Source: a virus | Taxonomy: Duplodnaviria > Heunggongvirae > Uroviricota > Caudoviricetes | IMG/VR virus record: IMGVR_UViG_3300027708_000034 | Location: 18,332-82,331 of that record | Strand: one strand, 5' to 3' | Length of the DNA: 64,000 bases | In this document: one piece after another, positions 1 through 64,000 of the stretch | Layout of the letters: each line of letters begins with the position of its first letter | Numbering within the stretch: position 1 is the first letter of the stretch | Translations under genes and position numbers: made by a program | The notes under the pieces: model-generated | Database searches by the model: none | Told to the model about the DNA's origin: nothing | The model's input: only the letters and a program-made list of their open reading frames with translations

Positions 1-312
1 CTACAAGATTACTGGTCCATTGAACAATGGCAAAAATGCATCGATAAACTGGATGAAGGTCACCACGATACAGTTGGTTGTCTATACAGAGAGTTTCCTT
101 TAAACCATTTTAGTGGTAATGTATATTGGGTAAAATCCAGTTTTATTAAAAAGTGTAATAAATTACCGCTATGTGATGCCAATCGAATTCCAAATGAACT
201 ATGGCCGGAAATGTGGGTCGGGGCTAATGGTGCAAAATTTTATAGTTTTCATGATACTTCACATAATCTTTACTATGTAGAGTATCCCCCGGATCGTTAT
301 AGAATCAAATAG
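1..312 (+). CDS. Hypothetical protein, 5'-truncated at the window edge (C-terminal ~103 aa, ends at TAG 310-312)
   Basis: Open frame 1 from the window start to a stop at 310-312. No recognisable motif. It is one of the few plus-strand genes. Confidence 0.35.
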   Translation, partial: LQDYWSIEQWQKCIDKLDEGHHDTVGCLYREFPLNHFSGNVYWVKSSFIKKCNKLPLCDANRIPNELWPEMWVGANGAKFYSFHDTSHNLYYVEYPPDRYRIK

Positions 313-318
313 ATTCCA

Positions 319-984
319 TCAGGGCGGCAACGGTGCATCCGGGATTCTAAATGCCTGATTAACTGGTATTTGCTTTTTATCAAACACAATGATACTGTCA
401 TAAAAACTTATACAGAATGTGTCTCTTGTAAAAGACGTTGGCTTAATTGTGAAATTACTATGCCAAACATGATCAGCGGCAAGTGAATCAGTTATTGCTT
501 TGACCTGATTAATGAATGACATGGGATTAGACAAACTGTTCCCGTGCGGCGCTTCATAAGTTCTGTGTAGATCTTCGACAAAATAACACCCATTCTCTGT
601 TACTTTAGAATATAAAAAATTAAAAGTCGCTGTTATATGATCGCTAATGTGGCTACCGTCGTCGATAACTATATCAAACGGGCCAAATTCATCGATTACT
701 CGTTGTAGGAATTCTGTATCAGTCTGATCCCCAATGCGTACATGTGTGCCAGGTGGTTCATGACGGGCGCAATTGGGATCAATATCGATTCCCACGATGG
801 TAGACCCTGGTCCAAAATAGTCTCGCCACATTTGTAAAGATCCCCCATGTTCAACTCCTATTTCTAAAACAGTAGCTGATTTGCCTTTCCATGGCGCAAA
901 GTGTTTTTCATATATGGGAAAATAGTTCACCCATTTGTGAATAGATTGTCCAGTGTTGTTTAACCAATATTGTTGTAAGTCCAT
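319..984 (-). CDS. Class I SAM-dependent methyltransferase (CmcI/TylF-like O-methyltransferase fold)
   Basis: VLEIGVEHGGS glycine-rich SAM motif I and a downstream acidic IDDGSH motif. Size 221 aa is typical of sugar/glycan O-methyltransferases. Confidence 0.6.
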   Translation of the reverse strand: MDLQQYWLNNTGQSIHKWVNYFPIYEKHFAPWKGKSATVLEIGVEHGGSLQMWRDYFGPGSTIVGIDIDPNCARHEPPGTHVRIGDQTDTEFLQRVIDEFGPFDIVIDDGSHISDHITATFNFLYSKVTENGCYFVEDLHRTYEAPHGNSLSNPMSFINQVKAITDSLAADHVWHSNFTIKPTSFTRDTFCISFYDSIIVFDKKQIPVNQAFRIPDAPLPP

Positions 985-992
985 TTTATCTC

Positions 993-1925
993 CTAATATT
1001 TTGTTATCACATTTAAAAAGTAATCAGCCAGCGCATCAGTGGTACAATATTTTTCAAAATGTATTTGTATTTGGTCATTTATCTCATACCAAAAATCTTT
1101 TCCTGAATCAGTAGTAAACCAATCTATGCCCAAATCTCTTGCTTGTTTAACGGTTTTGATCAGTACCTCTTTGGGCATTGTGGTCATGATGTCATCCGGA
1201 CATTGTTCTATGTCCAGGAATAGCGGCACGCAATTATTGGCCATAATTTCATAGTGTCGAACACAATCCCAACCATTCTTTTTCATAGTTACACCAAACA
1301 TACTTTCTGCATACTGTTTATAATATGCATCTTCTTGAGTATATATGTAAGTTGATGGATCTCTAGGATCCATCGGGGCCAATAATTTATCTTTATCAGT
1401 TTCGATAGTACCAATTTTTTCCTTGGGCATCGCAAAATTTATAGGATGCAAACCGGTATAAGTGTCTGTTATTTCTCTTTTAAAATATATAGACTTGTCC
1501 ACTGCCCAAGGAGTTAAATCACTCCATAGGTCCCCGCCATCTATCCATGCTATTTTATTTTTAGGATAATGATTAGTTACCAAGTCCCAAGAACCGGGTC
1601 TAAGTCCATAATGTGTATAGCCGAAAATTACTAGATCAAAATATTGATTTTTGATTTTATTCTCAATATCAGTTCGATCTATATTGCTATCGTCTCCCAG
1701 TGTTCGATAGATAGTGAATCCCCTATGTACATCATCACCTAATTTGCCCGGCCCAAAATCACCATAGTACATCCACCATGATCTCTCATATTCCACAACA
1801 CTGTCTCCAAACTTTCCCCTGAGTCCGTGTAGTAACATATCAGTTAGATAGCAAGCACCGCCTGAGCGTCCGCCGGGATATCTTCCAGCAGGCTTCTCCG
1901 GTTCTCTTAATATCAAAATTTTCAT
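993..1925 (-). CDS. Hypothetical protein (310 aa)
   Basis: Long ORF tightly packed with its neighbours (4-nt overlap with the next gene). No motif recognised. Confidence 0.5.
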   Translation of the reverse strand: MKILILREPEKPAGRYPGGRSGGACYLTDMLLHGLRGKFGDSVVEYERSWWMYYGDFGPGKLGDDVHRGFTIYRTLGDDSNIDRTDIENKIKNQYFDLVIFGYTHYGLRPGSWDLVTNHYPKNKIAWIDGGDLWSDLTPWAVDKSIYFKREITDTYTGLHPINFAMPKEKIGTIETDKDKLLAPMDPRDPSTYIYTQEDAYYKQYAESMFGVTMKKNGWDCVRHYEIMANNCVPLFLDIEQCPDDIMTTMPKEVLIKTVKQARDLGIDWFTTDSGKDFWYEINDQIQIHFEKYCTTDALADYFLNVITKY

Positions 1926-2836
1926 AGCAATGTGGCTAACCCTTGATCAAGCATTAGTGATTGTGGGTTGAGACTCATTGAAACTTGAACATTATTGCCT
2001 ACCCTATATTTGTTTAGAACTTCAAAGTTTCTAAAAACGATTTCGCCGGGATTCGAACAAGGGCCGTGATAAAAATAAGTTGCCCAGTCAGTAAAAATAA
2101 ATTCGTGGCCGCCTTTGATCCAGATTCTATCTTTTGGCAGCAACTTACTAGCAAAACATGCTAGGCTGCTTGAACACATGATAGCGGCTTCCGCTCCAGC
2201 AATGATTGGCCAAGTCTCTCTAAGTTTAGTTAGGTTAGTAAGATCCATCAATTTGGGATGAAAAGGTGGAAAATTTTTACTTTTGTTTACAACCACACCT
2301 ATGCAATTGATTGTTTCCAAAAATTGTATGATGTTATTCCAATCAGTATCATCAAATTCTCTTCCACAGATCTCAGCATCACTCCATGGATGTATTACAA
2401 CGTATCGATCAGGTAATTGGAAATTGCTAATGTTCAACCAGTTACGACGAACAGTTGTACACCTGCTGCTTTGCCAACGATGCCCAGCAAATATTCGCTG
2501 CAGGGTAGCATCTAAACTATGATCGCTTATTTCATTGATCTCTGTTTGACTTAAATTTAAATTGCACTTTAGATTCAATTCATGCTTCATTCCTATGTTC
2601 ATAAACCTATCTCCCGGCCGCCAAGGTCTAGTGGGCCTCTCATCGCAGAAATCATCAAACATGATTCGTTCTTCTTTTAGATTAGGGAAGATATCAGTCA
2701 TATCAAATGCTGCTTGGATCTCTTTCCTGTTCCTGGTAGCCCATAAAAGCGTAGTTACTGCATCTTTTTCGGCCTCGGTCATAAATGATTCTGCACCAAT
2801 AAAATCTCCCAGTGCTCCGGTGAACAATGCTTGCAT
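1922..2836 (-). CDS. Hypothetical protein, possibly a GT9 (heptosyltransferase-like) glycosyltransferase
   Basis: The C-terminal segment IAGAEAAIMCSSSLACFASKLL resembles the GT9 nucleotide-sugar binding segment (IAGADLVIGNDSGPMHLAAA). Weak. Confidence 0.35.
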   Translation of the reverse strand: MQALFTGALGDFIGAESFMTEAEKDAVTTLLWATRNRKEIQAAFDMTDIFPNLKEERIMFDDFCDERPTRPWRPGDRFMNIGMKHELNLKCNLNLSQTEINEISDHSLDATLQRIFAGHRWQSSRCTTVRRNWLNISNFQLPDRYVVIHPWSDAEICGREFDDTDWNNIIQFLETINCIGVVVNKSKNFPPFHPKLMDLTNLTKLRETWPIIAGAEAAIMCSSSLACFASKLLPKDRIWIKGGHEFIFTDWATYFYHGPCSNPGEIVFRNFEVLNKYRVGNNVQVSMSLNPQSLMLDQGLATLL

Positions 2837-3010
2837 GTTGATATATCCTTTAATCTAACGTTGCTATTACTTATGTTTCATTTTATTATACTTTAATTTT
2901 TTGTAAAATACAACTCCATGTAGCCATAAATATAGGATTATTGCCAAATCTATGATTAGAAGACTTCAAGTCAATAGCATAAATATCATATTAACTAGGT
3001 ACTCCAAACC

Positions 3011-6000
3011 ATGAGCCGACAATGTATATCGAATTTACCAGCATTAACCAATGCTACTGCTGCTGAAACCAAATTCATCGTACTGGATAGTACTGTTGAG
3101 CAGACATTAACAGTAGCAAGAGCACAGGCGTTACTAGCAACTCCTGGTCCAACTGGACCGCAGGGACCGCAAGGTGTCATAGGATATGCCGGTAGTAGGG
3201 GATATTCTGGAAGTTTGGGATATGCTGGATCTGTTGGTCCACAAGGTCCTGCCGGCCCACAGGGTCCTATTGGGTTTACTGGCAGTCGTGGATTCTCGGG
3301 ATCAGTCGGCGCCCAAGGCCCTTTGGGATTTACGGGCAGCAGGGGATATGCGGGCAGCATTGGATATACAGGAAGTGCAAGCACCGCCTCCGGATATGCT
3401 GGCAGTAAGGGCCCAACGGGTCCACAGGGGCAAATAGGCTATGCTGGAAGTGCAGCAGCCAATGCTAACACCACACAAAATATCGCCGGCGGCGCTGCTG
3501 GATCCATTCCGATTCAAGCAGCCACCAGCAGTACTACATTTATTCCATTGGGTGCTGTAGGGACTCTACTATATTCAGATGGTACTACTGCTACTTGGAT
3601 TAGCACTAGTACTATAATACCAGCATCTTCGGGACAAGCTGGCAAGGTATTGGTTAACTGTATTGCAGCAAACAGCGCCACAACATACTATCCTGGATTG
3701 TTTTCAACTCCGGGAGTATACGACACTCCCGGAATTAGCACAAAACTATCATTTGTTGCATCCACAGGTGTCTTATCGGCACCTAAGATACAATTAGGCA
3801 ATGGAGCAGTAGTTCAAGATGGTACTAACGGATCATTGACCTTCGGCTCAGCAACATCTAATCAAGGGGTCAATGCTGTCGCTATCGGTAAATGTGCAGG
3901 TAAGACTAGCCAAGGCGCAGCCGCTATTGCAATTGGTTGCAAGGCCGGAGTTACTAGCCAAGCCGCTAACAGCATTATATTAAATGCATCTAGTCAAACT
4001 GTAAATTCCAGTGTGGCTGGATTTTTTGTAGCGCCTGTTAGACGTGATAGTACTTGTGCCGGAACAGCTTATTCAATATACTATAATACTGCCACTAGCG
4101 AAGTAACGTATTCTGCTACTGTTCCCGCTGGATATACGGGTAGTGCAAGCACCGCAGCTGGATATATAGGCAGTAGAGGGCCGACAGGTCCACAAGGTCC
4201 ATCGGGGCCTACTGGTCCAACGGGCCCACAAGGGCCATTGGGATATACTGGTAGTATTGGTCCGACTGGTGTAGGACTCAGTGGTTATTTTGGATCAAGA
4301 GGATACACTGGGTCAGTTGGCCCGACTGGGCCTCAAGGTGCTATCGGTTATACAGGCAGCATGGGAACCACAGGCACTACTGGTTATTCGGGGTCAATAG
4401 GGGTGCAGGGCCCACAAGGATATGCGGGCAGTAGAGGTTATACTGGTAGCCAAGGCTCCACTGGAACTACTGGTTATTCAGGGTCAATAGGTGCAGGCAT
4501 TGCACTCAAAGGCACCGCTGCAACTACAGGTACTGGATATTCGGGAATTTATGGAGTCGTACCCCAAGGAACTGCCGTACAAGGCGATGCTGTTTTAATC
4601 AGTTCAAACGAACATTTATGGATCAGTAGCGGTGTTAGTGGCGGCCCAAGCAACCCGTGCGGATGGTCAGACGGTGGAAGTCTAGCTGGACCGCAGGGAC
4701 CGCAGGGATATACAGGATCTGCTGGCGCAGTGGGGCCGCAGGGCCCGCAAGGAATTACCGGCCCGCAGGGACCACAGGGATATACAGGATCTGCTAGCAC
4801 TGCCAGTGGATATGTTGGCTCAACAGGACCAACCGGTCCAACTGGTCCGCAGGGGCCTATAGGGTATGCTGGATCTGCAGGTGCAGCCAGTACAATGAAT
4901 TTCAAAGGAACTGTACTTGGTGTTACCTGTTTGCCAAAAACAGGACAGACTGTTGGTAATGCATGGGTAGTTTACAATGGCGGTTCACCAGGTAGTGGAA
5001 AAAGTTCCAACGGATCTACTTGGTTCTACGTCAATGGCGCAAGTGATGCGGGAAGATGTGTAAGTTGCGGTCCTTATTATGGATTTATTTACATTGGAAA
5101 CTTTACCGGGTATACTGGTAGTAAAGGTGACCTAGGATATTCCGGATCAGCTGGGCCGCAGGGACCTTTAGGATACTCTGGCAGCGGCGGCGGCTTTGGC
5201 TGCAGAGGATATACTGGCAGCATCGGTTATGCTGGCAGTGCTGGATATTGGGGTTCTACAGGCTATGTAGGTAGCCAAGGGACTTCATTTAACATCGTTG
5301 GTACAGTAGCAGGATACTTAAACTTGCCCGGATCAGGATCTGCAGGTGACGGATATGTTACTCAGAACAACAATACTATTTGGTTGTATAAAGGCTATGC
5401 TGGATCTGCATATGCAGGTTGTGGCAGTGCATTGGGCAAACAATATAATGGATGGTTGGCTATCGGACTATTGGGTGGCACTGGTTATACTGGCAGTGCA
5501 GGATACAATGGTAGTGCAGGATATACAGGATCTGCTAGCACCCAAGCTGGTCCACAAGGACCAGCCGGATATTCAGGCAGTGCAGGAGCCGCAGGTTGCA
5601 AGGGCTGTATAGGATACACCGGCAGTGCTGGAACATCGGGTATAGGTACCAAAGGATGTATTGGATTTACCGGTAGTGCAGGTGCTGGTTACGGCGGTAG
5701 TATTGGCTCAACTGGTTATACAGGCAGTGGTGGCGCTGGATATACAGGAAGCATAGGTAACGCCGGTCCACAAGGACCAATTGGATTTTCGGGAAGTGGC
5801 GGCGCTGGATACAATGGTAGTAGAGGATATGATGGATCAGTTGGTCCTAGTGGCCCAACTGGACCTACTGGACCACAGGGGTGTATGGGATACACAGGAT
5901 CTGCCAGCACCGCATCGGGGTATGTTGGTTCAACTGGATTTACTGGCAGTATAGGTAATTTGGGATATTATGGTAGTATAGGTTGCAGGGGATATACCGG

Positions 6001-6691
6001 ATCATCTGGTGCATTACCGTGCTGTGCCGGCCCTTGTAAACTCTACGCAAGAGTTTGGTGTAGTGGTCAAGTTAGAGGACCATTGTTATATCCAACTCTA
6101 GTGGCCAGATCAGGTACATGTACTGTCTACATGTCCGGAGCAAGTCCGTCAAACTTGTTTAGCTTCTGTGCTGCTAACGGTAAAGTAACAATTGGCGGGG
6201 CAGTATGTGCCAACGGCAACATAACCTCAGCTCAAGGCGTCCGCGCCTGCGGGTCCGTAACATCTGTGCAAAAGATGTATGCCCAAGGTGCATTGTGTGT
6301 CACTGGAAAAATCTGTGCATCATCATGTATTTCTACGCTGGGTAGTGTGATTGCCGCGGGCAACGTCATTGGTTATTGTGCAGCTTCTGATAGAAGATTA
6401 AAACAAAACATTAGACCAATCGCAGACGCGTTGGATAAAATTAGAACACTACAGGGTGTATTGTACGACTGGACTGACGAGTTCATGGAAACAGTCCCGG
6501 ATAATATTTCCAGACATGATACCGGATTGATTGCCCAGGATGTTCAGCAGGTCCTACCAGAGGTAGTGTTCCTCAGAGAAAACGGATACTTGGGTATTAA
6601 GTATGACAAAGTCGTAGGATTGATTGTACAAGCAATCAACGAACTAGCAGAAAAAGTAGATGCTATAGAGAAAACTCTAGCATCGGAATAA
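3011..6691 (+). CDS. Collagen-like tail fiber/tailspike protein with C-terminal S74 intramolecular chaperone (auto-cleaving) domain
   Basis: Many G-x-y triplet runs ([20 protein letters not shown]...). The C-terminus has the SDRRLKQNI...LQGVLYDW...[15 protein letters not shown] signature of the phage fiber chaperone/peptidase S74 domain. Confidence 0.85.
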
Positions 6692-6692
6692 G

Positions 6693-6989
6693 TTATTCTG
6701 ACGCATTAGCTCTAAACTTGTAGCCTTCTCCACTGTGTAATACACAGGCCATGTTTCCATCGTATTGAACTACGGTCCAAGTTAGGGTCGTGGGGTTTAC
6801 CATTACTACTGTATCAGTTCCGGTTTCTTCATCCTTACCGGACCAAATTGGTTTTTCTTTGGCAGCTTTAGTCAATGTTTCAAGAACAAATTTAGTCTTG
6901 CCGCAGGTAAATTTTCTTTCATATTCACTTACTTGAGCACCAGCAACGGAGCTGATTAGGCACAGCACGGCCAATAATAGATATCTCAT
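6693..6989 (-). CDS. Small secreted protein (signal peptide MRYLLLAVLCLISSVAGA)
   Basis: N-terminal hydrophobic signal with an AxA site. Convergent with the collagen fiber gene. A late-promoter-like TATAAATA lies 21 nt upstream. Confidence 0.5.
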   Translation of the reverse strand: MRYLLLAVLCLISSVAGAQVSEYERKFTCGKTKFVLETLTKAAKEKPIWSGKDEETGTDTVVMVNPTTLTWTVVQYDGNMACVLHSGEGYKFRANASE

Positions 6990-7010
6990 GGGTCACCCCT
7001 CCTTGTTAGA

Positions 7011-7018
7011 TATTTATA
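7011..7018 (-). promoter_or_regulatory. T4-type late promoter motif TATAAATA (minus strand), followed by SD AAGGAGG and the ATG of the 98-aa secreted protein
   Basis: Plus-strand tatttata = TATAAATA on the minus strand, 21 nt before the start codon at 6989. Confidence 0.45.
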
Positions 7019-7069
7019 GCCAATATATTATTACGCTTGTGTTAAAAAATATTAAATATTTTTTACTTC

Positions 7070-7077
7070 TATAAATA
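7070..7077 (+). promoter_or_regulatory. T4-type late promoter motif TATAAATA (plus strand), 16 nt upstream of the 7094 ATG, with a GAGG SD
   Basis: Exact TATAAATA. Divergent from the 7011 motif, so the pair may form a divergent late promoter. Confidence 0.45.
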
Positions 7078-7093
7078 AAACGAGGAAAACAAT

Positions 7094-7702
7094 ATGACCA
7101 TACTTGAAACATTAAAAGTCCAACGCTGGGACGATCACAGATATTACCATCATAGCCGAATCAATCAATTCTTACATTTAATCAGTGCCCTATCATTCAT
7201 AGTAGCCTACATTTATCTGTTTATCGATCCTGTTGTCAGTGCTTATATAGCATGGTTGATATCCATGACCACAAGACAGGCAGGACATTTTTTCTTTGAA
7301 CCCAAAGACTACGACACTTACAATCAGGCCACACAAGATCACAAAGAGGCTATCAAGATTGGATACAACCTCAAACGCAAACGAGTATTGATCGCTTGCT
7401 GGTTGGCTGTGCCCGTGCTGGCATACTTTGATGCGGCATTGTTTAATTTTGTCATGCCAGACGCTGCTCCAGACACATTGCTGGATAGAATTGGATGGGG
7501 ATGGTTATGGCTGGCTGTGGTTGCTGTGGTGTTCCGCATGATACAACTCACTGCCATACAGAGCCGCAGAGTTGCTATAGTATGGTGTATCAAGATATTG
7601 ACAGATCCATTCCATGATGCTGTGATCTATCGCAAGAGCCCGATCTATTTGTTGAAGGGTCAGTTGATTGATCCTGACCTACGCCAAGACTACGAAGATT
7701 GA
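7094..7702 (+). CDS. Integral membrane protein (possibly DUF962/Mpo1-like)
   Basis: Several hydrophobic helices. N-terminal HHSRINQFLHLIS histidine-rich segment. Low certainty on family. Confidence 0.5.
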   Translation: MTILETLKVQRWDDHRYYHHSRINQFLHLISALSFIVAYIYLFIDPVVSAYIAWLISMTTRQAGHFFFEPKDYDTYNQATQDHKEAIKIGYNLKRKRVLIACWLAVPVLAYFDAALFNFVMPDAAPDTLLDRIGWGWLWLAVVAVVFRMIQLTAIQSRRVAIVWCIKILTDPFHDAVIYRKSPIYLLKGQLIDPDLRQDYED

Positions 7703-8691
7703 ACTGGAGTAAGGTTGCTGCGGAATATACGCCAGGCATTGTCCCAGGACCATCTCTGGCTACCCACTAGGACCTGATTGCGATCTAACTTCAACGCTGC
7801 GTCTACAGCATCTTTAAGGTTACCACGGATACAACCAGTGACACCATCGTCGACTACATCTTCAGGTCCTTGGCAAGGATATGCTGCTACAGGGGTGCCG
7901 CAGGCCATGGCTTCGATCATGACTATACCAAATGTTTCCCATCGGCTGGGAAATACAAACACTTCTGCATTGGAATAATAACGTGCCAAGTCTATACCGG
8001 TCTTAAATCCTGTAAAGTGTACATCAGGATAACGCTTGCGATATGTTTCTAACATGGGTCCATCGCCTACCATGATCTTCTGATATCCTGGATAGTCCAG
8101 TTCGAAGAAATCTTCCAAATTCTTTTCTTTGCTGACACGGCTAACACACAGTAGATATTTGCCAGGAAAGTCTTCTCTCAAATCCGGTCGGAATATATCA
8201 CGATCAACACCGCGAGTCCAAGGAACCACCTCGCCACGGAATCCATGTCGTTCTAATTCTCGTACCATGCTGTCAGTAGTGGTCAACACACGGCCACTGT
8301 GCTTATGGAACCAACGAACGAATCTCCATGTGATCCATTCTGGTATACCAAACAGTTTCTTTAGACCTTCAGGAAACTTAGTATGATAAGCGGTATTGTG
8401 CCTAATATTATATAATGAAAGATACTTTCGAGACCACAGACCAAGAGGACCTTCTGTCGCGATGTGGATATAATCTGGATTGATCTCCGCAATCTTCTTG
8501 CCCAAGTTCCGGGGATAGGCAATCTTGACTTCGTTATATTTAGGGCAATCAATGTAGCGGAACCACCCGGGATGAAGCACCACAAAGTTATAACCGTCCA
8601 GAACCGCACATGTCTCAATATTCTTATATGTCGTGACAACGCCATTGATCTGATCCGGTAGATTATCAGTTATTATTAATATCGTTTTCAT
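7690..8691 (-). CDS. Glycosyltransferase family 4 (GT-B, GT1 superfamily)
   Basis: C-terminal VFVFPSRWETFGIVMIEAMACGTPV (EX7E motif region) typical of GT4 retaining glycosyltransferases. Confidence 0.8.
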   Translation of the reverse strand: MKTILIITDNLPDQINGVVTTYKNIETCAVLDGYNFVVLHPGWFRYIDCPKYNEVKIAYPRNLGKKIAEINPDYIHIATEGPLGLWSRKYLSLYNIRHNTAYHTKFPEGLKKLFGIPEWITWRFVRWFHKHSGRVLTTTDSMVRELERHGFRGEVVPWTRGVDRDIFRPDLREDFPGKYLLCVSRVSKEKNLEDFFELDYPGYQKIMVGDGPMLETYRKRYPDVHFTGFKTGIDLARYYSNAEVFVFPSRWETFGIVMIEAMACGTPVAAYPCQGPEDVVDDGVTGCIRGNLKDAVDAALKLDRNQVLVGSQRWSWDNAWRIFRSNLTPVQSS

Positions 8692-9578
8692 TGTATCTTC
8701 AATTTAATGAAATCAACAATGTGTTGTGCCATGTCCTGCCCACAATGCTTATCCATTCCTTTGAATCCAGGACTGCTGTTTGCCTCACATACTTTATACC
8801 CATCTTTATCGAATAATAAGTCAACTCCTGCTATCTGTAGGCCTAGCACACGAGCAGTTTCTCTTGCGATATAATCAATCTCCGGCGTGATATTAAATAA
8901 TTCACCGTGACCGCCTTGGCTGATATTAGCGCGGAAGTCTCCTTCTGCCCCTGTTCGTTTCATGGCTACGACGGTTTTACCACCTATCACCCATACTCTT
9001 AAATCAGTTCCTGGCATGGCATCTACAAATTCTTGTATGATCAATGTTTTCTTTAATGCTATGCTTGATAGCAATTCCATTAGACCTTCGAAAATTTTTC
9101 GTGTCTCGCATAGATAAACTGTCTTACCTCTACTGCCGCTAGTGGCTTTTACTACGCATGGAAACCCAATCTCTTTTTCAATCAACTCAATATCAACATC
9201 TCCGTTGACCAATATAGTTTTAGGAATAGGTAAACCTGCGCTGGCCAATACTTGACTGGTCATTAATTTATCACTAACTATTGCCACACTTTCGGTATCG
9301 TTAATAACCGGCACGCCTAACTTTTCAAACTGACGCATCAATGCCAGTGTAAAATAAGCACTACCTGATCCGGTTCGGCTTAATATCAAATCTGGTAAAT
9401 CGATCTTTTCGCCCCGATATCTGATACTTTTAGAATTTCCACGATTGACAATAATATCAAAATATTTTGGTTCAAGTATTTTGCTATCTATTCCGTTCTG
9501 TTGAAGACATTCAATCAGTCTGGTATTTTCATAAGCAGTAATTCCACTAGCGTGATGAAGTATCCATACTCGTTTCAT
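8688..9578 (-). CDS. rimK: RimK-like ATP-grasp ligase (alpha-L-glutamate ligase family)
   Basis: Colinear with E. coli RimK: DFRANISQGGHGE and EANSSPGFKGM motifs at the ATP-grasp C-terminus. Size 296 aa. Confidence 0.85.
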   Translation of the reverse strand: MKRVWILHHASGITAYENTRLIECLQQNGIDSKILEPKYFDIIVNRGNSKSIRYRGEKIDLPDLILSRTGSGSAYFTLALMRQFEKLGVPVINDTESVAIVSDKLMTSQVLASAGLPIPKTILVNGDVDIELIEKEIGFPCVVKATSGSRGKTVYLCETRKIFEGLMELLSSIALKKTLIIQEFVDAMPGTDLRVWVIGGKTVVAMKRTGAEGDFRANISQGGHGELFNITPEIDYIARETARVLGLQIAGVDLLFDKDGYKVCEANSSPGFKGMDKHCGQDMAQHIVDFIKLKIQ

Positions 9579-10359
9579 TTTCGTCCTTTTCTTGAGTCCA
9601 TGTAATTATTTCCCATGTACCGTCGTGATGTTCGACTAGCGCAGTACACGATTCGACCCAGTCACCGTCATTCATATATTTAATACCATCTATGGTCTTG
9701 ATCTCGGCATGATGAATGTGTCCACATATCACCCCATCGAACCCACGCTTCTTACAATAGCCTGCTAGATTACGTTCAAATTGAAACATGAAGTCAATGG
9801 CCTTCTTCACACGCTGTTTTAAGTATTGACTCAAACTCCAATAACCAAATCCAAACTTGTGTCGTAACCAATTGAATCTAGTGTTCCATATCAAGATCCA
9901 GTCATAAGCAGTATCGCCTAAAAAACTCAACCACGGCGCTAGTCTAGTGATGCCATCGAACATGTCTCCATGCACTACGAGATAATGTTTACCGTCCGCA
10001 CCTATGTGTTCGGTTTGATTACATATCTCTATCAAGCCAAAACTGAACCCATATGGGATCATGGGCCGAAGAAATTCGTCATGATTGCCAGCCACATACA
10101 CAACCCTAGTGCCACGTTTAGCATGACCAAGAACACGGCGAACCACGTTAGTATGGCTTTGTTTCCACCGCCACTTGTTTTGTTGGATTCTCCAGGCATC
10201 GATAATATCTCCTACAAGGTATAGGGTATCACAGGAATTATGTTTGAGAAAGTTGTTGAGCTGGTCGGCTTTACAATCTCTAGTACCGAGATGGACATCA
10301 CTGACGAAGATGGATCGGTATGTCTTCATAACCATATTTACTGCAAAAATGGGGTTCAA
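9547..10359 (-). CDS. Calcineurin-like metallophosphoesterase, LpxH-like (UDP-2,3-diacylglucosamine pyrophosphatase family)
   Basis: FVSDVHLG...YLVGDIIDAW...AGNHDEF...VVHGDMFDG...GHIHHAEI matches the LpxH motif order (DLHL...ILGDLFEAW...GNRDF...MHGD...GHTHRP). The true start may be an internal Met. Confidence 0.55.
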   Translation of the reverse strand: MNPIFAVNMVMKTYRSIFVSDVHLGTRDCKADQLNNFLKHNSCDTLYLVGDIIDAWRIQQNKWRWKQSHTNVVRRVLGHAKRGTRVVYVAGNHDEFLRPMIPYGFSFGLIEICNQTEHIGADGKHYLVVHGDMFDGITRLAPWLSFLGDTAYDWILIWNTRFNWLRHKFGFGYWSLSQYLKQRVKKAIDFMFQFERNLAGYCKKRGFDGVICGHIHHAEIKTIDGIKYMNDGDWVESCTALVEHHDGTWEIITWTQEKDENETSMDTSSR

Positions 10360-10391
10360 ATATTACAGTTCTATTAAACAGGTATATTAAG

Positions 10392-10399
10392 TATAAATA
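10392..10399 (+). promoter_or_regulatory. TATAAATA motif immediately upstream of the 10405 ORF
   Basis: Exact 8-mer 5 nt before the ATG. Either a late promoter for a transcript with almost no leader, or the real start is the second Met. Confidence 0.25.
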
Positions 10400-10404
10400 T
10401 TATA

Positions 10405-11052
10405 GTGAAAAAGCCCAAAATAGCAGTATTCATGCATCAACCCATGTGCTCGGTACAATCGGGCAACGGGATCATTAACGCCCTAAAATCACACTACGAT
10501 TTCAAAATATTCACCAAACATGAATTAGAGTCTGTATTCTTCAAAGATGTTGATATGGTTGCCTTTCCCGGTGGGTTTGGCAATTCTGATAGTTATGACT
10601 ACTTGCTGAAAATAAACGGCGACCCCATAAGGGAATTTGTCGATCGTGGCGGCAAGTATCTAGGCATTTGTATGGGCGCCTATTGGACCGGCAGTCACTA
10701 CTTTGACCTGCTGGATGGCATTGATGCTGTACAATACTACAAACGACCCACGGCCTGTACACATCGCCCACATACAAAGGCCATGCCCGTGACATGGAAT
10801 GGGCGGCCTGAAAAGATGTTCTTCAATGATGGATGCACCTTTGTGGGCAACCCTAAAAAGTATGAAACCATAGCCACTTATTCAAATGGTGATCCAATGG
10901 CCATCATACAAAACGGTATGGGATTAGTCGGCTGTCATCCAGAGAGCGAACAGTTTTGGTATGACAGTTATCGTTGGATGCCACCACATTGGCATGAGCA
11001 CAGACATCACAGCCTATTGCTTAAATTCGTGGACCAGCTGATGCAGCGGTAG
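10405..11052 (+). CDS. Class I glutamine amidotransferase-like protein (GATase1/BPL_N-like)
   Basis: GICMGAYW nucleophile-elbow (G-x-C-x-G) and an upstream AFPGGFG motif. The 3' end overlaps the convergent minus-strand gene by about 30 nt. Confidence 0.5.
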   Translation: MKKPKIAVFMHQPMCSVQSGNGIINALKSHYDFKIFTKHELESVFFKDVDMVAFPGGFGNSDSYDYLLKINGDPIREFVDRGGKYLGICMGAYWTGSHYFDLLDGIDAVQYYKRPTACTHRPHTKAMPVTWNGRPEKMFFNDGCTFVGNPKKYETIATYSNGDPMAIIQNGMGLVGCHPESEQFWYDSYRWMPPHWHEHRHHSLLLKFVDQLMQR

Positions 11053-12727
11053 CAGCTTTAGTACCCATTGGTATTTTAGATCCATCTGGCTTATTTAGAT
11101 TTTGTATACCCGGGGGATCTTGTGTAGTCGGCACAGGTTGCTGTTGTTGTACCGGTGCAGGTTGCTGTTGTACTGGTGCAGGTTGTTGCATAGTTTGCTG
11201 TTGAACAGGTTCTGATTGATTGGGATTCTGTTCTATATAGTTTTCGATATCGGCAATATTCTTTAACAACGGACCCATATTAATTCTATTTCTAACAGCT
11301 TTTGATCTATTATCAAATTGAGATCTAAGATCAATCAATCTAGCTGGATCACCTCTTGATGGGGTGAATTTTTTGGCCAAATCAGTTTTAGGCAATCCGT
11401 ATATAGAAATTACATATCCCTTTTCTTGTCTCAGCTCAACAAACAATTTAAGTTGTTTTAGTGCTTGTTCGAACTCTGTTCCAAAAGACAACTCTGCAAA
11501 GGCTCTTTTACTATCCGGTTCTAAGATAACCATTTCAACGCCTTCTTCTTTTCTGGTCAGATGTGTTAGTAATCCTTGATAAACATTTTCAATAAGGCTG
11601 TCTGGATTGCTTTTTGCCAAAACTTGTAACTGTTTGCTAATGTATTGATAACTATGAGAAAAAGCATTTTGAAAGTTTTGTTCTTTTTTATCATTCCAAG
11701 TAGCAGGTGCTTTGTAAGGAATTTCGTAGAATTTTTTTCTAAGATCTTCTGATAATGGTATTCCTACAATAGAGGTAAAAAAATCATTTAAGTTATCAAA
11801 ATTATGTCCGCCGGCCTGTCCAAACTGTTCAACGCCGCCTGCCTTAACACTTAGCAGTCTCTTTGCGGTTTCTTTACCGTCGATTAAAATCTTCAAGTCT
11901 ACCTTGGTTGTATTTTGATTTTCTTTTTCTGCACCATCGCTGATGACATCGATCTTATTTTCTCTCGGGTCCGTTACTGCTTCGTTAACTGCGCCAGATA
12001 TGCGTTTGGATTTATTAGCATATTCAATTGCACTTTTTAAACGTTGATCAAAAAGTGCAATTTTGTCTTTAGGAACATTATAGTCTTTTAAAGTTTTTCC
12101 TCTACTGTCTTCATTTAACCAAGCATAAAATGCTTTATTATCCATGAAGGGAATACTTACTTTAAACTCTAATATATCTTTTCCTGCTTGAATTTGTATA
12201 CTTCCTTTATTTCTTGCCAACTCTTTGGCTATGCTTATTACCTGCATTTCTGTAATAATTGAACCTTGGTTGGAAAATTTAGCAGCGACAGCACACCCTA
12301 AAATTGCCTCGGATACATTTCCCATGTTAGGATCAATTTCACCTTTGACTTTTTCATCTTTATAAATTTGTTTTGGAATAACATTTTCCCACTCTTCGCC
12401 AGTAGGTTCGAAAGTCTGATCATCAACTTCTGCCACAGTGAAAAACACATTACTGAAGTCTTTAAGTTTTATAGCACGTTTCATTTGTGCGATAACATTC
12501 TCAGGGTTTTGTATAATTCCTAAAAATCTATTCTCAGTTTTTTCTGCTTTTCTTGAACCGGGCAACTTTTCAGAAGTTACAACATTGAAAGCATACACTT
12601 GATTGTTAATTAACCCGTCAAAAAATAAATTATAATACTGAGGTTTAAGCCAATCGTTATCATTGCCTGTCTGGCTCATGAGCTTTTCAAGTAGTATTGA
12701 TTCGGATAAAAATTCTCTTGCTCGCAT
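11021..12727 (-). CDS. Putative head internal protein with T4-like capsid targeting sequence (start taken at MRAREFLSE)
   Basis: The N-terminus MRAREFLSE resembles the T4 internal-protein capsid targeting sequence MKTYQEFIAE, including the L/I-x-E prohead-protease site. C-terminal PAPVQQQ repeats. It is the last gene of the dnaK operon. Confidence 0.5.
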   Translation of the reverse strand: MRAREFLSESILLEKLMSQTGNDNDWLKPQYYNLFFDGLINNQVYAFNVVTSEKLPGSRKAEKTENRFLGIIQNPENVIAQMKRAIKLKDFSNVFFTVAEVDDQTFEPTGEEWENVIPKQIYKDEKVKGEIDPNMGNVSEAILGCAVAAKFSNQGSIITEMQVISIAKELARNKGSIQIQAGKDILEFKVSIPFMDNKAFYAWLNEDSRGKTLKDYNVPKDKIALFDQRLKSAIEYANKSKRISGAVNEAVTDPRENKIDVISDGAEKENQNTTKVDLKILIDGKETAKRLLSVKAGGVEQFGQAGGHNFDNLNDFFTSIVGIPLSEDLRKKFYEIPYKAPATWNDKKEQNFQNAFSHSYQYISKQLQVLAKSNPDSLIENVYQGLLTHLTRKEEGVEMVILEPDSKRAFAELSFGTEFEQALKQLKLFVELRQEKGYVISIYGLPKTDLAKKFTPSRGDPARLIDLRSQFDNRSKAVRNRINMGPLLKNIADIENYIEQNPNQSEPVQQQTMQQPAPVQQQPAPVQQQQPVPTTQDPPGIQNLNKPDGSKIPMGTKAATAASAGPRI

Positions 12728-12737
12728 AGTAGTATAT

Positions 12738-13409
12738 TTATACCACTTCTGGGAACAGGACTTCGTCCACAAACCGCTTCATCTTAGATTCATCTATGCC
12801 CATACTGACCATGCTGCGTATGACATGGGGGTTTTGCTTTTGATAATAGCAATAACGGTTCTGCGCCATATGGAAATCTGCTAGATCCTGCTGCGTATTG
12901 CCTACATTTAATAGATAATAATCCAAGGTTCTTGTGGCCAGCTCGCATAGATTATTCAACTCTTCCTCGGTTGATACATTGCCAGCAGCAACCATGTTGG
13001 GACTAAAAATTTGCTGAGCCCATTCTGGCAGATTCCTAGACTTACCCCACTCGTAAAACAATGCTTCGGTCCCGAACCACTTCATCATAGGATGGGCAGG
13101 ATCTCCTGCTGCGCTGAAGTCGCAGAATGCACCTGTGATTTTATTGGGACCGCAGACTGCATCAAAGCCCCAAATAGGGCTAGGATCGTTAAAGTGTGGA
13201 AATACTGTAGAGTGCAGTATATAGATATTGTGGCTCTCCCTATGGTCTACGATTTCCACATGGGCTCTGCGATATCGCGGGCTGGTCCAAAGGTCATTGT
13301 GCCATTCATAATCACTACTGATCTTGCCGTGTACAGCCTCACCGGTGGCATTGAATCTCGATTTGATATCCTCAGCTAATTTTTCAATTTTGTCCCAAAC
13401 GTTCGCCAT
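12738..13409 (-). CDS. Ferredoxin-dependent bilin reductase (PcyA/PebS/PcyX family)
   Basis: WTSPRYRRAHVEIV...ILHSTVFPHFNDPSPIWGFDAVCGPNKITGAFCDFS aligns with the PcyA core (YQTPQFRKMHLEL...ILHCVMFPEP...[20 protein letters not shown]). Confidence 0.85.
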   Translation of the reverse strand: MANVWDKIEKLAEDIKSRFNATGEAVHGKISSDYEWHNDLWTSPRYRRAHVEIVDHRESHNIYILHSTVFPHFNDPSPIWGFDAVCGPNKITGAFCDFSAAGDPAHPMMKWFGTEALFYEWGKSRNLPEWAQQIFSPNMVAAGNVSTEEELNNLCELATRTLDYYLLNVGNTQQDLADFHMAQNRYCYYQKQNPHVIRSMVSMGIDESKMKRFVDEVLFPEVV

Positions 13410-13926
13410 ATGATTCCATTATTTTAATCGCCCAGTCAAAGGCTATGTTAGCTTCATCTCCCATGTCGTCTGACAGCATACTACGCATATTAGTCATCAA
13501 CATTTTAGGATCTTCAAAGTCTAAATGTGAGTGCGGTGCGTCCACGATCTTCTTGATCATCTGCCCACCAAACAAGTCGCCCATATGCCAAGTGTATAAG
13601 TGTGCCATGATGCGTTTAGGATCATCTAGTGATCTAATGTAGCTGGCGTAATCCTTTGTCTCTTGCTTATATGTATTGTAACTACCCGTGGGTTTATCCA
13701 TGCTTTGGTAATCATCCATTATCAGTCCTGCCCGTTCAATCCCGGGCAATGCATTTAGCAATCCTGCTTTTCGAGCAGCATGTTCGATCTCTTTATACCA
13801 AAGTTGTTTTTGATAGGTAAAATCTACCCATAGTTCAAAGGGCAATGTTTTGTCAAATACTGCTTTCATGAAAGCAGTGCTTTCGGCAGCAGTGTGTTTG
13901 TCTTTGGTGAGATCTTTTAGGCTCAT
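13384..13926 (-). CDS. Heme oxygenase (short phage-type HO)
   Basis: LKDLTKDKHTAAESTAFMKAV matches HO-1 LKEATKEVHTQAENAEFMRNF. AHLYTWHMGDLFGGQMIKKI matches [20 protein letters not shown]. Confidence 0.85.
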   Translation of the reverse strand: MSLKDLTKDKHTAAESTAFMKAVFDKTLPFELWVDFTYQKQLWYKEIEHAARKAGLLNALPGIERAGLIMDDYQSMDKPTGSYNTYKQETKDYASYIRSLDDPKRIMAHLYTWHMGDLFGGQMIKKIVDAPHSHLDFEDPKMLMTNMRSMLSDDMGDEANIAFDWAIKIMESYGERLGQN

Positions 13927-14225
13927 TCCTGTACTGCCTTAGTGACCAAAGGATGACCGTTTAGTCTAGACAGCTCAGTGGCCTCTGCGACTTTCTGTTC
14001 GGCGATTTCATAACTGTAGATGCCCACTGCCGCACTACCTTGTTCATGAATCTGATAAGTCAATCTAATAGCAGATTCAGTGCTTATAGAAAACACCTTA
14101 ACCAGCAATGCTATCACAAATTCTACAGGAGTATAATCGTCGTTCATGACGACTACTTTATATTTGCTAGGTTCTTTTAACTTCCTAGTAACTCTTGTTT
14201 TTTCTTCAATTGCAGTATCAGTCAT
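13923..14225 (-). CDS. clpS: ClpS ATP-dependent Clp protease adaptor (N-degron recognin)
   Basis: YKVVVMNDDYTPVEFVIALLVKVF...GHPL is colinear with E. coli ClpS ([24 protein letters not shown]...EHPL). Confidence 0.85.
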   Translation of the reverse strand: MTDTAIEEKTRVTRKLKEPSKYKVVVMNDDYTPVEFVIALLVKVFSISTESAIRLTYQIHEQGSAAVGIYSYEIAEQKVAEATELSRLNGHPLVTKAVQE

Positions 14226-14269
14226 CTAATTCTTTCTTTATAAATGGGGGAGATTTACTCCCCCGATGT

Positions 14270-14704
14270 TTAATCGCCTTTGATAGTTAGTACACGCGGC
14301 TTCAATGCTTCGGGTACCACGCGATCTATTTTAATGGTTAAAACACCATTTTTAATAGCGCCTTCGCCTACGATCATATGTTCAGCCAGTGTCCACGAAC
14401 GAGTAAAGTCGCGGAATGCCAAACCACGGTGTAGAAATTCAGCATCGACATCACTGTCTTTGCTGCGAACACCTTTAACGATCAATTGGTTTTGATCGAT
14501 CTCAACCGCAACTTCATCCTTGGCAAAACCTGTCACAGCGATTTCGATCTCGTAAGTATCTTCATCGTGCTTGACGATATTGTAAGGTGGATAGCTGTTG
14601 TTGATTTGATTTGCAAAACGATTTTCGAAATCGTTGAACATGGTATCAAAACCTAGTAGTGCTCTATTAAGAGCATGGGTGTCAAAACGTACTAATTGTG
14701 TCAT
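14270..14704 (-). CDS. Small heat shock protein Hsp20 (IbpA/IbpB-like)
   Basis: FDTMFNDFENRF...YPPYNIVKHDEDTYEIEIAVTGFAKDEV...VPEALKPRVLTI is colinear with E. coli IbpA (alpha-crystallin domain, IxI-like C-terminus). Confidence 0.9.
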   Translation of the reverse strand: MTQLVRFDTHALNRALLGFDTMFNDFENRFANQINNSYPPYNIVKHDEDTYEIEIAVTGFAKDEVAVEIDQNQLIVKGVRSKDSDVDAEFLHRGLAFRDFTRSWTLAEHMIVGEGAIKNGVLTIKIDRVVPEALKPRVLTIKGD

Positions 14705-14791
14705 ATTTTTCTCCTTTAAAAGTAAGTGACAACATTGGGCATTGTGCCCTATAAAGTGGGACCCTAAATAGGTATCCCACGATATTATTTA

Positions 14792-16693
14792 TTATACAGT
14801 TTCCTTAGCCTCTGCGTCAACGACTCCATCAGCCGCATCCTTTTTAGCCTGTTCTTCAGCCTTCTTGGCTGCTTCCTCGGCTTGGTTTTTCTTAGCAGTG
14901 ACTGGGTTCATGGCTTGATAAAGTTTAGGAATAGTATCTTGGATGAGTTTTACATCATCGCCCGACATGGCATCCTCAAGCGCCTTGACCGCGTCTTCAG
15001 CAGTAGCACGTTCTTCTTCAGTGAGTTGGTCACTGTATTTTTCTAGATCCTCTTTGAATCCGTTCAATGTACCTTCTGCACGATTGCGTTCCTCAATCAA
15101 CTCGCGCTGCTTCTTATCTGCTTCAGCATTGAGTTCAGCATCTTGGACCATGCGATCGATTTCCTCTTTGGTCAATCCGCTGTCGGACTTGATAGTGATC
15201 TTGTTCTCTTTGCCTGTGCCTTTATCAGCTGCTTTGATATTCATGATACCGTTGGCATCGATATCTAGCGTGACTTCGATCTGTGGAACACCTTTGCGAG
15301 CAGGTGGGATGCCTTCTAATTTGAATTCGCCCAACAATTTATTATGCTGGACGAATTCACGCTCGCCTTGGAATACTTTGATGTCCACTGCAGATTGATT
15401 ATCTTCGGCTGTTGAGAACACTTGACTATGCTTGGTAGGAATAGTGGTATTCTTTTGAATCAACTTGGCCATCACCCCGCCCATGGTTTCGATACCAAGA
15501 CTCAATGGGGTAACGTCTAGCAATAGAACGTCTGTACGTCCACCACCTAGCACATCGCCTTGGATAGCAGCACCTGCGGCCACTGCTTCGTCTGGATTGA
15601 CGTCTTTGCGAGGAGCCTTGCCAAACAACTTCTCAACTGTTTCAACTACCTTAGGCATACGTGTCATACCACCGACAAGGATAACTTCGTCGATATCGCT
15701 GGCTGTGACTTTGGCATCTGCCATAGCTGTCTTGCATGGCTCGATACTGCGTTGGATCAGTTCGTCTACCAAACTTTCCAATTTAGCACGGGTCAACTTA
15801 ACGTTCATGTGTTTAGGACCTGATGCATCTGCTGTGATGTAAGGCAAGTTAACATCGGTCTGTGCTGAACTTGACAGTTCAATCTTGGCCTTTTCTGCTG
15901 CCTCTTTAAGACGTTGTAGTGCCAACATGTCTTTCTTGAGATCAACGCCGTTGTCCCGCTTGAATTCATCGACCAAGAAGTCCATGATACGTTGGTCAAA
16001 GTCTTCACCACCCAGGAATGTATCACCGTTGGTGCTTAGTACTTCGATTTGTTTCTCGCCATCAACATTGGCAATTTCGATGATGGATACGTCAAATGTA
16101 CCGCCACCCAAGTCATATACAGCAATCTTGCGATCACGCTTGTCTGCTTTATCAACACCATAGGCCAGTGCAGCAGCAGTAGGTTCGTTGATGATACGCA
16201 ACACTTCAAGTCCAGCGATCTTACCTGCATCTTTAGTTGCTTGACGTTGCTGGTCGTTGAAGTAGGCAGGAACTGTGATAACAGCCTGCGTGACTTCGTG
16301 TCCCAAATAGTCCTCAGCAGTCAGTTTCATCTTGCGAAGTACTTCAGCTGAAATCTGTGGTGGGGCAAGTTCTTGTTCGTTGGCCTTGACCCAAGCATCG
16401 CCATTACTGGCTTCGATGATTTTGTAGGGCATCAGATCGATGTCCTTCTGCACAGCCTGTTCTTTGAACTTACGTCCAATCAAACGCTTGGCTGCATAAA
16501 TTGTGTTTTTTGGATTGGTGATTGCTTGTCGTTTGGCACTTGCACCTACCAGAATTTCATCGCTAGCATATGCAATGATGCTGGGAGTAGTCCTCGCACC
16601 TTCGCTGTTTTCGATTACTTTGGGGATACCGTTTTCAATAACGGCTACGCATGAATTGGTTGTACCGAGGTCGATACCGATTACTTTACTCAT
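14792..16693 (-). CDS. dnaK: Molecular chaperone DnaK (bacterial-type Hsp70)
   Basis: N-terminus [31 protein letters not shown], and an acidic, lid-like C-terminus. Full length 633 aa. Confidence 0.95.
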
Positions 16694-16736
16694 TTTTTCT
16701 CCTTTAAATTAAGTAAGATTTTTTGGTGTTACACCG

Positions 16737-16763
16737 TTGTAGATGCCATTAGGTCATCTACAC
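16737..16763 (-). promoter_or_regulatory. 9-bp inverted repeat with 9-bp spacer (TTGTAGATG-N9-CATCTACAC) in the dnaK leader. CIRCE-like geometry but a different sequence.
   Basis: Lies between the predicted dnaK promoter (-10 at 16772-16777) and the SD. Eight of nine arm positions are complementary. Confidence 0.45.
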
Positions 16764-16771
16764 ATTTATTT

Positions 16772-16800
16772 AGTATAGCTAGATTAGCTGGATGTGTCAA
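16772..16800 (-). promoter_or_regulatory. Sigma70-type promoter for dnaK (minus strand: TTGACA-N17-TATACT)
   Basis: -35 TTGACA (RC of 16795-16800), 17-nt spacer, -10 TATACT (RC of 16772-16777). Sits about 70 nt upstream of the dnaK ATG. Confidence 0.5.
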
Positions 16801-17038
16801 CGTGGTCCGCAGCTTTTTCGACTCCACGCATGGCTTCGTCATATTCTCTTCTACTCTTTCCCACATCGAAATTATCAGGCACAGATTCTCGGATGGCAGT
16901 TAAAATTGGATGTAATAGTTTACTTGTGATTCCTCGGCTCATGTCTTCCATGACCTCTGCAGGATCGTCACCATTGGCGATCCGTTGAAGGGCCCGACCT
17001 TTTTCGAACATTTCTACTCTAGCCGCCCATGACTCCAT
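16784..17038 (-). CDS. Orphan glutamyl-tRNA reductase (HemA) C-terminal dimerisation-domain-like protein, 85 aa from the internal Met METMESW
   Basis: RALQRIANGDDPAEVMEDMSRGITSKLLHPILTAIRE parallels the GluTR dimerisation domain (E. coli [37 protein letters not shown], B. subtilis GIVNKLLHDPVVRLKE). No catalytic or NADPH domain is present. The longer 153-aa ORF form overlaps the upstream gene. Confidence 0.4.
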   Translation of the reverse strand: MESWAARVEMFEKGRALQRIANGDDPAEVMEDMSRGITSKLLHPILTAIRESVPDNFDVGKSRREYDEAMRGVEKAADHVDTSS

Positions 17039-17042
17039 TGTT

Positions 17043-17348
17043 TCACCCGGTTTTATTTTCACGATTAGACTTAATATGATGTCCGTATTTAAGCACAAAA
17101 AAAGTAGCGTACTTTTCTGTATAAAAAGCAAATACAGCATTGGGCGCAGGTATTGGTGGATCGTTGTATGTTCTATATGGAGCAGGATGATACGCCCAAT
17201 CAAAATCGTGACCCATGATCCATCCCTGTTCTCGTAGTTCTTCAACTATGTCCAACAGTGCGGGCACTTTGATATCGTGGAGTGTTATTTGATTCATGAC
17301 CACCTTATCAAGAACATGGTCAGGTCCTGTGGTCGTTTGAAATACCAC
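17043..17348 (-). CDS. Hypothetical protein (true start probably the internal Met MNQITLHD)
   Basis: ORF in the minus-strand gene train. Its N-terminal region overlaps the upstream paralog gene. Confidence 0.4.
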   Translation of the reverse strand: MVFQTTTGPDHVLDKVVMNQITLHDIKVPALLDIVEELREQGWIMGHDFDWAYHPAPYRTYNDPPIPAPNAVFAFYTEKYATFFVLKYGHHIKSNRENKTG

Positions 17349-17563
17349 CTGCCGTCGTGATAGACACAGGTTTCAGATTTGAAAGTTTCTGCACACCATT
17401 GGCTTTGATCCCATAACTCACGGCCAGGAGTGAGCGCATGGGCCGCTGGGGTGCTATGAGTCAGTCGAACTCTGCGGCGGCCGTAATCAATGATCAATAC
17501 GGGCCGTTCTGCTGTTATGACCACCTCTGCTGTCATAACCACCTCAGGATAAACATAGTCCAT
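17294..17563 (-). CDS. Small protein, TMFILRWS family member 1 (C-terminus TMFLIRWS)
   Basis: Shares the C-terminal motif W-x-F-x(6-7)-TMF(I/L)(L/I)RW(S/L) with the next two genes. Its start overlaps the end of the upstream paralog. Confidence 0.5.
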   Translation of the reverse strand: MDYVYPEVVMTAEVVITAERPVLIIDYGRRRVRLTHSTPAAHALTPGRELWDQSQWCAETFKSETCVYHDGRWYFKRPQDLTMFLIRWS

Positions 17564-17793
17564 TGTTGCTCAGTAAATTCAAAGGTCACCCAAGAATTTT
17601 CACTGCGATACATTCTATTCATACCAAAATATTCAGGCGCTGTTGAAAATAATCCGTCGAATCCATGCTCACGCCAACTTTCCTGCATATCATCTGGTAA
17701 CTGATTTACGATAACATCTTTAACCATTCTCCACCCGGCCTTCTCCGCATGATCGTCTATCCCCATTTCAGCACCTAATACTATCATGACCAC
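17533..17793 (-). CDS. Small protein, TMFILRWS family member 2 (C-terminus TMFILRWL)
   Basis: Same C-terminal motif. Overlapping start/stop with its neighbours. Confidence 0.5.
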   Translation of the reverse strand: MVMIVLGAEMGIDDHAEKAGWRMVKDVIVNQLPDDMQESWREHGFDGLFSTAPEYFGMNRMYRSENSWVTFEFTEQQWTMFILRWL

Positions 17794-18074
17794 CTCAAGA
17801 TAAACATAGTGCGATCCCGCTCATCACGGAACCACAACTTTTGATTACTGCCTATACAGCGAGCATTCGCCGATGACCAATCACTCTCTCCTATAGTTTC
17901 AGTGATCCAATCAGACATATCAAGCCATTCGTCCGCAGAGTAATTCAATGGTTTGACCCAATAAGGATATTTAGGTTGTATCTCAGCATAGCCGGTTTCA
18001 AGACGTTTTGCAGGTATAAAACTATCAACATCATCTACCCATCTTGCTTGAGACATAGCACGTTTCTTAAACAT
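17784..18074 (-). CDS. Small protein, TMFILRWS family member 3 (C-terminus TMFILRWS)
   Basis: Same C-terminal motif. Confidence 0.5.
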   Translation of the reverse strand: MFKKRAMSQARWVDDVDSFIPAKRLETGYAEIQPKYPYWVKPLNYSADEWLDMSDWITETIGESDWSSANARCIGSNQKLWFRDERDRTMFILRWS

Positions 18075-18321
18075 TAATCATCTTACCAACATGTTCCACA
18101 GTGAGATCATTGTTGGGCACGATAGGAGCGTTCCACATCAAGGCCATCATCAATGCGTCCTTGTTGCTGTTAAAAACAAAGTCCATATGCTCGGTATCGA
18201 CACGGGTATGAAATCTATCACCAGGTAGGCCAAAGTATTCTACAGCCCATGCGCAGACTTCATTCCATTTTTGCTCATTATCGAATTCACGACCCCATGC
18301 TATGCGTACTGTGCTGCTCAT
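18067..18321 (-). CDS. Small protein, divergent relative of the TMFILRWS family (internal DFVFNSNKDALMMALMWNA)
   Basis: Motif-like segment F-x-F-x5-ALMMALMW followed by a C-terminal extension. Adjacent to the family. Confidence 0.4.
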   Translation of the reverse strand: MSSTVRIAWGREFDNEQKWNEVCAWAVEYFGLPGDRFHTRVDTEHMDFVFNSNKDALMMALMWNAPIVPNNDLTVEHVGKMINV

Positions 18322-18542
18322 GTCTGCTTCTTAGGATCTTCGATTTTAGCGTCGATACAGGTGCCTTCTAGTATGGTCATCTTTCCGGCATTGGCCTGCT
18401 CAGCAACTTCCAGCATATGTATTTTTTGACTGTCGATGCTGGCTCTGCATTGTGCCTCACTTCGATAAACTGTTTGGGCCTGCATAAAATTACAGTTGCC
18501 ATTCATACAGATGAACAGCACAGGTATAAAAATTTCAATCAT
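18318..18542 (-). CDS. Small hypothetical protein with hydrophobic N-terminus and four Cys
   Basis: ORF in an ATGA-overlap chain. IFIPVLFICMNGNC N-terminal hydrophobic segment. Confidence 0.4.
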   Translation of the reverse strand: MIEIFIPVLFICMNGNCNFMQAQTVYRSEAQCRASIDSQKIHMLEVAEQANAGKMTILEGTCIDAKIEDPKKQT

Positions 18543-18784
18543 AGTTCAACTCCAAAAAATTCTCTAAGGTGTTTCTGCACCTGTGATGCACCCTCGTAAC
18601 TCAAATCTGAATTTTCATCACGCAGGACATCACGCACACATTCGATAGCATGACCAACAATCAACTCGGCAAACTTTTCTAAGTCTGTTTCTCGACCATC
18701 CACAACAGGCACCATTGGATTGCTCATCAGTTGAGTAAATCTCAGCCCAGCCTGTTCGGCAAGTTCTTTAATTCGTTCGTTCAT
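18539..18784 (-). CDS. Small protein, MNERIKELAEQA/KFAELIV/FGVE family member (start taken at the internal MNERIKELAEQAG)
   Basis: Shares the N-terminal MNERIKELAEQA, central KFAELIVGHAIEC and C-terminal FFGVEL motifs with four paralogs at 30.3-31.5 kb. Confidence 0.5.
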   Translation of the reverse strand: MNERIKELAEQAGLRFTQLMSNPMVPVVDGRETDLEKFAELIVGHAIECVRDVLRDENSDLSYEGASQVQKHLREFFGVEL

Positions 18785-18785
18785 A

Positions 18786-19601
18786 TCATACCTCAAAGTA
18801 AAAGTCGGGATTGAAACTGCTGGTATCCTCATGCCCAACATAACCACGAGGATTGCTTACTATACGGGTATCACCTATCATGTAGTCAACTGGATCATGC
18901 ATATGCCCATGCACCCAAGTTTTGATGTTGGGAAAATCCAAAATCAATTCACTTAGATCACTGGTATACCCACCATTCATCACAGTGTCACGGGCATATT
19001 TTTCGTTGATACTCATAAAACTCGGACCATGGTGAGTTATGACAACGAATGGTTTGTCACGATTCATTTCCAATACAGTTCTAAAATACTGCTTGGTTTT
19101 GAAATGCACTTCGGCAGTATGTTCTGGCGTCAACTTATGATACACATCTTTAGCAGGGTAATGATTTGTGATGACCCTATAGTCGTTCATGTATTGCTTG
19201 AGATGAAATGCAGTAATGCTATCACCCTTGTTAAGGTCAGTCCATAGTGTAGCACCCATAAACATGACACCTTTATAGTCAACTGCTTCGTTTTCTAACA
19301 AGGTCACATTCTTGGGCAGGATGCGTTTCAGTTCGTCATAGGTCTTATCAAAACGATTGTGATAGTGCTCATGATTACCAAGCACCATAAACACTTGATC
19401 ATACTTTTCACATTCCCACTTGAAGAACTCTGAACAACGATAGAACGTGTCTGGCGTGTCTTGTACAAGTTTGGTGCTGTGGTGATGCTTGCTGATGCTA
19501 CGTACTTCAGCGATATCTCCGGCCAAGATCAATACTTCGCCGCCGGGGAGTTCTTGGTAGCCGAATTCTAGGTGGAGGTCTGATACTAAACCGATTTTCA
19601 T
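18786..19601 (-). CDS. Calcineurin-like metallophosphoesterase
   Basis: MKIGLVSDLHLEFG ... LILAGDIAE ... VLGNHEHY ... GHMHDPVDY: the canonical phosphoesterase motif set. Confidence 0.75.
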   Translation of the reverse strand: MKIGLVSDLHLEFGYQELPGGEVLILAGDIAEVRSISKHHHSTKLVQDTPDTFYRCSEFFKWECEKYDQVFMVLGNHEHYHNRFDKTYDELKRILPKNVTLLENEAVDYKGVMFMGATLWTDLNKGDSITAFHLKQYMNDYRVITNHYPAKDVYHKLTPEHTAEVHFKTKQYFRTVLEMNRDKPFVVITHHGPSFMSINEKYARDTVMNGGYTSDLSELILDFPNIKTWVHGHMHDPVDYMIGDTRIVSNPRGYVGHEDTSSFNPDFYFEV

Positions 19602-19996
19602 GTTATCTTAACCTTGTGTGTTTCTGCTCGATCGCTGTACAACTTATGGCCGCGTTCCCTGATCAATTCTGCTGTAAATTGTGGGTGTTCCTCCCACTGT
19701 TCTCGCCAAAATTTCTCATCCATTTCTTCAGTACAATCCACAGCATAGATTTCATAATGCCGCTGTGAATTGTATTTGGCCCGCAATATTAAATTTCGGA
19801 CGATACCATCTAGTGGATTTTTTATTGTGGGCTTTTCGCTGAGAATACGGATTAAATTTTGCTGTTCAATGTGCTCATATTGAGAGATAGGAACGATGGA
19901 TTCGATACCCATGTTATCCCAACTAAAGATAAATGCGTTTTTGGTTGCCATGCCACTATTATACACTAATTCATTAATCTTGTCAAGGATTTCCAA
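19598..19996 (-). CDS. Hypothetical protein (132 aa)
   Basis: ORF with a 4-nt overlap to the downstream gene. Confidence 0.45.
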   Translation of the reverse strand: MEILDKINELVYNSGMATKNAFIFSWDNMGIESIVPISQYEHIEQQNLIRILSEKPTIKNPLDGIVRNLILRAKYNSQRHYEIYAVDCTEEMDEKFWREQWEEHPQFTAELIRERGHKLYSDRAETHKVKIT

Positions 19997-20023
19997 AGTT
20001 GTTAAATAGTCAAAAGGGACGAT

Positions 20024-20446
20024 ATGTTATCTAAAATTAAGAAAGTACTTTGGTTTACAGCAGGTATGCTGTTTTTAGGCCTGGCCTATATTGGTATTAT
20101 CGTTCCTGGAATTCCTTGGTCGACACCAAGTCTTATTGCAACATACTGCTTCGCCCGTAGCAGTAAACGGTTCCACGACTACATGATGAACCATAAACTA
20201 TTTGGACCGTTCATTCGTGATTGGCAAGATGGTAGTGTATTTCCAACCAAAGGCAAATGGTTCATGTTTATCAGCATGGATTGTAGCCTTGTGATCTTTT
20301 GGTTTGCTACACAGAACTGGAAAGCTACGATGGGCATGGGCATATTCTTTGCTCTGATTATACTATGGGCAAGCCGATTGCCAGGCAGCAAAGAAGAAGC
20401 TCTACGCAGAAAAGAAGCTGGCGAAAAATTAGGCTGGTTTCGTTAA
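20024..20446 (+). CDS. DUF454/YbaN-like inner membrane protein
   Basis: GIIVPGIPWSTPSLIATYCFARSSKRFHDYMMNHKLFGPFIRDWQ parallels E. coli YbaN ([39 protein letters not shown]). Confidence 0.7.
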   Translation: MLSKIKKVLWFTAGMLFLGLAYIGIIVPGIPWSTPSLIATYCFARSSKRFHDYMMNHKLFGPFIRDWQDGSVFPTKGKWFMFISMDCSLVIFWFATQNWKATMGMGIFFALIILWASRLPGSKEEALRRKEAGEKLGWFR

Positions 20447-21213
20447 ATCTTATAATCGTAGTTGACCTGAGTCCAACGATTATTGTTCCATCTAGAATTA
20501 ATCTGTGCCATAGATCCTGCACGGCGATCATGATAAAATAATCTCGCATCAGTCGAATTGAACACACTGTCCACTAGCCAGAAAAAGCTGGTGTTGACGC
20601 AATGGATTTCTTTGGCATTCTTTATCAAATCAATGTAGTGCATCATGTTGTTGGTCGTGCCAATGTTGACTTCGATGATTTTCATATTGGGCATATTGCT
20701 TGCTTGCCTAAAGCCCTCTAGATCGATACCCATTCCGTTCTTATGATCACCAGTCTGTTGATTCCATAATACATAATCCGTCACGCCGCCAGTCAATTGT
20801 TGATACAGTTCTCGAGATCCGGGAATGTGATCGGGCAAGACAAATTCTCTATATCGCTGGGAGTACAATATATCAAAGTATTCATAAATTTGACGATCCC
20901 AATTAACTGATGACTGCACATATCTAGGAGGATTGTCCCTATGCACCATAGTGGGATAGATTGGGGGTGATTCTATCCTAGTTAAATTATGCAGTTTGAT
21001 AAATTCATTTTCGTGAAGTGGGCTGTCAAAGCCCACTACTTCGATGTTGGATTCATCAGCATATAACGACGACAAAGTATCAAAGTATTCACGACGGCAT
21101 GGCAAGTACATCTTCTCTGTGGTTCTAGCTACTATCCTAGAAATTGGATAATAGACGAAGGCATCGCCTAAAGACATCGCACCGCAGAAAAATAACCTGT
21201 TCAATATCCTCAC
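20443..21213 (-). CDS. Hypothetical protein (256 aa)
   Basis: Long ORF. No motif recognised. Confidence 0.5.
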   Translation of the reverse strand: MRILNRLFFCGAMSLGDAFVYYPISRIVARTTEKMYLPCRREYFDTLSSLYADESNIEVVGFDSPLHENEFIKLHNLTRIESPPIYPTMVHRDNPPRYVQSSVNWDRQIYEYFDILYSQRYREFVLPDHIPGSRELYQQLTGGVTDYVLWNQQTGDHKNGMGIDLEGFRQASNMPNMKIIEVNIGTTNNMMHYIDLIKNAKEIHCVNTSFFWLVDSVFNSTDARLFYHDRRAGSMAQINSRWNNNRWTQVNYDYKI

Positions 21214-21216
21214 AGA

Positions 21217-21747
21217 TTAGTGTTCCCGAATTTTTAGTTTGGTGTAGACATTTTGTACACCTATGGCTTGACGGATAGCATCTTGTAATGCATCATGCTT
21301 GCTGGCAGTGGGCATGTCTGGATCTACACCTAGATCAAACAGTGTACGAGTGTCTCTAAGTTGCCAGAAATTCCACGGTAGAGGTTTACCGATCTGTCGA
21401 TAGATATTTTCTAAAATCACTAGGTCAAATGTAGCACCGTGACTCCAAAAAGTTGAACAGCCCCAAGCAAATTTATGGAATCGATCCATAGCTTCTACCA
21501 AGGGCAACCGGTCATCTGGACTGAAGGCTTCTTCCATGATGGCAGGGTCCTGTTTCGACCACCATTCGATGGTATTAGGATCTACTTCCCTGCCTAATGC
21601 ATCTTGATCGTCGATGCTGATACGGAAATATATTTTGTCTCCGTAGCCATTACCATAGGGATTGAAGTGTACTGCCCCGAGAGTCAGTACAGTTGCATTT
21701 GGGCCAGTGGCCATCGTTTCCATATCCACCATCAATGCTTTTGTCAT
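21217..21747 (-). CDS. DEDDh-type 3'-5' exonuclease (DnaQ/RNase T-like fold)
   Basis: MVDMETMATGPNATVLTLGAV (Exo I D-x-E) ... SHGATFDLVILEN (Exo II) ... HDALQDAIRQA (Exo III H-x4-D). Confidence 0.6.
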   Translation of the reverse strand: MTKALMVDMETMATGPNATVLTLGAVHFNPYGNGYGDKIYFRISIDDQDALGREVDPNTIEWWSKQDPAIMEEAFSPDDRLPLVEAMDRFHKFAWGCSTFWSHGATFDLVILENIYRQIGKPLPWNFWQLRDTRTLFDLGVDPDMPTASKHDALQDAIRQAIGVQNVYTKLKIREH

Positions 21748-21784
21748 TGTTGTCTTTCTATAGTTTTAAACAACTATTATAGCA

Positions 21785-23020
21785 CTATGCGGCAGGTGTG
21801 TCAACGGCTTTTTTATTAAATTCCATCAAGGCGTTGCCTTTGCCGCCCACAGTGTTTTTATCTATAACAATTTTAACCAGTCCTCGTTCCACTAGATCCA
21901 TGGCTTCAAACTGATACGGCAGTAATATTTTTTCGATGATGTTTTTCAATCCACGAGCGTTAGTTTTAAGTTCCTTGGCTTTCTCAGCTATCTGTGATAA
22001 TGCTTCTTTTTCAAACATTAGTTCGATGCCATCTAATTTAAAAATGTATTGATACTGTTTGACAATGCTGTTCTTTGGCTCGTCCAATACCTGCACGAGA
22101 TTTTCGATAGACAATTCATCCACGTTGGTGATCAATCCAAACCTGCCTACAAACTCAGGAATCAATCCGTACTGTATAAGGTCCTTGGTGCTGACTAATC
22201 TGTAGGGGTTTTCTACCACTGTTTTATCTACAGAAGCTGAGTGGAATCCCACGCTGCGAGTATCCATACGTTTTTCGATCAGCTTGTCTAAGCCAACAAA
22301 TGCCCCGCCGCATATAAACAAGATGCTGCTGGTATCGATTTCCTGCATGTCACCGCCCGGGTGCTTACGCTTGCTGGTAGAAGGGATACGCATGATGCTG
22401 CCTTCGATCATTTTTAAGAGTGCCTGCTGTACGCCTTCTCCTGACACATCTCTTGTTATGCTGACGTTTTCGCCTTTACGTGCGATTTTATCTATCTCGT
22501 CGATATAAACAATACCCCGAGATGCTTTGGCTACATCACCATCAGCTTCGTTGATTAGTCGTGTTAGAATGCTTTCCACATCATCACCCACATAGCCCGC
22601 TTCTGTGATACCTGTGGCATCACATATGACAAAAGGCAGATCCAAATACTCGGCAATCTTTCTTGCCAGCATGGTCTTGCCGCAACCAGTAGGTCCTAGT
22701 AATAGTACATTGGTCTTTTCTAGTCGTATTTCTTTACTTGGATTGTTGATGCGCTTGAAGTGTTGACTGACTGCTACACTAAGAGCAATTTTAGCATCGT
22801 CCTGTCCGACAACATAATCGTCTAGGTAATCTTTGATCAACGTGGGATTCAAAAGATTTTTATGATCGTGAGGTTTTTTACCCTTTTCATCATTTAGTAT
22901 TTCCGAGCATAGGTCTATGCAGTCATTGCAAATAGCAGCATGTTCACCGACTATAAGTTTTTCAACATCTTCTTTGCTCTTACCGCAAAAATCGCAATTA
23001 TGATTTGTTTGTGTCGTCAC
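21785..23020 (-). CDS. clpX: ClpX ATP-dependent protease ATPase subunit (N-terminal C4 zinc finger plus AAA+ domain)
   Basis: CDFCGKSKEDVEKLIVGEHAAICNDCIDLC zinc-binding domain. LLLGPTGCGKTMLARKIAEYLDLPFVICDATGITEAGYVGDDVESIL is colinear with E. coli ClpX. Confidence 0.9.
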   Translation of the reverse strand: MTTQTNHNCDFCGKSKEDVEKLIVGEHAAICNDCIDLCSEILNDEKGKKPHDHKNLLNPTLIKDYLDDYVVGQDDAKIALSVAVSQHFKRINNPSKEIRLEKTNVLLLGPTGCGKTMLARKIAEYLDLPFVICDATGITEAGYVGDDVESILTRLINEADGDVAKASRGIVYIDEIDKIARKGENVSITRDVSGEGVQQALLKMIEGSIMRIPSTSKRKHPGGDMQEIDTSSILFICGGAFVGLDKLIEKRMDTRSVGFHSASVDKTVVENPYRLVSTKDLIQYGLIPEFVGRFGLITNVDELSIENLVQVLDEPKNSIVKQYQYIFKLDGIELMFEKEALSQIAEKAKELKTNARGLKNIIEKILLPYQFEAMDLVERGLVKIVIDKNTVGGKGNALMEFNKKAVDTPAA

Positions 23021-23402
23021 CTAAAATGGTCTCCAAAAATTCTTCGATGTTACTTACTCTATTGTGATTGATGTGTTGATATATTTCTACAAGCTCGTAA
23101 TTTGATGTAGAGTAATAGACTCCGCGCTTGCTCAATATATGCCCTGCCAGTGCCTGTGTAATAAAATTGCAATCATCTAAGTTAATGTACTTATGCTCAC
23201 ATAAACTCATGGTGTAAAAAAGCCACTTCATATTCTTCTCGCCCGAGTAAACATAAAAATTTATGTCTTGATTTACATTGGAATTTTTCAACCAAACACT
23301 GGCAGCATCTTGATCTTTAGCATTTAGGTGCATGAACAATATACTGGCATTGCTGTTCTCAAAAAAATCCGGTTCAGTGATTAGGGTAATTTTTCCTTGC
23401 AT
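22998..23402 (-). CDS. Hypothetical protein (134 aa)
   Basis: ORF overlapping the clpX start by about 20 nt. Confidence 0.4.
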   Translation of the reverse strand: MQGKITLITEPDFFENSNASILFMHLNAKDQDAASVWLKNSNVNQDINFYVYSGEKNMKWLFYTMSLCEHKYINLDDCNFITQALAGHILSKRGVYYSTSNYELVEIYQHINHNRVSNIEEFLETILGDDTNKS

Positions 23403-23403
23403 A

Positions 23404-24669
23404 TTATAACTTGGCCGATACTTCTTGTTTTATATATCTAGGAACATCGTCGATGGACAGTTCGTTGTTTTTAACTCGTTCAGCTAGTTCATTGACATGC
23501 TGTTCTATTTTTGCCTTGCTGGTCTTGACATAGTCATCTCTGCTGATGCTATTGACTTTGCTCCACACATTGCTGGTAGATTGTTCTTCATTTTGCACAT
23601 ACCCGCTTGCGTTTAATGCAGTCATGTTATTGAATGCTTCGTCTTCTTCGGGAGTGGATTCGCCGTACATGACTGTGCTGGCAGTTTCTTTTATTGGTTC
23701 GATTTCTTCTTCAGTCAATGGCCCCTCATTGGGTTCAATTTCTTCTTCGGGGATATATTCTTGTGGTTGGGGTACAATATCGTTAATGCTTACAGCCTTA
23801 ACAGGTTCGGTGTCTCTACTCCTAAACATTTCAAAACTGATTTGGCTGGCAATCAACAGTATCAATGCCAAGGGATCAAATACCACGATGATCAGTATGA
23901 TCACCCAAGTAACTGCACGTTCTAGAATAGTTTCATTAGTGCTGCCGTATACAAATGCCGCTATGTATTTGATTGGTCCAACTTCAGCTTCTACCTTTCG
24001 AACTTCCGCTGCGATTGGCGCACGCTCTTCATTAAGCTGACTAATTGCTGCCTGGAAGGTTTGGATTTCCTCTTGTAAGCGAGCACGCTCTTTCTGTTGG
24101 GACCTCCGAATGTTAACTGATTTTTCTGCACCCTTTTGGTCGTTACTGCGACCCATGACCTGATCCACAGCCTCATCGAGCTGTTTAAGTGCTTTGCGAT
24201 TGGCATCTATGTTCTCCTTGGCTATGTTAATTTTTTCATCGTACACTGCTATCTTGGCCGCAACATCTCCCGACACTAGATTTTGGTCACTATGCGCTTT
24301 GCTTAGAAAGCCAAAGATACCCATGCTGGTAATGACCATAAGCATGGCGATGGCTATGCACAGATACGTTTTAACAGTCAGCGGAGAGATGCTCCAGTTT
24401 TGTTTGAGCCACACAGTGGCCACAATCTTGCTGACTTCCAGTGCCACACCCATGATGATAATGGGTATGACTGCTGCTGAGAAGATTGCTGTAAGTCCTG
24501 CAACGCTGTAGTATATTGCCACTGCTGACAGTGCCAGTCCGCTGAGTAGTGCTAGATAAGCGATTAGCCGTTCATTGAGTGTAGTTTTCATTATATATTT
24601 ATCGTCCATTTTATCTACGCATGGAGGAAATGCTAATGGCTTCTTCGTCGCTGAACACCGGTACTGCAT
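23404..24669 (-). CDS. Membrane protein with N-terminal transmembrane helices and a central coiled-coil (start probably an internal Met)
   Basis: Four hydrophobic helices, then a long K/E/Q-rich heptad region, then another hydrophobic helix (VTWVIILIIVVFDPLALILLIA). Confidence 0.5.
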   Translation of the reverse strand: MQYRCSATKKPLAFPPCVDKMDDKYIMKTTLNERLIAYLALLSGLALSAVAIYYSVAGLTAIFSAAVIPIIIMGVALEVSKIVATVWLKQNWSISPLTVKTYLCIAIAMLMVITSMGIFGFLSKAHSDQNLVSGDVAAKIAVYDEKINIAKENIDANRKALKQLDEAVDQVMGRSNDQKGAEKSVNIRRSQQKERARLQEEIQTFQAAISQLNEERAPIAAEVRKVEAEVGPIKYIAAFVYGSTNETILERAVTWVIILIIVVFDPLALILLIASQISFEMFRSRDTEPVKAVSINDIVPQPQEYIPEEEIEPNEGPLTEEEIEPIKETASTVMYGESTPEEDEAFNNMTALNASGYVQNEEQSTSNVWSKVNSISRDDYVKTSKAKIEQHVNELAERVKNNELSIDDVPRYIKQEVSAKL

Positions 24670-25006
24670 TGCTCTTATGCATGGTACCGATGCCTAAAAT
24701 TTTTGTGCCTGTATATTGTGGATTGGGTTTGCTGGAGACTGGGCCAGAATGTCCAGTGTCTAAACTTTTGATATGATGCGTATTAGTCCTGCCCACAGGA
24801 GTAGGCAATGAATACACAAGGGGTTCAGCAGCAAGGGCACGTCGACGCTTTTTTTCGTCAGCTTCGACGCCCCACCGCTTTTGCATGTCTTTCCAGGATT
24901 CTTCCAATTCCCTGGCCTTACGTGCTTGTTCAGAATTTCGATATTTTTGTTTGCCCTTCTTCTTACCACTCAGGCTCAAAGAAGGATGTACAAGATGCAT
25001 AGTCAT
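24611..25006 (-). CDS. Hypothetical basic protein (131 aa)
   Basis: Lys/Arg-rich N-terminal half. No motif recognised. Confidence 0.4.
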   Translation of the reverse strand: MTMHLVHPSLSLSGKKKGKQKYRNSEQARKARELEESWKDMQKRWGVEADEKKRRRALAAEPLVYSLPTPVGRTNTHHIKSLDTGHSGPVSSKPNPQYTGTKILGIGTMHKSNAVPVFSDEEAISISSMRR

Positions 25007-25066
25007 AAGTTATCCTAGAAGTAATTCTAAATACTAGTATAACTTACTACTAGTGCTAAGTCAACA

Positions 25067-25249
25067 TTACAGAACTTCAATTAGCAATTTGTGCAGATTG
25101 TCCCTGCGCTCTGATTCATCGACTAACATCTCGTAATCTTCTTTACCACAGCCACATTCTGGGCAGGTAAAATCATCGGCTAGGTTTTCCCACTTGCCTT
25201 CGGTCGCTTCATCGTGGACATGCCCACATACTACGCATACTGGTTTCAT
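25067..25249 (-). CDS. Rubredoxin-like protein (60 aa)
   Basis: CVVCGHVHDE...W...FTCPECGCGKEDYE: two CxxC(G) knuckles with the conserved Trp/aromatic spacing of rubredoxins. Confidence 0.65.
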   Translation of the reverse strand: MKPVCVVCGHVHDEATEGKWENLADDFTCPECGCGKEDYEMLVDESERRDNLHKLLIEVL

Positions 25250-25698
25250 TATAGTGCCTCCAATTTTGATTGATATGCTGCCGCATGGCGCTGTTCGATT
25301 TTTGCCAATGCTGCAAAACGCTTTTCTGCCTTAGCCAATACTGCTGCAAATTTCTCTGCATGTTCTTGGCTTTCGGCGATTTGATGATCAGCTTCGATCA
25401 CTGCACGGGCATTACCTTCGTGTTCCGCTGCTCTCTTGAACTCTGGATACATGGTGGTAAACTCATAGGTTTCACCTTCGATAGCCTTCTCCAAACACTC
25501 TCGGGTTGATGGTTTGCCAACGAGCAATTCCAAATGACCCCAAGCGTGTAGCAGTTCTTGATCTGCGGTATGCTCAAAATGTTGAGCAATTTCCTCATGG
25601 CCTTCTTCACGGGCGATCCGGGCAAAGTAGCGATACTTGATGTGTGCTTGGCTTTCCCCTGCCAAGGCACTTTCAAGATTTTTAATTGTAATAGACAT
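25249..25698 (-). CDS. Rubrerythrin/ferritin-like diiron protein (no fused rubredoxin domain)
   Basis: Paired E...ExxH motifs (ESQAHIKY...EEGHEEI and EGETYEF...ESQEHAEKF) typical of rubrerythrin diiron four-helix bundles. Confidence 0.7.
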   Translation of the reverse strand: MSITIKNLESALAGESQAHIKYRYFARIAREEGHEEIAQHFEHTADQELLHAWGHLELLVGKPSTRECLEKAIEGETYEFTTMYPEFKRAAEHEGNARAVIEADHQIAESQEHAEKFAAVLAKAEKRFAALAKIEQRHAAAYQSKLEAL

Positions 25699-25794
25699 AG
25701 TCTTTCTCCTTTATGTATATATTATATATCCTATTAATTACTAAAATCAATAGGTTTTTTTAATAATTGTTCCTATAACAGGAATTAAAGAAAC

Positions 25795-26202
25795 TTATGA
25801 AGGCCTAGTTTCTTTCAATACCTTTAGCACACCTTCTAAACGGGCAATGTCTTCATAAGTTGCATCGTTTTTCATTCGATTACACCGCATACAGATAACC
25901 CATAGATTAGCCAAGTCATTAGTTCCGCCAATGCTTTGGGGAATTAGATGATCAGTGCTGGGAGTTTCGTAGTCCTTCTTACCGTGATTGTTTTTACCTA
26001 AACCATAATTTAGTTCAGTACCACAGCAAGGACAGTGTGTTTGACACTTGGCCAAAAATGGCTCGTATTCCACACCCCAAGTAATGCTGCTCGATTTAGC
26101 CCAAACTGGACGTAGGTCCCCGGTGGCACATACCTGAGCATATAGATCCCTACTCAGATATGTTTCCGGATTATACTTTGGATATAACTGGAATGTGGAC
26201 AT
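25795..26202 (-). CDS. HNH endonuclease
   Basis: CPCCGTEL...DHLIPQSIGGTNDLANLWVICMRCNRMKND: HNH H-N-H and Cys zinc knuckles. Confidence 0.65.
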   Translation of the reverse strand: MSTFQLYPKYNPETYLSRDLYAQVCATGDLRPVWAKSSSITWGVEYEPFLAKCQTHCPCCGTELNYGLGKNNHGKKDYETPSTDHLIPQSIGGTNDLANLWVICMRCNRMKNDATYEDIARLEGVLKVLKETRPS

Positions 26203-27209
26203 TATGCTTCCTCCGTCATTTCTTCTTCAACGTGAACACTTACCTTGGGCATGGAAATATCAAAAGGCTTGTCGCATAATTTGTTGCCTTTGGCCTTCTC
26301 ATAGATGTCAATGATACCTGAAGCAATCTTTTCACGAACGCCCATACCTTTATAGTTTGTAGGATATGTAGTTTGGAATGCATGGTTAATGCCCAAGTGC
26401 AGATCTTTATTGGTCTCTGCATAATTACTACATTCAAAAACAACGTCATTGAATGTACTGTCGTTCCACAAGCCGTCATCTACCATGATCTCTCGTAGTT
26501 TCAAAAAGCCCAACGCTGTAGGCATTTCAATTTTATCCTGCGGCCAGAATTGACGCATCTTGTTCAGCACTAATGTCAGTGCGCCTGCGCCGTAGTTTTC
26601 GTAAGCATCTTGTAAATGGCTAACGTGTGTGATACAACCAGGAGAACGTTTCTTGTAGGCAGTTTCGCAGTTAGCATCAGTTACTGCTTTTTCCAAAGCA
26701 ATGGCATGCTTGTCGCCCATCATGATTTTTTGCTGATGGATAAAGAACTTGGCCATGGGCTCGCTGTCAGTGTTCAATGCCAATAATTGGATTGACTCAA
26801 CATTTTCATCGGCACTTTCAACATAAAAACATGGGATATGTGTGAGCATGCCGTACTTCAGTAACCAAACAGTCATATGCTGTTGACCATCTGCCCCATA
26901 GTATTTGTCCTCAATGGGATCATAACGGCATTGAAGTGGAGTTACGCATCGGATATCCCACTTACCGAGCAACTTTTTCATGTGCTTAGGTTCAGGCCAC
27001 CGCTGGCGTTTATAATTGATAAGAATTTTATCTGCTGGTACCCAACCAAATTTCAGAACATCCTGGACGGACACGTCTGCTTTATTTTGGACTTTTTCCC
27101 CAATGCGTTTGGAGATTTGTTTAGCTACATCCGTGATAGGAATTCGCTTGTCTGCTAGACCCGCCGAGGGATCAAATGGAGCCAAAGAGGCCGTTGCTGT
27201 CTTACTCAT
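26202..27209 (-). CDS. ParB/sulfiredoxin-fold protein with a DGQHR-like motif (ADGQQHM)
   Basis: ILINYKRQRW...YYGADGQQHMTVWLL resembles the DGQHR-domain (DndB/DpdB-like ParB nuclease superfamily). Translationally coupled to the HNH gene (shared ATGA). Confidence 0.35.
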   Translation of the reverse strand: MSKTATASLAPFDPSAGLADKRIPITDVAKQISKRIGEKVQNKADVSVQDVLKFGWVPADKILINYKRQRWPEPKHMKKLLGKWDIRCVTPLQCRYDPIEDKYYGADGQQHMTVWLLKYGMLTHIPCFYVESADENVESIQLLALNTDSEPMAKFFIHQQKIMMGDKHAIALEKAVTDANCETAYKKRSPGCITHVSHLQDAYENYGAGALTLVLNKMRQFWPQDKIEMPTALGFLKLREIMVDDGLWNDSTFNDVVFECSNYAETNKDLHLGINHAFQTTYPTNYKGMGVREKIASGIIDIYEKAKGNKLCDKPFDISMPKVSVHVEEEMTEEA

Positions 27210-27295
27210 AATATACCTTTCTGTTTATCAACAAAGTTATGTTAGTATTTGGCATTCGCCCTAACATTTGTACCACACCGTGCAGTACAGTAGTA

Positions 27296-27324
27296 ATTAT
27301 ACAGTCGAAAGCATTAAAAGTCAA
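27296..27324 (-). promoter_or_regulatory. Sigma70-type promoter with extended -10 (minus strand TTGACT-N15-TGTATAAT), upstream of the ParB-like gene
   Basis: -35 RC of 27319-27324, -10 RC of 27296-27301, preceded by TG. Located immediately after the porin terminator. Confidence 0.5.
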
Positions 27325-27353
27325 TAAAAAAGGCAGTAAAAACTGCCTTTTTC
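27325..27353 (-). terminator. Rho-independent terminator of the porin gene (hairpin aggcagt-aaaaa-actgcct plus T-run on the minus strand)
   Basis: 7-bp GC-containing stem, then U-tract, 17 nt downstream of the porin stop. Confidence 0.6.
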
Positions 27354-27369
27354 GGAATAAAAACTTCGA

Positions 27370-28260
27370 TTAGAAGCTATATTCTAAACCAACGCCATAG
27401 CGCGTGGTATCAGAGCTTGCATCTTCCAACAAGTAACGAGCCAATACTTTGGTATTTTTACCTATGTCATAGTTAAGACCCACGTTGTAGGCCTTGGTAG
27501 AACTGACTTCACCGTAGCTGGCCATTGCGGTCAATTTTGGCATCACTGTTTGAGTAACACCAACGCTTCTACCTGTGGTTGCTACACCGCTGACTGTGTC
27601 GTCGGAATATAGACCAAATACAGTTGTACCAGTCTTAGCCAGGGTGTACTTAACGCCATAGGCATTGGTTAGACTTGTTACACCGTTGTCAAAACGAGCA
27701 TATGTAAGTCCAACTGGACCAGCAGCGAAAACTAAACTGGCAGTATAAGAGTTTGGTGTACCAGCGACTTCACTGTTGCTGTATACATAGTTGGCTGTCA
27801 AACCATCTACGAATGTATTGGTAGATAGGAATATGCCATTGCTCAAACGTGTACCTTGATATGCATGGATAGTGCCTGCACTGGATCCAAACAAATCACC
27901 ACCCATGGCATCAAACGAGTCAAGTGCTTTGGTTAGGGAAGTCTTATCACGACCCAATCCCATTGTGCCATACTCATTCTTAAGTCCGATCAAGGCAATG
28001 CGATCGCCAATGGTGCTGGCGGTTGGTGTATCAATACCCACACCTACTTCGATTTGACCAAATGCTGATAGTCCATCACCGAGGTTGTCGCCTGCCTTGA
28101 AACCAAGACGGCTTTTGTCGTTGGTTAAAGAAGTAACAGCGGCTGCTGTGCCAACGGTGGAGGATTCCTCGTAGACACGGCCCATGCCGTAAACGGTGAC
28201 ATCGGCTTGGGCTAATCCCATGAATCCGATTAATGCTGCAAAGATTGCAAGTTTTTTCAT
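27370..28260 (-). CDS. Outer-membrane general porin (Gram-negative porin, Porin_4/OmpC-like beta-barrel)
   Basis: Signal peptide MKKLAIFAALIGFMGLAQA. Alternating amphipathic beta-strands. C-terminal ...YGVGLEYSF with terminal Phe (OMP sorting signal). DVTVYG start typical of neisserial/betaproteobacterial porins. Confidence 0.8.
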   Translation of the reverse strand: MKKLAIFAALIGFMGLAQADVTVYGMGRVYEESSTVGTAAAVTSLTNDKSRLGFKAGDNLGDGLSAFGQIEVGVGIDTPTASTIGDRIALIGLKNEYGTMGLGRDKTSLTKALDSFDAMGGDLFGSSAGTIHAYQGTRLSNGIFLSTNTFVDGLTANYVYSNSEVAGTPNSYTASLVFAAGPVGLTYARFDNGVTSLTNAYGVKYTLAKTGTTVFGLYSDDTVSGVATTGRSVGVTQTVMPKLTAMASYGEVSSTKAYNVGLNYDIGKNTKVLARYLLEDASSDTTRYGVGLEYSF

Positions 28261-28348
28261 TTTTCAATTTCCTTTATTTTATACAGTCTGTGTGACCATA
28301 ATATAGTATATATGCCTGCGAGGATCGCAGTCAACAAAAACAAGCGCC

Positions 28349-28591
28349 TTAAAATTCTTTTAGTCGGGCAATGTCTTTATGTTTGACGATTATTATATGT
28401 TTAATTTCGTCGTTGTATTTAATGGGCAAGTCTAGGTGTATGGTTATTTCAGGACCGGAGTCATTGATTTTACGGTCATTTCCCACTGAACCGACAAAAG
28501 GAATCTCGTTCCAATAGCCAAATACTCTATCTCCTATAGAATACTTGGGCTTGTAGCCTTTTTCGTTAAAATAGTCTGCGAGGCTTGGCAT
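28349..28591 (-). CDS. Small hypothetical protein (start uncertain; the long N-terminal extension of the 145-aa ORF overlaps the GDSL gene and is probably not translated)
   Basis: Conserved-looking C-terminal 80 aa after the internal Met MPSLADYF. Confidence 0.3.
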   Translation of the reverse strand: MPSLADYFNEKGYKPKYSIGDRVFGYWNEIPFVGSVGNDRKINDSGPEITIHLDLPIKYNDEIKHIIIVKHKDIARLKEF

Positions 28592-29021
28592 CTTTGGTTT
28601 GCTCCGCAAGGTCCCTATATCCAGACCAACTGGGATGGATGTTGTCTTTTTGTACACGAGTGAAGGGTAAAACAATGTCACCATTTTCCGCGGCGACTGC
28701 CTTGACGAAACGTTGTATCCATTCAATATCCATACCACCGGCAGGGTTGTTGCCATGTGGCAAGATCCAAAACACATGCTCGGCATTGACTGCCTTACGT
28801 ATCTGTTGTAATTCGAAGATAGTTCTCACATTTTTATGATCATTGGAGCCTAAACTGATGATCACAGTTTTAGCCTCGGGCAATACACCCTGATCACTTT
28901 TTAGATATTGTTTGTTCCATTGCTGACTATTGATACCACCTTTGGCCATGACCGCACACTCAGGTCTAAACTGTTGTGTACCTACTGCTATACTATCACC
29001 TAAAATCAAACATTCAATCAT
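28566..29021 (-). CDS. SGNH/GDSL hydrolase family protein
   Basis: Block I GDSIAVG, block III GSNDH, block V DNIHP (DxxH). Confidence 0.65.
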   Translation of the reverse strand: MIECLILGDSIAVGTQQFRPECAVMAKGGINSQQWNKQYLKSDQGVLPEAKTVIISLGSNDHKNVRTIFELQQIRKAVNAEHVFWILPHGNNPAGGMDIEWIQRFVKAVAAENGDIVLPFTRVQKDNIHPSWSGYRDLAEQTKDAKPRRLF

Positions 29022-29029
29022 TTTTAGTC

Positions 29030-29257
29030 CTATACAATCGTGGTTCTGCGTTTCTTTGAGTTTGGAAAGAATACCAAAGAGAAGACGGGGAAGTCCATTG
29101 GCTCGTCCGGAGTAACTGTCTCGACGTTGATTAGCACAGCACCTTGCGCCATGTGCCTACGTAGTTCACCATTGCTCATGTTGGTACATGGCCTCTCCGC
29201 ACTCATGGGTATGGCTGGGCGTAGGTTGTTAAGGTATTGCATCACGCTCATACTCAT
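29030..29257 (-). CDS. Small hypothetical protein
   Basis: ORF only. Confidence 0.3.
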   Translation of the reverse strand: MSMSVMQYLNNLRPAIPMSAERPCTNMSNGELRRHMAQGAVLINVETVTPDEPMDFPVFSLVFFPNSKKRRTTIV

Positions 29258-29417
29258 TTTTTAAACCCCCGATAAAATGTTAAACACAATGCACTCCACC
29301 ACAATCGTAAAAGATAAACTGTTCCTGCTTTTCCATAATAGTGACGAGACACTCCGAACCCTGGCGAGATCCCGGTTCGCTTGTGGAAAGTGATTTGCAT
29401 TTTCATTCGTTTTTGTT

Positions 29418-29642
29418 TCATTTCTCAATCTTCACATTTTTTCGAAAGTCGCAGGCTCTACAATGTGTTCCACTAAAGTATTCACCTTGTTTATTATGCC
29501 AAATGAATAGTTTAGTTGTCATCCAATGATCGCCAATCTTACATTGTTTGCGACGGTCGTCCCAGGTCATGTGATCCGCAAACACCAACCAACCCCATCC
29601 TGCCAGGGCCGCGATAAACAATACAGCACTAAAGTAGATCAT
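29418..29642 (-). CDS. Small membrane protein
   Basis: Hydrophobic segment YFSAVLFIAALAGWGWLVF. Coupled to the next gene by an ATGA overlap. Confidence 0.4.
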   Translation of the reverse strand: MIYFSAVLFIAALAGWGWLVFADHMTWDDRRKQCKIGDHWMTTKLFIWHNKQGEYFSGTHCRACDFRKNVKIEK

Positions 29643-30046
29643 AATATTTCTTCTTCCAAATATCGTTTCAATTCTTTGTCCAAGGGCTGTACTGTGTAAT
29701 TCTGTTTGAAAAATATTTCATAACTGTCACTGCCGTACTTGCCAATCCCATACAACACTGTAGCATCATCGCCGTCCCAAGTCAACCAGTCACGACTCAT
29801 GCCCACCAACCTCTTGTAGCGCACATTGGTCATGCCCAGGGGTTTGATAATGCTTTTGACAAATTCCTCATCGGCGGAGATCAATGCCTCGGGTGTGGGA
29901 AACCAATATAGGAATTCAGGCAAGGTGGTCTTGACTGGTTTGCGTCCGGTTTGGTTCAGCATGATCACGCCCACCATATGTTCCCAACTGTTCTGTATCT
30001 GTTGCTGTACCATTAGGTCATCGCGTAGGGGTTCGAAAAATTTCAT
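29639..30046 (-). CDS. Short HhH-GPD-like protein (possible DNA glycosylase)
   Basis: VGVIMLNQTGRKPVKTT...FPTPEAL...VLYGIGKYGSDSYEIF...QPLD: helix-hairpin-helix Gly-rich turn followed by a P-x-D about 18 aa later. Confidence 0.4.
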   Translation of the reverse strand: MKFFEPLRDDLMVQQQIQNSWEHMVGVIMLNQTGRKPVKTTLPEFLYWFPTPEALISADEEFVKSIIKPLGMTNVRYKRLVGMSRDWLTWDGDDATVLYGIGKYGSDSYEIFFKQNYTVQPLDKELKRYLEEEIL

Positions 30047-30321
30047 TTATAGCATTCCCAGGTGTTGGCATCATAGTTCCAGTGCCGTGTGTCGTAGAAT
30101 TCTAGTTCAATTTCATAACCAAATACTCCAAACATCAATCTAGCACCTGCATGGTCGCCTCGTAGTGTCCAGTGGAAATCTACATTAATGATATGACCAG
30201 TGCGGTATCCGTTAAACTCCCAGGCCTTGTTCTGGGAGATGAATCCCGACTTGTTCCACAGGATATCCCAGATCTTGGCGGACCTCCATGGCATGGCCAT
30301 GCTAAAGTTTAGATTGATCAC
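30043..30321 (-). CDS. Hypothetical protein (GTG start)
   Basis: ORF. Its start codon overlaps the stop of the downstream small paralog. Confidence 0.4.
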   Translation of the reverse strand: MINLNFSMAMPWRSAKIWDILWNKSGFISQNKAWEFNGYRTGHIINVDFHWTLRGDHAGARLMFGVFGYEIELEFYDTRHWNYDANTWECYK

Positions 30322-30479
30322 GATTCAACTCCGAAATGTTCTTTAATCCTACGGTTAATCTCCGTTAATACCTCTTCGGTAACATCTTTGACCTTGCCTG
30401 TTAGAACACAATGTTCGTGTTCCCAAGTGCAGATTGTTTTACTTTTTCCATCTTGCTCAACCACAACCGATAGTTTCAT
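30318..30479 (-). CDS. 53-aa protein with the C-terminal IKEHFGVES motif (short member of the FGVE family, not in the ORF track)
   Basis: Translates as MKLSVVVEQDGKSKTICTWEHEHCVLTGKVKDVTEEVLTEINRRIKEHFGVES. Shares the 17-nt 3' DNA repeat ttcaactccgaaatgtt with two paralogs. Confidence 0.4.
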   Translation of the reverse strand: MKLSVVVEQDGKSKTICTWEHEHCVLTGKVKDVTEEVLTEINRRIKEHFGVES

Positions 30480-30736
30480 TCTTCAACTCCGAAATGTTTT
30501 ATTACACGGACGATGTCTTTTTGTAAAAGATTAGCACCATTCAAATCTCCCTTGTCTAGTAGTTGCTTACGATCTTTTCCAAGAGTAAGTTCTAAACATT
30601 CCCTAACAATCAACTCGGCGAACTTTGGCAAAAAGATTTCGTTATAGAGACGTCTGTTTCTACGACTTTCATCTTCATATTCTGCCTTGATTTCTTCTTC
30701 AGCCTGTGACCAAAGTTCTTTAATTCGTTCGTTCAT
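30476..30736 (-). CDS. Small protein, MNERIKEL.../KFAELIV/FGVEE family member
   Basis: MNERIKELWSQAEEE...KFAELIVRECLE...HFGVEE. Confidence 0.55.
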   Translation of the reverse strand: MNERIKELWSQAEEEIKAEYEDESRRNRRLYNEIFLPKFAELIVRECLELTLGKDRKQLLDKGDLNGANLLQKDIVRVIKHFGVEE

Positions 30737-30996
30737 TCTTCAACTCCGAAAATGTTCTTAATCGTTTCACCGGCATCAAACATACCATCTTCCCAACCCA
30801 CTTGATAATCAGTGCTTTTGTCCCGACGCAATTCCTGTGTATCAAGAACCGTATATCGCAATTCTTCGAGACATTCCTTGACAATCAACTCGGCGAACTT
30901 TTCTCGGTCAAACACTTCAAAGGTAAGTGGATTGTAAGGTGTAGGGCCTTGAATAGAGGTAGCCTGCTCAGCAAGTTGTTTAATTCGTTCGTTCAT
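30733..30996 (-). CDS. Small protein, MNERIKQLAEQA/KFAELIV/FGVEE family member
   Basis: MNERIKQLAEQATS...KFAELIVKECLEE...IFGVEE. ATGA overlap with the previous member. Confidence 0.55.
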   Translation of the reverse strand: MNERIKQLAEQATSIQGPTPYNPLTFEVFDREKFAELIVKECLEELRYTVLDTQELRRDKSTDYQVGWEDGMFDAGETIKNIFGVEE

Positions 30997-31245
30997 TTAC
31001 ATTCCTTCACATTTAACGCCGCCGCCATTATCACCAATCACCTGCTGTGGAAATCCACGTTGACCGATAATGAATTTATAACCATCTATACAGCGTGATT
31101 CAGTCAAGCCATTAATGCCCATGCTAACATTGCTGGAACCGTTTTGAGATACAGCAAAAAAGCCAAAGACCGCTATAACAATAATAAAACCTATTGCTAT
31201 AACCATCATCAATTCAATTAAAGTAAATCCGTGATTAGTTTTCAT
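30997..31245 (-). CDS. Type IV pilin/pseudopilin-like protein (prepilin-type N-terminal cleavage/methylation domain), 82 aa
   Basis: MKTNHGFTLIELMMVIAIGFIIVIAVFGF: G^FTLIE with Glu at +5 and a hydrophobic alpha1 helix. Short C-terminal domain with one Cys pair. Confidence 0.6.
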   Translation of the reverse strand: MKTNHGFTLIELMMVIAIGFIIVIAVFGFFAVSQNGSSNVSMGINGLTESRCIDGYKFIIGQRGFPQQVIGDNGGGVKCEGM

Positions 31246-31481
31246 TCTTTAACTCCAAATTGGCGTGCGATTCTATATGCCACAATGCCTACCGCATTTG
31301 ATTCTTTAACAAGTTTGGCATTTACCAGTTGATCATCCCAATTTTTAGCAATATTCAAACAGTCTCGCACAATCAACTCGGCAAACTTACTTGCTGTAAA
31401 ATCGGAATAATCAATCCCCTCGGCACCAAAGCGAGCACCAGCCTTGTGTAGAAGGCTATCTATTAGTTGTTGATTCATCAT
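31242..31481 (-). CDS. Small protein, KFAELIV/FGVKE family member
   Basis: ...SKFAELIVRDCLNIA...RQFGVKE. First gene after the promoter at 31512-31540. Confidence 0.5.
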   Translation of the reverse strand: MMNQQLIDSLLHKAGARFGAEGIDYSDFTASKFAELIVRDCLNIAKNWDDQLVNAKLVKESNAVGIVAYRIARQFGVKE

Positions 31482-31511
31482 TCAACTCCAAAATCGCTTA
31501 GTTAAAACAAT

Positions 31512-31546
31512 ATTATACACAAAAAGAAGGGGCCTGTCAAGGCCCC
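31512..31546 (-). promoter_or_regulatory. Compact terminator-promoter module: the hairpin ggggcc-TTGACA-ggcccc terminates the SPFH gene, and its loop supplies the -35 of a TTGACA-N17-TATAAT promoter for the paralog/pilin cassette
   Basis: Minus-strand hairpin followed by TTCTTTTT. -35 in the loop (RC of 31535-31540). -10 TATAAT (RC of 31512-31517). Confidence 0.55.
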
Positions 31547-31564
31547 TGTGTTGTTTATCGACGA

Positions 31565-32422
31565 TTACTTACCAATGTTCATCAGGGTCTTTGTATCGCC
31601 GCCCAACATTGTGCTAGGCAATGCACCGTTCCACTTTTCAATCCACTGCAACTTGACATAGTTCTCACCACCGTTGCTTTGGATAGCAGCGGCTTGGATC
31701 GCGATGGCCTTGGCTTCACCATCTGCTTGTGCGATACGACTTGCAGCCTCAACTTTGATACGCTCCAGGTCTTGTTGAGCCTTGGCAGTTTGTTGCACAG
31801 AGATCACCTTGGCTTCGATGGCCTTTTGATATTCAGGACTGAATCCAAAATTCACCAAACTAATATTGCTCACCGTGATGTTGAACGGAGCCATCTTTTC
31901 CACCAAGTGCTGTAGAATTTCTGCACTGACCAAATCACGTTTGGTAACCAATTCTTCACTGGTGTAGTGACCAGTCACACTCTTGAACGCTTCGTTGATG
32001 CCAGGGCCAAGAACCTTTTCATCCACATTGAGACCGAACTCTTTATAGATATGTGGTACTTTGAGTGGATCTAGACGATAGTTAACCACGATGTCAGTAT
32101 GCACAACCTGCAGGTCTTTGGTACCTGCATTGGCACCTTTTAGTTCCGCCTTCTGTAGACGAACATCCACATCCTTGATTGAACTGATTGGATTCACAAA
32201 GTGAACACCTTCAGTCAAGGGCAAGGGATTGACTTCACCAAGTGTAACCTGTACACCAGTGTGTCCTGCACTGATCACAGTAAATGCTGAAACTCCAATT
32301 GATATGAGAATAATTGCTAGACCTGTAAGTACGCCCAACGCAATCTTTTTGAATTCTGACATAAAAATAATAGCACCTGCTACTAGCAAACCTACGATGA
32401 CACCCACAAGAATTGTGAACAT
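31565..32422 (-). CDS. SPFH/band-7 (prohibitin/HflC-like) membrane protein
   Basis: N-terminal TM helix. SPFH core (QVVHTDIVVNYRLDPLKVPHIYKEFG...) and a C-terminal coiled-coil alanine-rich region. Confidence 0.8.
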   Translation of the reverse strand: MFTILVGVIVGLLVAGAIIFMSEFKKIALGVLTGLAIILISIGVSAFTVISAGHTGVQVTLGEVNPLPLTEGVHFVNPISSIKDVDVRLQKAELKGANAGTKDLQVVHTDIVVNYRLDPLKVPHIYKEFGLNVDEKVLGPGINEAFKSVTGHYTSEELVTKRDLVSAEILQHLVEKMAPFNITVSNISLVNFGFSPEYQKAIEAKVISVQQTAKAQQDLERIKVEAASRIAQADGEAKAIAIQAAAIQSNGGENYVKLQWIEKWNGALPSTMLGGDTKTLMNIGK

Positions 32423-32445
32423 GATATTCCTTTGTTAAAAATTAA

Positions 32446-32479
32446 ATTATACACAAAAAGAAAGGGCCCGTCAAGGCCC
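32446..32479 (-). promoter_or_regulatory. Second compact terminator-promoter module (hairpin gggcc-TTGACG-ggccc, T-run, -10 TATAAT), near-identical in architecture to 31512-31546. Promoter for the SPFH gene.
   Basis: -35 in the loop (RC of 32469-32474), 17-nt spacer, -10 (RC of 32446-32451). Hairpin followed by TTTCTTTTT on the minus strand. Confidence 0.55.
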
Positions 32480-32574
32480 TTTGGTTGTTTTGATAATAAG
32501 GTAAGTCCTACCTCACCAAAGCCTAAGCGGCGATGGAATATAACTCGTCGTTTGCAGTTATGAAATTTGCTTGA

Positions 32575-32802
32575 TTAACGGTCATCGCCTACCGTGTTGC
32601 CGTCGCCACTATCTAGCCCAATCGATCCTGTGTCAGGCCCAACATAAAGAAACTTTGGAATAGGATTATTAAATCCTTTAAATCCTGTAAAACGATATCC
32701 TAGATTAGGAATATCCCAAAGTAAAGGTGCCCAACACACTCTTTTTACTGTGTCATCTTTGTCTACTACAACAAAATACTGTTTTACTTTTTCCAATTTC
32801 AT
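32575..32802 (-). CDS. Small hypothetical protein (ATG at 32802; the track shows a TTG start one codon upstream)
   Basis: ORF. Preceded by a GC-rich structured leader. Confidence 0.4.
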   Translation of the reverse strand: MKLEKVKQYFVVVDKDDTVKRVCWAPLLWDIPNLGYRFTGFKGFNNPIPKFLYVGPDTGSIGLDSGDGNTVGDDR

Positions 32803-32894
32803 CAAATTTCCTTATGGTGGACCTGCCGGGCACTGCCCCCGGGTCTTGGCCTCCTTCGTTTTGAAGGGATTACAACAATAACTCTTACTTATCT

Positions 32895-33131
32895 TCAATG
32901 TCTCACAGCAAACATACTGCTGATCATCGCTCTTACCAAAACTAAGTCACTTTCACATGTGACCACTATGGGTTCATCCAAATCTTCGTCATCTTCCCAT
33001 GCCTCTTTTGGAAACTGTAAAAAATCGAAAATAGTTCTAAAGGTCACAGTCCTACCTTGTGTGTAGGCCAATTCTATCACATCCACTATAGAATTTACTA
33101 TTTGTTGAGTTTTAAAATCCAAAGGAGTCAT
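32895..33131 (-). CDS. Small acidic hypothetical protein
   Basis: ORF only. Confidence 0.4.
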   Translation of the reverse strand: MTPLDFKTQQIVNSIVDVIELAYTQGRTVTFRTIFDFLQFPKEAWEDDEDLDEPIVVTCESDLVLVRAMISSMFAVRH

Positions 33132-33268
33132 GATATCTTCTAATAAATTTGACGGACTCCCCAGGGCGTGTATAGAGCCTCCGCCTAGCCAAGTAGCTTC
33201 GCACTACCCCAAGCCGCTATGCAACTTTATCCCTGCAAGATGCAATATTTATAAGTAATTCTCCATTC

Positions 33269-33685
33269 TCAAAAATTATCAGTGTGCATCACAGGTGACT
33301 CCTTCAAGATCAACATAACTTCCTCTTTGGTAGTGTAGATTAGATGATGTTGTTCTAATATTGCTCTACGCTCGTGATCTGCCAAGGCCAGCCAGTCTTT
33401 GACCTCGTCATAACTGCCCCAGGCTTGATTGGGCATGTGTGCAGTTATCCATCCTGTCAGTTTTTTAAGAGCAGGAATGGTGTTACTAGGGTGGCTGGAC
33501 CTCACGGCATCCATGAAGTTATTAGCCAGCACCGCAGTAAAGAAACTGCCTGGCTCAAATCCATTAATCAAATATTCATACATAGGGCCCATGTAGTCCA
33601 ATTCGTCCACGCCCCATTCAGTGAAAGTCTCCCGCAGTCGTTGTTTACTATGATCAGACAGTTTCATTTTTACCCTACTTATCAC
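33269..33685 (-). CDS. Hypothetical protein (138 aa)
   Basis: ORF. 11-nt overlap with the next gene. Confidence 0.45.
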   Translation of the reverse strand: MISRVKMKLSDHSKQRLRETFTEWGVDELDYMGPMYEYLINGFEPGSFFTAVLANNFMDAVRSSHPSNTIPALKKLTGWITAHMPNQAWGSYDEVKDWLALADHERRAILEQHHLIYTTKEEVMLILKESPVMHTDNF

Positions 33686-34007
33686 TATTTTTAATAATTT
33701 CCATCAATTCTTTATTACGCAGGTCTTGTTCTTTTCGAGCTCGCTTGGCATTGAGATTTTTATCAATGGTGAAAAGATCGTAATCCCGTGCCCACATGAT
33801 CCCTTGCATGAAATGATCAGCACCCTCAAGTGAGCCAGCAAATAGCTGAGCATCACGGGTGTAGATGGGCAGCGAGTCCTGATCCTTGGGCACCAGTGCC
33901 ACATTTTCGCCAAAATTATCATAATGGTAAGGAGCCAATTTCATACCTAATCGATCAGCTCGCAGTTCCAGTTCTCGGATCTGTTTGATTACGTTCCAGC
34001 CTGCCAT
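33675..34007 (-). CDS. Hypothetical protein (110 aa)
   Basis: ORF only. Confidence 0.45.
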   Translation of the reverse strand: MAGWNVIKQIRELELRADRLGMKLAPYHYDNFGENVALVPKDQDSLPIYTRDAQLFAGSLEGADHFMQGIMWARDYDLFTIDKNLNAKRARKEQDLRNKELMEIIKNSDK

Positions 34008-34008
34008 G

Positions 34009-34182
34009 TTAGTAAGTCTCTTTTACGATGTCGAACAGTTCCGGCGGCCACTTGGCTTTGAACTCCTCAGTTTTGACATAGTCATTGTAGTCCTTGGCAT
34101 TGAAAAACACCTTGTGGAAGGCAGTTATAAATGTGCCTTTGGGGTTGATTGTGAGATACACTGATTTTGCTTTGCCTGCCAT
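34009..34182 (-). CDS. Small protein (57 aa, MAGKAKSVYLTINPKG...), not in the ORF track
   Basis: Continuous minus-strand frame with an ATG at 34182 and TAA at 34009, filling the gap between neighbouring genes. Confidence 0.3.
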   Translation of the reverse strand: MAGKAKSVYLTINPKGTFITAFHKVFFNAKDYNDYVKTEEFKAKWPPELFDIVKETY

Positions 34183-34190
34183 GATAGTTC

Positions 34191-34331
34191 CTAAGTTAAA
34201 ACATTGTTGATAAAATCTAAAGCCATTTGCACCAATTCTGTAGTGATATTAAGTTTAGCAGCGATGTCTGACACTGTGAAATGCCTATCAGCTAATTCAC
34301 GTACTGCTAAAATAATATCTCTGCGGATCAT
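34191..34331 (-). CDS. Small protein (46 aa) with a helix-turn-helix-like segment (FTVSDIAAKLNITTELVQMAL), not in the ORF track
   Basis: ATGA overlap with the upstream gene stop at 34328-34330. HTH-like hydrophobic pattern. Confidence 0.3.
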   Translation of the reverse strand: MIRRDIILAVRELADRHFTVSDIAAKLNITTELVQMALDFINNVLT

Positions 34332-34564
34332 ACTACATGACCGAGAACAGTATAGATCAGTTGATCCAGTTCTGTTTGGTAATCTTGATTGCCCACTCTG
34401 CGTTTCAGCCAGATTGCTTCTAGCAATTCTTTAGAATCAAATTGACCGCTACTGGAACTGCATCCAGTCCATTCTCCTCGATCCTCTAACTCTTCGATAA
34501 GATCCTCGGTGTCGAACTCTGACAAGTCAACTTCAACATCTGTAGTAATTGTTCTATATGTCAT
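34328..34564 (-). CDS. Small acidic hypothetical protein
   Basis: ORF. Asp/Glu-rich. Confidence 0.4.
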   Translation of the reverse strand: MTYRTITTDVEVDLSEFDTEDLIEELEDRGEWTGCSSSSGQFDSKELLEAIWLKRRVGNQDYQTELDQLIYTVLGHVV

Positions 34565-35018
34565 GTTTTTCTTCCTTGGTTAGTTTACACATTAAAATAA
34601 AGTGATCGTATGCTTTCTTCACTGCTGGATTAGAGTATAACACATTTGCTTCCTTTTGTAAAGCCCTTAGGCCTGCTTGAACGATATCGTGTGTGCTGAC
34701 TCCATTCAATTGGTATAGTTCCTCACCAAACTCTTTGGCCAGTTTTCGCCATGCTCGGCGTTGTCCAGATGTAATTGGTGTCTTGCTTGGCTTCAGTTGA
34801 CTAGCATTATACATGGCCGTACTCATGGCTTCTTCAGCCACCCGCCCGGCAGCAATCATTCCAGCATAGTCCGGATCGATGTTGTACCTACGACTCCGTC
34901 CACCTGGATAGCACATGATGATGTGAGTACCTTTTGGAAAACTATCCAAGTAATCACTATCGTATTCGGCTACAGGAACATACCGTCCTCCGACCTTTTC
35001 ATAATACGTCTTCTTCAT
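34554..35018 (-). CDS. Hypothetical protein (154 aa)
   Basis: ORF only. Confidence 0.45.
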   Translation of the reverse strand: MKKTYYEKVGGRYVPVAEYDSDYLDSFPKGTHIIMCYPGGRSRRYNIDPDYAGMIAAGRVAEEAMSTAMYNASQLKPSKTPITSGQRRAWRKLAKEFGEELYQLNGVSTHDIVQAGLRALQKEANVLYSNPAVKKAYDHFILMCKLTKEEKHDI

Positions 35019-35443
35019 ATCTGTTCAATCTTTACACCCGATGACACAAGGAACTTAACACCGCCAGTGTCCCGATAAGAATTACGGTATAGTACGTGCC
35101 CAATGCCGCTTTGATGTATAAGTTTGGCACATTCCATACATGGAGCATGGGTAACGAACATAGTAGCACCCAAGCCACTGTTAGTAGATTTTGCCAATTT
35201 GGCGATTGCATTAGATTCTGCATGTAGTACCTCTGGTTTGGTTTTAAGTACAGGGCCCTTTGTATCATATCCTACAATATTTTCGCAGTTGTTATCCCAA
35301 CCTGCAGGCATGCCATTGTACCCGTAACTGATCACACAGTCGTCATTGACGATGACTGCACCCACTTGCAGTCTTTTAGCATGGCTAAGTTCAGCTGTGC
35401 GCTCAGCCCATGCCATGTAAAGATCTATGAATTTCTGTTTCAT
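35015..35443 (-). CDS. cd: dCMP deaminase (cytidine/deoxycytidylate deaminase zinc-binding family)
   Basis: HAESNAI ... THAPCMECAKLI (H-A-E and PCxxC zinc ligands). Size 142 aa as in phage dCMP deaminases. Confidence 0.85.
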   Translation of the reverse strand: MKQKFIDLYMAWAERTAELSHAKRLQVGAVIVNDDCVISYGYNGMPAGWDNNCENIVGYDTKGPVLKTKPEVLHAESNAIAKLAKSTNSGLGATMFVTHAPCMECAKLIHQSGIGHVLYRNSYRDTGGVKFLVSSGVKIEQI

Positions 35444-35469
35444 GTACTAATTATACATGAAAATTGGCC

Positions 35470-36528
35470 TTATGTCAAGGGCAATATTTCAACAGCACAG
35501 AAAGTCAGTGGTATGGTTATAACAGTCCAACTCAACAGGGTTTCTAAACTTGGAATGAGGGCTTTTAATATGTCAACTATTGCTTGGATGAATGCTTTGA
35601 TGATGGAGATAACATAGTTCTGCACCCAAACTTTGATATCAACTAGCATTTGGCGGAAATTTAAATCAGGCTTTTGGGGGTTGAACCAAGGTGGTGTCCA
35701 ATCAAATGGCCTCAGTTTCAGTATGGGTATTTCAAAATCACGTAAGATAGCCATTATCTCTTCGTATGTTAACAACAGTTTACCGTAGTAGTTTCTTGCA
35801 AATTCTAAGATCCATTCTTTGATCTGTTCTAGGGTAGGCGGGTTCAATATGAAATCCAGAATTTTTCCAAAAATTTGTTCTTTGATTGTCTTCCACAATG
35901 TGGCAAATATAGTCCTGCCTTGGTTAACAACTTCATCGTATATTTCCAGTGCTAGTTGTATGAGGCCAATTATCTTGCCAACCGTTTTAATAACTATATC
36001 CCATAGCGCATGTACGATGGCAGACATAATCTGCTCTATGATTTTTTGGGGACTTTCTACATTATCAAACCAAGGCCAACCGAGACCCAGAGATTTTAAA
36101 AGTGCTTCTAGTTCTGCTTTGGCATTGTCCCAAAGATATTGGATTCTTGCTTTTATTTTATCATAGAGACCGGGCTTGAACAAATCACCTATAGTTAGAT
36201 CTAAAATTGGTAATCGATAGTCCAGCACCTCATCTATGAGGTCGCCCAAGAACTCCAGAATTGCCATTAGTACGTCCCATATAGGTTTGAATATGGCCCG
36301 CATGAGCTCGTCAAAAAGTCTAGATATAGCTGCTTTTATATCACTGACTGGATCGATGACACCAAACCCCTTACATTCAGCATTGACAATAGGTATGGCG
36401 ATTCCGTCTATTCGATACTTGTCCTTGCCTGGAAATGAAGTCATGATGGTATCAGACAAGGTCTGCATGTTCAGAGCTTTCTTAAGATCGATTACGATTT
36501 CACCATCTATTGGTATATGTTTATACAT
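35470..36528 (-). CDS. Hypothetical alpha-helical protein (352 aa)
   Basis: Long ORF rich in I/L/E/K heptad-like repeats. Confidence 0.5.
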   Translation of the reverse strand: MYKHIPIDGEIVIDLKKALNMQTLSDTIMTSFPGKDKYRIDGIAIPIVNAECKGFGVIDPVSDIKAAISRLFDELMRAIFKPIWDVLMAILEFLGDLIDEVLDYRLPILDLTIGDLFKPGLYDKIKARIQYLWDNAKAELEALLKSLGLGWPWFDNVESPQKIIEQIMSAIVHALWDIVIKTVGKIIGLIQLALEIYDEVVNQGRTIFATLWKTIKEQIFGKILDFILNPPTLEQIKEWILEFARNYYGKLLLTYEEIMAILRDFEIPILKLRPFDWTPPWFNPQKPDLNFRQMLVDIKVWVQNYVISIIKAFIQAIVDILKALIPSLETLLSWTVITIPLTFCAVEILPLT

Positions 36529-36811
36529 TGCTTTCTATTCTGGCCATGTTCTTTGTGTATTCTTCTGCTGCGTCGAGTTTGGCTGGCACCATGGAATATA
36601 CGTGTGTCATCTTGATATTTACCACACTGGCATCACCTAGTGCAAACCATGGAATTGCCCCCGCACCCTCTTCTGATACAGCAACCACCATGGGATTGGT
36701 CAATGTTACTGATTCGGCAGTTGAATCTAGTAGTCTAGCAATTAATTCATCTCCATTTAAAATCCTGAGACTCACGATAGATCCCGGAGTCATTGCTTTT
36801 GATTTTAACAT
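36521..36811 (-). CDS. Hypothetical protein (96 aa)
   Basis: ORF only. Confidence 0.4.
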   Translation of the reverse strand: MLKSKAMTPGSIVSLRILNGDELIARLLDSTAESVTLTNPMVVAVSEEGAGAIPWFALGDASVVNIKMTHVYSMVPAKLDAAEEYTKNMARIESNV

Positions 36812-36812
36812 T

Positions 36813-37262
36813 TTATTCCTTGGTTTCTTTTGGTATTTCGCATAATGCCTCTAACAACTTGTAGTGATCGTATGCTTTCTTCAGTGCTTCAAAGTGTTCT
36901 AATTTTTCTGGGTCTGGTACGAGTATGGCCAAACGCTTGCTCATTGCTTCCATAAACTCGCCAAGGTCTCGCTTGTTTATCGTAACCCGGCCTTCAAACT
37001 CAGCATCACCTTTAATTTGTACCGATGATTTTGTGGTACCAATATTACTCCAATTTGGGAGGCTGGTGGTGCCGATCGTGTAGGGAGAAGTTGTCCACAT
37101 AGGGCTGGTGCTGTTGGTAGTGAGAACCGAGCCGCTTGCGCCAACGCTATAAGTTCCATTGACACCTGTGCTTGATCCAATACCTACATTATAATCAGGA
37201 TATGGACCAATGATAGAAGAATTGTCTATGTTCCACTGATCTATATCCTTAATATCGCTCAT
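36813..37262 (-). CDS. Hypothetical Ser/Thr/Gly-rich protein
   Basis: ORF. Low-complexity N-terminal half. Confidence 0.45.
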   Translation of the reverse strand: MSDIKDIDQWNIDNSSIIGPYPDYNVGIGSSTGVNGTYSVGASGSVLTTNSTSPMWTTSPYTIGTTSLPNWSNIGTTKSSVQIKGDAEFEGRVTINKRDLGEFMEAMSKRLAILVPDPEKLEHFEALKKAYDHYKLLEALCEIPKETKE

Positions 37263-37480
37263 TTCAAATACTCTTTCAATTCGTTGTATCCTCCTACATG
37301 TCCATCTTCGATAAAGATTTGCGGAACACTACGAGCATTGGGTACTGCTTCTAACAGTTCTTCTCGACTAAATCCATCACCGATCTTGCGTTCTTCAATT
37401 TCATAACCTTTAGATTTTAGCAATGCATGTGCTTGATCACAGTAAGGGCAGTGATACTTACTCCATAATACGGCTTTCAT
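37259..37480 (-). CDS. Glutaredoxin (CPYC active site), likely the RNR reductant
   Basis: KYHCPYCDQA ... SVPQIFIEDGHVGGYNEL: canonical Grx fold motifs. Adjacent to nrdB/nrdA. Confidence 0.8.
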   Translation of the reverse strand: MKAVLWSKYHCPYCDQAHALLKSKGYEIEERKIGDGFSREELLEAVPNARSVPQIFIEDGHVGGYNELKEYLK

Positions 37481-37689
37481 TTTTTATCTCCAATTTTGAT
37501 AATACATGGGCTGTCGATTCTGTCGGATACTTTCTTGACACGCACACTCCAGTCCGCCAGTTGATAACTCAACCAATCTAAAAAACGCACACGGAGGCAA
37601 CGATTCTTTTCTTCGATTCGTTCGAACTCCTTCATCACCTTACTGATTACTTTAAAATCTTCAGTTTCTCTTAATTTTTCATTTAACAT
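37477..37689 (-). CDS. Small hypothetical protein
   Basis: ORF between the glutaredoxin gene and nrdB. Confidence 0.4.
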   Translation of the reverse strand: MLNEKLRETEDFKVISKVMKEFERIEEKNRCLRVRFLDWLSYQLADWSVRVKKVSDRIDSPCIIKIGDKK

Positions 37690-37700
37690 TTTTGTTTCCT

Positions 37701-38834
37701 TTATAAGTCAGGTAATTCATCATAGCTGACGTTGTCACTCATCACACCAATAACATAGTTGGTGCTTTCAGTTTCCTGTAGAGCACTTTGCTTCTTGCCA
37801 ATATTGACATGCTTGTTGAACCATGGAATAGGACTGCTACGTGGATGCTCTTCAGCATACTTGATACCAATGTCTTTTAGTCTGACGAATGCAGTATGAT
37901 CCACAAAGTCTTTGAGAATAGCAGCATTGAGACCAATCACTGGACCTTTCTTGAACAAGTAGTCTGCCCAGGCCTTTTCTTCTTCTATGACCTCTATATA
38001 CATAGCATATACTTCCTCACGGCATTCTTCAACTATTTCGGCAAAACGTTCATCATCTTTTACCACATTGTTGATCAACCAAGCGGTCCACTCTGCATGT
38101 AGTAATTCGTCCTGCAAGATTAGGCTGATGATATTGCCATTGCCAATGTAGATCTTGTTCTCTACCATGGCCAAACTGGTGGCAAATGACACCATAAAGC
38201 GGAATGCCTCCAGTGCATAACTGGCATTGAGTGCCAACCAGATGGCCTTAATATGACTACGATCACTGACTGATCCAGGATTTACTTCCTTGAAACAATT
38301 TAGTTCATGCAGCTTGTCATAGTGATTGCCAACACTAGCTGCCATGTCTACTATTTCAGATGTGTCATGTATGGTGTTGAATACGTCTTTTGGCACACCA
38401 TAGACATTGCGGATGATATGACTGTAGCTCTTGCTGTGTATATTTGTCTCGAAGAAACTCCAGTTGCTTACCAGTGCTTCAAGTTCAGGCAAGCTGATCA
38501 CAGGACTGAAGATCTGACTCGGAGCACGACCTTGGATACTGTCTAGTGCTGTCTGTCGTAGCAGGTTACTGGTGAAGATATGCTTGACGGCATCACTAGC
38601 ATCCTTGTGATCTATTTTATCTTTGGTCAAACTGATCTCCTCTGGCACCCAAAAGAACCCACGGGCTAATTCTTCAAACTTGGCTATGCGTGGATACTTG
38701 ACTTCTTCAAAACGCTGTACAGTTACAGGACCCTCTGGATCCAAAAACATCTTGCGTTTTAGATAGTTTGTTTGTTTTGATAAATTGTATTGTTCTTTTG
38801 ACATAATATTTCCTATAATTTGCAGGCCTCGCAA
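37701..38834 (-). CDS. nrdB: Ribonucleotide reductase class Ia small (beta) subunit
   Basis: Ferritin-like diiron motifs (…ELLHAEWTAWL…) and the C-terminal tail. Overlaps nrdA by 22 nt. Confidence 0.9.
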   Translation of the reverse strand: MRGLQIIGNIMSKEQYNLSKQTNYLKRKMFLDPEGPVTVQRFEEVKYPRIAKFEELARGFFWVPEEISLTKDKIDHKDASDAVKHIFTSNLLRQTALDSIQGRAPSQIFSPVISLPELEALVSNWSFFETNIHSKSYSHIIRNVYGVPKDVFNTIHDTSEIVDMAASVGNHYDKLHELNCFKEVNPGSVSDRSHIKAIWLALNASYALEAFRFMVSFATSLAMVENKIYIGNGNIISLILQDELLHAEWTAWLINNVVKDDERFAEIVEECREEVYAMYIEVIEEEKAWADYLFKKGPVIGLNAAILKDFVDHTAFVRLKDIGIKYAEEHPRSSPIPWFNKHVNIGKKQSALQETESTNYVIGVMSDNVSYDELPDL

Positions 38835-41140
38835 TTTTCTTCATCTTCACTATAAATCGTAACAGGTTCCGCTGCTATTAATCTATCACTTTGTGTGTTT
38901 AATATATTCTTACTACCTACTTTGTCGATAAGTGAGTAGTACATGGTCTTAAGACCCCACTTGTAGGCCAACATTAGGTTCTTGGCAATTAATGTGCCCG
39001 GAACCTTGCCATCTTTGAAATGACGTGGACTGTAGAATGTATTGGTACTTAGGCTTTGATCAATGTACACTGCTAATACTGCTGATGTCTTTAAGTATTC
39101 AACACAGTCAGTCTGTTCCCACATGAGTTGATAACGGTTCTTTAGTCGTCGATATTCTGGAACCACCTGTACAAAACTACCTGCTTTACTTTCTTTAACA
39201 CTGATCAGTTCCATGGGCATTTCGATGCCATTAGTGCTGTTGAGAACAACACTGGAACTCTCTACAGGAGCCACAGCCATCAATGTAGCATTACGTATTC
39301 CATACTTCTTCATACGCTCACGTAGTGGTTCCCAATCCATGCTAGGTGTAAAGTCTGTTAGTTCGTTAACACCTTTGGCCCTACGCTCCCAGGGAAATAC
39401 TCCCCGACCGTAATAGGTGTGTTCGCTACGCAGACATGGGCCACGCTCTTGGGCCAATTCCACACTGGTTTCGGTTAGGTAGTATGCTTGATGTTCCATC
39501 CAACGCTTGACTTCGGCCAGTGCTTCTGGAGTGCCATATTTAAAACTGCGACGAGCATGCCAATAAGCCAAGTTGGTGATGCCAACACCAAGAGGCTCAA
39601 AATCTGTATTAGCCAACTTGCTCTGTATGCTTAGGAAGTCTTGATAGTTTAGTAGATTACTAAGGCTACGCACTAGTACACGGCAAGCCTTTCGCATCTC
39701 TTGCGGGTTACGGAAGGCGCCCCAGTTTATGCTGCCAAGAGTGCAAAGAGCAATGCGCCCATCTGGATCTTCAATTCTCTGGAAAGGTCGCGTGGGTAGA
39801 AGTATTTCCTGGCATAGATTTGATTGGTAAATGGGATCAAGCGTTGTATCAAATGAACCCTGATTGATGACGTTGTCGATATTGACAAGATAAATGCGCC
39901 CCGTATCAGTACGCTCTTTAAGAATGCCATTTTTGAATATCTCATCTGCCGATATGCGTTTCTTTTTAATTGTCGGATGCTTTTCATAGTTGATATATAA
40001 AGTTTCAAATTCTTTGATGTCTCTGTAATAGGCCTCGTATAGGTCCGGAACATCATGCGGGTCAAATAATGTAACCATCTCTCCACGCTTGTAACGATTC
40101 CAGAACATGGCATTGACTACTACTGAGTAATCCATTTGACGCACACGAGTTTCATCTGTACCTTGATTGTTCTTCAATACAATAAGGTCTTCGAACTGAT
40201 AATGCCAAATAGGGAATGTGACTGTGCAACTTGCATTGCGTATACCACCTTGACTACAACTACGCAGATCAGCAAACCATTTCTTCAGGAATGGTATCAT
40301 ACCCGTATGCTTGATCTCACCGTTGCGGATTGGAGCACCTACGGGTCTGATTCTGCCAATTTCAAGGCCAATTCCGGCTCGTTTTGACGCATATTTGGCC
40401 ATCATTTCACCACTAGCGAAGATACTGTCCAAAGTATCATCACTGCTGATAAGTACACAGCTACTGAACTGCTTAGTAGTAGTACCAAGCCCAGCAAGCA
40501 CAGGTGTAGCCAACGTGAAATGCCCTGCGCTGGCACATTCATAATATTCTTTAACATACTTGAGTCTAGCCTCCTTGGGTTCGTTGTGGAATGCTGTTGC
40601 TGCGGCAATAGCATATCGTACCTGAGGAGTCTCGAATATCTGTCCAGTGGCACGATTCTGTACTAGATACTTTTCACATAACTGCGCTATGGCAGCATAG
40701 GTGTAGGTTTCGTCTTTGTCATGATCAATAAAGAGATCAATGATATTCCATTCATCTTCTGTATACCAGTCTAGTAGTTCTGTAGTATACATGCCCGATG
40801 TTACATTTTGTTTTACGATATCATAAAGTTTAGGCGGCTCGTATTCGCCATACACTTCTTTGCGTAGCATACTGACTCGCTGTCTACCTGCTACATATTG
40901 GTAGTTGACATTGTTTATTTCTGGATTTTCTGTTTCGTCAATCAAATCTACCATGGCCTTGAGCAAGAGTTGATCTATCGTCTCTGTGGTCATCCCGTCG
41001 TGTAGTTCTATTTGGGCTTTGATCTCTACCATGCTTGGGCTAACACCGTCTATGCCCTTACATGCATGGGCCACTTGCCTCTGTATTTTGCTAATATCTA
41101 AAGGTACTTTTACCCCATTTCTTTTGACCACTGTGATCAT
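38813..41140 (-). CDS. nrdA: Ribonucleotide reductase class Ia large (alpha) subunit with N-terminal ATP-cone
   Basis: MITVVKRNGVKVPLDISKI ATP-cone start. Catalytic-core Cys/Asn/Glu region. C-terminal CxxC tail (CEACKL). Confidence 0.9.
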   Translation of the reverse strand: MITVVKRNGVKVPLDISKIQRQVAHACKGIDGVSPSMVEIKAQIELHDGMTTETIDQLLLKAMVDLIDETENPEINNVNYQYVAGRQRVSMLRKEVYGEYEPPKLYDIVKQNVTSGMYTTELLDWYTEDEWNIIDLFIDHDKDETYTYAAIAQLCEKYLVQNRATGQIFETPQVRYAIAAATAFHNEPKEARLKYVKEYYECASAGHFTLATPVLAGLGTTTKQFSSCVLISSDDTLDSIFASGEMMAKYASKRAGIGLEIGRIRPVGAPIRNGEIKHTGMIPFLKKWFADLRSCSQGGIRNASCTVTFPIWHYQFEDLIVLKNNQGTDETRVRQMDYSVVVNAMFWNRYKRGEMVTLFDPHDVPDLYEAYYRDIKEFETLYINYEKHPTIKKKRISADEIFKNGILKERTDTGRIYLVNIDNVINQGSFDTTLDPIYQSNLCQEILLPTRPFQRIEDPDGRIALCTLGSINWGAFRNPQEMRKACRVLVRSLSNLLNYQDFLSIQSKLANTDFEPLGVGITNLAYWHARRSFKYGTPEALAEVKRWMEHQAYYLTETSVELAQERGPCLRSEHTYYGRGVFPWERRAKGVNELTDFTPSMDWEPLRERMKKYGIRNATLMAVAPVESSSVVLNSTNGIEMPMELISVKESKAGSFVQVVPEYRRLKNRYQLMWEQTDCVEYLKTSAVLAVYIDQSLSTNTFYSPRHFKDGKVPGTLIAKNLMLAYKWGLKTMYYSLIDKVGSKNILNTQSDRLIAAEPVTIYSEDEENCEACKL

Positions 41141-41175
41141 GTTTTTCTTACCTTTTTAATGTGCTGAGATAATAT

Positions 41176-41604
41176 TTACCGAGAAGCGTTAACTTCGATT
41201 AGATTTTCTATCAAAAGTGACTCGGGGATGGATTCTTTGCTTATTACCCCTTTATCGTCGATGGCCCATTTATCGTCAATGCACACTACATTGTAACAAA
41301 TGCTTTTGGAACTGTCTACTAATGTGTGTACTTCTATCACTGAGTTTTTAAATCTTTGAGTGTATTTTATGGTATACGCTATCATCAAAGATCGAGTAAA
41401 ATCATCATATTTGTTTTCAGCAATGATTTCCCAGGGTGTAGGCCAACTGTTTTGATTATAGGGATCAATATTTCTATTGTAGGGAATGAATGGAGCCTGA
41501 CTCCAAAAATCAAATGTGGCTATCAATGGGTCTGAGCTGTCTTCTAAAGCCGATCGATGATCCGCCCATGACGATAGCCTATCTTCTGTAGATAGAGTGA
41601 ACAT
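41176..41604 (-). CDS. Hypothetical protein (142 aa)
   Basis: ORF only. Confidence 0.45.
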   Translation of the reverse strand: MFTLSTEDRLSSWADHRSALEDSSDPLIATFDFWSQAPFIPYNRNIDPYNQNSWPTPWEIIAENKYDDFTRSLMIAYTIKYTQRFKNSVIEVHTLVDSSKSICYNVVCIDDKWAIDDKGVISKESIPESLLIENLIEVNASR

Positions 41605-41605
41605 G

Positions 41606-43921
41606 TTATTTCTGAAAAATTTCTGTTTGGAAAGTTATATTATATGTTACACCTGAGCTAGTGTTTACTACTCCGGTGCTGTCGCAATTTAATGTAATGA
41701 AATTAGATGCTGTATTAATGTAGGTTCCAAATATAGGATTATCAGCAGTTAACAGTGACCAGCGTTCAGTGGGGTAGATAACAGGATCATAATTAAATTG
41801 TGGATTAGAACTCTGAGTAACGATTTGGAATGTAGAGGAAGTAATCGCAGATATAGAAATTACATAAGCAGCTTGCCCAGAAAAATCATTATTCCCGGTA
41901 ACATACAATGTGCTATTTCCGCCATTGATATTTTTACTGACCAAATCATTAAAGACTGCCAGGCGCCCGGGTGAATTAGCAGTGACTAAAAGAGAATCAT
42001 ACGATGAATTATTATCAGCTAATAAATTATTTGTGTAGGCTACATTATATGGAGATTGTTCTTCTGTGTATATGTAGTTGTCTGACACACTGACCGGACT
42101 GGTAGACGTTGAATTGGCTCTAACATTCAACGATGCAGTGCCTTTTCTAGATAAAAATTCGTTACTCATCTGATATTTTACTTCGATGAGTTGCTCAGTA
42201 CCAGTCAATGGGAAACTGACAACGGGAGTTATCTGATTATTTGGTACTGTGATTGATCTTGCTGTTTGATCTTGTATGTTAGTTGAGCCTTTGGCCACTA
42301 AATTATAAAAGAATGTGGTCGATGTTGTCCCAGTCGTGGCTTCAAAAGATCTATTAAAAAAATCATTAGAACTTAAATTGCCTTGACTACCAAATTCTAT
42401 GATCGGATATGCTGAGTAAGTTATATTACTATCGCTCACACCTTTGGTAGGCTGTTCTAACCCGTTGCCAACCTGTGTAAAATAATTGTAGGAACTTAGA
42501 ACATTACTTGGCATATTGTTAGGATTGCTGCCAACCATTATACCCTGCTTGTAAACAGTGTCGAAAATATTTCTTGTAATTTGTACACTCAACGGTCCGT
42601 TGGCAGTATTATTAGCAGAGTCTGTATACAATTTAATTCCGTTATAGGAATTTCTAAAAGTACTATTTGTGATCACTGTCTTGAATGTTGAACCAGTGCT
42701 TATCACACCTGTAACTAGACTGTTAAAATCGCAATCTATCAATTGCGTGTTTTCACTGAAAGGTATGTTATTGGAGTTGGCATTAGCACCACCATCATCC
42801 TGAGTTCGCACATATACACCGGTGCCACCGCCCTCAAAAATATACACTGAATATACCTCACTCGGGCTTGATCCAAAATTCATAGCAATACCAGATGCCG
42901 ATGAAGTGGTAACCATTCTAATAAAGCCACCGGCATATGAGAAACTGCTGACTTCGACTGCGATATCACTGTATAAAGAATTGCCGGTTATCATGTACTT
43001 TGCATTTTGAGATAGGCCGGCTAGTGCAGGGTATGTTGCGGTTCCTGCGACGAATAAATTTTGTGTAGACCCAGATGCTGTGCTGGCTCCGGTGACTACG
43101 GTGGTAAACCCAGTATAAGTACTGCCAGTAAATCTCACTGATCGTGCAATGGCATTGCGAGTATTGTCAAAACTTAATAGACTCTTGGTTGACCGTGTAC
43201 CAGTGTTAAATGCCAGAGTCATATTTTCGATGCATATGTTGAACGGATTTACGAACTGGTTATTAGACGATGCCATACTGCCAAATGTATTTCCCTGTTT
43301 ATCAACAGTCTGCATCAAGTTAACTGAATCATTGATTAAATTTAACACAGTTATATCTTTGCCCTCACCTACTAGATGAGTGTTTGGCGGTAGATTTAAT
43401 GCTGAGTGTACATAATAATTTCCTGCCGGTATTTTTAAAACACGTGGCATATATGTGGTAACCGTATTAGCATAGAGATCTTTTAACACAGCATTGGTCA
43501 ACAATGTTATGTCACGGCCCACTGGTGGCCATATGTCACTGAAATCTGCTAGGCTAACTGTTTGATCCAATTTAAGCGCCATGCTGATTGATGGTCGTTT
43601 TTGCCCCACATATAAAGCATTTACATTGGCAAATGTTGCTGTGGTGACTCCGTCCTGTACTCCAAACTCTCGATATTGGTAGCTGCTGGTGCTAGCCACT
43701 GTGCTGCCCGGAGCGATCATGGCAAACACATTCACTAGATCATTTTCAGTTAATATGCGTGTATTATTATCATCCTTGGCACCCTCGATGATACGCTTGC
43801 CAATATATAAGTGCTCAGTGTCTTCTGCCCAGCCCAGTTCTCCCGGCGCTAGTTGTGGAACCCCGGTTACTGATTCTTGTCCACGTCTAACTTGTATGCG
43901 GGCAATCTCTATTACAGCCAT
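41606..43921 (-). CDS. Tail fiber/tailspike protein with conserved phage-fiber N-terminal domain and right-handed beta-helix
   Basis: N-terminus IQVRRGQESVTGVPQLAPGELGWAEDTEHLYIG (the RRG...P.L..GE.G...DT..LYIG pattern seen in Mtd_N-type fiber N-termini). Repetitive N/S/T/G-rich beta-helix-like body. Confidence 0.55.
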   Translation of the reverse strand: MAVIEIARIQVRRGQESVTGVPQLAPGELGWAEDTEHLYIGKRIIEGAKDDNNTRILTENDLVNVFAMIAPGSTVASTSSYQYREFGVQDGVTTATFANVNALYVGQKRPSISMALKLDQTVSLADFSDIWPPVGRDITLLTNAVLKDLYANTVTTYMPRVLKIPAGNYYVHSALNLPPNTHLVGEGKDITVLNLINDSVNLMQTVDKQGNTFGSMASSNNQFVNPFNICIENMTLAFNTGTRSTKSLLSFDNTRNAIARSVRFTGSTYTGFTTVVTGASTASGSTQNLFVAGTATYPALAGLSQNAKYMITGNSLYSDIAVEVSSFSYAGGFIRMVTTSSASGIAMNFGSSPSEVYSVYIFEGGGTGVYVRTQDDGGANANSNNIPFSENTQLIDCDFNSLVTGVISTGSTFKTVITNSTFRNSYNGIKLYTDSANNTANGPLSVQITRNIFDTVYKQGIMVGSNPNNMPSNVLSSYNYFTQVGNGLEQPTKGVSDSNITYSAYPIIEFGSQGNLSSNDFFNRSFEATTGTTSTTFFYNLVAKGSTNIQDQTARSITVPNNQITPVVSFPLTGTEQLIEVKYQMSNEFLSRKGTASLNVRANSTSTSPVSVSDNYIYTEEQSPYNVAYTNNLLADNNSSYDSLLVTANSPGRLAVFNDLVSKNINGGNSTLYVTGNNDFSGQAAYVISISAITSSTFQIVTQSSNPQFNYDPVIYPTERWSLLTADNPIFGTYINTASNFITLNCDSTGVVNTSSGVTYNITFQTEIFQK

Positions 43922-43964
43922 ATTATCTCTCCTGATATTCTATTTATCGCGGAAGCTGTCTAGA

Positions 43965-44663
43965 CTAGGCTGTGAGTTTGTAATATTCTTCTACTTTGGC
44001 AAGCCAGAGATCTTGATACTTGTTGAAGTCTTTAGGTTCTAGTGTAAATTGCTGATATTGTAGATCTCTGCTGCACATGAATATAACACCCTTGCGTATG
44101 TTGGTTTTGTAAACTTCATTGTGTGCTAATATGTAAGCAGTTAATTGCAGATAATAATCGTCGACCCATTCTGCTTTTTTAGGCTTGTTAGTCTGTTTGT
44201 GATCACATACTGCCGGTTCATCTTCATGCACACCGATCAAGTCGGTGGTGCCGCTGTATAATCCGGGAAAGTAAAGACTCTGTTCCATGGCCCATACTTC
44301 ACTCATTTTATTGAGTCCGTTTTCAATAATGATATTGGCCATCTTGTTGGCTTGTACATGTACAGGATTATTACCGGGTTGTCTCTGTTCCCCAATTAAA
44401 AATCGTTCCAAGTTGGCGTGCATGGCTGTCCCTACTCCGGCTGCCTCTGTAGTAATTTGCTGTGCCTTGGCGTGTCCAATACGGTCGCGCCATTCATTGA
44501 GTGCAGTCATGTCTTTGGTTGCACCCAAAATAGTAGTAACGCTGGGCAAACTTTCTCCATCAGGAGTTCGGTAAACTCGTTTACGAGTTACAGGATCGTT
44601 TATCTGTTGACAGTTTTTATATTGGAATCGTTCGATGAACGGGGGAGGATTATAGTTATTCAT
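43965..44663 (-). CDS. PD-(D/E)xK nuclease (RecB/Cas4-like fold)
   Basis: D...EDEPAVCDHKQTNK (D-x(n)-E-x-K) and QLTAYILAH (Q-h-x-x-Y) motifs. Confidence 0.55.
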   Translation of the reverse strand: MNNYNPPPFIERFQYKNCQQINDPVTRKRVYRTPDGESLPSVTTILGATKDMTALNEWRDRIGHAKAQQITTEAAGVGTAMHANLERFLIGEQRQPGNNPVHVQANKMANIIIENGLNKMSEVWAMEQSLYFPGLYSGTTDLIGVHEDEPAVCDHKQTNKPKKAEWVDDYYLQLTAYILAHNEVYKTNIRKGVIFMCSRDLQYQQFTLEPKDFNKYQDLWLAKVEEYYKLTA

Positions 44664-44700
44664 ATAGTGTAATTATAACACTACATGATCTATATAGCAA

Positions 44701-45054
44701 CTATCTGGTTACGCTTTTGGCATTATGCGCTGCCATTTGATCCACTGATGGGCCTGTGGGTTGTCCAGCGCCGGGACTTAATTGATCGCTAGGCGTGTCG
44801 GTATTGAGTATGACTGTTCCATCAGGAGTTACTTCAGCCACTACTTTACCTTGTGGATCTATATCTTTGAAAATTGCCTGTAGTGCCTGTTGGCTTTCGG
44901 GGCCGCCGTTGCCAATGGCATAGTCGAAATCTGAAAATGCATGTTGGACTAGACCAAAGGGCAGCTCTGAATCGCGCCCCTGTTCGTTGGCCAAGTCCTG
45001 TAGCACTTTGAGTACAGACCTAGCACTACCTAGGTCTATTTCGAAGAATCTCAT
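44701..45054 (-). CDS. Hypothetical protein (117 aa)
   Basis: ORF only. Confidence 0.45.
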   Translation of the reverse strand: MRFFEIDLGSARSVLKVLQDLANEQGRDSELPFGLVQHAFSDFDYAIGNGGPESQQALQAIFKDIDPQGKVVAEVTPDGTVILNTDTPSDQLSPGAGQPTGPSVDQMAAHNAKSVTR

Positions 45055-46484
45055 TATGATGCGAGTTTGCTCATGATACTGTGTGACTCAGCTAGTCTGC
45101 GGGCAAACTTGCTTTCACGCATTTCACGTCCGCTAGCCTCTGGTCCACCAGCAGCAGCATCGCTAGCACCAAATTCGTCACCCCCCATCTCTGGATTCAT
45201 GGCATCTGGCGGAGCTGTATCCATACCTGGCTCCATGCCTGCATCCATGCCTGGCTCCATACCCATACCTTCCGGTGGTGCTGAACCCGAAGCTAATTGT
45301 GCAACTGCATTGCTGATAGATTCACGTTGTTGTGTCAGTGTTTCAAGTGTAGCACTCAATGCTGGACCGACTGCTTGTTTGAATACTTCAGCTTCTGCAG
45401 GTCCAAACTCAGCGCGGATCTCATCGCTTAATTCAATGATGGCTTTAGTTTGATATTGACCAACACGTTGCATCCAGCTGGTAAAGTCATTGACCATATC
45501 GCCTGCTGCTGTAATAGTCTTGGCTTTACCTTCTTCATCTTCTTGTAGCAAATAGCCGATGCTTTCGTTTACAAAACGTACATTGTGCTTGAATGCATTC
45601 ACAGACTCTTTGACTTTCTTTCTAGCACGTAGTTTGGCAAAATCGCTTTTCTCTAGTTTGCCGTCGTGGTCAACATCAAGTTTGCCTTGCTTGCCTTTTA
45701 GGCCTTCCATAGTACCCATGCACTCTTTGCAATCGCAGTCCTTAGGATGTGCCTTGCCTTCTCCAACTTTCTTATTTTTTGGCTTGTCTTCAGTGCCATT
45801 GTCAAATGTACTGGACTTGCGAGTATACTGTGTACCGGTAGTAGTTTTTTTCTTATCAAACTTACCTGTTGTGGAGTTCTTTTCTTTTGCATGATCGGAC
45901 TTGACTTTGTTCATCATATCATCCCAACTCTCATCCATCTTACCATGGACCGGACATTTGTCTTCACCTTTTGTAGAGCAGCAGCACTTCTCGCTCATTG
46001 CTTCTTTAACTGCTGATTCTTTCTTAGCAAACGGATTTACACCTTTCTTTGGACCTGCTTTTTTGTCAGCAACAGCTTTTTTCATTGGCTCTTTTTTGTC
46101 GCCATCTTTGTCCATGTCAAGGAAATCTGGTTTGCTGCCCTTAGCAGCAATTTTTGTTTTTGGAGGGCGAGTACCTTTTTTGGCCTCGCTCAGTTGGTCC
46201 ATTTTGTCACGTAGTTTTTTGATGTCTTCGCCTAGCATTTCTTTTATCCTTATGTTGAGCAATTCTAACATTGCTTTGTCTTTTTGGTAAGTCTCGTTGG
46301 TTAACAAATCATTAACGCCAGACGACCCTTCTTGTTGAAAGATACGAGTACGTAGTTTGTTACGAATATCTTCTAGTTGCTCACGATCGTACTTTTCTAA
46401 ATGGACTCGAGTACCAAATTGCTTACGCATATTTTCTAAAAGATATGCGCTGGTTATCTTGGGGCTGAAGTCTATGGTTTTCAT
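45054..46484 (-). CDS. Highly charged Lys/Glu-rich coiled protein with Met/Pro/Gly-rich C-terminal tail (start taken at ATG MKTIDF; the track's TTG start at 46496 is less likely)
   Basis: N-terminus MKTIDFSPKITSAYLLE↓N (the MKT start and L-x-E resemble T4 prohead-protease substrates). About 40% K/E/D. Possibly a scaffold or internal protein. Confidence 0.45.
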   Translation of the reverse strand: MKTIDFSPKITSAYLLENMRKQFGTRVHLEKYDREQLEDIRNKLRTRIFQQEGSSGVNDLLTNETYQKDKAMLELLNIRIKEMLGEDIKKLRDKMDQLSEAKKGTRPPKTKIAAKGSKPDFLDMDKDGDKKEPMKKAVADKKAGPKKGVNPFAKKESAVKEAMSEKCCCSTKGEDKCPVHGKMDESWDDMMNKVKSDHAKEKNSTTGKFDKKKTTTGTQYTRKSSTFDNGTEDKPKNKKVGEGKAHPKDCDCKECMGTMEGLKGKQGKLDVDHDGKLEKSDFAKLRARKKVKESVNAFKHNVRFVNESIGYLLQEDEEGKAKTITAAGDMVNDFTSWMQRVGQYQTKAIIELSDEIRAEFGPAEAEVFKQAVGPALSATLETLTQQRESISNAVAQLASGSAPPEGMGMEPGMDAGMEPGMDTAPPDAMNPEMGGDEFGASDAAAGGPEASGREMRESKFARRLAESHSIMSKLAS

Positions 46485-46510
46485 AATTGATTCCAAAAAG
46501 TGGTTAATGT

Positions 46511-46518
46511 TATTTATA
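46511..46518 (-). promoter_or_regulatory. T4-type late promoter motif TATAAATA (minus strand), 26 nt upstream of the MKTIDF start
   Basis: Plus tatttata = minus TATAAATA in the 17-nt intergenic region. Confidence 0.4.
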
Positions 46519-46978
46519 TTAATTTAGTCAGTTTCTCAAAACTCTTCATGATCTCTTGTTTGTGGGCGGCCTTCTTATGCAGGGCGATTTTGTGCTTTTC
46601 CAAGTTGATATCGAAGTAATCTAAGTTTTTGTGGTCCCGTTCGATGGCTCGCTTGTGTAACTGTTCCTTAAAATCAGCGTATCCATAGCTTTTATCCATA
46701 GCGATCAATTGAGAATCTGTATGCTTGCCCAATGCTAGACTGTTGGCAGTAATCAGTGCAGTCTGTGGCAAGTTGATTCCTGATACTATGGCTTCTTTAG
46801 TATGATCTAATATAGAGTAAGATCCATCTGGATTCCTAACCACTGTATACCAACCAAATTTGATAGTGCCGTTTTTGCTTTTGATAGGAACTACAAATCC
46901 CTTGGCCCTTAGTTGACTTTTGACTTCTCTATCGAGCTGGGATAATTTTTTTAGTAGGTCTTCAGTTAGATTTTTCAT
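46514..46978 (-). CDS. Hypothetical protein (154 aa)
   Basis: ORF only. Confidence 0.45.
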   Translation of the reverse strand: MKNLTEDLLKKLSQLDREVKSQLRAKGFVVPIKSKNGTIKFGWYTVVRNPDGSYSILDHTKEAIVSGINLPQTALITANSLALGKHTDSQLIAMDKSYGYADFKEQLHKRAIERDHKNLDYFDINLEKHKIALHKKAAHKQEIMKSFEKLTKLI

Positions 46979-47171
46979 GTAAGTTTTTGATCAGCGTACT
47001 GCTATCATTACTTAGTGAAAATACGCCCTTGCGCATTAGATTTTGAGCAACCCAACGATCGTGATCATCTAGGCTGGTGATCCTAACATCGTGCTCATGA
47101 TTTTCTAAGAAACGATGCTCTTCATTAGACAGAGCGATATCTACCTTAGATAGTAGTTGATATATTTTCAT
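46962..47171 (-). CDS. Small hypothetical protein
   Basis: ORF with overlaps on both sides. Confidence 0.35.
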   Translation of the reverse strand: MKIYQLLSKVDIALSNEEHRFLENHEHDVRITSLDDHDRWVAQNLMRKGVFSLSNDSSTLIKNLHEKSN

Positions 47172-48076
47172 GCTGATGATATGGTGTTAGGAGTTGTTCC
47201 GGCAGCGCTGGGCGGTTTCTGTGATAGATTCGTTGTTTTGCCCTGTGATCGCTGTAGTAGCTGTTGTTGTCGCTGTTGACTAGCTTGATTGATCTGACGT
47301 GTATCAAGCTGATTTTTTGGAGCAGGTGCTGCCGGATTGTAGTAAGGTGATGGAGCCTGGAATTCATCGTTTTTGTAATCAGACCATTTTGGTTCAGAAC
47401 CGGCTGCTGCACCCATGCCTGCTGCTTTGAGTTTTGCTTCGACATCTTTTTTAACAGCAGCCGCGTTTGCAAGGTTGGGTACTTGATACGAAGATACATT
47501 ATTTGGTGTCGATCCAGTAGTAGTCTGTTGTTGCTGTTGTTGTATCTGAGATTGCTTTTTTGCTCCGGTGCTGATGGCCTGTTTGATTTGATTGGCTGTA
47601 CTAGGATCCATTAATGCATCAGACAAGCCAGGTAATAGTGCCTGTAAATCTTTTTGTGCCTGTGGATTCATGGGCTGTCCCGGAACTTGAGTTGCTAGTG
47701 TCTTGCTTAATCTATTAGAATCGACATTGCCGCCGCCCGCTTGCTGTACAGCACTTTTTATATTGTCTACACCAGACTTGATGTTATTGGTTACATTAGA
47801 GGCTGCTTGTGGTGCGGCCTGTCCAATCTTCTGCACACCCTGCGCTACAGCACTGCCGACTTTCTGTACACCCTGTGCAAGTCCGCGACCCACTGCCTGT
47901 GCTCCTGTGAGTGCTGCATCGCCCGCTGCTAATGCACCTCGACCAATTGCCTGTCCGGCTGCTAGAGCACCTCGACCAATCATACCAGCAACTGGTGCAG
48001 CAGCGGCTGCTAGTGCAGGTAAAAACTCATCGAGTTTTTGGTCAGACTTCTCGGCTATGAATTCCCTGGCGCGCAT
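47168..48076 (-). CDS. Putative head internal protein with T4-like capsid targeting sequence (MRAREFIAE) and Ala/Gly/Gln-rich repeats
   Basis: N-terminus MRAREFIAEKSDQKLDEF matches the T4 CTS MKTYQEFIAE. Repeated GRGALAAGQAIGRGALAAG and AQGVQKVG/AQGVQKIG units. Confidence 0.5.
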   Translation of the reverse strand: MRAREFIAEKSDQKLDEFLPALAAAAAPVAGMIGRGALAAGQAIGRGALAAGDAALTGAQAVGRGLAQGVQKVGSAVAQGVQKIGQAAPQAASNVTNNIKSGVDNIKSAVQQAGGGNVDSNRLSKTLATQVPGQPMNPQAQKDLQALLPGLSDALMDPSTANQIKQAISTGAKKQSQIQQQQQQTTTGSTPNNVSSYQVPNLANAAAVKKDVEAKLKAAGMGAAAGSEPKWSDYKNDEFQAPSPYYNPAAPAPKNQLDTRQINQASQQRQQQLLQRSQGKTTNLSQKPPSAAGTTPNTISSA

Positions 48077-48079
48077 ATA

Positions 48080-48319
48080 TTAGTGTGCTTTAGACAGCAG
48101 AACAAATAGCACGCTGAGCACACCAGTGACGACTGTGCCAGCAGTGCCTATGATGACTTTGGTCATGCTGCTGTGGCCATCTTCGATTAACTTTTTCAAG
48201 TCACCAAACTTGCCTTCGATGGCAGTGAGTCTATCGTCAAGACTCTGATAGCGTTGAGCGCATAAATCAACGTGTGCTTCTAAATTTGTTTTTTCAATCT
48301 CAATCGGTCCAGTGGACAT
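48080..48319 (-). CDS. Small C-terminally membrane-anchored protein
   Basis: A single C-terminal TM helix (VIIGTAGTVVTGVLSVLFVLLS). Confidence 0.45.
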   Translation of the reverse strand: MSTGPIEIEKTNLEAHVDLCAQRYQSLDDRLTAIEGKFGDLKKLIEDGHSSMTKVIIGTAGTVVTGVLSVLFVLLSKAH

Positions 48320-48351
48320 AGTTGCTCCTTCAGTTGGGGTATTACGGTGCC

Positions 48352-48780
48352 TTAATTTGTGCCTAGATGAGCCGTGATGATTGTATTTTTTGCAATACTA
48401 TCATTACATGAGAATATTGCCTTACCAATATTTATACTCTCCGTGAGATTTTTAATCAAAGGAACACCGTCTAAATCGTCAAATAATAGGCCAATTTCGT
48501 TATTATTGTCATCTAAATAGACGCTTTCTCTGTCAGGATTGAATCGAAATGTCCATACCCTATGACGGCCAGCATACATGGTGCCGAAGCCCATGTCTTT
48601 TATATCCACTTCTTCTACAGTGGGCGCATGTTCATAGGACACGACACTACGCATTTCCGCGCACTGTAATAATGTTATAAAATTCCTATGCTGATCCAAT
48701 TCAAGCTGAGTACCTTGATTAGGTCTTATGACACGAGTGTGTGTGATATCTATCAAAGTGTTTATTTCTATTTGAACCAT
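48352..48780 (-). CDS. Hypothetical protein (start taken at ATG MVQIEINTL)
   Basis: ORF. A late-promoter motif lies 18 nt upstream. Confidence 0.45.
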   Translation of the reverse strand: MVQIEINTLIDITHTRVIRPNQGTQLELDQHRNFITLLQCAEMRSVVSYEHAPTVEEVDIKDMGFGTMYAGRHRVWTFRFNPDRESVYLDDNNNEIGLLFDDLDGVPLIKNLTESINIGKAIFSCNDSIAKNTIITAHLGTN

Positions 48781-48797
48781 AAAGTACCTATATAATG

Positions 48798-48805
48798 TAT
48801 TTATA
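48798..48805 (-). promoter_or_regulatory. T4-type late promoter motif (minus strand GGCTATAAATA; the same GGCTATAAATA context as at 7011)
   Basis: Exact TATAAATA immediately after the terminator of the upstream gene. Confidence 0.45.
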
Positions 48806-48806
48806 G

Positions 48807-48837
48807 CCAAAAAGAAAGGGAGTTAAAAAACTCCCTT
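48807..48837 (-). terminator. Rho-independent terminator after the 145-aa gene (hairpin aagggag-ttaaaaaa-ctccctt plus TTCTTTTT on the minus strand)
   Basis: 7-bp stem followed by a U-tract. Confidence 0.6.
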
Positions 48838-48859
48838 GCTTATTTCTTAAAGTTAAGAA

Positions 48860-49297
48860 TTATAGCGCAACGCCACGGACGTCGGCAGCAACTGCTGCAC
48901 TAGACATAGCAAAACCTTGATAAGTCTTACCGCACTGTACTAGTGTTGTCAAGTAAGCGGCCATTGATTCAGTTCCGCTAACACCATCATAGTTGTCTGC
49001 TGGATAATCGCCGCCGATAGCAGCAACACCGATTGTCAATGTTGTATCGCTAGAGCTGTAACGTGGTGTACCGATGATCTCGATGCTAACACGACTTTGG
49101 ATCAATTCCAATGCTTTAACAACTGGGCTCTTAGCTGTTTCTTCAGTTTTTGTACCAGCGACAAAAGCTGCGTAGTCAGTGGTTAACTTAGCTGTTAGGT
49201 CTGCACCTGTGAATGTGATTGTGAAAAACTGTAGTGTAACGCCGTTCTTGAAGAATGGTGCTACGACCTTTTCATTTCTATTAATTAATTGTGCCAT
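48860..49297 (-). CDS. Hypothetical protein, monocistronic and terminator-flanked (possibly an abundant virion component)
   Basis: Stand-alone transcription unit with its own upstream region and a strong terminator. Ala/Thr/Gly-rich sequence. No motif recognised. Confidence 0.45.
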   Translation of the reverse strand: MAQLINRNEKVVAPFFKNGVTLQFFTITFTGADLTAKLTTDYAAFVAGTKTEETAKSPVVKALELIQSRVSIEIIGTPRYSSSDTTLTIGVAAIGGDYPADNYDGVSGTESMAAYLTTLVQCGKTYQGFAMSSAAVAADVRGVAL

Positions 49298-49389
49298 TTT
49301 AATGACTCCTATATCTTTTTTATGAATCCCCCTATGGGACTCTGGTGTAATTATTTATCTTCTTTGGAAAAAACTTTCCCAAACACACC

Positions 49390-49716
49390 TTATTCGTCGT
49401 CTTTTAAGTCACCTTCGATTATGGTAAGACGGCTGGCAGTTTCTTTACTGTCACGTAGTCTACGTATGCTACGGGTAAATTTACTGGCATCACCACCTCT
49501 AATGCTGTTGACTAGTCTACGCTCTAGCTCATAGGCCTTTTCTGGATTGTAGGTTTCTTTGATTAATTTCAGCAGATTGATGGCACTATCGATCACATGC
49601 GTGGCACGGCTTTCGATGATAGCTTCGCTGTCTTTCCTATGCGAAATGTCATTCAGTTCTTCTAGTAAACTGCGAGTGGTACGTTTCAAGATAGTGTCCT
49701 TTGTGGTATTTAGCAT
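49390..49716 (-). CDS. Hypothetical protein (108 aa)
   Basis: ORF. The last minus-strand gene before a divergent control region. Confidence 0.45.
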   Translation of the reverse strand: MLNTTKDTILKRTTRSLLEELNDISHRKDSEAIIESRATHVIDSAINLLKLIKETYNPEKAYELERRLVNSIRGGDASKFTRSIRRLRDSKETASRLTIIEGDLKDDE

Positions 49717-49746
49717 ATTGTAGCAGGTCCTTTGGGAGAATGCAAC

Positions 49747-49783
49747 ATTGCAAATTGTGCGGTTGCAGCATATACTAGTATAA
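49747..49783 (+). promoter_or_regulatory. Divergent control region: sigma70-like TTGCAA-N17-TATACT overlapping a TATAAATA late motif (49776-49783), with a palindromic TGCAACATTGCA element just upstream
   Basis: Hexamers at 49747-49752 and 49770-75. Exact TATAAATA at 49776-83. About 50 nt upstream of the 49833 ATG. Confidence 0.4.
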
Positions 49784-49832
49784 ATACTTACGTAGAACTA
49801 CTAAGTATCTACCTTAATATACAGGAGAAAAT

Positions 49833-50006
49833 ATGTTAAAACAACTAGCTGAATACTTCCAAAAGATGTTTCAGGATTTCAGTAAGCCACAAACTTACCA
49901 GTCAGCGTTAGAAGAATACATCGTTAGAAATGCACCGCAAGATATGTGCGATGTAGATCGCCTCACTCGTCAATTTGATATGATGCAATCACGTAGAGGA
50001 TGGTAA
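49833..50006 (+). CDS. Small protein (57 aa), not in the ORF track
   Basis: ATG preceded by the SD AGGAGAAAAT. Translates as MLKQLAEYFQKMFQDF...RRGW. Confidence 0.3.
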   Translation: MLKQLAEYFQKMFQDFSKPQTYQSALEEYIVRNAPQDMCDVDRLTRQFDMMQSRRGW

Positions 50007-50008
50007 TC

Positions 50009-50134
50009 ATGAGCATACTACAAGCCATCTATAATTTTTTAAGTGAGGTGGGTCGCGCTCGTGCTGCTTCACATCTAGCACGTCTTGGAGATCACGAAGC
50101 TGCTCGACGAGTCATGTTAATGGATTTAAAATAG
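50009..50134 (+). CDS. Small protein (41 aa), not in the ORF track
   Basis: ATG 2 nt after the previous stop. Translates as MSILQAIYNFLSEVGRARAASHLARLGDHEAARRVMLMDLK. Confidence 0.25.
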   Translation: MSILQAIYNFLSEVGRARAASHLARLGDHEAARRVMLMDLK

Positions 50135-50141
50135 CCATTAA

Positions 50142-50170
50142 GGTTGTTATATAAATAACACGACAGTATA
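50142..50170 (+). promoter_or_regulatory. Plus-strand promoter candidates upstream of the 50206 gene: TTGTTA-N17-TATAAT with an embedded TATAAATA (50149-50156)
   Basis: Hexamer spacing of 17. Exact late 8-mer inside the spacer. Confidence 0.35.
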
Positions 50171-50205
50171 ATATACTGATACACATAACACACAGGGAAA
50201 TAAAA

Positions 50206-50487
50206 ATGTTTAATAAACTATTCGCACCATATCTAACACTTGACGCACACATCGATGCGTTCCAAGAAACCAAGCGAGGCCTAACAGACAAGATCATTAC
50301 TGATCCTACGCTGAATAAGGCAGCACATGAATATATCGATGCTCAGACACAGTTCGCCAAGATGTTGTCACACAACTTCACTGACATCGCCAAGTATTCT
50401 ATGGATTCCATTGCTAACAAATGGTTTCCACAGAAAGAAGAAGTCCAGGCTAAGGCTTCTGCGAGCAAGAAGGCTCGTGCCTTTTAA
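50206..50487 (+). CDS. Hypothetical protein (93 aa)
   Basis: ORF with the SD GGGAAATAAAA. Confidence 0.45.
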   Translation: MFNKLFAPYLTLDAHIDAFQETKRGLTDKIITDPTLNKAAHEYIDAQTQFAKMLSHNFTDIAKYSMDSIANKWFPQKEEVQAKASASKKARAF

Positions 50488-50514
50488 GACATACACACAC
50501 GTAAGGAGAAAATT

Positions 50515-50787
50515 ATGTCAACAGCAACAGCAAAACTACCTGAAGTAAAATTCAACAAGAACGGTTACGAAATCCGCACAGACATTCTAGCAATGGCCAA
50601 GGACCTAGTAACACACGATTATTCCATCAAATTCCAAGGATGGGAAATGACTGCCACTCGTGATGAGAAGACTGGACAAATTATCAGCAAAATTGGTATG
50701 CCAGTGTTTCCAGGACTTGAATCAGTATTAGAAACAGCAGAAAAAATGTATAGCTTTGTTAACGCAGGCGTTGCACCTAAGAAATAA
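50515..50787 (+). CDS. Hypothetical protein (90 aa)
   Basis: ORF with the SD AAGGAGAAAATT. Followed by a terminator. Confidence 0.45.
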   Translation: MSTATAKLPEVKFNKNGYEIRTDILAMAKDLVTHDYSIKFQGWEMTATRDEKTGQIISKIGMPVFPGLESVLETAEKMYSFVNAGVAPKK

Positions 50788-50816
50788 TTATAATAAAATG
50801 TAGGACGTAGTCCAGG

Positions 50817-50850
50817 AGCCCCACCAACAACAATAGAGTGGGGCTTTTTT
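50817..50850. terminator. Bidirectional rho-independent terminator between convergent genes (8-bp stem agccccac/gtggggct with TTTTTT on the plus strand and a U-rich tract on the minus strand)
   Basis: Perfect 8-bp GC-rich stem, 13-nt loop, flanking A/T runs on both sides. Confidence 0.65.
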
Positions 50851-51019
50851 ACGACTCTGTATCTGCAGGCAAGGGAGTATTACCTTCATCAAGCCATTTT
50901 AGATATTGTTGATAATCAGTATTGTCTGGGTCGAATACAAAAGATATAGTCTTATCATCTTCAATTTTTGCTGCACCACCGACTTGTCCTGTAAATTTAC
51001 ATTTAATTAATTTATACAT
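50849..51019 (-). CDS. Small protein (56 aa, MYKLIKCKFTGQVGGAAKIEDDK...), not in the ORF track
   Basis: Continuous frame from the ATG at 51019 (adjacent to the upstream stop) to a TAA overlapping the terminator T-run. Confidence 0.3.
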   Translation of the reverse strand: MYKLIKCKFTGQVGGAAKIEDDKTISFVFDPDNTDYQQYLKWLDEGNTPLPADTES

Positions 51020-52111
51020 TTATAACTCCGATGTTAACCAAAGATATGCTGTTTGACTGTTATTTATTATTAACTCGTATGCTCTTGTTGCGGTTAAACC
51101 AGTTGCGCCACCGTAAGCAAGTAGTACACTATATGGAGTAGATGCTACATCTAGAGTTGGTGTTGAAATTGTTGGTATACTAACTCCGTCATATAATGCA
51201 AAACTACCACTAGCCGTTAATGTCGGTACTGCTCTGAAAGTCACTAATGGTTTGACTTGTGCGATACCACTGGTGGTATTACTAACAGGACCATATCCAA
51301 TACGAGTATAAGCATTACTAGCCGGATTCACTGTATCTGAACCTTTGTATACTTGACAGTATCGTTGACAGAGCTGCAATTCAGTAGTATACGGACGATA
51401 ATCGAACAGGGATGCGGTCGAACTCTTTTCCAACTGCACACCGGTGATATAGAAAGTAGCACCAGACGTACTAATCCAGTTTGTAGCACCAGTAACAGTC
51501 ATGTAATTTGCACTAGCCCATGCACCAGCAGTTCCGGTATAAGTAGAACCTATGCCAAATCCTAATCGTAAACGAACACCAATACCATTAGTTGCCCCTA
51601 TCCAAGTTCCAGATGTATCACCAGGAACTGTAACAGTTTTTTGTTCCCATGTATTTGCTAAAGAAATTGTATAACTAAATGGGTATGAACGATTTTGTGC
51701 AGAATTTACTAATGCACCGCCATAGGTTCCTATAATGCTAGACCGACACCAAAATGATAAAGTTACCGTTGCTGCGTTTGCTGTTCCCCATCCGCAATCA
51801 GCAAAGTTAAAACCTTCAATTTTTTGACCAAGAAAATAATAATCACCTGCTGCCACTGTAGTTGCCGCACTTGATGTTAAAAGAAGCGAATTGTTGAAAC
51901 CAGTAGGTGCAGTTGTACTTTGTTGTGCAGTTAGTTTACTACTTACTGAAGGTGCAAATTGCCATCTATCAGTCGTATATTCTTCAGCAGTTGTAATCGT
52001 AAGACTTACCCCACTATTGCGCTGGTCAATCACCATCCCCCCATTGAAGATACGGTTCTTAAAGGACACCGAATCAGCATTGAATGAGGATAAATCACTG
52101 GCTTTTGACAT
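51020..52111 (-). CDS. Virion structural protein, fiber-like (363 aa)
   Basis: Ser/Thr/Gly/Ala-rich beta-rich composition. Sits in the structural gene block. Confidence 0.5.
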   Translation of the reverse strand: MSKASDLSSFNADSVSFKNRIFNGGMVIDQRNSGVSLTITTAEEYTTDRWQFAPSVSSKLTAQQSTTAPTGFNNSLLLTSSAATTVAAGDYYFLGQKIEGFNFADCGWGTANAATVTLSFWCRSSIIGTYGGALVNSAQNRSYPFSYTISLANTWEQKTVTVPGDTSGTWIGATNGIGVRLRLGFGIGSTYTGTAGAWASANYMTVTGATNWISTSGATFYITGVQLEKSSTASLFDYRPYTTELQLCQRYCQVYKGSDTVNPASNAYTRIGYGPVSNTTSGIAQVKPLVTFRAVPTLTASGSFALYDGVSIPTISTPTLDVASTPYSVLLAYGGATGLTATRAYELIINNSQTAYLWLTSEL

Positions 52112-52128
52112 ATGTACTTCCCGTTAAA

Positions 52129-55100
52129 TTATGCTTGAGCTTCGCCCCAACGCAGCACCAAGTTGGCATTAACCGCACTACCCTGTGTAACGTACACGTT
52201 GATCATCAACACGTCCGGACCGTTGGGATATGCACCCCTGCCGCCGATTGGTGTGTTGGTCAATTCTTTCAATGGTGTTAAATCTAATCCGTCTTTTGAT
52301 GATGGACTTGATATGAATGAGAAAATCTGTTCCCCAGGATTTGCATACTGATTTCTACCAAAGTTGAAATTACCATTAGCTACAGAGATCAACGGCTGAC
52401 TTACTGTGATGGTGCTAGCACCGATGCTAGTGACCACCGTACCGCCCTGTAAAAAGTTACCGTTATATACCGCATCACCGATGGCCACGCTGGCAGTGCT
52501 GGCCACACCTACTACAGACTGATTAGGAAATCCGCCAGTGGCACTCAATGTACCGGTGCTGACATTGTCAAATGTGATGGAATTACCCGAGGCCACCTGA
52601 CTGAAACTAGGTTGTCCGCTACTGGTCAAGTTAGTCCAGGTAATGTTGTTGGTGTTTGATGGATAGTTGCTGGGATTCAAGATACCCTCGATGATCAAGG
52701 CCTGACCCGCAGCACTAGTGCCGGCTGTAATTTCAATACCCTGTAGCAGCAGTTGAGCGCGATTGATTAATTCCCTAACTCCTAGATCGCCTGTGATAGC
52801 ATTACTAACGCTAGGTGACAATCGAATGGCAAATGCAGTGGTCTTTCTAATCTGGGCTGCAATATTGGTAGCAGCATAGTTAAAGATGTATCCTCGATCA
52901 TTGTCAAATCCACCATCAGTTAGGAATGCACTTCCCCAATGACTGATCACTGGACTTGCTGTCTGACCGACTACAATAACACCGGTTCCAGATGTATGCG
53001 CAAATGCGCCGCTGCCACTGAATGTTCTATTCTGTCCAGCTACCCATTGGGTGAAACTTGATCCCCTAGCACCCAATGTCAATTGATTAGTAGCAGTGGT
53101 TTTGGCAGTGTAAGGAATGATTTCATTATCGATCATGATCGTGCCGGAATTGGCAAAATATGTGACGTCAGTCAAGGTCATAACTGTGCCTGCACTTGAA
53201 ATATCAGTGGCCAAGGCTGACCTAGCGCCCTCATTGGTAACTTCGTATCTGACCGGCATGTTACCTGTGCGCATATACGCTTCATTATTGACGTTGGAGT
53301 TTTTGATCCTATGCATGGTTAGATAATTTCCATCAGGGCCCCTCAACATATAATCGATAAATCCTGCACCATACCAAGTCCATTGCAATCCGATCATTTG
53401 CATTTTATTAGGTATTAAATTATATCCGCTGGGATTGAACACGCTGTTGGTTCCATCACATCTATCATTATTCCATTGACTTTGCGGGATGATGATATCA
53501 CGAGTTTTTACTGCCTTGACTCCGGTGGAAGCAATCACACCTCGATAGTCTGGAGTTATGGTAATACTGGTCTGGCTATTTACTGCGCTGACCACATGGG
53601 TCATACCCCTGATCACTATCCTATCCCCGGCAATTAGCTGGTCGCGGAATCTAGTATTTGTGCCAGTGATTAAATTAGAATCCGGAATCACTGAAATTGT
53701 TCCAGCAAGTTGCAAGGTACTGGTCCTGAGACCCAAAGCCATGACCTGGCCGTCGTATTGGATAAACATACCGTTTTGTTCATCAAATGTGCCAGCTCTT
53801 ACTGTGGATCCGCTCCAAGTTACTAGCGAAACTAAACAAGGAGTATCCAATATTGCCGTTGTGGTGTCTAAAGTATTGGTTGCGAAAAATAAGAAAGTTC
53901 TCTCGTCAACGATACCGGCCACAGTATAGGTACCGTTATATCCACCACTAGTCACACCGGATATCTGTATCACTGCACTAACCTGCAGGCCGTGATCCAC
54001 ATCATCTACTACCACAGTCACAGTGGAGCCTATAGTGGTGCCCGATGCAGTTAAACTTCTTATGTCATAATTGGGGGCAAACAATCCGCCGGTATTGTAA
54101 TTGATGGCCTTACCACTTTGATAACGTATGTATTTTTTACTCATACGCACGGATTGAGCACCGTGTTGTGGGCCGCCGTTGCCTAGAGACACACCACCGT
54201 CATATGGTCTATGAACATAAAAACTATCTGACCTTACATATATGGTACCCGTCACAGTGCCAGTGATCGACCCAACACTTCTAGCCATGTAGACCAAAGA
54301 GGTTCCAGTGGTCACTGTGGATATATAGAATGGGCCTTGACACAGATTGTTATTGTTGCTGCCGTTGTCACTGCCGATGGCAACATATATACTATTTCCC
54401 GGAACTAGTCCGTGATTGGCGGCGAAACTTACAGTAACGGTGCCAGTGGTGCTGGCACCACTTCCAATCACTGTAAATGTTGGAGTTCCTATAGAAGCGC
54501 CGGTGTAAAAACCACCTTTCCTGATCTGTGTGTAGGTGCTGCTGATAGTTTCACCTATGGCAGATCCCACACGGGCCTTGGCATAATAGTTAAAAATATT
54601 AGTTCCAGTGACAGCATTTATCACGAAGGATCCCTCTGCGCGGGCATAACCAGATGCCGAAGACAGCAATGCCTTCACAGTGATGGGAGTACTGGTACTT
54701 AAATTATGCGGAGAAGAACATGTCACAGTGATGAGGCTTTCAGCATCAACAGATCCGCCGTTGGAATAATCTGTAGTTATCGAACTGATATTACTCAAAT
54801 CAGTGCCGGGGATTTCATATATGCCCGGATATCCTCGAACCATGCTGAGAGTCTGCCATTTGGTTGGTTGCAGTCCGTATTCAAAGTCAGCGTCCAACAT
54901 GCTTTGCGGTGCAGCCATACGTGTACGTTCAAAAGCATCAGTGCCCAGAGACCAGGGACGAGTGACAATTTCATTTCGTTCTACGAATATCTGTAGGGAA
55001 TCAGTGGAACTCATGGCACTGGTATCGTAGCCTAATCTAAAAGTAGTCACACCATCAGTATTTTGTAGAGCTTGGGGAAAACTGGCAGTATTGGCCCTGC

Positions 55101-55278
55101 TAAAAGTCACTGTTGTGTTATTATAGGCGATATCTGCAAAATTATAGATTATGATATTTTTTGTGATATTGGTAACAATCAGCAATTGGTTAAGATCCCA
55201 TTTGCCGGGTACACTTATAGTCCCGTTGGTGGCTGTTCCGGGTGCGAACACATAAGTTCTTAATAGTTGCTTAGCCAT
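52129..55278 (-). CDS. Large virion structural protein (1049 aa; baseplate/fiber-associated)
   Basis: Very long T/S/G/N-rich ORF with beta-rich repeats, located between fiber genes. Confidence 0.55.
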   Translation of the reverse strand: MAKQLLRTYVFAPGTATNGTISVPGKWDLNQLLIVTNITKNIIIYNFADIAYNNTTVTFSRANTASFPQALQNTDGVTTFRLGYDTSAMSSTDSLQIFVERNEIVTRPWSLGTDAFERTRMAAPQSMLDADFEYGLQPTKWQTLSMVRGYPGIYEIPGTDLSNISSITTDYSNGGSVDAESLITVTCSSPHNLSTSTPITVKALLSSASGYARAEGSFVINAVTGTNIFNYYAKARVGSAIGETISSTYTQIRKGGFYTGASIGTPTFTVIGSGASTTGTVTVSFAANHGLVPGNSIYVAIGSDNGSNNNNLCQGPFYISTVTTGTSLVYMARSVGSITGTVTGTIYVRSDSFYVHRPYDGGVSLGNGGPQHGAQSVRMSKKYIRYQSGKAINYNTGGLFAPNYDIRSLTASGTTIGSTVTVVVDDVDHGLQVSAVIQISGVTSGGYNGTYTVAGIVDERTFLFFATNTLDTTTAILDTPCLVSLVTWSGSTVRAGTFDEQNGMFIQYDGQVMALGLRTSTLQLAGTISVIPDSNLITGTNTRFRDQLIAGDRIVIRGMTHVVSAVNSQTSITITPDYRGVIASTGVKAVKTRDIIIPQSQWNNDRCDGTNSVFNPSGYNLIPNKMQMIGLQWTWYGAGFIDYMLRGPDGNYLTMHRIKNSNVNNEAYMRTGNMPVRYEVTNEGARSALATDISSAGTVMTLTDVTYFANSGTIMIDNEIIPYTAKTTATNQLTLGARGSSFTQWVAGQNRTFSGSGAFAHTSGTGVIVVGQTASPVISHWGSAFLTDGGFDNDRGYIFNYAATNIAAQIRKTTAFAIRLSPSVSNAITGDLGVRELINRAQLLLQGIEITAGTSAAGQALIIEGILNPSNYPSNTNNITWTNLTSSGQPSFSQVASGNSITFDNVSTGTLSATGGFPNQSVVGVASTASVAIGDAVYNGNFLQGGTVVTSIGASTITVSQPLISVANGNFNFGRNQYANPGEQIFSFISSPSSKDGLDLTPLKELTNTPIGGRGAYPNGPDVLMINVYVTQGSAVNANLVLRWGEAQA

Positions 55279-55302
55279 TTGTTAAAATCCTTTTAATCTT
55301 CA

Positions 55303-57258
55303 TTACATTCCCAGTACTATGGACATTGCCACACTAAAACTTTTTAGACTGTTTACACTACTTATCGGTGTAGTACTGGTCTGGCCAGAAATCACTTTCA
55401 CAACATCTCCAGCTGATCTAGCCACAGTCAGTGTTATAGTAGTACCATTCAATGCTGTAAAATCTCCTGATCCAAACAGTATGCCATTTACATAAACTTG
55501 TGCAGTACCCGGAGTATATCCACTGGGAATAGTGAATACTGTTTGACCGGCAGTGGCTATTAGTTCTTGTATATTTAATGGTATGATCTGCTGTCCGTTG
55601 GTAAAGACGTTGCCGGCATACATGCTGCCGCCAATGCCAACCCCACCTGTTACGGTCAACGCACCAGTTAGTGTAGAACTAGCAGCGGTCAATCCAGATA
55701 TAGACATCCTAGACACACCACTGATAGTTCCACCAGCAACACCAGTAGTGGCAAAACTTGACGCATAAACAGTGCCGCCAAAGCCCGCTCCGCCAGCAAC
55801 GATCAACGCGCCGGTCTGTGTAGAAGTAGCCGATGTGGCATTGGTAACAGTAAATGCAGAGGTTACATTGCCAGTGACAGTCAAATTAGTGGCAGTTATG
55901 TTTACTGCTTGGAAACTGGTCACTCCGGTGATCGAACCGCCGGTGCCAGTTGTGGTATATGAGGTGGCTGTAACAACCGTGGCTACTATATTTGTGGCAC
56001 TGACATTTGTAGCATATAGATAAGAAACACATCTAATGACGCCAAGTCCAGAGCCTCCAACGAATCCCTGAGCATAGACAGTTCCACCAACACCCAAGCC
56101 GCCTGCTACCACTAGAGCGCCGGTCTGTGTAGAAGTGGCCGATGTGGCATTAGTAAGAGTGAATGCCGAAGTTACATTACCAGTGATGCTCAAATTAGTA
56201 GCAGTCACGGTACCAGTGACGTTGATGTTTAAACCAGAATATTGATTTACTCCGGTGATCACTCCAAGTCCACCCGATCCATAAAATGCAGCGGCGTAAA
56301 TATCACCGCCGATACCCACACCACCACGTACCTGCAGAGCACCTGTAGTGGTACTGGTACTCGAAGTGGTGTTCAATATTACGAATGTAGCTGTCGTACC
56401 AGTACTGGATGAGGAGGATGCCGCGGCATACAATCCAATAGTAGCAGTGGTGATGATCTGAGCGCCGGCAATGAATGAAGAAGTGCCGATATAAACAGCG
56501 CCACCGATGCCAACTCCGCCTGTTACTATCAATGCGCCAGTCGTAGTTGATGTTGATGTAGCAGTACTGGTTATTGTGGCCGTAGATGCTGACAAAAATC
56601 CAACACCGGTAATAAATCCACTGCCAGCTACACCGGCAGTTACGATACTGGTGGCGGTTATTACTCCACCAACAAATAATCCGCCGCCAACACCAACTCC
56701 GCCTACTACCTGTAGAGCACCTGAATTGGTACTGGTTGTGCTGGCAGTGCTGGAGATAACGAATGTGCCAGTAGTACCGGTACTGGCGGTGCCTGCCGCA
56801 GCATAAAGACCAATAGTGGCAGTGGTGATGATCTGTGCACCAGCGATGAATGACGCAGTTCCTATATAAACAGCACCACTGATACCAACGCCGCCAGTTA
56901 CCTGTAAAGCGCCAGTTGTAGTCGATGTAGATGCAACATTGCCAATTATTGTGGCAGTGGATGCTGATATGAAAGCAGCACCAGTGATAGATCCAGCTCC
57001 AACACCACCTGTTACAATACTAGTAGCAGTTATCACACCGCCAACATATAAGTTACCGCCAATACCCGCCCCGCCCCTCACTTGCAGAGCACCTGTAGTG
57101 GTACTAGTAGACGATGCCGTGCTAGAAACTACTAATGTAGTGGTAGCGGTTACTGCTCCAGCAACTCTAGTCCAAGAGTTGGTGGCTGAACTATAGGTAT
57201 AGGTAATACCGTTTAGTGAGGCAGTTTGTCCATTAGTGGGTGATAAGGGGAATGACAC
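55303..57258 (-). CDS. Fiber protein with about six tandem repeats of roughly 50 aa (TSTTTGALQVxGGVGIGGxVYxG...ATSIVTGGVG)
   Basis: Internal periodicity visible in the translation. Thr/Gly/Ala/Val-rich beta-solenoid-like repeats. Confidence 0.6.
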   Translation of the reverse strand: MSFPLSPTNGQTASLNGITYTYSSATNSWTRVAGAVTATTTLVVSSTASSTSTTTGALQVRGGAGIGGNLYVGGVITATSIVTGGVGAGSITGAAFISASTATIIGNVASTSTTTGALQVTGGVGISGAVYIGTASFIAGAQIITTATIGLYAAAGTASTGTTGTFVISSTASTTSTNSGALQVVGGVGVGGGLFVGGVITATSIVTAGVAGSGFITGVGFLSASTATITSTATSTSTTTGALIVTGGVGIGGAVYIGTSSFIAGAQIITTATIGLYAAASSSSSTGTTATFVILNTTSSTSTTTGALQVRGGVGIGGDIYAAAFYGSGGLGVITGVNQYSGLNINVTGTVTATNLSITGNVTSAFTLTNATSATSTQTGALVVAGGLGVGGTVYAQGFVGGSGLGVIRCVSYLYATNVSATNIVATVVTATSYTTTGTGGSITGVTSFQAVNITATNLTVTGNVTSAFTVTNATSATSTQTGALIVAGGAGFGGTVYASSFATTGVAGGTISGVSRMSISGLTAASSTLTGALTVTGGVGIGGSMYAGNVFTNGQQIIPLNIQELIATAGQTVFTIPSGYTPGTAQVYVNGILFGSGDFTALNGTTITLTVARSAGDVVKVISGQTSTTPISSVNSLKSFSVAMSIVLGM

Positions 57259-57271
57259 CAGTAGTTCCTAT

Positions 57272-57637
57272 TTAGAGAGGCATCCAGTCAGTAGCTGCTT
57301 CGTCCCATTGATACATTTTGCCATCAGTAGGATACGGTGTCGGTGCTTCCCAAAGCCAATTAGTAGCTTCGCTGATAGTCCATGAATTGAAGGGCCTCGG
57401 CGGGTAAAAAACATCGTGTTTCGAATCGTAGATATAGCCAATACCTGCATAATTTCCCCGTAACGCAACACCGCCATCCGGTTCACCGTTGGCATTATAA
57501 TGCACATTCCCTCGGGTATTATAGCTGGTCTGTATCCATACTCCCGGCGTATCGTCTACATAACTGTCGATAAATTCTTGTTCTGCTACGATAACTCTCT
57601 GTACTTTACCGTATGCAACTTTTGCGAAATGACTCAT
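57272..57637 (-). CDS. Hypothetical protein (121 aa)
   Basis: ORF. Preceded by the conserved 24-nt BglII-palindrome element. Confidence 0.45.
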   Translation of the reverse strand: MSHFAKVAYGKVQRVIVAEQEFIDSYVDDTPGVWIQTSYNTRGNVHYNANGEPDGGVALRGNYAGIGYIYDSKHDVFYPPRPFNSWTISEATNWLWEAPTPYPTDGKMYQWDEAATDWMPL

Positions 57638-57661
57638 TTTACTATTCCTTTTTACTATTTA

Positions 57662-57686
57662 ACTCAGATGCAGATCTGTTAGAAAG
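57662..57686 (-). repeat. Conserved upstream element ACTCA(G/C)ATGCAGATCTGTTAGAA (second copy at 62672-62697), containing the palindrome CAGATCTG
   Basis: A 24-nt match with one mismatch between the two loci. In both it sits 25-50 nt upstream (minus strand) of a gene start and is followed by TAAATAGTA...AAAGGA. Confidence 0.5.
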
Positions 57687-57700
57687 ATATATTTCCTATA

Positions 57701-58627
57701 TTAGTAGTTTTTCTTAATGACAAATCTACCGCCGCTGCCACTTCCGGAACTGGTTCCTCCAGTTCCTGCTGTACCTCTATCAGCATCGGCATTATTACCC
57801 GCAACACTGCCGCTACCGGCAGTGGTGGTGCCACTGGTAATGCCCGCGCCGCCGATGTAACCAGATCCACCTCCGGCACCCGCCCCTGCGGTGTCACCGC
57901 CACCTCCACCACCGCCAAAATATCCGCCACCTCCACCACCGCCGCCTGCGTCGCCGGAACAAAGGATACCGCCGCCGCCATTACCAAATCCCAATCCGCC
58001 GGCGGCCGAAACCCCGCCACCACCTGATCCATTACCTCCATTACGACCGCTTCCAGCAACTCCTGTTCTTCTAGATCCAACCCCGCCGGCACCCGCTGCA
58101 GATTGTGTTCCGCCATAACCTCCGATGCTGCCACTACAGGTACCGTTAACACCTGTGGCACCACCACCGGCACCACCGCCGCGTGTGCCGCTGCTGTCGC
58201 CAGATCCTCCACCACCACCGGCTACAATAATTGCTGTTGATCCAACAGCGGTCTGCATGCCTGTACCAGCGCCACCGCCTGATCCAACACGGCTTGCGGC
58301 GGTTCCAGTACCGCCGCCACCTACTATAATCTGATAATTGGTTCCAGCACTAAATGTAAAGTTACCGGTTGAATTTCCACCACCACCGCCGGCGGCACCG
58401 CTGGCTGATCCACCGCCGCCGCCCCATAGCTTGAGTGTCGTAGGAACACTATTACCGGTGGCACTTATAGTATAGGTCGTATTGGCAGTGGTTATTACTA
58501 GATCGCCATCTCCTGCCAAATCCCAAGTTGTTTTCCCAGAAACTGCTGGAGAAATCGTGAGTGTAAGAGGAAATGCTCCCATGGTTAAGGTTCCTCCTAT
58601 TCTAACGCCGCTGCCGCCGATGATCAT
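57701..58627 (-). CDS. Glycine-rich protein, MIIGG family member (308 aa)
   Basis: N-terminus MIIGGSGVRIGG. More than 45% Gly with GGGGG runs. Confidence 0.55.
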   Translation of the reverse strand: MIIGGSGVRIGGTLTMGAFPLTLTISPAVSGKTTWDLAGDGDLVITTANTTYTISATGNSVPTTLKLWGGGGGSASGAAGGGGGNSTGNFTFSAGTNYQIIVGGGGTGTAASRVGSGGGAGTGMQTAVGSTAIIVAGGGGGSGDSSGTRGGGAGGGATGVNGTCSGSIGGYGGTQSAAGAGGVGSRRTGVAGSGRNGGNGSGGGGVSAAGGLGFGNGGGGILCSGDAGGGGGGGGYFGGGGGGGDTAGAGAGGGSGYIGGAGITSGTTTAGSGSVAGNNADADRGTAGTGGTSSGSGSGGRFVIKKNY

Positions 58628-58641
58628 AATATATATATTTC

Positions 58642-59547
58642 CTAGAATATTATAGAACCTGATGCAGTGAATATGTAAAATATGGTACTGCTTGTGACAT
58701 ATTGATTGGCATTTGTAGATATTGCTGCTGCGTATGTTATTGGATAACGCACTATAACCACACCACTACCGCCAGTGGCTCCAAGATTGCCGCCACCTGC
58801 TCCACCACCGGTATATGGTTGACCGTTGCCGCCTGCTAAACTCGTACCAGATCCGCCGGATGACACACCATTTCCTCCACCACCCAAAGCACCAGTTCCG
58901 CCAGTGCCGTTGGCCATGCCACCGCCACCACCTGCAAAGTAAACTTGGCCACCACTAATTTCCCCAACACCTGCTGCTGTTGCGGTTGGTACACAAATAA
59001 ATGTAGTGGCCACGCCAGCACCGCCAGCACCGCCAGTATTTGCTCCACTAGAGCCAGCGATACCAATTCCACCCACTCCTCCTGCTCCACCACCGCCACC
59101 GCCTGCACTATTGGCAGTGATACAGCTAGTCCTAGCTCGACCACCTGCAAATCCTTGTCCCGCGATACCAGCACCGCCCGCAGTACTGCTACGGCCGCCG
59201 CCCCCGCCACCAGAGCCGCCTGCAAGCCCTGCAGTATTGAACACGCCTCCACGTCCACCGCCAGTGGCTGTTACTGCATCGATAGAAGATGCGCCGCCGC
59301 AGGTCTTTACACCGCCTGGTCCAACAACAATGCTGATTGGCGTGCCTTGGACTACTGCTAAAGTTCCAGTCAATACTCCGCCAGCGCCACCAGCTGCAAT
59401 ACCTGCATTTCCATCACCGGATTGGGGTGACCCACCGCCGCCTGCCACCAAAAAATACTGGATCGAAGGCGGTGGATTTCGTATGATAAAATCTGATATG
59501 CTAAAAGGGCCACCCCCTATTGTAACGCCGCCACCGCCGATGATCAT
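58642..59547 (-). CDS. Glycine-rich protein, MIIGG family member (301 aa)
   Basis: N-terminus MIIGGGGVTIGG. C-terminus FYIFTASGSIIF shared with paralogs. Confidence 0.55.
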   Translation of the reverse strand: MIIGGGGVTIGGGPFSISDFIIRNPPPSIQYFLVAGGGGSPQSGDGNAGIAAGGAGGVLTGTLAVVQGTPISIVVGPGGVKTCGGASSIDAVTATGGGRGGVFNTAGLAGGSGGGGGGRSSTAGGAGIAGQGFAGGRARTSCITANSAGGGGGGAGGVGGIGIAGSSGANTGGAGGAGVATTFICVPTATAAGVGEISGGQVYFAGGGGGMANGTGGTGALGGGGNGVSSGGSGTSLAGGNGQPYTGGGAGGGNLGATGGSGVVIVRYPITYAAAISTNANQYVTSSTIFYIFTASGSIIF

Positions 59548-59575
59548 AATGTATATTTCCTATATTAATAATTTT

Positions 59576-61729
59576 CTAACCACCGATTAGTTGTGCTGTC
59601 GGTGGTGTGAATGCGGCTGTATATCTAGCATAGCCTTTGGTTACTCGGTAGTCATCCATATATCCATTAAAGAAAAAGGTACCGCTTAGGTATGCTACTC
59701 TACCAATGTTATAGGGAATAGTTGCATCAGTGTATATAGCACTCGATGATGTAAAAGTCCTATCCACCACACCATTTACAAAACTTCTGAATGTGCTGCC
59801 ACTGCGGGTAACAGCAATATGATACCAAGTATTTGCGGACAATAGTATGTTGCCCCTATTGCCGACAGTGTCGCATTCCAAAATGTCCCAGCTGGTGCCG
59901 TTGCTACTAGCCCACATACATACTTGCTGTCCCCATATTTCCAATCCAAATCCCTTATAGTGTGAGGCAGTGTCAGTTCCTGGGCCTGATACGTATTTTC
60001 TAGCACTAGTATCTCCAATGTATACCCATGTTTCTATTGTAAAGTCAGCTTTTGAGAAAAGGAATGAGTGTGTGTTTGGTAAAAAACAATAATCAGTTGA
60101 TCCATTGAACTTCAAGGATGCTGTACCGTATTTGACCTGGGTAGTACTGGCCTGAGCAGAACCCACAGTGATCACATCGTTCATGGCTGCTGAATCATAG
60201 ATGCCAGCGTTGGCAAAATTGAGTAACAATTGAGTATTAGTCACTGTTGTTAGTGGAGTAGTCGGAGGGGTAAAGTTACTGGTATAGACTGCCGTGCCTT
60301 TGACGATGCGAAGATCGCTAAGGTATCCATTGTATTGAAAATTGACTGTACCTACATCGTCGTACCCAATTCTCAGAGTCTGCGCAGCCGAACTAGGAAG
60401 TGTTATGGTAGTTGGGCCCGCTACTGAAACTCCGTTGACATATATCCTTGCGCTGCCGGCATTACACACCACTGCTATATGATACCAATTGTTCAATGCT
60501 ATAGTACCGGATGGAGCTCCAATGAGGGTTCCGGGGCTACCATATGGTCTATACCATCCAAAACTTCCGTTGTTGTCGTACCCTATATCCCAGCCAGCAG
60601 CATCACCGTTGGCGCCTGCCATTAGTAATCGGCATTGATTTCCCGATGTAGGAGTAGCCATAGAGTACATCCACCATTCTATGGTCCATGTACTGCTAGA
60701 TAAGTCAAACACACTAGATGACGGAAGTGTTAATTTATCTCCACTGCCATTGAAGTACGCACTAGTACCAATTGTGCCGGCAGTATATTCAGTTTGGCCA
60801 TTTCCAAAAGGACCAAAACGTTGGATACTTGGATTGCTAACTGTGGTTACAGCAAAGGCATTGCTACTTCTATCGATGATTCTATTATCTTGGAACAACA
60901 ATAACTGTACACCCGAGGCTCCTTGACTAGTTGTTGTTACGGCAGCAGTTGGTGGTGTGAATATGGTAGTTCCAGCAGTGGTACTGGTAGTAGAGTACGA
61001 GGTAGGTACAGCGCCGATACACATCCTGAAATTGCTTATATACATTTCAGTTAAATCTCCGCCCAGTTGTGAGTTGGTTCCAAAGCTGGTATTTGAAGTT
61101 CCGTTAATGTTGGTTGAGTTTGCAGTGGCTTCGCGCAGTATTCCATTTACAAATAATCTAAGATATCCGTTTTGTCTAGATGACACTACATGTATCCATT
61201 GTCGAACATGCCCTGAACCGTTGGTGCCAGTGGTATCGTATGTTGCACTATTATATGTTTGACTATTGCCGTCGACTAGTGTTTGTATCAAGGTATCAAC
61301 AGTACCAAATGCCAATTCAACACCTATGCTGCCTGCTAGACCGTAGTTACTCTGATGACTCCAGACTCGGGTATAATTCGCCGGCTGTTTTGCTATGTAT
61401 AACCAGCACTCGATTGAAAAATCTCCAGTACCAATTGCTCTGGTAGCGCTGTATGGCAAATAAGCATAGCTGCTGGTACCGTTGGTATACAAACTCCAAT
61501 TATTACCATACGGGCTAAATGAACCCTGTGTTGTTGTACCAGTACGAGTGATAGAGAAATTGTTAGAGGAAGAATCTAAGAAAGTATTATTCTGTGCAGC
61601 GTTGGCACCATCTCCATAAAATAGTGCAGTTACATAATTGAATTGAGCGTCAGTTGGCGTTGGTACAACAGCAGGTCCTAATATTTGTACCCTACCTTGT
61701 ATTACAATTCCACTACCGGTGATAATCAT
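59576..61729 (-). CDS. Structural protein (717 aa) sharing the MIITGSGI N-terminus of the Gly-rich family but with a large non-Gly-rich beta-rich body
   Basis: N-terminus MIITGSGIVIQG. T/S/N/G-rich lectin/fiber-like body. Confidence 0.55.
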   Translation of the reverse strand: MIITGSGIVIQGRVQILGPAVVPTPTDAQFNYVTALFYGDGANAAQNNTFLDSSSNNFSITRTGTTTQGSFSPYGNNWSLYTNGTSSYAYLPYSATRAIGTGDFSIECWLYIAKQPANYTRVWSHQSNYGLAGSIGVELAFGTVDTLIQTLVDGNSQTYNSATYDTTGTNGSGHVRQWIHVVSSRQNGYLRLFVNGILREATANSTNINGTSNTSFGTNSQLGGDLTEMYISNFRMCIGAVPTSYSTTSTTAGTTIFTPPTAAVTTTSQGASGVQLLLFQDNRIIDRSSNAFAVTTVSNPSIQRFGPFGNGQTEYTAGTIGTSAYFNGSGDKLTLPSSSVFDLSSSTWTIEWWMYSMATPTSGNQCRLLMAGANGDAAGWDIGYDNNGSFGWYRPYGSPGTLIGAPSGTIALNNWYHIAVVCNAGSARIYVNGVSVAGPTTITLPSSAAQTLRIGYDDVGTVNFQYNGYLSDLRIVKGTAVYTSNFTPPTTPLTTVTNTQLLLNFANAGIYDSAAMNDVITVGSAQASTTQVKYGTASLKFNGSTDYCFLPNTHSFLFSKADFTIETWVYIGDTSARKYVSGPGTDTASHYKGFGLEIWGQQVCMWASSNGTSWDILECDTVGNRGNILLSANTWYHIAVTRSGSTFRSFVNGVVDRTFTSSSAIYTDATIPYNIGRVAYLSGTFFFNGYMDDYRVTKGYARYTAAFTPPTAQLIGG

Positions 61730-61746
61730 TTGTATTTCCCTTATTT

Positions 61747-62649
61747 TTAGAAACTTATATATCCCGATGCAGTGAATATATAAATTCTATTATTGCCCGA
61801 CAACACTGGCGTTATAGTCGTGCCCGTAATTGTCGCACTGGTATAAGAAGATGGGTAACGGATGATAACGATCCCAGAGCCGCCTGCGCCGCCAGTGTTG
61901 TTAAACTCAGAGCCAGCACCGCCACCTCCACCACTATTGGCAGTTGCGTTTGATCCGCTGAGGTTAGTATTGGCACCTGCGCCGCCGCCGCCACAGCCGC
62001 CAGTTCCAGGTCTCGATCCGTTGTGCGTAGCGCCTCCACCACCACCTGCGTAGTAGGTTGCTGTGCCAGAAATAGAAGACAAAATTCCAATACCACCATT
62101 ACCTCTTATCGCAGTGTTTGCGTCGTTATATGAAACACCTGCCCCGCCTGCGCCGCCGCCGCCGCCACCCACGTCTAGATTGTTATTACTATCTGATCCG
62201 CCAGTGCCACCAGCAAATCCTTGGCCACAGGTTCCGCCGCCACCCGCAGCTCCAGCACTGGCGCCAACACCGCCGCCGCCACCAGACCCCCCAGCAACAC
62301 CAGCTAGTCCAACACTCGACCTATAAGAGCCGCCGCCGCCGCCACCTGCTGAAGTGATTGTAGAAAAAGCTGAAGGATTGCCACTAGATCCAGCAGGTCT
62401 ACAACCGTTGCCGCCTGAAGCAGTCCCTGGCCCACCAGGACCAATAGTCACTGTGTAACTGATACCTGCTGATACAGCAAAACCAACGGCAGTTCTAGCA
62501 CCACCAGCGCCGCCGCCGCCACCTGACTGCGTACCGCCGCCGCCGCCTCCGGCAACTACTAGATATTCTACCGTAGGTGGGGCAGTTGGAGCAGATGTAT
62601 CTCCTATTTGAATAAACCCACCCATCGTAATTCCAGCACCGATAATCAT
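61747..62649 (-). CDS. Glycine-rich protein, MIIGG family member (300 aa)
   Basis: N-terminus MIIGAGITMGG. C-terminus RIYIFTASGYISF. Confidence 0.55.
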   Translation of the reverse strand: MIIGAGITMGGFIQIGDTSAPTAPPTVEYLVVAGGGGGGTQSGGGGGAGGARTAVGFAVSAGISYTVTIGPGGPGTASGGNGCRPAGSSGNPSAFSTITSAGGGGGGSYRSSVGLAGVAGGSGGGGGVGASAGAAGGGGTCGQGFAGGTGGSDSNNNLDVGGGGGGAGGAGVSYNDANTAIRGNGGIGILSSISGTATYYAGGGGGATHNGSRPGTGGCGGGGAGANTNLSGSNATANSGGGGGAGSEFNNTGGAGGSGIVIIRYPSSYTSATITGTTITPVLSGNNRIYIFTASGYISF

Positions 62650-62692
62650 TGTGTCAACTGTCCTTTGTACTATTTACTCACATGCAGATCTG

Positions 62693-64000
62693 TTAGAATT
62701 TAATAGTTCCTGATGAAGTGGTCCACGAGTATGTTCTATAACCGCCAGCAACAGTGACAGTTGCAAAAGTAGACGATGTTGCCTCGGCATATACATCGGA
62801 ATAGCGAATGACCACTATACCACTGCCGCCGTCGCGCACACTGCTTCCACCATTGCCGGTATTTGCTGAGCCAGATACCAGCTGTGCGCCTCGTCCACCA
62901 GCACTAAATGTAGCATTACCAATTGAACTAAACAAGCCTGCCCCCGGAGTAAAGGAAACTGCGGCTCCGCCAGCGCCACCACCGCCGCCACTATCCCAGC
63001 CACCATTTGAGTTTATTGCTGGTGCCGTGCCACCAGCAAATCCTTGTCCAGTTGTACCGGCGCCGCCAACATTACTGCCGCCGTTGATATCGCCACCGCC
63101 ACCACCTGATCCACCCGCGCCGCCACTATTATTTCGTGTCCCGCCATAGCCGCCGCCTATAGCAGTCAAGCCAAATGCACTGGAATTTACACCTTGGGTT
63201 CCATTGCTGCCTCCGCCGGTTCCTGTATTATCTGGACCAGTACCTCGAGGTCCGCCAGCACCAACCGTGATCGTATACGTTGTTCCAGCAGATATCGCAA
63301 GGCTACTGGAAGTTAAGAATCCGCCGCCACCGCCGCCACCACCTACATCAACGTCAGATCCACCACCACCTCCGCCTGCAACTATCAAGTATTCAATTGT
63401 AGGCGTAGGTATTGGAACTGGTGCAACTGACAGTGTTCCTGATGCAGTAAACACATGAGCAACGTAAGAAGTTCCACAAACAGTATATGAGTAAACAGAT
63501 CCGCCAGTCGCTCGCTGGATTAAGGATTGGTATCTAACGATGACAACTCCACTGCCGCCATTACCACCGCCGTGTGTAGTATCTCCACCAGCACCACCAC
63601 CTCCACCGCCAGTGAATGCTGTAGCCGCCGTTCCATTGGCATTGACTCCCCCAGCACCGCCGCCGCCCAGTCCTCCCGAACCTGCTGGACGACCTGCATT
63701 GACGGTATTGATTCCACCACCTCCGCCACCTGCAAAATATAAACTGGTGCTAGTGGTCTGTCCTATGCCTGCAGATACTGCTGTACTGGTGGAAATTATC
63801 GTAGTCAATGTACCGATACCACCGTTACCGCCTACTAGAGTGGTACCAGCAGCGCCAACTCCACCCGCGCCACCACCACCTCCGCCTGCGTAGTTTTGTC
63901 CAGTAGTTTCTCCATTGCCGCCCGCAAATCCCTGTCCAGCTACGCCAGCGGCACCCGTTTGTCCAGTACCGCCACCTCCCCCGCCACCACCGCCACCGCT
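62693..64000 (-). CDS. Glycine-rich protein, family member, 5'-truncated by the window edge (the frame stays open to position 64000; the track's TTG start at 63808 is an edge artifact)
   Basis: The minus-strand frame continues without a stop through 63809-64000, encoding further GGGGGG-rich sequence. C-terminus TSSGTIKF. Confidence 0.5.
   Translation of the reverse strand, partial: SGGGGGGGGGGTGQTGAAGVAGQGFAGGNGETTGQNYAGGGGGGAGGVGAAGTTLVGGNGGIGTLTTIISTSTAVSAGIGQTTSTSLYFAGGGGGGINTVNAGRPAGSGGLGGGGAGGVNANGTAATAFTGGGGGGAGGDTTHGGGNGGSGVVIVRYQSLIQRATGGSVYSYTVCGTSYVAHVFTASGTLSVAPVPIPTPTIEYLIVAGGGGGGSDVDVGGGGGGGGFLTSSSLAISAGTTYTITVGAGGPRGTGPDNTGTGGGSNGTQGVNSSAFGLTAIGGGYGGTRNNSGGAGGSGGGGGDINGGSNVGGAGTTGQGFAGGTAPAINSNGGWDSGGGGGAGGAAVSFTPGAGLFSSIGNATFSAGGRGAQLVSGSANTGNGGSSVRDGGSGIVVIRYSDVYAEATSSTFATVTVAGGYRTYSWTTSSGTIKF

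Follow-up and report, generated by a model that had tools for sequence, protein, structure and literature searches.

A predicted copy of the plcP-agt lipid-remodelling operon of bacteria beside the fibre gene of a large freshwater T4-like phage

In Bacteria, plcP followed by agt on the same strand is known as the 'type 2' plcP-agt arrangement (Sebastian et al. 2015), whose characterised examples include Agt PB7211_960 (GTcp) of Ca. Pelagibacter HTCC7211 and PA3219/PA3218 of P. aeruginosa. SMc00171 of S. meliloti and Agt of A. tumefaciens are further characterised examples. Such operons act under phosphate starvation, when the phospholipase C PlcP and Agt replace phospholipids of the membrane by glycolipids free of phosphorus. 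Characterised PlcPs share just 46-47% identity with one another (PMC8528852). Among aquatic myophages, T4-like cyanophages and pelagiphages carry host-derived phosphate-stress genes (pstS, phoA, phoH). Pelagimyophages also possess a host-recognition hypervariable cluster in which glycosyltransferase and methyltransferase genes adjoin the fibre gene and the cassette is swapped between close relatives. We found no description of a phage plcP-agt operon in the literature searched.

The window analysed here, a stretch of 64,000 nucleotides of IMG/VR record IMGVR_UViG_3300027708_000034, belongs to a large freshwater T4-like phage and encodes a ribonucleotide reductase as well as baseplate and virion proteins. 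Related contigs reach 324-513 kb. A sequence-only reading had proposed that envelope-modifying genes form a single unit around the collagen-like fibre gene. All the ORFs and motifs that it listed are indeed present, and its family calls are correct at the superfamily level. The single unit did not withstand comparison with an independent 87-kb JGI contig (L094): the left cassette is missing from this closest relative, whereas its right block matches at 97% identity in the same gene order (96.9% DNA identity over 7011-11090). The recurrence of this block in an independent contig also rules out a mis-join of host DNA, which that reading had considered. The region is thus composed of two unrelated modules, A (319-2836) and B (6693-11052), flanking the fibre gene, which is 84.8% identical to its L094 counterpart at the DNA level and separates the conserved block from the variable cassette (Table 1). 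'Envelope modification' holds for the region in a broad sense only, as the chemistry proposed for the conserved right half does not.

Table 1. Features of the fibre-flanking region (coordinates in the window)
Feature	Position	Strand	Remarks
MycE/TylE-like class-I SAM sugar O-methyltransferase	319..984	-	First of the genes listed for the variable cassette
GT-B fold glycosyltransferase	993..1925	-	Outside every described sequence family
GT9-fold (heptosyltransferase-like) protein	1922..2836	-	
Collagen-like tail fibre with C-terminal intramolecular chaperone	3011..6691	+	Pfam Collagen E 1.2e-50, Peptidase_S74 E 3.5e-18
98-aa protein, signal-peptide-like N-terminus	6693..6989	-	Single hydrophobic segment, residues 2-22
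TATAAATA (T4-type late-promoter motif)	7011..7018	-	21 nt ahead of ATG at 6989
TATAAATA	7070..7077	+	16 nt ahead of ATG at 7094
202-aa polytopic membrane protein (predicted)	7094..7702	+	About four hydrophobic segments
Agt/GTcp-like GT4 diacylglycerol glycosyltransferase (predicted)	7690..8691	-	Pfam GT4 domains; Trp-Glu signature
RimK-family alpha-L-glutamate ligase	8688..9578	-	Translationally coupled between plcP and GT4
PlcP-type metallophosphoesterase phospholipase C (predicted)	9547..10359	-	Calcineurin-type
TATAAATA	10392..10399	+	5 nt ahead of GTG at 10405
Class-I glutamine-amidotransferase-like protein (BPL_N type)	10405..11052	+	GTG start; Cys-His-Glu triad

Module A is an ordinary swappable, hypervariable glycan cassette, as found beside the fibre genes of aquatic T4-like myophages; its glycosyltransferases, one with a GT9 fold and one GT-B enzyme that is unclassified, set it apart from the pelagimyophage cluster, which has GT8. 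Its methyltransferase is barely above the Pfam Methyltransf_24 cut-off (27.2 versus 26.3 bits) and matches CmcI weakly. It aligns with phrog_21658, a methyltransferase family (E 1.8e-22), and its best solved relatives are MycE (PDB 3ssm, E 4.9e-24) and TylE (8ia9, E 1.1e-21). Modification of surface glycans or of the fibre by fibre-adjacent glycosyltransferases is possible for this cassette only. That its target is the phage's own fibre and not a host surface polysaccharide is possible but the less likely reading, since LPS heptosyltransferases are the best structural matches of the GT9-fold protein and glycosyltransferases beside the fibre of pelagimyophages have been interpreted as O-chain modifiers (PMC7029224).

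In module B, the metallophosphoesterase had been taken for an LpxH, with a precursor of lipid A as its substrate. LpxH is indeed its nearest solved and curated family, public annotation pipelines label it LpxH/lpxH, and the two proteins share the calcineurin-type fold as well as an insertion between motifs IV and V. However, the similarity to solved LpxH structures is weak (E 3.5e-5, about 22-26 bits), and the protein scores 45 and 35 bits against LpxH equivalog models whose cut-offs are 134 and 190, that is, at most a third of what the family demands. In contrast, a genome scan retrieved 80 proteobacterial homologues sharing 49-61% identity with the phage protein, among them those of Ca. Pelagibacter, Pseudomonas, Methylocystis, Mesorhizobium and Caulobacter. 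We therefore rejected the LpxH assignment in favour of PlcP. All five metallophosphoesterase motifs are invariant, and dN/dS is 0.015 (versus L094). The true start is likely the ATG at 10335 or 10329, homologues beginning at residue 9-11.

These data also bear on the proposal that this enzyme, together with glycosyltransferases rebuilding the LPS core or O-antigen, would mask receptors. The heptosyltransferase-like fold in module A speaks in its favour, but this cassette and the right block are not inherited together; the genomic partner of the phosphoesterase is agt and not lpx genes, and the annotated ORFs of the window include no further gene identified as belonging to the lipid A pathway. 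For module B, the LPS/LpxH reading is largely refuted and we regard it as scarcely credible.

The GT4 enzyme, previously proposed to build LPS core and O-antigen, turned out to be of the Agt type, the partner found directly after plcP in bacterial operons. In 65 of 80 cellular loci, the gene directly downstream of plcP, with the same orientation, encodes a full-length homologue, and the phage protein (333 aa, versus 334 aa for GTcp) is 36-43% identical over its full length to the GT4 encoded downstream of cellular plcP. Fifteen residues of GTcp have been studied by mutation. With residue numbering taken from the Pelagibacter orthologue L091, the phage protein is identical to GTcp at 13 of them (G16, G82, G85, H104, T162, R163, R190, K195, T257, F258, G259, E264 and W320), and mutation of GTcp at these conserved positions abolished activity (PMC8231724). 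The UDP-binding residues are conserved and the diacylglycerol-contacting residues are kept, except for Leu56, replaced by Ile; T162, R163 and W320 line the predicted diacylglycerol groove. The two other residues, the otherwise invariant catalytic Thr-Asp of GTcp, are changed into Trp-Glu (T255W, D256E). This signature is found in 42 of 44 viral copies and in none of 60 cellular ones, and suggests a sugar donor or kinetics differing from those of bacterial Agt. Moreover, D256E deprives GTcp of over 90% of its activity (PMC8231724), and the phage enzyme may therefore make other lipids than GTcp or use another acceptor. The gene evolves under purifying selection (dN/dS 0.12, n=42).

Altogether, homology, conserved operon order and intact catalytic motifs identify the PlcP-RimK-GT4 operon, as judged from sequence comparison, as a captured phage copy of the bacterial plcP-agt phosphate-starvation lipid-remodelling operon. 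The two systems have in common both enzyme families, their order and their strand, and the identity of the phage proteins to bacterial ones (49-61% for PlcP, 36-43% for GT4) is within or above the range between characterised members. The phage operon differs from its bacterial counterparts by its Trp-Glu signature, the absence of a Pho box, phage-specific companions (the GATase1-like gene and the genes of the 202-aa and 98-aa proteins) and, in this lineage, the RimK insert.

The intervening ligase is a genuine RimK-family member (NCBIfam rimK_fam 218 bits, cut-off 143; PDB RimK structures, E 2e-51 to 2e-46), scoring below the S6-ligase equivalog cut-off (175 versus 331 bits). The sequence-only reading tied it to the fibre or to LPS. 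Such a tie is not borne out, as homologues occupy unrelated contexts in marine cyanophages: the 'S6 glutaminyl transferases' of S-RIM8, S-RIM12, S-RIM32 and S-CAM8 have the same Rimk_N and ATP-grasp architecture and 45-47% full-length identity. While the neighbourhoods of the cyanophage genes are unrelated, RimK is inside or abutting the plcP-GT4 operon here and in 7 of the 80 best IMG/VR loci, and it occupies the same slot between the two genes in six of these 80 and in L094. RimK genes are familiar from phages, but this one recurs between plcP and GT4. Most simply, it would be a separate host-takeover gene glutamylating ribosomal protein S6 and riding in the operon. The lipid-remodelling reading offers no explanation for RimK, and its insertion counts against that reading.

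Phage plcP is widely distributed, with at least 572 IMG/VR contigs and at least 8000 protein clusters, and is recurrently linked to pstS and lipid genes. GT4 directly adjoins plcP in 29 of the best 80 IMG/VR loci, and also in related contigs L003-L011. In 40 of 75 IMG/VR loci having room for a downstream gene, plcP has no GT4 partner closer than 8 kb; glycolipid synthesis is thus not obligatory for the phage function. A fatty-acid desaturase is found near plcP in 13 of the best 80 loci and pstS in nine, the latter also adjoining the module in L004, L005, L007 and Pelagibacter phage Mosig.

The companion genes recur as well. In 27 of the best 80 IMG/VR loci, the GATase1-like gene (Pfam BPL_N E 8e-11, GATase E 2e-5) is no more than 8 kb away from plcP. 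Its Cys89 does not vary, and 8 of 9 phage copies that were aligned have the HPE motif. Distant homologues of the 98-aa protein (27-37% identity) occur within the same distance in eight of the 80 loci, and also in L011. The 202-aa protein is highly conserved (95% identical in L003-L007; dN/dS 0.05) and weakly resembles Mpo1-like/DUF962 proteins (Pfam Mpo1-like E 6e-4, under the cut-off). The same weak match is seen for a 51%-identical cellular homologue, which lies within a cluster of PlcP, PS-decarboxylase, methyltransferase and GT4 genes.

As had been noticed from the sequence, two divergent TATAAATA motifs precede the 98-aa and 202-aa genes. The motif occurs 10 times in the window, where 4.2 occurrences are expected, and 0 of 100 shuffles reach this number. 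In module B, it precedes only these two genes and perhaps the GATase1-like gene; none lies upstream of the PlcP-RimK-GT4 operon on its own strand. One would not expect this of a lysis factor, and it weighs against PlcP attacking the membrane in lysis or host shut-off, with a GT4 whose acceptor is no lipid but, for instance, the collagen-like fibre or some other protein. The fibre gene is only 1 kb away, plcP often occurs without GT4 and the GT4 catalytic signature is unlike that of every cellular Agt, all of which would suit such roles. Nevertheless, plcP-GT4 adjacency is held where the fibre gene is absent, and T162, R163 and W320 of the predicted groove are kept in GT4. We consider this explanation very unlikely.

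We favour instead, with a probability of roughly 0.65, module B as a phage plcP-agt operon remodelling host phospholipid to glycolipid for phosphorus. For this genome, the link to phosphate stress is only circumstantial, as we detected no Pho box near the operon and no pstS in the 64-kb window. Both absences would also fit a plcP-agt chemistry serving membrane properties and not phosphorus saving. Its aim might then be to prevent superinfection, to change how readily the cell lyses or falls to predators, or, along with the desaturase, to adjust membrane physics. The desaturase, membrane-protein and secreted-protein genes near plcP in relatives are in line with this, and lipid remodelling in bacteria is reported to alter phage attachment and susceptibility to antibiotics or predators (PMC9938194, PMC8528852, PMC9457565). 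However, pstS adjacency recurs across several lineages, and plcP alone, as in many phages, would destroy phospholipid and build no new surface lipid. Besides, glycerolipids of the inner membrane make poor receptors for a tailed phage infecting a Gram-negative host. This alternative thus appears unlikely, though it deserves more weight than those involving LPS or lysis.

For phosphorus scavenging, we propose the following scheme. PlcP would cleave the phosphodiester of host glycerophospholipids into diacylglycerol and a phosphorylated head group. Phosphatases of the host could then release phosphate from the latter. The Agt-like GT4 would glycosylate the diacylglycerol using a UDP-sugar, and the resulting phosphorus-free glycolipid would refill the membrane, which would stay intact. 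Like the phosphate-stress genes of cyanophages and pelagiphages, to which it is physically linked through pstS in Mosig and several relatives, phage plcP-agt plausibly eases the phosphorus limit on phage replication. Unlike pstS, phoA and phoH, it would target an internal phosphorus pool, the membrane phospholipid, and not uptake. As the 'LpxH-like' and GT4 genes make up a plcP-agt copy, the phage probably strips phosphorus from the host membrane instead of rewriting LPS, and the phosphorus saved or released would supply its very large nucleotide demand.

The ORFs that a sequence-only reading had named between 319 and 10359 are all present, in a large T4-like phage whose window has genes for ribonucleotide reductase and for baseplate-wedge and virion proteins, and the G+C content over the region (~0.38-0.51) is comparable to that of the remaining window. 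While they had been treated as a single LPS/envelope-modification block around the collagen-like fibre gene, the comparison with L094, an 87-kb JGI contig assembled independently, leads us to divide the block. Indeed, DNA identity between L094 and the window is 96.9% over 7011-11090 and 84.8% in the fibre gene, with no match over 1-2953, so that two parts with different histories, modules A and B, lie on either side of the fibre gene. L094 carries the fibre, 98-aa, 202-aa, GT4, RimK, metallophosphoesterase and GATase1-like genes in the order of the window, and continues in the same way with an unannotated ORF, bilin reductase, heme oxygenase, ClpS, HSP20 and HSP70. Since this independent contig reproduces the order at high DNA identity, and the order is common to many viral contigs, the mis-joining of host DNA, under which the earlier reading would have fallen, is ruled out. 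Megablast of window 1-11100 against phage genomes gave no match; relatives were thus found through proteins.

Coordinates of the features discussed, in the window and in compared loci
Feature	Location	Strand	Remark
Module A	window 319-2836	-	three genes, abutting or overlapping
ORF of module A	window 993-1925		
GT9-like ORF of module A	window 1922-2836		
Collagen-like fibre gene	window 3011-6691		
Module B	window 6693-11052		
98-aa protein	window 6693-6989	-	
TATAAATA site	window 7011	-	
TATAAATA site	window 7070	+	
202-aa protein	window 7094-7702	+	
GT4	window 7690-8691	-	
RimK	window 8688-9578	-	
PlcP	window 9547-10359	-	
GATase1-like protein	window 10405-11052	+	
583-aa ORF	window 11021-12772	-	phrog_3560
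TATAAATA site	window 12735-12742	-	
Host-like run	window 12738-16693	-	
GlutR_dimer-domain ORF	window 16784-17245		
Second metallophosphoesterase	window 18786-19601	-	calcineurin-type, 271 aa
Rubrerythrin	window 25249-25698	-	
Porin ORF	window 27370-28260	-	296 aa
tmRNA	window 32432-32907	-	permuted, two-piece
plcP, pstS	L001 (Mosig) 6930-8765		
plcP	L002 (S-SRM01) 6028-6732		
Curli genes	L011 1859-7236		379-kb phage contig
Lipid-gene cluster	L088 5611-11860		Pseudorhodoplanes MAG
RimK	L101 8743-9624		
RimK	L153 8788-9630		
Locus of a GT4 without Trp-Glu	L172 8928-9929		
Locus of a GT4 without Trp-Glu	L174 8922-9908		

On the minus strand, from 10359 to 7690, the PlcP and RimK genes share 32 nt and the RimK and GT4 genes 4 nt, and the overlap at both junctions indicates that these three genes form one operon. 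The first encodes a calcineurin-type metallophosphoesterase (Pfam Metallophos, E 3.9e-10) with all five motifs of the family (D-x-H, G-D, G-N-H, H, G-H-x-H) intact; D21/H23, G50/D51, G91/N92/H93, H130 and G213/H214/H216 are invariant over the phage copies, including those of the cultured phages Mosig and S-SRM01. In both cultured phages the gene is annotated as LpxH (UDP-2,3-diacylglucosamine hydrolase/diphosphatase), one viral study files it as 'lpxH, lipopolysaccharide biosynthesis' (PMC9611531), and the sequence-only reading likewise saw an LpxH-like phosphoesterase of the lipid A pathway. We reject this identity: the protein scores 45.3 bits against a cut-off of 134 for NF003743 and 34.6 against 190 for TIGR01854, far under the curated cut-offs of both LpxH equivalog models, and its match to solved LpxH structures is weak (E 3.5e-5, 26 bits). 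By identity and structure-database scores it is more similar to PlcP orthologues than to LpxH, a closeness judged on proteobacterial homologues, with the characterised PlcP sequences entering via their published identities only. The window also encodes a second, separate metallophosphoesterase of the calcineurin type.

In bacteria, PlcP is experimentally established as a phospholipase C yielding diacylglycerol, which Agt/GTcp converts to monoglucosyl- and glucuronosyl-diacylglycerol during phosphate starvation (PMC8231724, PMC8528852). Scanning one genome per bacterial species, we found 80 loci with a PlcP homologue at 49-61% identity, all from Proteobacteria and including Ca. Pelagibacter, Pseudomonas, Methylocystis, Mesorhizobium and Caulobacter. 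A full-length GT4 homologue (36-43% identity) lies directly downstream on the same strand in 65 of them, a layout that Sebastian et al. 2015 (PMC4796936) described as 'type 2' plcP-agt. Among characterised proteins, identity is 46-47% for PlcPs and 35-41% for Agts (PMC8528852); judged by sequence, the phage PlcP and GT4 are no more distant from their cellular homologues than characterised members are from one another. As for linkage to a gene for non-phosphorus lipids (agt, btaAB), the phage GT4 shares its operon with plcP. The first gene of the operon thus matches bacterial PlcP and is predicted to act as a phospholipase C.

The phage GT4 (333 aa, against ~334 aa in the Agt/GTcp group) has the GT-B two-domain layout, with Glyco_transf_4 and Glycos_transf_1 domains. 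We transferred the mutagenesis map of GTcp, the characterised Ca. Pelagibacter Agt, via the GT4 of the Pelagibacter locus L091, because its N-terminus (MKILIVT...) and its Asp at 256 agree with published GTcp. G16, G82, G85, H104, T162, R163, R190, K195, T257, F258, G259, E264 and W320 are identical in the phage protein, and T162, R163 and W320, predicted to hold diacylglycerol, are so in 9/9 phage copies examined. The position of L56 is occupied by Ile or Val, and the UDP-binding motif GRVAxEKN becomes SRVSKEKN, with R190 and K195 retained. Within the catalytic dyad His104-Asp256, the histidine is kept (H103 in the phage protein) and the aspartate is changed (D256E). Glutamate is what canonical GT4 enzymes have here, Glu316 of MshA being an example. 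All 60 cellular copies read FPSxTDTFG, against FPS[RK]WETFG in 42 of 44 viral copies; the window has FPSRWETFG, that is T255W with D256E, and so departs from the catalytic signature of Agt/GTcp. In GTcp itself, D256E removes >90% of activity, and no crystal structure of a lipid GT4 was available as of the 2021 study of that enzyme (PMC8231724). As one defining feature strictly fails, we regard the phage GT4 as a sister variant of Agt/GTcp, which would resemble Agt in its working and might use another sugar donor.

In two further viral loci, L172 and L174, a phage-type PlcP (80% identity) is followed by a GT4 that is 50-53% identical to that of the window and bears the cellular-type Thr-Asp or Ala-Asp rather than Trp-Glu; these loci may have exchanged the partner gene, or may keep an older state. 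Purifying selection is evident from dN/dS, which is 0.12 for GT4 (n=42) and 0.05 for the 202-aa protein, while PlcP compared with L094 gives 0.015; the PlcP value comes from this one close pair because dS is saturated in most PlcP pairs (80-88% aa identity).

The RimK ATP-grasp ligase proposed from sequence holds: the protein combines Rimk_N (PF18030) with the RimK ATP-grasp domain (PF08443), passes the family cut-off (TIGR00768, 218 bits vs 143) and matches the Pseudomonas RimK of the PDB at E 2e-51. It falls below the S6-ligase equivalog (NF007764, 175 bits vs 331) and is also over the cut-off for the Pfam 'sugar-transfer associated ATP-grasp' model (38 bits vs 31). The gene stands between plcP and GT4 in the window, in L094 and in 6 of the best 80 IMG/VR loci, and after GT4 in a seventh. 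Two RimK lineages, mutually 47-51% identical, occupy this same slot (the window on one side, the viral loci L101 and L153 among the compared copies), between flanks that are 82-86% (PlcP) and 83% (GT4) identical, and they are as distant from one another as from cyanophage RimKs. The 'S6 glutaminyl transferase' of cyanophages S-RIM8, S-RIM12, S-RIM32 and S-CAM8 is 45-47% identical to the window protein, and these homologues stand in unrelated gene contexts, which argues for an independent role in host takeover. The ligase could conversely be a working part of the lipid pathway, in which the Trp-Glu GT4 would make a uronic-acid or otherwise carboxylated glycosyl-diacylglycerol that the ligase would amidate with an amino acid, be it glutamate or another; the product would be a glycolipid decorated with an amino acid and specific to the phage. 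This would explain the presence of two divergent lineages in one slot, the change of the GT4 catalytic signature throughout the main phage clade and the pass of the sugar-transfer model; we nevertheless hold it to be very improbable.

Among the other genes of module B, the GATase1-like protein keeps an invariant nucleophile cysteine (GICMGAYW), with the HPE motif in 8 of 9 copies, and is probably, from these motifs, an active amidohydrolase or amidotransferase. The 202-aa membrane protein keeps 95% identity in phages where that of GT4 is no more than 66%. It shows a weak Mpo1-like similarity (E 6e-4), as does its cellular homologue (51% identical) in L088, which clusters with PlcP, phosphatidylserine (PS) decarboxylase, methyltransferase and GT4 genes; a lipid-related role is plausible. 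The L088 cluster itself comprises PlcP, a phosphatidylserine-decarboxylase-like protein, a SAM methyltransferase, the Mpo1-like membrane protein and an Agt-type GT4, and suggests a lipid-remodelling gene set broader than the two-gene operon.

In phages, plcP is widespread: all 8000 scored candidates lie at E<=1e-10, the best 120 of these 8000 being 82-88% identical, and the gene is carried by at least 572 IMG/VR contigs and by thousands of protein clusters. For both PlcP and the 202-aa protein, the best 120 matches listed are all at >80-93% identity; with only such close relatives among them, these searches are of no use for protein naming or deep alignment. The related contigs, which measure 324-513 kb, clearly belong to phages: small ORFs are numerous, a gp38-like gene is present, and curli genes occur as they do in pelagimyophages. 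GT4 directly adjoins plcP in the related phage contigs L003-L011 and in 29 of the best 80 IMG/VR loci; within 8 kb of plcP, these 80 loci also hold GATase1-like (27), fatty-acid desaturase (13), pstS (9) and rubrerythrin (6) genes. L004, L005 and L007 have the genes arranged as GATase1-like, PlcP, GT4, 202-aa protein and PstS, and in L003 and L006 the gene in the PstS position is without PBP_like_2 annotation. Pelagibacter phage Mosig has plcP divergent beside pstS, the phosphate-binding protein gene, and Synechococcus phage S-SRM01 has it amid photosynthesis genes; GT4 is absent from both, where plcP stands alone. In L011, CsgF, CsgG and a curlin-repeat protein lie just upstream of the plcP-GT4 pair, resembling the curli cluster reported in pelagimyophages. 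The window rubrerythrin is 67% identical to the one adjoining plcP in L008.

The homology to plcP-agt, the conserved order, active sites intact save for Trp-Glu, selection, abundance and the recurrent linkage to phosphate-uptake and lipid genes form the basis of the scheme that we infer for the infected cell. PlcP would hydrolyse phospholipids to diacylglycerol and phospho-head groups, from which host phosphatases would free phosphate for nucleotide synthesis, and GT4 would cap the diacylglycerol with a sugar so that the membrane lasts until lysis. Phages with plcP only would presumably draw on glycosyl- or betaine-lipid enzymes of the host, or withstand the diacylglycerol.

The main rival explanation is that an altered membrane composition is itself the goal, and not phosphorus. 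Against a phosphorus purpose in this genome, the Pho box CTGTCATNNNNCTGTCAT (gammaproteobacterial consensus, <=3 mismatches) has 3 sites in the window vs 7.9 expected and none near 6600-11200, and the window holds no homologue of its relatives' pstS. A Pho box bears on regulation, not on structure. Homologues of the relatives' LysM protein and desaturase are likewise absent from the window. Over 6600-11200, neither sigma-70-like promoters nor terminators are enriched. The T4-type late-promoter motif TATAAATA occurs at 10 sites in the window vs 4.2 expected, a number reached in 0/100 shuffles. The divergent pair reported ahead of the 98-aa and 202-aa genes is confirmed, 21 and 16 nt upstream of the respective start codons, as putative promoters; the motif perhaps also precedes the GATase1-like gene, and none lies just upstream of the PlcP operon. 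A further copy stands directly upstream of an internal ATG of the 583-aa ORF, which has a Gln/Pro-rich repetitive C-terminus (PAPVQQQ...), and this ATG may be the true start.

With respect to the host, the permuted tmRNA (tag peptide ANDELYSIAA; Rfam tmRNA_permuted 122.6 bits, alpha_tmRNA 67.8 bits) matches the alphaproteobacterial model and the closest plcP donors are Alphaproteobacteria, and these sequence hints make an alphaproteobacterial host more likely. A cyanophage identity was rejected, no photosystem genes being seen in the window. The porin ORF is over the cut-off for Pfam Porin_1 (E 1.8e-9), the family of Gram-negative porins; an outer-membrane porin encoded by the phage could be a further nutrient-uptake gene, for instance of the phosphate-porin type. 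The host-like run of ferredoxin-dependent bilin reductase, heme oxygenase, ClpS, HSP20 and DnaK/HSP70, in the same order as in L094, is similar to heme-catabolism cassettes reported from freshwater phages (PMC11480375), and a GlutR_dimer-domain ORF lies beyond it.

Module A is a variable cassette. The O-methyltransferase assignment stands, and the GT9-like one is probable. The methyltransferase belongs with the sugar O-methyltransferases of MycE/TylE type (PDB 3ssm, E 4.9e-24; 8ia9, E 1.1e-21), with a Pfam Methyltransf_24 match barely over the cut-off. The module contains one glycosyltransferase beyond those clearly named in the title of the sequence-only reading, and ORF 993-1925 gave no match by tblastn against isolate phages. 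At this position L094 has other genes, GT17, two methyltransferases and others, a replacement that recalls the behaviour of the hypervariable host-recognition cluster described in pelagimyophages (PMC7029224). The target of module A may be either host glycans or the fibre.

Bacterial PlcP-Agt chemistry and the phage phosphorus-stress genes pstS, phoA and phoH are already known; a full-text search of non-subscription literature returned no report of a phage-encoded plcP or agt. What is new here, with activities as predicted, is that viruses carry such a lipid-remodelling operon, in which a ligase is inserted and the catalytic change is specific to the clade. The replacement of phospholipids by glycolipids is a main answer of aquatic bacteria to phosphorus scarcity, and the ratio of glycolipid to phospholipid is used in the field to indicate phosphorus stress. 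Should the operon be carried by a very abundant group of large freshwater phages, infection itself would drive lipid remodelling, and membrane phosphorus would be a resource mined by phages for DNA synthesis. The plcP signal in the environment would then be misassigned in part, and so would viral 'lpxH / LPS biosynthesis' counts such as those of Lake Baikal viromes. Finally, the clade-wide switch from Thr-Asp to Trp-Glu is a natural experiment on the donor specificity of lipid GT4 enzymes.

Follow-up and report, generated by a model that had tools for sequence, protein, structure and literature searches.

The window analysed here, a 64,000-nucleotide stretch of viral DNA, carries on its minus strand a row of six ORFs, all head-to-tail, in which chaperone and clpS genes are joined to genes of heme catabolism. 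This linkage is real and widespread among related phages. Each gene of the block is already known from phages, and dozens of relatives share their linkage. We hold, with moderate confidence, that the row is a conserved auxiliary-gene island with three expression units, in which a proteostasis module and a heme-catabolism module have been fused and would be co-expressed while their products work independently. The linkage, which lies beside a mimic of a heme-synthesis enzyme domain, offers a lead on why phages of non-photosynthetic bacteria degrade heme.

Gene content of the block

The genes are, in the direction of transcription:
14792..16693, minus strand: dnaK, 633 aa, full-length Hsp70 (PF00012, E = 1.6e-256)
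14270..14704, minus strand: hsp20, 144 aa, IbpA-like small heat-shock protein (PF00011, 3e-15)
13923..14225, minus strand: clpS, 100 aa, ClpA adaptor (PF02617, 7e-28)
13384..13926, minus strand: hemO, 180 aa, short canonical heme oxygenase (HO; PF01126, 4.8e-13)
12738..13409, minus strand: FDBR, a bilin reductase that depends on ferredoxin, in the PcyA/PcyX (AX) clade (PF05996, 1.8e-20)
11021..12727, minus strand: 568-aa protein with a capsid-targeting-like (CTS) leader MRAREFLSE, candidate packaged (internal) protein

Profile searches and alignments upheld all six gene calls of the initial annotation, the short heme oxygenase included. DnaK clears both NCBIfam DnaK equivalog cut-offs, and the top NCBIfam model of Hsp20 is IbpA, with a score under the IbpA cut-off. 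ClpS shares 48% identity with E. coli ClpS and retains the N-degron pocket (NDDYTPVEFV, His60), with Val replacing E. coli Met40. The HO match spans just positions 6-141 of the 204 of its profile, and the protein has His11 in the proximal position and GDLFGGQ as its distal-helix motif; the data set of PMC11480375 contains similar HOs, also short, from freshwater phages.

The FDBR had been described as a PcyA/PebS-family enzyme. Its top PDB match is PcyX (5OWG, E = 5e-48; PcyA, 6.5e-10) and the alignment gives a catalytic triad Glu52/His66/Asp83 of the PcyA-type Glu/His/Asp, so that the assignment holds for the PcyA/PcyX (AX) clade and not for PebS. Because of this triad, the enzyme is predicted to make PCB and not PEB. 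The closest relative within the phage collection is a Pelagibacter phage protein. HemO and FDBR are expected to be active by homology to assayed phage enzymes, namely phage HemO and PcyX and the vHemO/vPcyA of freshwater phage CB_2 (PMC11480375).

The junctions are overlapping or nearly so, as first proposed, at clpS/HO (4 nt overlap, ATGA), HO/FDBR (26 nt overlap) and FDBR/CTS gene (10 nt gap), but not at dnaK-hsp20 (87 nt) and hsp20-clpS (44 nt), where both gaps hold conserved regulatory elements.

Conservation of the gene order in related phages

The search of related phages for the same gene order was positive: of 69 FDBR-anchored viral loci (unique loci with at least 3 kb of upstream sequence), 49 have Hsp20-ClpS-HO-FDBR, and HO lies directly downstream of ClpS in 70 of 79 ClpS-anchored viral loci. 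Both sets were collected by similarity and one phage lineage is therefore over-represented; the arrangement is far above chance. FDBR identity across these loci drops to about 44%, and the block spans both DHD and EHD catalytic types, i.e. PcyX-type (Asp) and PcyA-type (Glu) FDBRs. At least 9 independent contigs, six of which were read for gene order, combine an identical FDBR protein with identical gene order, and dozens of diverged contigs, which differ in lake and assembler, show that order too. DnaK is optional (28 of the 49 Hsp20-ClpS-HO-FDBR loci). The junction geometry is constant among relatives and insertions are restricted to the ClpS|HO and HO|FDBR joints. Where HO is missing from ClpS loci (n = 7), and in locus L057, ClpS still stands with Hsp20 and/or ClpX, while about 20 loci and Pelagibacter phage Mosig hold HO-FDBR without the rest of the block. 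In two loci (L227, L230) the order is altered to Hsp20-DnaK-ClpS-HO with the cluster still together.

The HO-FDBR pair resembles the phage hemO-pcyX and hemO-pcyA(-alaS) cassettes of marine metagenomic phages, Pelagibacter phage Mosig and freshwater phage CB_2 (PMC11480375): an AX-clade FDBR follows directly after HO and overlaps it, the carriers are uncultured T4-like phages from aquatic sources, the HO, a short one, keeps the catalytic His and GDxxGGQ and, as in the freshwater members, the active site is PcyA-like. Unlike in these cassettes, the pair has here hsp20-clpS (dnaK may be present or not) on its upstream side and the CTS-tagged protein on its downstream side, and a mini-protein homologous to the dimerisation domain of GluTR stands next to the block in the place of alaS, which was not seen in the window. 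Chaperones and Clp are not mentioned in PMC11480375. As in cyanomyoviruses and large freshwater pmoC-phages (PMC7674155), hsp20 is near-universal in the lineage and often beside auxiliary metabolic genes; unlike those genes, it heads here a conserved clpS-hemO-FDBR unit and has a structured leader shared solely with dnaK. ClpS is, like that of jumbo phages (PA5oct, Atu_ph07 and others; PMC7824862), a phage-encoded adaptor predicted to redirect host ClpAP, although the identity is only 34-42% and the jumbo-phage genes are not reported to have heme-gene neighbours. As far as the searchable literature shows, the block arrangement is not described, in line with the first reading.

Promoters and a shared 5' leader of dnaK and hsp20

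The regulatory elements of the two chaperone genes are:
16772..16800, minus strand: dnaK promoter, sigma70-type TTGACA-N17-TATACT, then AAATAAA
16694..16766, minus strand: dnaK 5' leader with hairpins, motif and SD (MFE -20 kcal/mol, z = -4.4)
16762-16738 and 16735-16725, minus strand: dnaK leader hairpins 1 and 2
16718-16710, minus strand: dnaK leader motif UCUUACUUA, pairing with UGAGUAA at the start codon
16704-16699, minus strand: dnaK leader SD, AAGGAG
14791..14820, minus strand: hsp20 promoter, sigma70-type TTGACG-N18-TATAAT, then AAATAA
14705..14782, minus strand: hsp20 5' leader with two hairpins, motif and SD
14780-14756 and 14749-14737, minus strand: hsp20 leader hairpin 1 and hairpin 2 (GGGCACAAUGCCC)
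14728-14720, minus strand: hsp20 leader motif CACUUACUU
14716-14711, minus strand: hsp20 leader SD, AAGGAG
14245..14265, minus strand: hairpin 3' of hsp20, GGGGGAG-UAAAU-CUCCCCC, then UUUAU

The sigma70 promoter reported ahead of the block is indeed near-consensus, and the AAATAAA that follows it is similar to the late motif of T4 and cyanophages. A second promoter, that of hsp20, overlaps the dnaK stop codon, and both promoters overlap T4-late-type nATAAATA motifs. In related loci both kinds of motif, sigma70-like and nATAAATA, are strongly enriched ahead of the two chaperone genes and missing ahead of HO and FDBR: sigma70-type promoters scoring at least 11/12 precede dnaK in 11 of 28 relatives (random windows: 1.1%) and hsp20 in 28 of 50, and nATAAATA stands ahead of dnaK in 27 of 28. 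The clpS-hemO-FDBR genes lack a separate promoter.

The structured 5' leader is common to dnaK and hsp20 and restricted to these two genes. Its motif occurs 98 times in 1.46 Mb, every time before hsp20 or dnaK. Covariation supports the structure: in the hsp20 leader, hairpin 1 has 9 pairs with compensatory changes in 8, and 90.5% of its cells are paired compared to 72% in shuffles (0 of 500 shuffles reach that value). The leader is reminiscent of ROSE and fourU RNA thermometers, with a U/C-rich UCUU(A/G)CUU beside the SD of an hsp20/dnaK 5' UTR and a weak predicted stem closing the translation-start region. Unlike in these elements, the stem pairs with the first codons and not with the SD alone, in hsp20 through a UUGUCA segment, and an Rfam search of the leader gave no matches at E <= 1. 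A hairpin is found at the post-hsp20 position in all of about 55 relatives, with varying sequence and often a U-run after it; this GC-rich element looks like a terminator, an attenuator or a 3' stabiliser.

The CTS-tagged protein and its late-promoter motif

The 568-aa protein, for which the conserved N-terminus and the gene callers favour the ATG at 12727 over the TTG at 12772 as the most probable start, has a central restriction-endonuclease-like fold domain and a Q/P-rich disordered tail. A second ORF with such a leader, and the motif at the junction with the FDBR gene, are:
47168..48076, minus strand, start at 48076: 302-aa ORF with leader MRAREFIAE
12735..12742, minus strand: TATAAATA, T4-type late-promoter motif with the FDBR stop codon inside it; the next ATG follows after 7 nt

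The 302-aa body, for which no PHROG or NCBIfam match was found, is unrelated to the 568-aa protein, and the N-terminal leader alone is in common. Together with MRxxEF starts on the gene after FDBR in most related loci, this second ORF supports the proposed internal protein, and the 568-aa protein is probably packaged into the head. The T4 leader sequence is MKTYQEFIAE. As in the T4 proteins with this targeting logic, IPI-III and Alt (PMC3012670, PMC9026906), otherwise unrelated bodies are preceded by a conserved N-terminal leader that is short, has EF(L/I)xE as its core and includes a potential (L/I)xE cleavage site, and a late-promoter motif lies upstream. Unlike the T4 internal proteins, those found here are far larger (302 and 568 aa), and the 568-aa body belongs to a conserved restriction-endonuclease-like-fold family. 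TATAAATA is present 10 times in the window compared to 4.2 expected, and the FDBR/CTS-gene junction is nATAAATA in 35 of 70 relatives, 12 of them with exactly TATAAATA.

A proposed reading: two modules in three expression units

Given the two conserved promoters, the terminator-like post-hsp20 hairpin and TATAAATA at the FDBR/CTS-gene junction, the row is not the single early operon initially proposed; hsp20-clpS-hemO-FDBR alone look like one transcription unit. In the reading that we favour, dnaK and hsp20 would form units 1 and 2, each with its own host sigma70-type -35/-10 and T4-late-type nATAAATA, and a leader in which a 5' hairpin is followed by a weak stem closing over the Shine-Dalgarno and AUG. 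Dual promoters and a structured leader would give expression throughout the infection cycle, probably with some post-transcriptional tuning. The post-hsp20 hairpin would pass part of the transcripts on into the promoterless clpS-hemO-FDBR, tied by overlapping stop and start codons, and unit 3, the CTS-tagged protein, would be served by read-through and by the late-promoter motif within the FDBR stop codon.

HemO would convert host heme to biliverdin, iron and CO, and FDBR, with host ferredoxin, would reduce biliverdin most likely to phycocyanobilin; ClpS would re-direct the substrate choice of host ClpAP, and Hsp20 and DnaK would hold and refold proteins. One co-expressed block would thus contain two host-takeover modules, proteostasis ([ClpX]/[DnaK]/Hsp20/ClpS) and heme catabolism (HemO/FDBR), kept joined by selection for co-expression and compactness, with products that need no mutual contact. 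The ClpS-Hsp20/ClpX loci without HO, the lone HO-FDBR loci and the joint-limited insertions make this two-module view the most likely one. The ATGA overlaps are no proof of coupling because such overlaps are frequent between unrelated genes in compact phage genomes, and they are no proof of independence either. The very high two-way association of this ClpS family with HO, the survival of the cluster in L227 and L230 and the GluTR-domain protein next to it are hints of a link that goes beyond co-expression, and proteostasis may be functionally coupled with heme catabolism, as first suggested.

A GluTR-domain mini-protein upstream of the block

Directly upstream of the block lies a further gene:
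16784..17038, minus strand: 84-aa stand-alone mini-protein, homologous to the dimerisation domain at the C-terminus of GluTR/HemA (92 aa from an alternative GTG at 17062)

Its last codons (..ADHVDT..) include the -35 hexamer of the dnaK promoter. The initial annotation had overlooked this gene, as well as ClpX and the tmRNA farther upstream. The mini-protein scores 29.8 bits against PF00745 (cut-off 22.9), which is matched by all 21 family members examined (best E = 4.8e-10), and aligns with residues 361-402 of E. coli HemA (BLASTP E = 6e-5). The family counts 199 representative clusters, nearly all of 54-117 aa and nearly all stand-alone; in the AF2 model three helices are seen (pLDDT 85). 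In most of the 29 loci that carry it, 80-125 nt separate the mini-protein gene from the block downstream, with or without dnaK between.

In C5-pathway bacteria, GluTR (HemA) limits the rate of tetrapyrrole synthesis and is destroyed by ClpAP and Lon at times of plentiful heme; betaproteobacteria make 5-ALA via GluTR. It is possible, though unlikely, that the mini-protein, ClpS, HemO and FDBR target one host circuit of heme homeostasis. HemO and FDBR would lower heme, ClpS would re-programme ClpAP and the decoy would dock on the GluTR dimer interface or on regulators, locking tetrapyrrole flux and Glu-tRNA use in a phage-favouring state while Hsp20 and DnaK act as a buffer for the enzyme, which is prone to aggregate, or for its apo-hemoprotein clients. 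The homology and position of the mini-protein, the retained ClpS pocket and a closest cellular DnaK that is betaproteobacterial agree with this, and the indifference of the block to the FDBR product type points to heme removal and not to a particular pigment. We know of no phage involvement in heme-regulated GluTR turnover. Cells turn GluTR over by Clp- and ClpS-dependent proteolysis that heme controls, plants using Clp with ClpS/ClpF and Salmonella ClpAP/Lon (PMC6597238), and ClpS, heme level and GluTR are all encoded or mimicked here. However, the plastid adaptor ClpS1 recognises the GluTR N-terminus (PMC6597238), whereas the phage protein copies the C-terminal dimerisation domain only. The GluTR similarity is also remote (hhalign E = 0.002 with a probability of just 14%; no support from PDB and Foldseek searches), a distant clade keeps Hsp20-ClpS-HO-FDBR with no mini-protein within 10 kb, and the phage tmRNA is of the permuted type of alphaproteobacteria, which use ALA synthase and not GluTR.

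Source phage and the remaining explanations

Tail fibre, baseplate and virion proteins in the window assign the source, by sequence, to an uncultured freshwater myophage that is large, T4-like and related to Kyanoviridae. The closest isolates are Synechococcus phages S-CAM1/3 (51% identity), and related contigs from IMG/VR and freshwater metagenomes reach 253-358 kb. The window also encodes ClpX (21785-23020), a tmRNA, the RNR large subunit and rubrerythrin. No J-domain HPD motif was found in any frame of the window by this crude test, which agrees with the reported lack of DnaJ.

These neighbours are what an iron-salvage explanation would call on, in which ClpS/ClpAP and phage ClpX/tmRNA/ClpXP are directed at host proteins including hemoproteins, HemO opens the freed heme to supply ribonucleotide reductase and rubrerythrin with iron, FDBR clears biliverdin so that HemO continues turnover, and the chaperones handle unfolded apo-proteins. 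An iron-supply role of phage HemO/PcyX is already discussed (PMC11480375), and indifference to FDBR product type would fit. We consider it improbable: the case is purely circumstantial, hemoproteins as N-degron carriers or ClpAP substrates are an assumption, and HemO alone suffices for iron release, yet FDBR is retained everywhere.

Quite improbable, too, is a pigment supply in a freshwater picocyanobacterial host, with HemO/FDBR sustaining phycobilin synthesis and Hsp20, DnaK and ClpS protecting or remodelling the photosynthetic apparatus. The closest isolates are cyanomyoviruses, of which hsp20 is a core gene (PMC7674155), the PcyA triad predicts PCB, and homologues of the ORF568 core occur in Synechococcus phages. 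Against this, the closest cellular DnaKs are from Burkholderiales (72-74% identity), the window holds a proteobacterial-type porin (PF00267) besides the alpha-type tmRNA, none of about 60 ORFs scanned in the 64 kb matches a photosynthesis family, the nearest FDBR in the phage collection is from a Pelagibacter phage, and methanotrophs are the assigned hosts of related large phages from fresh water (PMC11480375, PMC7674155).

A chance juxtaposition or a bacterial/phage assembly chimera, which the bacterial likeness of DnaK and the bacterial contamination among dnaK-bearing 'phage' database records might suggest, is refuted for practical purposes by the recurrence of the order on independent and diverged contigs, the level GC content throughout the region and the phage genes on its flanks, which with the related viral contigs uphold the phage origin of the block.

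Gene content of the block

Six minus-strand ORFs occupy positions 11021-16800. The gene calls made in the initial annotation were supported by profile searches for five of them (dnaK, hsp20, clpS, the heme oxygenase gene hemO and a ferredoxin-dependent bilin reductase, FDBR), the sixth ORF having no Pfam family. The DnaK matches PF00012 with E = 1.6e-256 (852 bits) over profile positions 1-596 of 599, i.e. with full-length nucleotide- and substrate-binding domains, and scores above both NCBIfam equivalog cut-offs (NF001413, 969.6 against 648; TIGR02350, 897 against 822.55). No DnaJ or GrpE match was obtained among the about 60 ORFs of the window that were scanned, and the J-domain motif HPD[KRQ] was absent from all frames of the window in a regular-expression search, in agreement with the earlier remark that neither co-chaperone was seen there. 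The Hsp20 exhibits an alpha-crystallin domain (PF00011, 3e-15, 56.6 bits for a gathering cut-off of 20.8; phrog_432, 1.4e-37). Its best NCBIfam model is the IbpA equivalog, at 119.7 for a cut-off of 212, and the protein is therefore IbpA-like and not an IbpA equivalog.

The ClpS matches PF02617 (7e-28, 96.7 bits) and is 48% identical to E. coli ClpS. Its pocket NDDYTP-EFV and His are intact, the gatekeeper Met40 of E. coli being replaced by Val, and the residues N, D, T, F, V and H are invariant across 26 phage members. From the established ClpS literature, we take the N-degron pocket of the E. coli protein to be formed by N34, D35, D36, T38 and H66. Judged by its residues, the phage protein is a ClpS fold with the N-degron pocket kept, for which ClpA binding and substrate delivery are predicted; no clpA was found in the window.

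The heme oxygenase (HO), a short one, matches PF01126 (4.8e-13, 49.8 bits for a cut-off of 23) only over profile positions 6-141 of 204, its C-terminal third being too diverged for this profile. The proximal His11 and the distal-helix GDLFGGQ align to the His and GDLSGGQ of PDB 5KZL, and 73 relatives keep both features. The supplementary data of PMC11480375 contain short HOs of freshwater phages that closely resemble this one.

The FDBR matches PF05996 (1.8e-20) and, among PDB structures, PcyX 5OWG is the best match (E = 5e-48), with PcyA at 6.5e-10; PebS, PebA and PebB gave no PDB match at E<=0.01. The protein had been assigned to a PcyA/PebS family, of which the PcyA/PcyX side stands and the PebS side has to be dropped. 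The catalytic triad, Glu52/His66/Asp83, is of the PcyA type. In PcyA the triad is Glu76, His88 and Asp105, where Glu76 leads to the bilin PCB, while Asp at that position leads to PEB in PcyX (PMC13446030). Considering that Glu52 stands in place of Asp, the window enzyme is not a typical PcyX. Its triad is the same as that of the FDBR of freshwater phage CB_2, shown to make PCB (PMC11480375), and by analogy with that enzyme and with PMC13446030 its predicted product is PCB. A regular-expression search of the window for ferredoxin Cys motifs gave nothing in plausible ORFs. The gene identities are secure; the enzyme activities are predicted.

Conservation of the gene order

In the window, clpS and hemO share an ATGA overlap, hemO and FDBR overlap by 26 nt and the next gene follows FDBR after a gap of 10 nt, while true intergenic spacers separate dnaK from hsp20 (87 nt) and hsp20 from clpS (44 nt). 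The ATGA overlap was considered as proof of functional coupling and rejected as too weak, compact phage genomes having many overlaps of this kind.

A gene-order search in related phages, suggested at annotation, recovered the same arrangement. From 80 IMG/VR loci retrieved via FDBR and annotated with the window proteins, 69 unique loci, each extending 3 kb or more upstream, were counted. Hsp20, ClpS, HO and FDBR follow in that order in 49 of these 69, preceded by DnaK in 28 of the 49, and the block is still kept at only 43-48% FDBR identity to the window. The junction geometry is nearly constant (ClpS/HO, -4 to +9 nt; HO/FDBR, overlap of 4-38 nt; Hsp20 to ClpS, 33-74 nt; DnaK to Hsp20, 58-113 nt) and the flanks of the block vary widely. 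Both catalytic classes carry it, Asp-His-Asp in 18 loci and Glu-His-Asp in 25. In the reverse test, on 79 loci retrieved via ClpS, HO lies directly downstream of ClpS in 70, and 7 loci without HO/FDBR have ClpS accompanied by Hsp20 and/or ClpX. In relatives without HO/FDBR beside ClpS, ClpX adjoins Hsp20-ClpS or ClpS (loci L212, L220, L222, L233, L247 and L057); the window itself encodes a ClpX:

21785-23020, minus strand: ClpX homologue (zf-C4_ClpX and AAA_2), about 5 kb upstream of dnaK

Variants of the block include an inverted chaperone order, Hsp20-DnaK-ClpS-HO (L227, L230), a tandem FDBR pair downstream of HO (L047, 9310-10663; L051, 9285-10666) and HO-FDBR without the rest of the block, as in Pelagibacter phage Mosig. 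In some relatives unrelated genes are inserted at the joints: by eye and motif, a beta-ketoacyl-synthase gene between ClpS and HO (L050, L051), and an alpha/beta-hydrolase (L012, L017) or a class-II-aldolase-like gene (L067) between HO and FDBR. A role of these inserts as bilin-binding proteins was rejected, since by the same inspection they look like unrelated auxiliary genes. The wide conservation of the block is secure, and it is most simply described as two modules, one for proteostasis and one for heme, that are usually fused.

Promoters and late motifs

The following elements were located in the window.

16800-16772, minus strand: dnaK promoter TTGACA-17-TATACT, consensus sigma70 type
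14820-14791, minus strand: second sigma70-type promoter, TTGACG-18-TATAAT, upstream of hsp20
19958-19986, 21776-21804, 31512-31540 and 35450-35478, minus strand: perfect TTGACA-N17-TATAAT
27296-27324 and 32446-32474, minus strand: TTGACA-N17-TATAAT with 1 mismatch
7011, 7070, 10392, 12735, 33246, 46511, 48429, 48798, 49779 and 50150: copies of TATAAATA, the T4 late-promoter consensus

Sigma70-like promoters with at most 2 mismatches number 21 on the coding strand against 11.3 expected, an excess that points to an early region of T4-like type under the control of host sigma70. In the relatives, promoters matching at least 11 of 12 positions were found upstream of dnaK in 11/28, hsp20 in 28/50, clpS in 4/49, HO in 0/68 and FDBR in 0/78, for a background of 1.1% of random windows. 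The dnaK -35 hexamer is embedded in the last codons of an upstream mini-protein gene (conserved C-terminal ..ADHVD..) and, in relatives with a longer C-terminus, reappears in other codons at the correct spacing. This re-creation argues for selection on the promoter, so that coding sequence and promoter constrain each other.

The -10 element continues into ATAAATAAA. Among the relatives, 27 of 28 have the T4/cyanophage-type late motif nATAAATA before dnaK and 30 of 50 have it before hsp20 (3.1% of random windows), and a distant clade has nATAAATA alone, with no -35. The 10 copies of TATAAATA in the window, most of them just upstream of ORFs, compare with 4.2 +/- 1.5 expected, and none of 100 shuffles reached 10. 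The sigma70-type and nATAAATA motifs together point to probable early and late expression of both chaperone genes. The whole row had been proposed to be co-transcribed early behind a consensus sigma70 promoter; that promoter is present (16800-16772), and the single early unit has to be given up in view of the hsp20 promoter and the late motifs.

A leader shared by dnaK and hsp20

The two chaperone genes have homologous leaders, also in the related loci L002-L093:

16694-16766, minus strand: dnaK leader
14705-14782, minus strand: hsp20 leader

Both follow one layout, i.e. promoter, hairpin 1, often hairpin 2 (GGGCAnnnUGCCC), an A-rich stretch, UCUU(A/G)CUUA, AAGGAG and AUG. The pattern CT[TC][AG]CTT-N2-9-AGGAG-N4-12-ATG has 98 matches in 1.46 Mb (loci and window), all 98 directly 5' of hsp20 or dnaK. 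Across 77 leaders, 8 of the 9 pairs of hairpin 1 show compensatory changes, and 90.5% of its cells are paired compared to 72% in shuffles (0/500 as high) and 32-46% with the partners slid.

The leader motif and the bases immediately 5' of it are complementary to, and covary with, the start of the cognate coding sequence (its first codons): GAUUC/GAAUC, CGUUC/GAACG, AGUUCUU/AAGAACU and CAUUC/GAAUG for hsp20, cuuAcuua/AUGagU and cuuGcuua/AUGagC for dnaK. The duplex energy for hsp20 is -5.86 kcal/mol for cognate and -3.97 for non-cognate pairs (0/2000 permutations as low); for dnaK the values are -7.08 and -6.32 (10/2000). RNA thermometers operate by a weak stem of this kind, closing over the Shine-Dalgarno sequence and AUG of a heat-shock gene, and the leader is thus a candidate for thermometer-like or translational control. 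No Rfam model, ROSE and fourU included, matched 10300-18600 at E<=1, and the leaders are therefore not known thermometers or riboswitches.

Downstream of hsp20, every relative presents a GC-rich hairpin, variable in sequence and in many cases with a U-run after it. This hairpin and the absence of promoters ahead of clpS, hemO and FDBR suggest that hsp20-clpS-hemO-FDBR is one transcript, attenuated after hsp20. The regulatory anatomy is secure; the timing of expression is predicted from the motifs.

The GluTR-domain mini-protein

Directly upstream of the dnaK promoter lies a small gene that the initial annotation had overlooked:

16784-17038, minus strand: 84-aa ORF (mini-protein) matching the Pfam dimerisation-domain model of glutamyl-tRNA reductase (GluTR, HemA)

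The same Pfam match was obtained in 21 of 21 relatives (best E = 4.8e-10), and the mini-protein aligns to residues 361-402 of E. coli HemA with E = 6e-5. Profile-profile comparison with GluTR gave a weak match, and neither a profile search of the PDB nor Foldseek, run on the model, returned anything significant, so that the homology is based on Pfam and the pairwise alignment to E. coli HemA. The mini-protein corresponds to the GluTR C-terminal domain only (84-92 aa), the catalytic and NADPH-binding domains being absent; it is therefore not a GluTR, as which some JGI records name it. An exhaustive profile search gave 199 representative clusters, nearly all of 54-117 aa, with full-length GluTRs absent from the best 150 matches. 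These short clusters indicate a stand-alone mini-protein family and not gene debris. In most of the 29 loci having it, the mini-protein lies 80-125 nt before dnaK, or before hsp20 if dnaK is missing.

The packaged-protein candidate

For the sixth ORF the ATG at 12727 is the preferred start (568 aa), in agreement with gene callers on identical metagenomic contigs. The T4 capsid-targeting sequence (CTS) is MKTYQEFIAE. The 568-aa protein starts with MRAREFLSE and a 302-aa ORF of the window (start 48076) with MRAREFIAE; the presence of the same leader on two otherwise unrelated ORFs supports the earlier proposal of a CTS-bearing protein. In most related loci the gene 8-11 nt past FDBR starts with MRxxEF, its body varying in length and sequence. 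MRxxEF-type leaders sit on different proteins in the relatives, e.g. a 143-aa acetyltransferase-like ORF in L008, and MRAQEF-type leaders on further ones. This is the pattern of the T4 internal proteins, which have diverse bodies and only the CTS in common, removed by the prohead protease (PMC3012670, PMC9026906); packaging is predicted here.

The FDBR stop codon falls within nATAAATA at 35 of 70 junctions, exactly TATAAATA in 12 of the 35, the window (12742-12735) included, a position that fits a head protein expressed late. The body of the 568-aa protein is one of a family that numbers at least 120 clusters and has no Pfam domain. Its conserved S263-D264...D277-x-K279 resembles, with modest support, the motif SD-Xn-(Q/N)-x-K. 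A cyanophage homologue is without the leader.

Phage lineage, host and neighbouring genes

Besides many small ORFs, the window has genes for a collagen-like tail fibre, for baseplate-wedge-like and virion proteins, for a ribonucleotide reductase and for ClpX. The 1049-aa virion protein shares 51% identity with its counterpart in Synechococcus phages S-CAM1 and S-CAM3 and, together with the tail, baseplate and virion genes, identifies a T4-like myovirus related to Kyanoviridae. The phage origin is secure. Megablast of the region against phage records gave no match, and a near-identical record is absent among 50,697 phage genomes.

The phage DnaK is closest to Burkholderiales DnaK (72-74%), and the window contains a porin fragment of proteobacterial type and a tmRNA that is permuted and of the alpha type. 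These mixed clues, together with the absence of matches to photosynthesis families among the window ORFs scanned, make a proteobacterial host probable.

8688-11052, 25249-25698, 27370-28260 and 31565-32422: auxiliary genes near the block
32521-32892, minus strand: permuted two-piece tmRNA (Rfam tmRNA_permuted, 122.6 bits; alpha_tmRNA best in clan)

The auxiliary set comprises a RimK-like ATP-grasp ligase, two calcineurin-like phosphoesterases and BPL_N/GATase-like, rubrerythrin, porin-like and SPFH/band-7 genes. The BPL_N/GATase-like gene is on the opposite strand, its 3' end overlapping the 568-aa gene tail-to-tail. The tmRNA tag peptide given by ARAGORN is ANDELYSIAA, and the sigma70-like promoter at 32446-32474 overlaps the predicted tmRNA 3' end, facing the downstream SPFH gene. 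The tmRNA with ClpX, ClpS, DnaK and Hsp20 makes up an unusually complete protein-quality-control set.

Discussion

We lean, if not strongly, towards a reading in which two host-takeover modules have been fused into one co-expressed block, physical coupling of their products not being obligatory.

The best placed of the alternatives, still an unlikely one, is a takeover of host heme homeostasis that includes the mini-protein as a GluTR mimic. GluTR is the control point of tetrapyrrole synthesis. Its heme-responsive degradation involves Clp with ClpS/ClpF in plastids and ClpAP/Lon in Salmonella (PMC6597238), and the neighbourhood of a GluTR-domain mimic, ClpS and a heme-destroying enzyme pair is suggestive, without amounting to evidence for a mechanism; the mini-protein is absent from the more distant clade. 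A more novel reading, also unlikely, is that the block together with the mini-protein gene serves the phage as a device against host heme-sensing control of tetrapyrrole synthesis, made up of a GluTR-domain decoy, a ClpS reprogramming ClpAP, and HemO and FDBR erasing the heme signal; it would be co-expressed with chaperones having a new thermometer-like leader on their mRNAs. Were this correct, it would be the first case of a virus mimicking a regulatory domain of the tetrapyrrole pathway and would explain HO and bilin reductase genes in phages of non-photosynthetic bacteria. Why phages of heterotrophs carry this pair is an acknowledged open question, on which the authors "can only speculate" (PMC11480375).

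Iron salvage fed by proteolysis is improbable in our estimate. Pigment supply of the classical cyanophage kind appears more improbable still. The block is indifferent to the FDBR product class, which speaks for heme removal rather than pigment supply as the function under selection. An artefact is scarcely credible; an identical FDBR protein was found on nine freshwater-lake contigs, and diverged relatives on contigs of 113-358 kb.

In a large and abundant freshwater phage group, HO and FDBR are the tail of an hsp20-clpS unit, not free-standing, and often lie beside a GluTR-domain copy. Their retention whatever the bilin made moves the focus from pigment to heme removal and protein turnover, and the locus names concrete, clonable partners for them.

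HO-FDBR cassettes, freshwater ones included (PMC11480375), phage hsp20 (PMC7674155), phage ClpS (PMC7824862) and CTS proteins (PMC3012670, PMC9026906) have already been published. The initial annotation had called the combined arrangement undescribed, and in line with this our literature search found no paper joining ClpS, heme oxygenase, phage and DnaK; the key papers make no mention of a linkage of ClpS or chaperones with HO-FDBR. The linkage exists in a deposited 358-kb phage genome. Novelty may lie more with the leader RNA and the family of GluTR-domain mini-proteins than with the block linkage. The leader, conserved, covarying and confined to phage hsp20 and dnaK, is a candidate new cis-regulatory RNA. 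The evidence found for a T4-like capsid-targeting leader in this lineage could be used to find its injected proteins.

The stand-alone GluTR-domain mini-proteins, with about 200 clusters, are a further by-product. Additionally, three large proteins from the profile search, P0259 (1966 aa), P0286 (2712 aa) and P0375 (1117 aa), match the two N-terminal helices of the mini-protein profile repeatedly, with 7-26 matches in tandem.

Follow-up and report, generated by a model that had tools for sequence, protein, structure and literature searches.

An inverted repeat upstream of a phage dnaK gene forms a conserved RNA hairpin in a candidate ROSE-like leader shared with hsp20

The stretch of phage DNA analyzed here, 64,000 nucleotides long and hereafter called the window, encodes two chaperones on its minus strand, a DnaK and an Hsp20. 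The nearest bacterial relatives of the DnaK are beta- and gammaproteobacterial DnaK proteins (64-74% identical), and the Hsp20 shares 30-38% identity with its cyanophage and pelagiphage counterparts. No phage DNA nearly identical to positions 14700-17300 was found by megablast against INPHARED. The element under study is an inverted repeat in the dnaK leader, which is laid out as follows.

14792-16693, minus strand: dnaK coding sequence, 633 aa (Pfam HSP70, E 1.6e-256)
16772-16800, minus strand: putative sigma-70-type promoter of dnaK, TTGACA, 17 nt, TATACT, with 11/12 consensus matches, followed by aaATAAATg
16738-16762, minus strand: hairpin I (P1) of the dnaK leader, the inverted repeat under study, placed by its fold, by covariation and by alignment to the covariance model R1; its 5′ side is UGUAGAUG (16762-16755), a bulged A (16754) and CC (16753-16752), its loop UAAU (16751-16748), and its 3′ side GG (16747-16746) and CAUCUACA (16745-16738)
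16725-16735, minus strand: hairpin P2 of the dnaK leader, GGUG UAA CACC
16699-16717, minus strand: predicted hairpin II of the dnaK leader in the ROSE_3 register, six pairs plus a bulge, made of the anti-SD CUU-A-CUU (16717-16711, bulged A at 16714), the loop AAUUUA and the SD AAGGAG (16704-16699)

Read along the minus strand, the order is TTGACA (16800-16795), 17 nt, TATACT (16777-16772), 9 nt, the repeat, AAGGAG (16704-16699), and ATG (16693). On the plus strand, positions 16737-16745 read TTGTAGATG and positions 16755-16763 read CATCTACAC, with CCATTAGGT as the spacer between them. The repeat search returned the arms TGTAGATG and CATCTACA (16738-16745 and 16755-16762; 8 nt, 100% complementary, 9 nt apart) as the sole inverted repeat within 16600-16900. 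The ninth arm position, T16737 against C16763, is unpaired, so the description given by a sequence-only reading of this DNA, a 9-N9-9 repeat with 8/9 complementary arms between a TTGACA-N17-TATACT promoter and the SD of dnaK, proved correct in both the sequence and the repeat search. Judging from its sequence, the promoter at 16772-16800 probably serves dnaK, with a transcription start around 16765-16766, and hairpin I would then begin near +3. As a 25-mer RNA, hairpin I has a minimum free energy (MFE) of −12.2 kcal/mol (z = −6.9), and 0/200 shuffled sequences were as stable.

That reading had proposed that the repeat is an operator with the geometry of CIRCE and a sequence of its own. The difference in sequence stands, as the CIRCE consensus TTAGCACTC-N9-GAGTGCTAA is absent from the window even when up to 3 mismatches are allowed. 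A search of the window for TGTAGATG-N9-CATCTACA gave a divided answer: the exact sequence occurs in a single copy, and a structural equivalent stands before hsp20 (14756-14780). Half-sites of the repeat are not enriched (6 found against 2.7 expected) and, with the full repeat at one site only, we rejected a shared DNA operator sequence. The hsp20 gene of the window carries the same type of leader as dnaK (14699-14785), with the following parts.

14270-14704, minus strand: hsp20 coding sequence, 144 aa (Pfam HSP20, E 3.1e-15)
14791-14820, minus strand: putative sigma-70-type promoter of hsp20, TTGACG, 18 nt, TATAAT, 11/12, overlapping the end of dnaK and followed by AAATAATA
14756-14780, minus strand: hairpin I (P1) of the hsp20 leader, −12.5 kcal/mol, made of GUGGGAU, a bulged A (14773), CCU, AUUU, AGG and GUCCCAC
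14737-14749, minus strand: hairpin P2 of the hsp20 leader, GGGCA CAA UGCCC
14711-14726, minus strand: predicted hairpin II of the hsp20 leader, with the anti-SD CUU-A-CUU (14726-14720), the loop UUA and the SD AAGGAG (14716-14711)
14696-14732, minus strand: outer helix of the hsp20 leader predicted by MFE folding, UUGUCA (14732-14727) with UGACA(C)AA (14703-14696)

The two leaders belong to a family whose modules follow one another in a constant order, namely hairpin I, an optional GC hairpin, and a CUU(G/A)CUU motif able to pair with AAGGAG. The motif CU[UC][AG]CU followed by AAGGAG and ATG has exactly two occurrences in the window, one upstream of dnaK and one upstream of hsp20, and it precedes the same two genes in related loci; around 80 related viral contigs carry the leader before dnaK and hsp20. 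A MAFFT alignment of all leaders (A2), in which the 5′ arm was misaligned, was set aside, and a cleaner subset (A3) was taken forward to the model. For the covariance model R1, 24 leaders were taken from other phages, with the window left out. Run over the 64 kb of the window with filters off, R1 found the dnaK leader (27.8 bits, E 1.5e-4), in which it aligned the 16738-16762 repeat to its own hairpin I, and the hsp20 leader (14751..14699, 26.1 bits, E 3.8e-4); the next-best match reached 16.1 bits. Across 86 sources, R1 gave 135 matches, each of which is on the sense strand and ends at the start of dnaK or hsp20, and 15/15 hsp20 upstream regions of cultured phages, including Syn9, P-SSM2, and pelagiphage Mosig, were matched directly before the ATG. 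Carriers of the ROSE-like leader before hsp20 include marine cyanophages, pelagiphages, a Methylophilales phage, and a Pseudomonas jumbo phage. Some members of the family carry P2, an optional second hairpin; in the clade of the window it sits as an extra element between hairpins I and II, and R1 handles the dnaK P2 as an insertion; at the same place, homologues have GGGCAnnnUGCCC, GGACAUAGUGUCC, or GAGCAUAGUGCUC. Inheritance of the leader along with dnaK from bacteria was rejected since the motif was present in 0/79 of the upstream regions of the closest bacterial dnaK genes. In a large group of freshwater phages, the leader has been copied to a dnaK gene that the phages acquired.

Two other readings of these leaders were tried and rejected. 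An intrinsic terminator of the upstream gene does not fit, as neither hairpin I nor P2 is followed by a U-tract on the sense strand, and the terminator scan lists no entry there. The TGCTT within the leader motif could recall a T4 MotA box, but its spacing to any −10 box would start transcription within dnaK, and the hsp20 leaders have it too, at a constant spacing to the SD.

Comparison of the homologues shows that hairpin I is an RNA helix. Among 93 distinct leaders, 16/18 of its pairs vary on both sides, and 357 compensatory cells were counted, against 100 ± 14 after shuffling, with 0/500 shuffles reaching 357. The covariation score was 0.469, against 0.133, and in an alignment made by the covariance model 8/10 pairs covary and 95% are paired. 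Bulged hairpins of this design have a mean fold energy of −10.6 kcal/mol, against +0.4 kcal/mol in 666 shuffled leaders. The stem has a single bulge, invariably a purine (67 G, 35 A) and without exception on the 5′ side. Directly beneath this bulge, 60/93 leaders have a U.G pair; the first apical pair is C-G in 93/93, and G.U accounts for 94/967 stem cells. The sequence-only reading had offered an RNA-level stem-loop as its alternative, and the covariation of hairpin I in these 93 leaders bears that alternative out.

With these data, a chance palindrome without function can be given practically no credence. By a rough estimate (64,000/4^8), about one perfect 8-bp inverted repeat is expected per given spacing in 64 kb, which is what makes such a reading conceivable in the first place. 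It is already refuted by the comparative data, as hairpin I is conserved, with compensatory changes, in around 100 homologous leaders, the independent model R1 finds the hairpin, and the fold has the z-score given above.

We consider it very improbable that the repeat is a DNA operator, at which a dimeric repressor, HrcA-like or other, would bind the duplex and block transcription in the manner of CIRCE. Taken by itself, the window copy is compatible with such a site, being a perfect 8-bp palindrome with a 9-nt spacer directly downstream of the −10 box, and its two strands, each single-stranded, fold nearly equally well. Its homologues are not, since their arms lie 7-14 nt apart (9 nt in 38/103), the bulge is on one arm only, each U.G pair is an A.C mismatch on the other strand, and folding favors the sense over the antisense strand in 80/93. 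Many of the hsp20 copies, moreover, lie between genes without a nearby promoter motif. The arm sequences differ wholly among homologues although the motif downstream is invariant, and pairing is nevertheless kept, which argues for an RNA helix instead of an operator read by a protein. The operator of CIRCE geometry for a host or phage repressor was therefore abandoned, given the variable spacing, the one-sided bulge, the U.G pairs, and the strand-specific folding.

The second part of the leader rests on prediction. The register of hairpin II was derived from the ROSE_3 alignments and replaces an earlier anti-SD:SD register with a G-G pair and a C-A mismatch. In this bulged-purine register, hairpin II can form in 111/111 leaders, with 6-7 bp and the bulge, and its predicted mean dG rises from −2.0 kcal/mol at 10 °C through −0.9 (20 °C) to +1.1 (37 °C). 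For dnaK in the window, the corresponding values are −2.9, −1.5, and +0.8 kcal/mol. In 104 leaders, 100% of the cells are pairable, with pairs that are invariant or change on one side only; as hairpin II never varies, covariation is silent on its pairing, neither for nor against. MFE folding predicts hairpin II in the hsp20 leader of the window and not in the dnaK leader, where RNAfold pairs UUACUUA with UGAGUAA of the start region (codons 1-3) instead of the SD. The predicted ensemble leaves the SD of dnaK mostly open (probability of being paired 0.17 at 20 °C), and for hsp20 the same probability falls from 0.61 at 20 °C to 0.42 at 45 °C. Pairing between leader and coding sequence was also considered as the main cause of CUUGCUU conservation. 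Duplexes of a leader with its own coding sequence are predicted at −6.6 kcal/mol, against −5.2 for crossed pairs, but around 20% of shuffled leaders do as well, so the controls are only moderately worse, and hsp20 keeps the motif despite unrelated coding starts, which weakens this explanation. In the hsp20 leader, the predicted outer helix would enclose hairpin II and mask the start codon; other hsp20 leaders have an outer helix too, with differing sequences (UGUCAU/AUGACA, UGAUUC/GAAUCA, and UUGUUC/GAACAA), which gives moderate support to the helix being real.

Searches of Rfam place the leader close to a known class. At gathering thresholds, the window and 18 related loci yielded only a tmRNA and tRNAs. 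Below those thresholds, the relatives matched RF02523 (ROSE_3), which we take to be the short two-hairpin ROSE-like thermometer of Pseudomonas ibpA (Krajewski et al. 2013, PMC3669281). The relatives without P2 that matched were Melnitz (34.1 bits, E 2.9e-4), L033 (32.2 bits), and L019 (29.5 bits), together with L046, which matched at both hsp20 (29.9 bits) and dnaK (27.7 bits). These scores, 27.7-34.1 bits over the full model with E from 2.9e-4 to 0.12, compare with a gathering score of 43. In the alignments, hairpin I falls on ugCGgGAU-G-CCG..CGG-GUCcCGca and CUUGCU falls on the bulged-G anti-SD. The window leaders themselves gave no match to ROSE_3 even at E < 10, and the ROSE and ROSE_2 models gave no detectable match. 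Weak matches to preQ1-II and freshwater-2 (15-22 bits) were rejected, being based on the AAAGGAGAAAA-ATG stretch.

ROSE elements are defined by 2-4 hairpins and a U(U/C)GCU anti-SD with a bulged G (PMC3669281; PMC11342760). The window leader has this number of hairpins, with a stable hairpin I at its 5′ side, and it occupies the promoter-to-ATG interval of dnaK and of hsp20, i.e., the 5′ UTR of a chaperone gene, as in ROSE. The strict U(U/C)GCU anti-SD with a bulged G is absent from the window, where both leaders have UUACU with A replacing the G; UUGCU or UCGCU occurs in 74/111 related leaders and in all cultured-phage alignments among the matches listed. A non-G bulge has a precedent in avalong of Anabaena variabilis, a functional ROSE-like element (PMC4152365). 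Taken together, we think it reasonably probable, and well short of certain, that the leader is a relative of the ROSE-like RNA thermometers, closest to the Rfam family ROSE_3, occurring here in phages and upstream of dnaK. The structure of hairpin I, its tie to the anti-SD motif and to phage dnaK and hsp20, and the similarity to ROSE_3 are established from sequence comparison, and the SD:anti-SD pairing, the response to temperature, and the role of hairpin I are what folding models and analogy suggest. The link to heat-shock regulation drawn in the sequence-only reading holds, but the system the element resembles is ROSE and not CIRCE/HrcA.

We propose the following mechanism. The inverted repeat is the stem of hairpin I in a structured mRNA leader and, as this leader would be transcribed from the promoter just upstream, hairpin I would lie a few nucleotides from the 5′ end; the many hsp20 copies without a nearby promoter motif indicate that this position is not general. 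Hairpin I is a stable stem with one bulged purine beneath a loop capped by C-G/C-G, followed by P2 and then by the weak hairpin II, in which CUU-A-CUU would pair with the SD AAGGAG and leave one purine bulged. Pairing with the leader could involve the start-codon region as well. In the cold, hairpin II and the paired start codon would leave ribosomes with only limited access; at higher temperature both structures would open, and more DnaK and Hsp20 would be translated. By analogy with Pseudomonas ibpA, hairpin I is probably not the temperature sensor itself; it may help the labile hairpin to fold and may shield the 5′ end from decay. In ROSE, hairpin I is stable and insensitive to temperature, and disrupting it de-represses (PMC3669281; PMC11342760).

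The same features could be explained without a switch. In this alternative, which we regard as unlikely but the most serious of those weighed, the leader is a structural or stability element only: hairpin I, together with P2, would protect the chaperone mRNA from 5′-end-dependent decay or mark a processing site, and the conserved CUUGCUU/SD region would set translation at a constitutive level. In the window, hairpin I starts around 9-10 nt after the −10 box, and in 39/56 dnaK leaders it starts 0-9 nt past an ATAAAT[AG] motif; the predicted openness of the dnaK SD points in the same direction, and for Pseudomonas ibpA, too, hairpin I has been suggested to have a stabilizing role (PMC3669281). 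A generic stabilizer, however, needs no invariant C-G, no purine bulge, and no U.G or C-G closing pair, and it is not expected to be tied exclusively to two chaperone genes and an anti-SD motif, and the leader resembles a family with demonstrated thermosensing.

Bulged-purine hairpins are also classical protein sites, such as the coat-protein operators of RNA phages, and a protein-binding RNA operator has to be weighed here. A trans-acting RNA-binding protein of phage or host, such as a translational repressor, would read the two bulged-purine helices, and control would come from this factor instead of from temperature alone. What makes this worth considering is that hairpin I and the anti-SD:SD helix share a design (U.G or C-G, bulged purine, C-G, then C-G or U-A) and that their bulges switch together, with G/G in 67, A/A in 34, and mixed types in 2 of 103 leaders, i.e., the same type in 101/103. 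On the DnaK tree, leaders of the A/A type appear in at least three distinct clades, and the dnaK and hsp20 leaders agree in bulge type in every phage typed for both except L037. The co-variation may stem, however, from recombination of whole leader modules between phages, this reading comes without a candidate protein, and bacterial ROSE elements of the same architecture function in vitro without protein (PMC3669281), so we consider such an operator a long shot. Similarly doubtful is the idea that the leader is more than a passive zipper, either through a common trans-acting reader of both bulges (an RNA-binding protein or the ribosome) or through hairpin I, which would mimic the SD helix structurally or serve as its decoy. 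If a bulge-reader or decoy were real, a factor and temperature would both gate phage chaperone synthesis.

If the leader works as the thermometer that we favor, temperature would gate the translation of chaperones in viruses that rank among the most abundant in oceans and lakes, providing a testable link between water temperature and the physiology of phage infection. The hsp20 gene is a core gene of T4-like cyanophages (PMC3037559), and no description of its regulation was found in the literature searched. ROSE-type control would extend to dnaK and to viruses, and these natural thermometers would be predicted to switch at around 10-30 °C, below the 30-42 °C of the usual elements. What appeared to be a new operator would then be a known class of RNA that is missed at present Rfam thresholds.

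Compared with known systems, the phage element resembles CIRCE/HrcA in being an inverted repeat that lies downstream of a promoter and ahead of a chaperone gene and, in this one copy, in its 9-nt spacing; CIRCE, however, is a conserved DNA sequence read by a repressor, whereas the phage element varies in sequence and spacing, is asymmetric, and is strand-specific. The phage-borne RNA thermometers, lambda cIII and the fourU in the blyA 5′ UTR of prophage SPbeta (PMC10586365), resemble it as structures in phage mRNA leaders through which temperature would gate translation, but they belong to other structural classes and to other genes (lysis-lysogeny and autolysin), not to phage chaperones. Avalong (PMC4152365) has a ROSE-like anti-SD with the non-G bulge U90 and preserved function, and it differs from the phage leader in its long first hairpin with a large loop and in belonging to a cyanobacterial chromosomal gene. 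Classical ROSE elements (ROSE1 of Bradyrhizobium japonicum hspA; E. coli ibpA) place hairpins before a labile 3′ hairpin, as predicted for the phage leader, in which a U(U/C)GCU anti-SD with a critical G faces the SD, and they control the translation of heat-shock chaperones (PMC3669281; PMC11342760); unlike the phage leader, they have three to four GC-rich hairpins over ~100 nt and lie on chromosomal genes of alpha- and gammaproteobacteria. The closest likeness is to ROSE_3, which also occupies the 5′ UTR of a gene for a small heat-shock protein, with a stable hairpin I that has one bulged purine and the core GAU-G-CC...GG-GUC (GAU-R-CC..GG-GUC when the phage leaders are included), a 3′ hairpin, predicted for the phage leader, of CU(U/C)-G-CU and AGGAG around a bulged purine, and an ATG (often ATGAC) a few bases on; hairpin I of the window hsp20 leader is almost the same as the consensus of its ROSE_3 counterpart, GgGAU-G-CC..GG-GUCcC. 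Unlike ROSE_3, the phage leader is AT-rich, has an extra P2 in the clade of the window and an A bulge in both window hairpins, and has a far weaker hairpin II, the predicted dG of which changes sign between 20 and 37 °C; the hsp20 leaders add the outer helix over the start codon, the carriers are phages, and one of the two targets is dnaK.

The inverted repeat in the dnaK leader is present exactly as the sequence-only reading described it, with perfectly complementary 8-nt arms at 16738-45 and 16755-62 lying 9 nt apart, and its ninth position is unpaired. As RNA, the 25-mer of the repeat folds at -12.2 kcal/mol (z = -6.9); we call this stem hairpin I. It follows the TATACT box after aaataaatg and precedes a small GC hairpin (P2) and an anti-Shine-Dalgarno (anti-SD) motif that can pair with the SD to form hairpin II.

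16800-16795 and 16777-16772, minus strand: dnaK promoter, TTGACA, 17 nt, TATACT, 11 of 12 matches to the sigma-70 consensus
16762-16738, minus strand: dnaK hairpin I, UGUAGAUG-A-CC-UAAU-GG-CAUCUACA
16735-16725, minus strand: dnaK P2, GGUG-UAA-CACC, after "ac"
16717-11, minus strand: dnaK anti-SD motif CUUACUU, after aaaaaau
16704-16699, minus strand: dnaK SD AAGGAG, after aauuua and followed by aaaaa and AUG
14792-16693, minus strand: dnaK (Pfam HSP70, E 1.6e-256)
14270-14704, minus strand: hsp20, adjoining dnaK directly downstream

The hsp20 leader (14780-14711, minus strand) has the same architecture, GUGGGAU-A-CCU-AUUU-AGG-GUCCCAC, GGGCACAAUGCCC, CUUACUU and AAGGAG, with a bulged A in hairpin I, a P2, and its own near-consensus promoter, TTGACG-18-TATAAT (within 14690-14820, minus strand). 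The string CU[UC][AG]CU..AAGGAG..ATG occurs exactly twice in the window, and a scan of the window for the bulged-hairpin design found no intergenic copy besides the dnaK and hsp20 leaders.

Related DnaK proteins were found on 452 IMG/VR contigs, and the best 80 of these (77-91% identical) were fetched. Their dnaK upstream regions are very divergent in sequence and have one common architecture: a hairpin where the repeat sits, a second small GC hairpin in some, and (A)UCUUGCUU or (A)UCUUACUU, with hardly any variation, followed by AAGGAG and ATG. In most related loci the hsp20 downstream of dnaK carries the same leader (47 distinct hsp20 leaders), and hsp20 leaders of cultured phages are the same element, as in Syn9 (GAAU-G-CC-UUCG-GG-GUUC ... 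CUCGCUU-AUA-AAGGAG). Whether the window's own copies belong to this family was asked with a covariance model, R1, trained on 24 leaders, all from other phages, and given as its structure hairpin I and hairpin II in the register of ROSE_3 (Rfam RF02523, a ROSE-like RNA thermometer family). With filters off, R1 recovered from the 64-kb window the dnaK leader (16761..16688, 27.8 bits, E 1.5e-4), aligning the repeat as hairpin I and P2 as an insertion, and, at 26.1 bits (E 3.8e-4), the hsp20 leader; no further match exceeded 16.1 bits. Across 86 sources it gave 135 matches at E <= 0.01, all on the sense strand and all ending at a dnaK or hsp20 start. R1 also matched just before the ATG in all 15 cultured-phage hsp20 upstream regions tested (P-TIM40, P-SSM2, S-CAM8, ACG-2014f, Syn9, S-RIM2, S-ShM2, P-RSM3, S-SSM7, S-CAM1, Pelagibacter phage Mosig, Melnitz, Pseudomonas phage Cassandra, Salicola phage SCTP-2 and an unverified 'Campylobacter' record). 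Outside the Kyanoviridae, the jumbo-phage hsp20 matches (Cassandra, 209-264 of locus L173, 26.5 bits; SCTP-2, 121-189 of locus L174, 18.0 bits) indicate that the element travels with phage hsp20 across phage families.

The repeat had been proposed as a CIRCE-like operator or, alternatively, as an RNA stem-loop, and 111 parsed leaders, dnaK and hsp20 pooled, separate the two readings. The basal stem of hairpin I has 4-12 bp of sequences unrelated between leaders (GUAGAU/GUCUAC, UCAGAU/GUCUGA, GCUUCGAU/GUUGAAGC, GUAAAUUGU/GCAAUUUAC, GUGGGAU/GUCCCAC). A single bulged purine, G in 67 and A in 35, lies invariably on the 5' side, above a U.G pair in 60/93 or a C-G pair in 23; on the apical side the first pair is C-G in 93/93 and the next is C-G or U-A, and the loop has 3-7 nt. 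In an alignment whose construction fits it to the structure, both sides change in 16 of 18 hairpin I pairs, compensatory cells number 357 against 100 +/- 14 in column shuffles (0/500 as high), and the covariation score is 0.469 versus 0.133, dropping to 0.04-0.09 in slid registers. As a control for this fitting, the parser was run on 666 dinucleotide shuffles, where its hairpins average +0.4 kcal/mol against -10.6 in real leaders and none attains the window's -12.2 kcal/mol. In the R1 alignment 8 of 10 hairpin I pairs show both-side changes, whereas hairpin II is 100% pairable yet invariant, so covariation is silent on it. G.U pairs fill 94 of 967 stem cells, and the sense strand is more stable than the antisense in 80 of 93 leaders and less stable in 4. 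The arms lie 7-14 nt apart, at 9 nt in only 38 of 103. A helix that is asymmetric, strand-specific, variably spaced and free in arm sequence is the opposite of a repressor-read palindrome and is what an RNA structure predicts; we therefore reject the DNA-site reading and retain the RNA hairpin. The window holds no CIRCE consensus, and the element shows no defining CIRCE feature.

Hairpin I and the anti-SD helix share the same local motif, and their bulged purines co-vary (G/G 67, A/A 34, mixed 2; in the window, 16754 and 16714 in the dnaK leader, 14773 and 14723 in the hsp20 leader). At least three separate clades of a neighbour-joining tree of DnaK contain the A/A type, and the dnaK and hsp20 leaders agree in type in every doubly typed phage but one; the exception, locus L037, has a mixed dnaK leader. 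The pattern may reflect recombination of leader modules; a common reader of both bulges would be the more novel explanation, and we consider it improbable.

All 111 leaders can form hairpin II in the ROSE_3 register, with 6-7 bp and the bulged purine. Free energies predicted for it average -2.0, -0.9 and +1.1 kcal/mol at 10, 20 and 37 C, with -2.9, -1.5 and +0.8 for the window's dnaK leader; by these values the helix is marginal and would melt at temperatures found in lakes and oceans. The hsp20 leaders have an outer helix in which bases immediately 5' of the motif pair with the start codon, enclosing hairpin II; its sequence differs between leaders while the pairing persists (UGUCAU/AUGACA, UUGUCA/UGACA-AA, UGAUUC/GAAUCA, UUGUUC/GAACAA). 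In dnaK leaders codons 1-3 are complementary to the motif itself, and minimum-free-energy folding favours this pairing. Predicted leader:CDS pairings are only moderately better than controls: own versus cross duplexes reach -6.6 versus -5.2 kcal/mol for dnaK and -5.7 versus -4.2 for hsp20, and 6.0 pairs are expected versus 3.3 with shuffled leaders, about 20% of shuffles doing as well. By hand tally of dnaK leaders, a G at anti-SD position 4 goes with AGC as codon 2 and an A with AGU (window 16714, 16688; about 44 G/AGC, 8 A/AGU, 3 A/AGC, 1 G/AGU), so the motif could also pair with codons 1-3; the agreement may be phylogenetic or reflect an alternative conformer.

Our best reading, from folding models and analogy, is that low temperature would keep translation initiation masked and warming would release it, with hairpin I as a stable accessory hairpin. 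In Pseudomonas ibpA, hairpin I does not respond to temperature, disrupting it relieves repression by the thermometer, and it was proposed to affect transcript stability (PMC3669281). The window's dnaK hairpin I starts about 9-10 nt after the -10 box, and its spacing from this box or from ATAAAT[AG] is consistent with a 5'-proximal hairpin; most hsp20 copies lack a promoter motif in the vicinity, and a 5'-terminal position therefore cannot be its sole rationale. In 39 of 56 dnaK leaders, hairpin I begins 0-9 nt after the end of ATAAAT[AG], the core of T4-type late promoters; a sigma-70-like -35/-10 pair is found in only 9 of 56, and the window combines TATACT with an overlapping ATAAATG. Phages may differ in expression class.

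Other genes of the window:

12738-13926, minus strand: neighbours of hsp20 and dnaK, heme oxygenase and ferredoxin-dependent bilin reductase
16784-17245, minus strand: 153-aa ORF just upstream of dnaK, weak Pfam GlutR dimerisation domain (E 2.3e-6)
21785-23020, minus strand: 411-aa AAA+ protein (PHROG ATP-dependent protease and ATPase families)
32432-32907, minus strand: permuted (two-piece type) tmRNA (Rfam tmRNA_permuted, 122.6 bits; tag ANDELYSIAA)
3011-6691, plus strand: 1226-aa collagen-repeat protein with C-terminal endosialidase-chaperone domain

Elsewhere in the window are ribonucleotide reductase, baseplate-wedge and virion proteins, a collagen-repeat fibre and the permuted tmRNA, and this gene content, with a 1049-aa virion protein 52% identical to its Synechococcus phage S-CAM1 counterpart, assigns the window to a T4-like (Kyanoviridae-type) phage; no close relative was found among deposited phage genomes. 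The heme oxygenase/bilin reductase genes are a pigment-synthesis pair typical of cyanophage-like genomes. The AAA+ protein, whose N-terminus matches a short protease family, may be ClpX-like, and its gene has no chaperone-type leader in the R1 scan. The last codons of the 153-aa ORF hold the dnaK -35 box, and in one relative (L016, 1-6176) dnaK lies inside an array of at least 16 tRNA genes. The 56-64 kb part of the window is GC-rich (0.50 versus about 0.42), and we infer glycine-rich repeat genes there (56000-64000) from GGC/GGT-rich stretches in the nucleotide sequence.

The structural genes are cyanophage-like, yet the DnaK is nearest to beta-/gammaproteobacterial DnaK (64-74%; loci L086-L165), and the phage DnaKs, 77-91% identical to the window's, are much nearer to each other than to any bacterial DnaK. 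Of the closest bacterial dnaK genes, the 79 whose upstream sequence was long enough (beta-/gammaproteobacteria, 64-74% identity) all lack the leader motif, and some of their upstream regions have CTTGAA-type elements that look sigma-32-like by eye. The leader therefore did not arrive with dnaK; judged by these comparisons, it is a phage hsp20-type leader duplicated onto an acquired dnaK.

In the literature searched, whose coverage is incomplete, we found no thermometer, ROSE-like or other, described for phage hsp20 or dnaK. Mechanisms of this class are known, but its presence across abundant aquatic phages is unreported in that literature and directly testable; what would be new is that viruses carry it, that dnaK is a target, that P2 is inserted, that the bulge can be A, and that the predicted switching temperature is low.

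Rfam at gathering thresholds reported nothing at the leaders, so by its criterion the element is not a ROSE_3 member, and the window's own leaders have no ROSE match at E < 10. Scanned by E-value, ROSE_3 matched Methylophilales phage Melnitz (34.1 bits, E 2.9e-4) and, among relatives, the hsp20 leaders of L033 (32.2 bits) and L019 (29.5 bits) and both leaders of L046 (hsp20 29.9 bits, dnaK 27.7 bits), all over the full model length, in the correct orientation and with the ATG aligned. The element is detectably related to ROSE_3-type thermometers, and the best reading is that it works like them, its temperature behaviour being predicted by analogy. ROSE-like thermometers have two to four hairpins and block the SD with U(U/C)GCU, paired imperfectly around a bulged G (PMC3669281, PMC11342760), and the phage leader fits this published definition: its motif, CUUGCU or CUCGCU, varies at the position that varies in the ROSE motif, although the ROSE motif demands G where the window has A. 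In ROSE_3 hairpin II (CUc-G-CuGA/UCaG-gAG) the anti-SD pairs with AGGAG around a bulged G, and the phage CUU-G-CUU/AAGGAG aligns to it. The ROSE_3 hairpin I consensus, ugCGgGAU-G-CCG..CGG-GUCcCGca, has the core seen in hairpin I of the phage leaders, a stem with a single bulged G and a loop capped by CC/GG, and the window's hsp20 copy, GGGAU-A-CC..GG-GUCCC, matches this consensus almost base for base.
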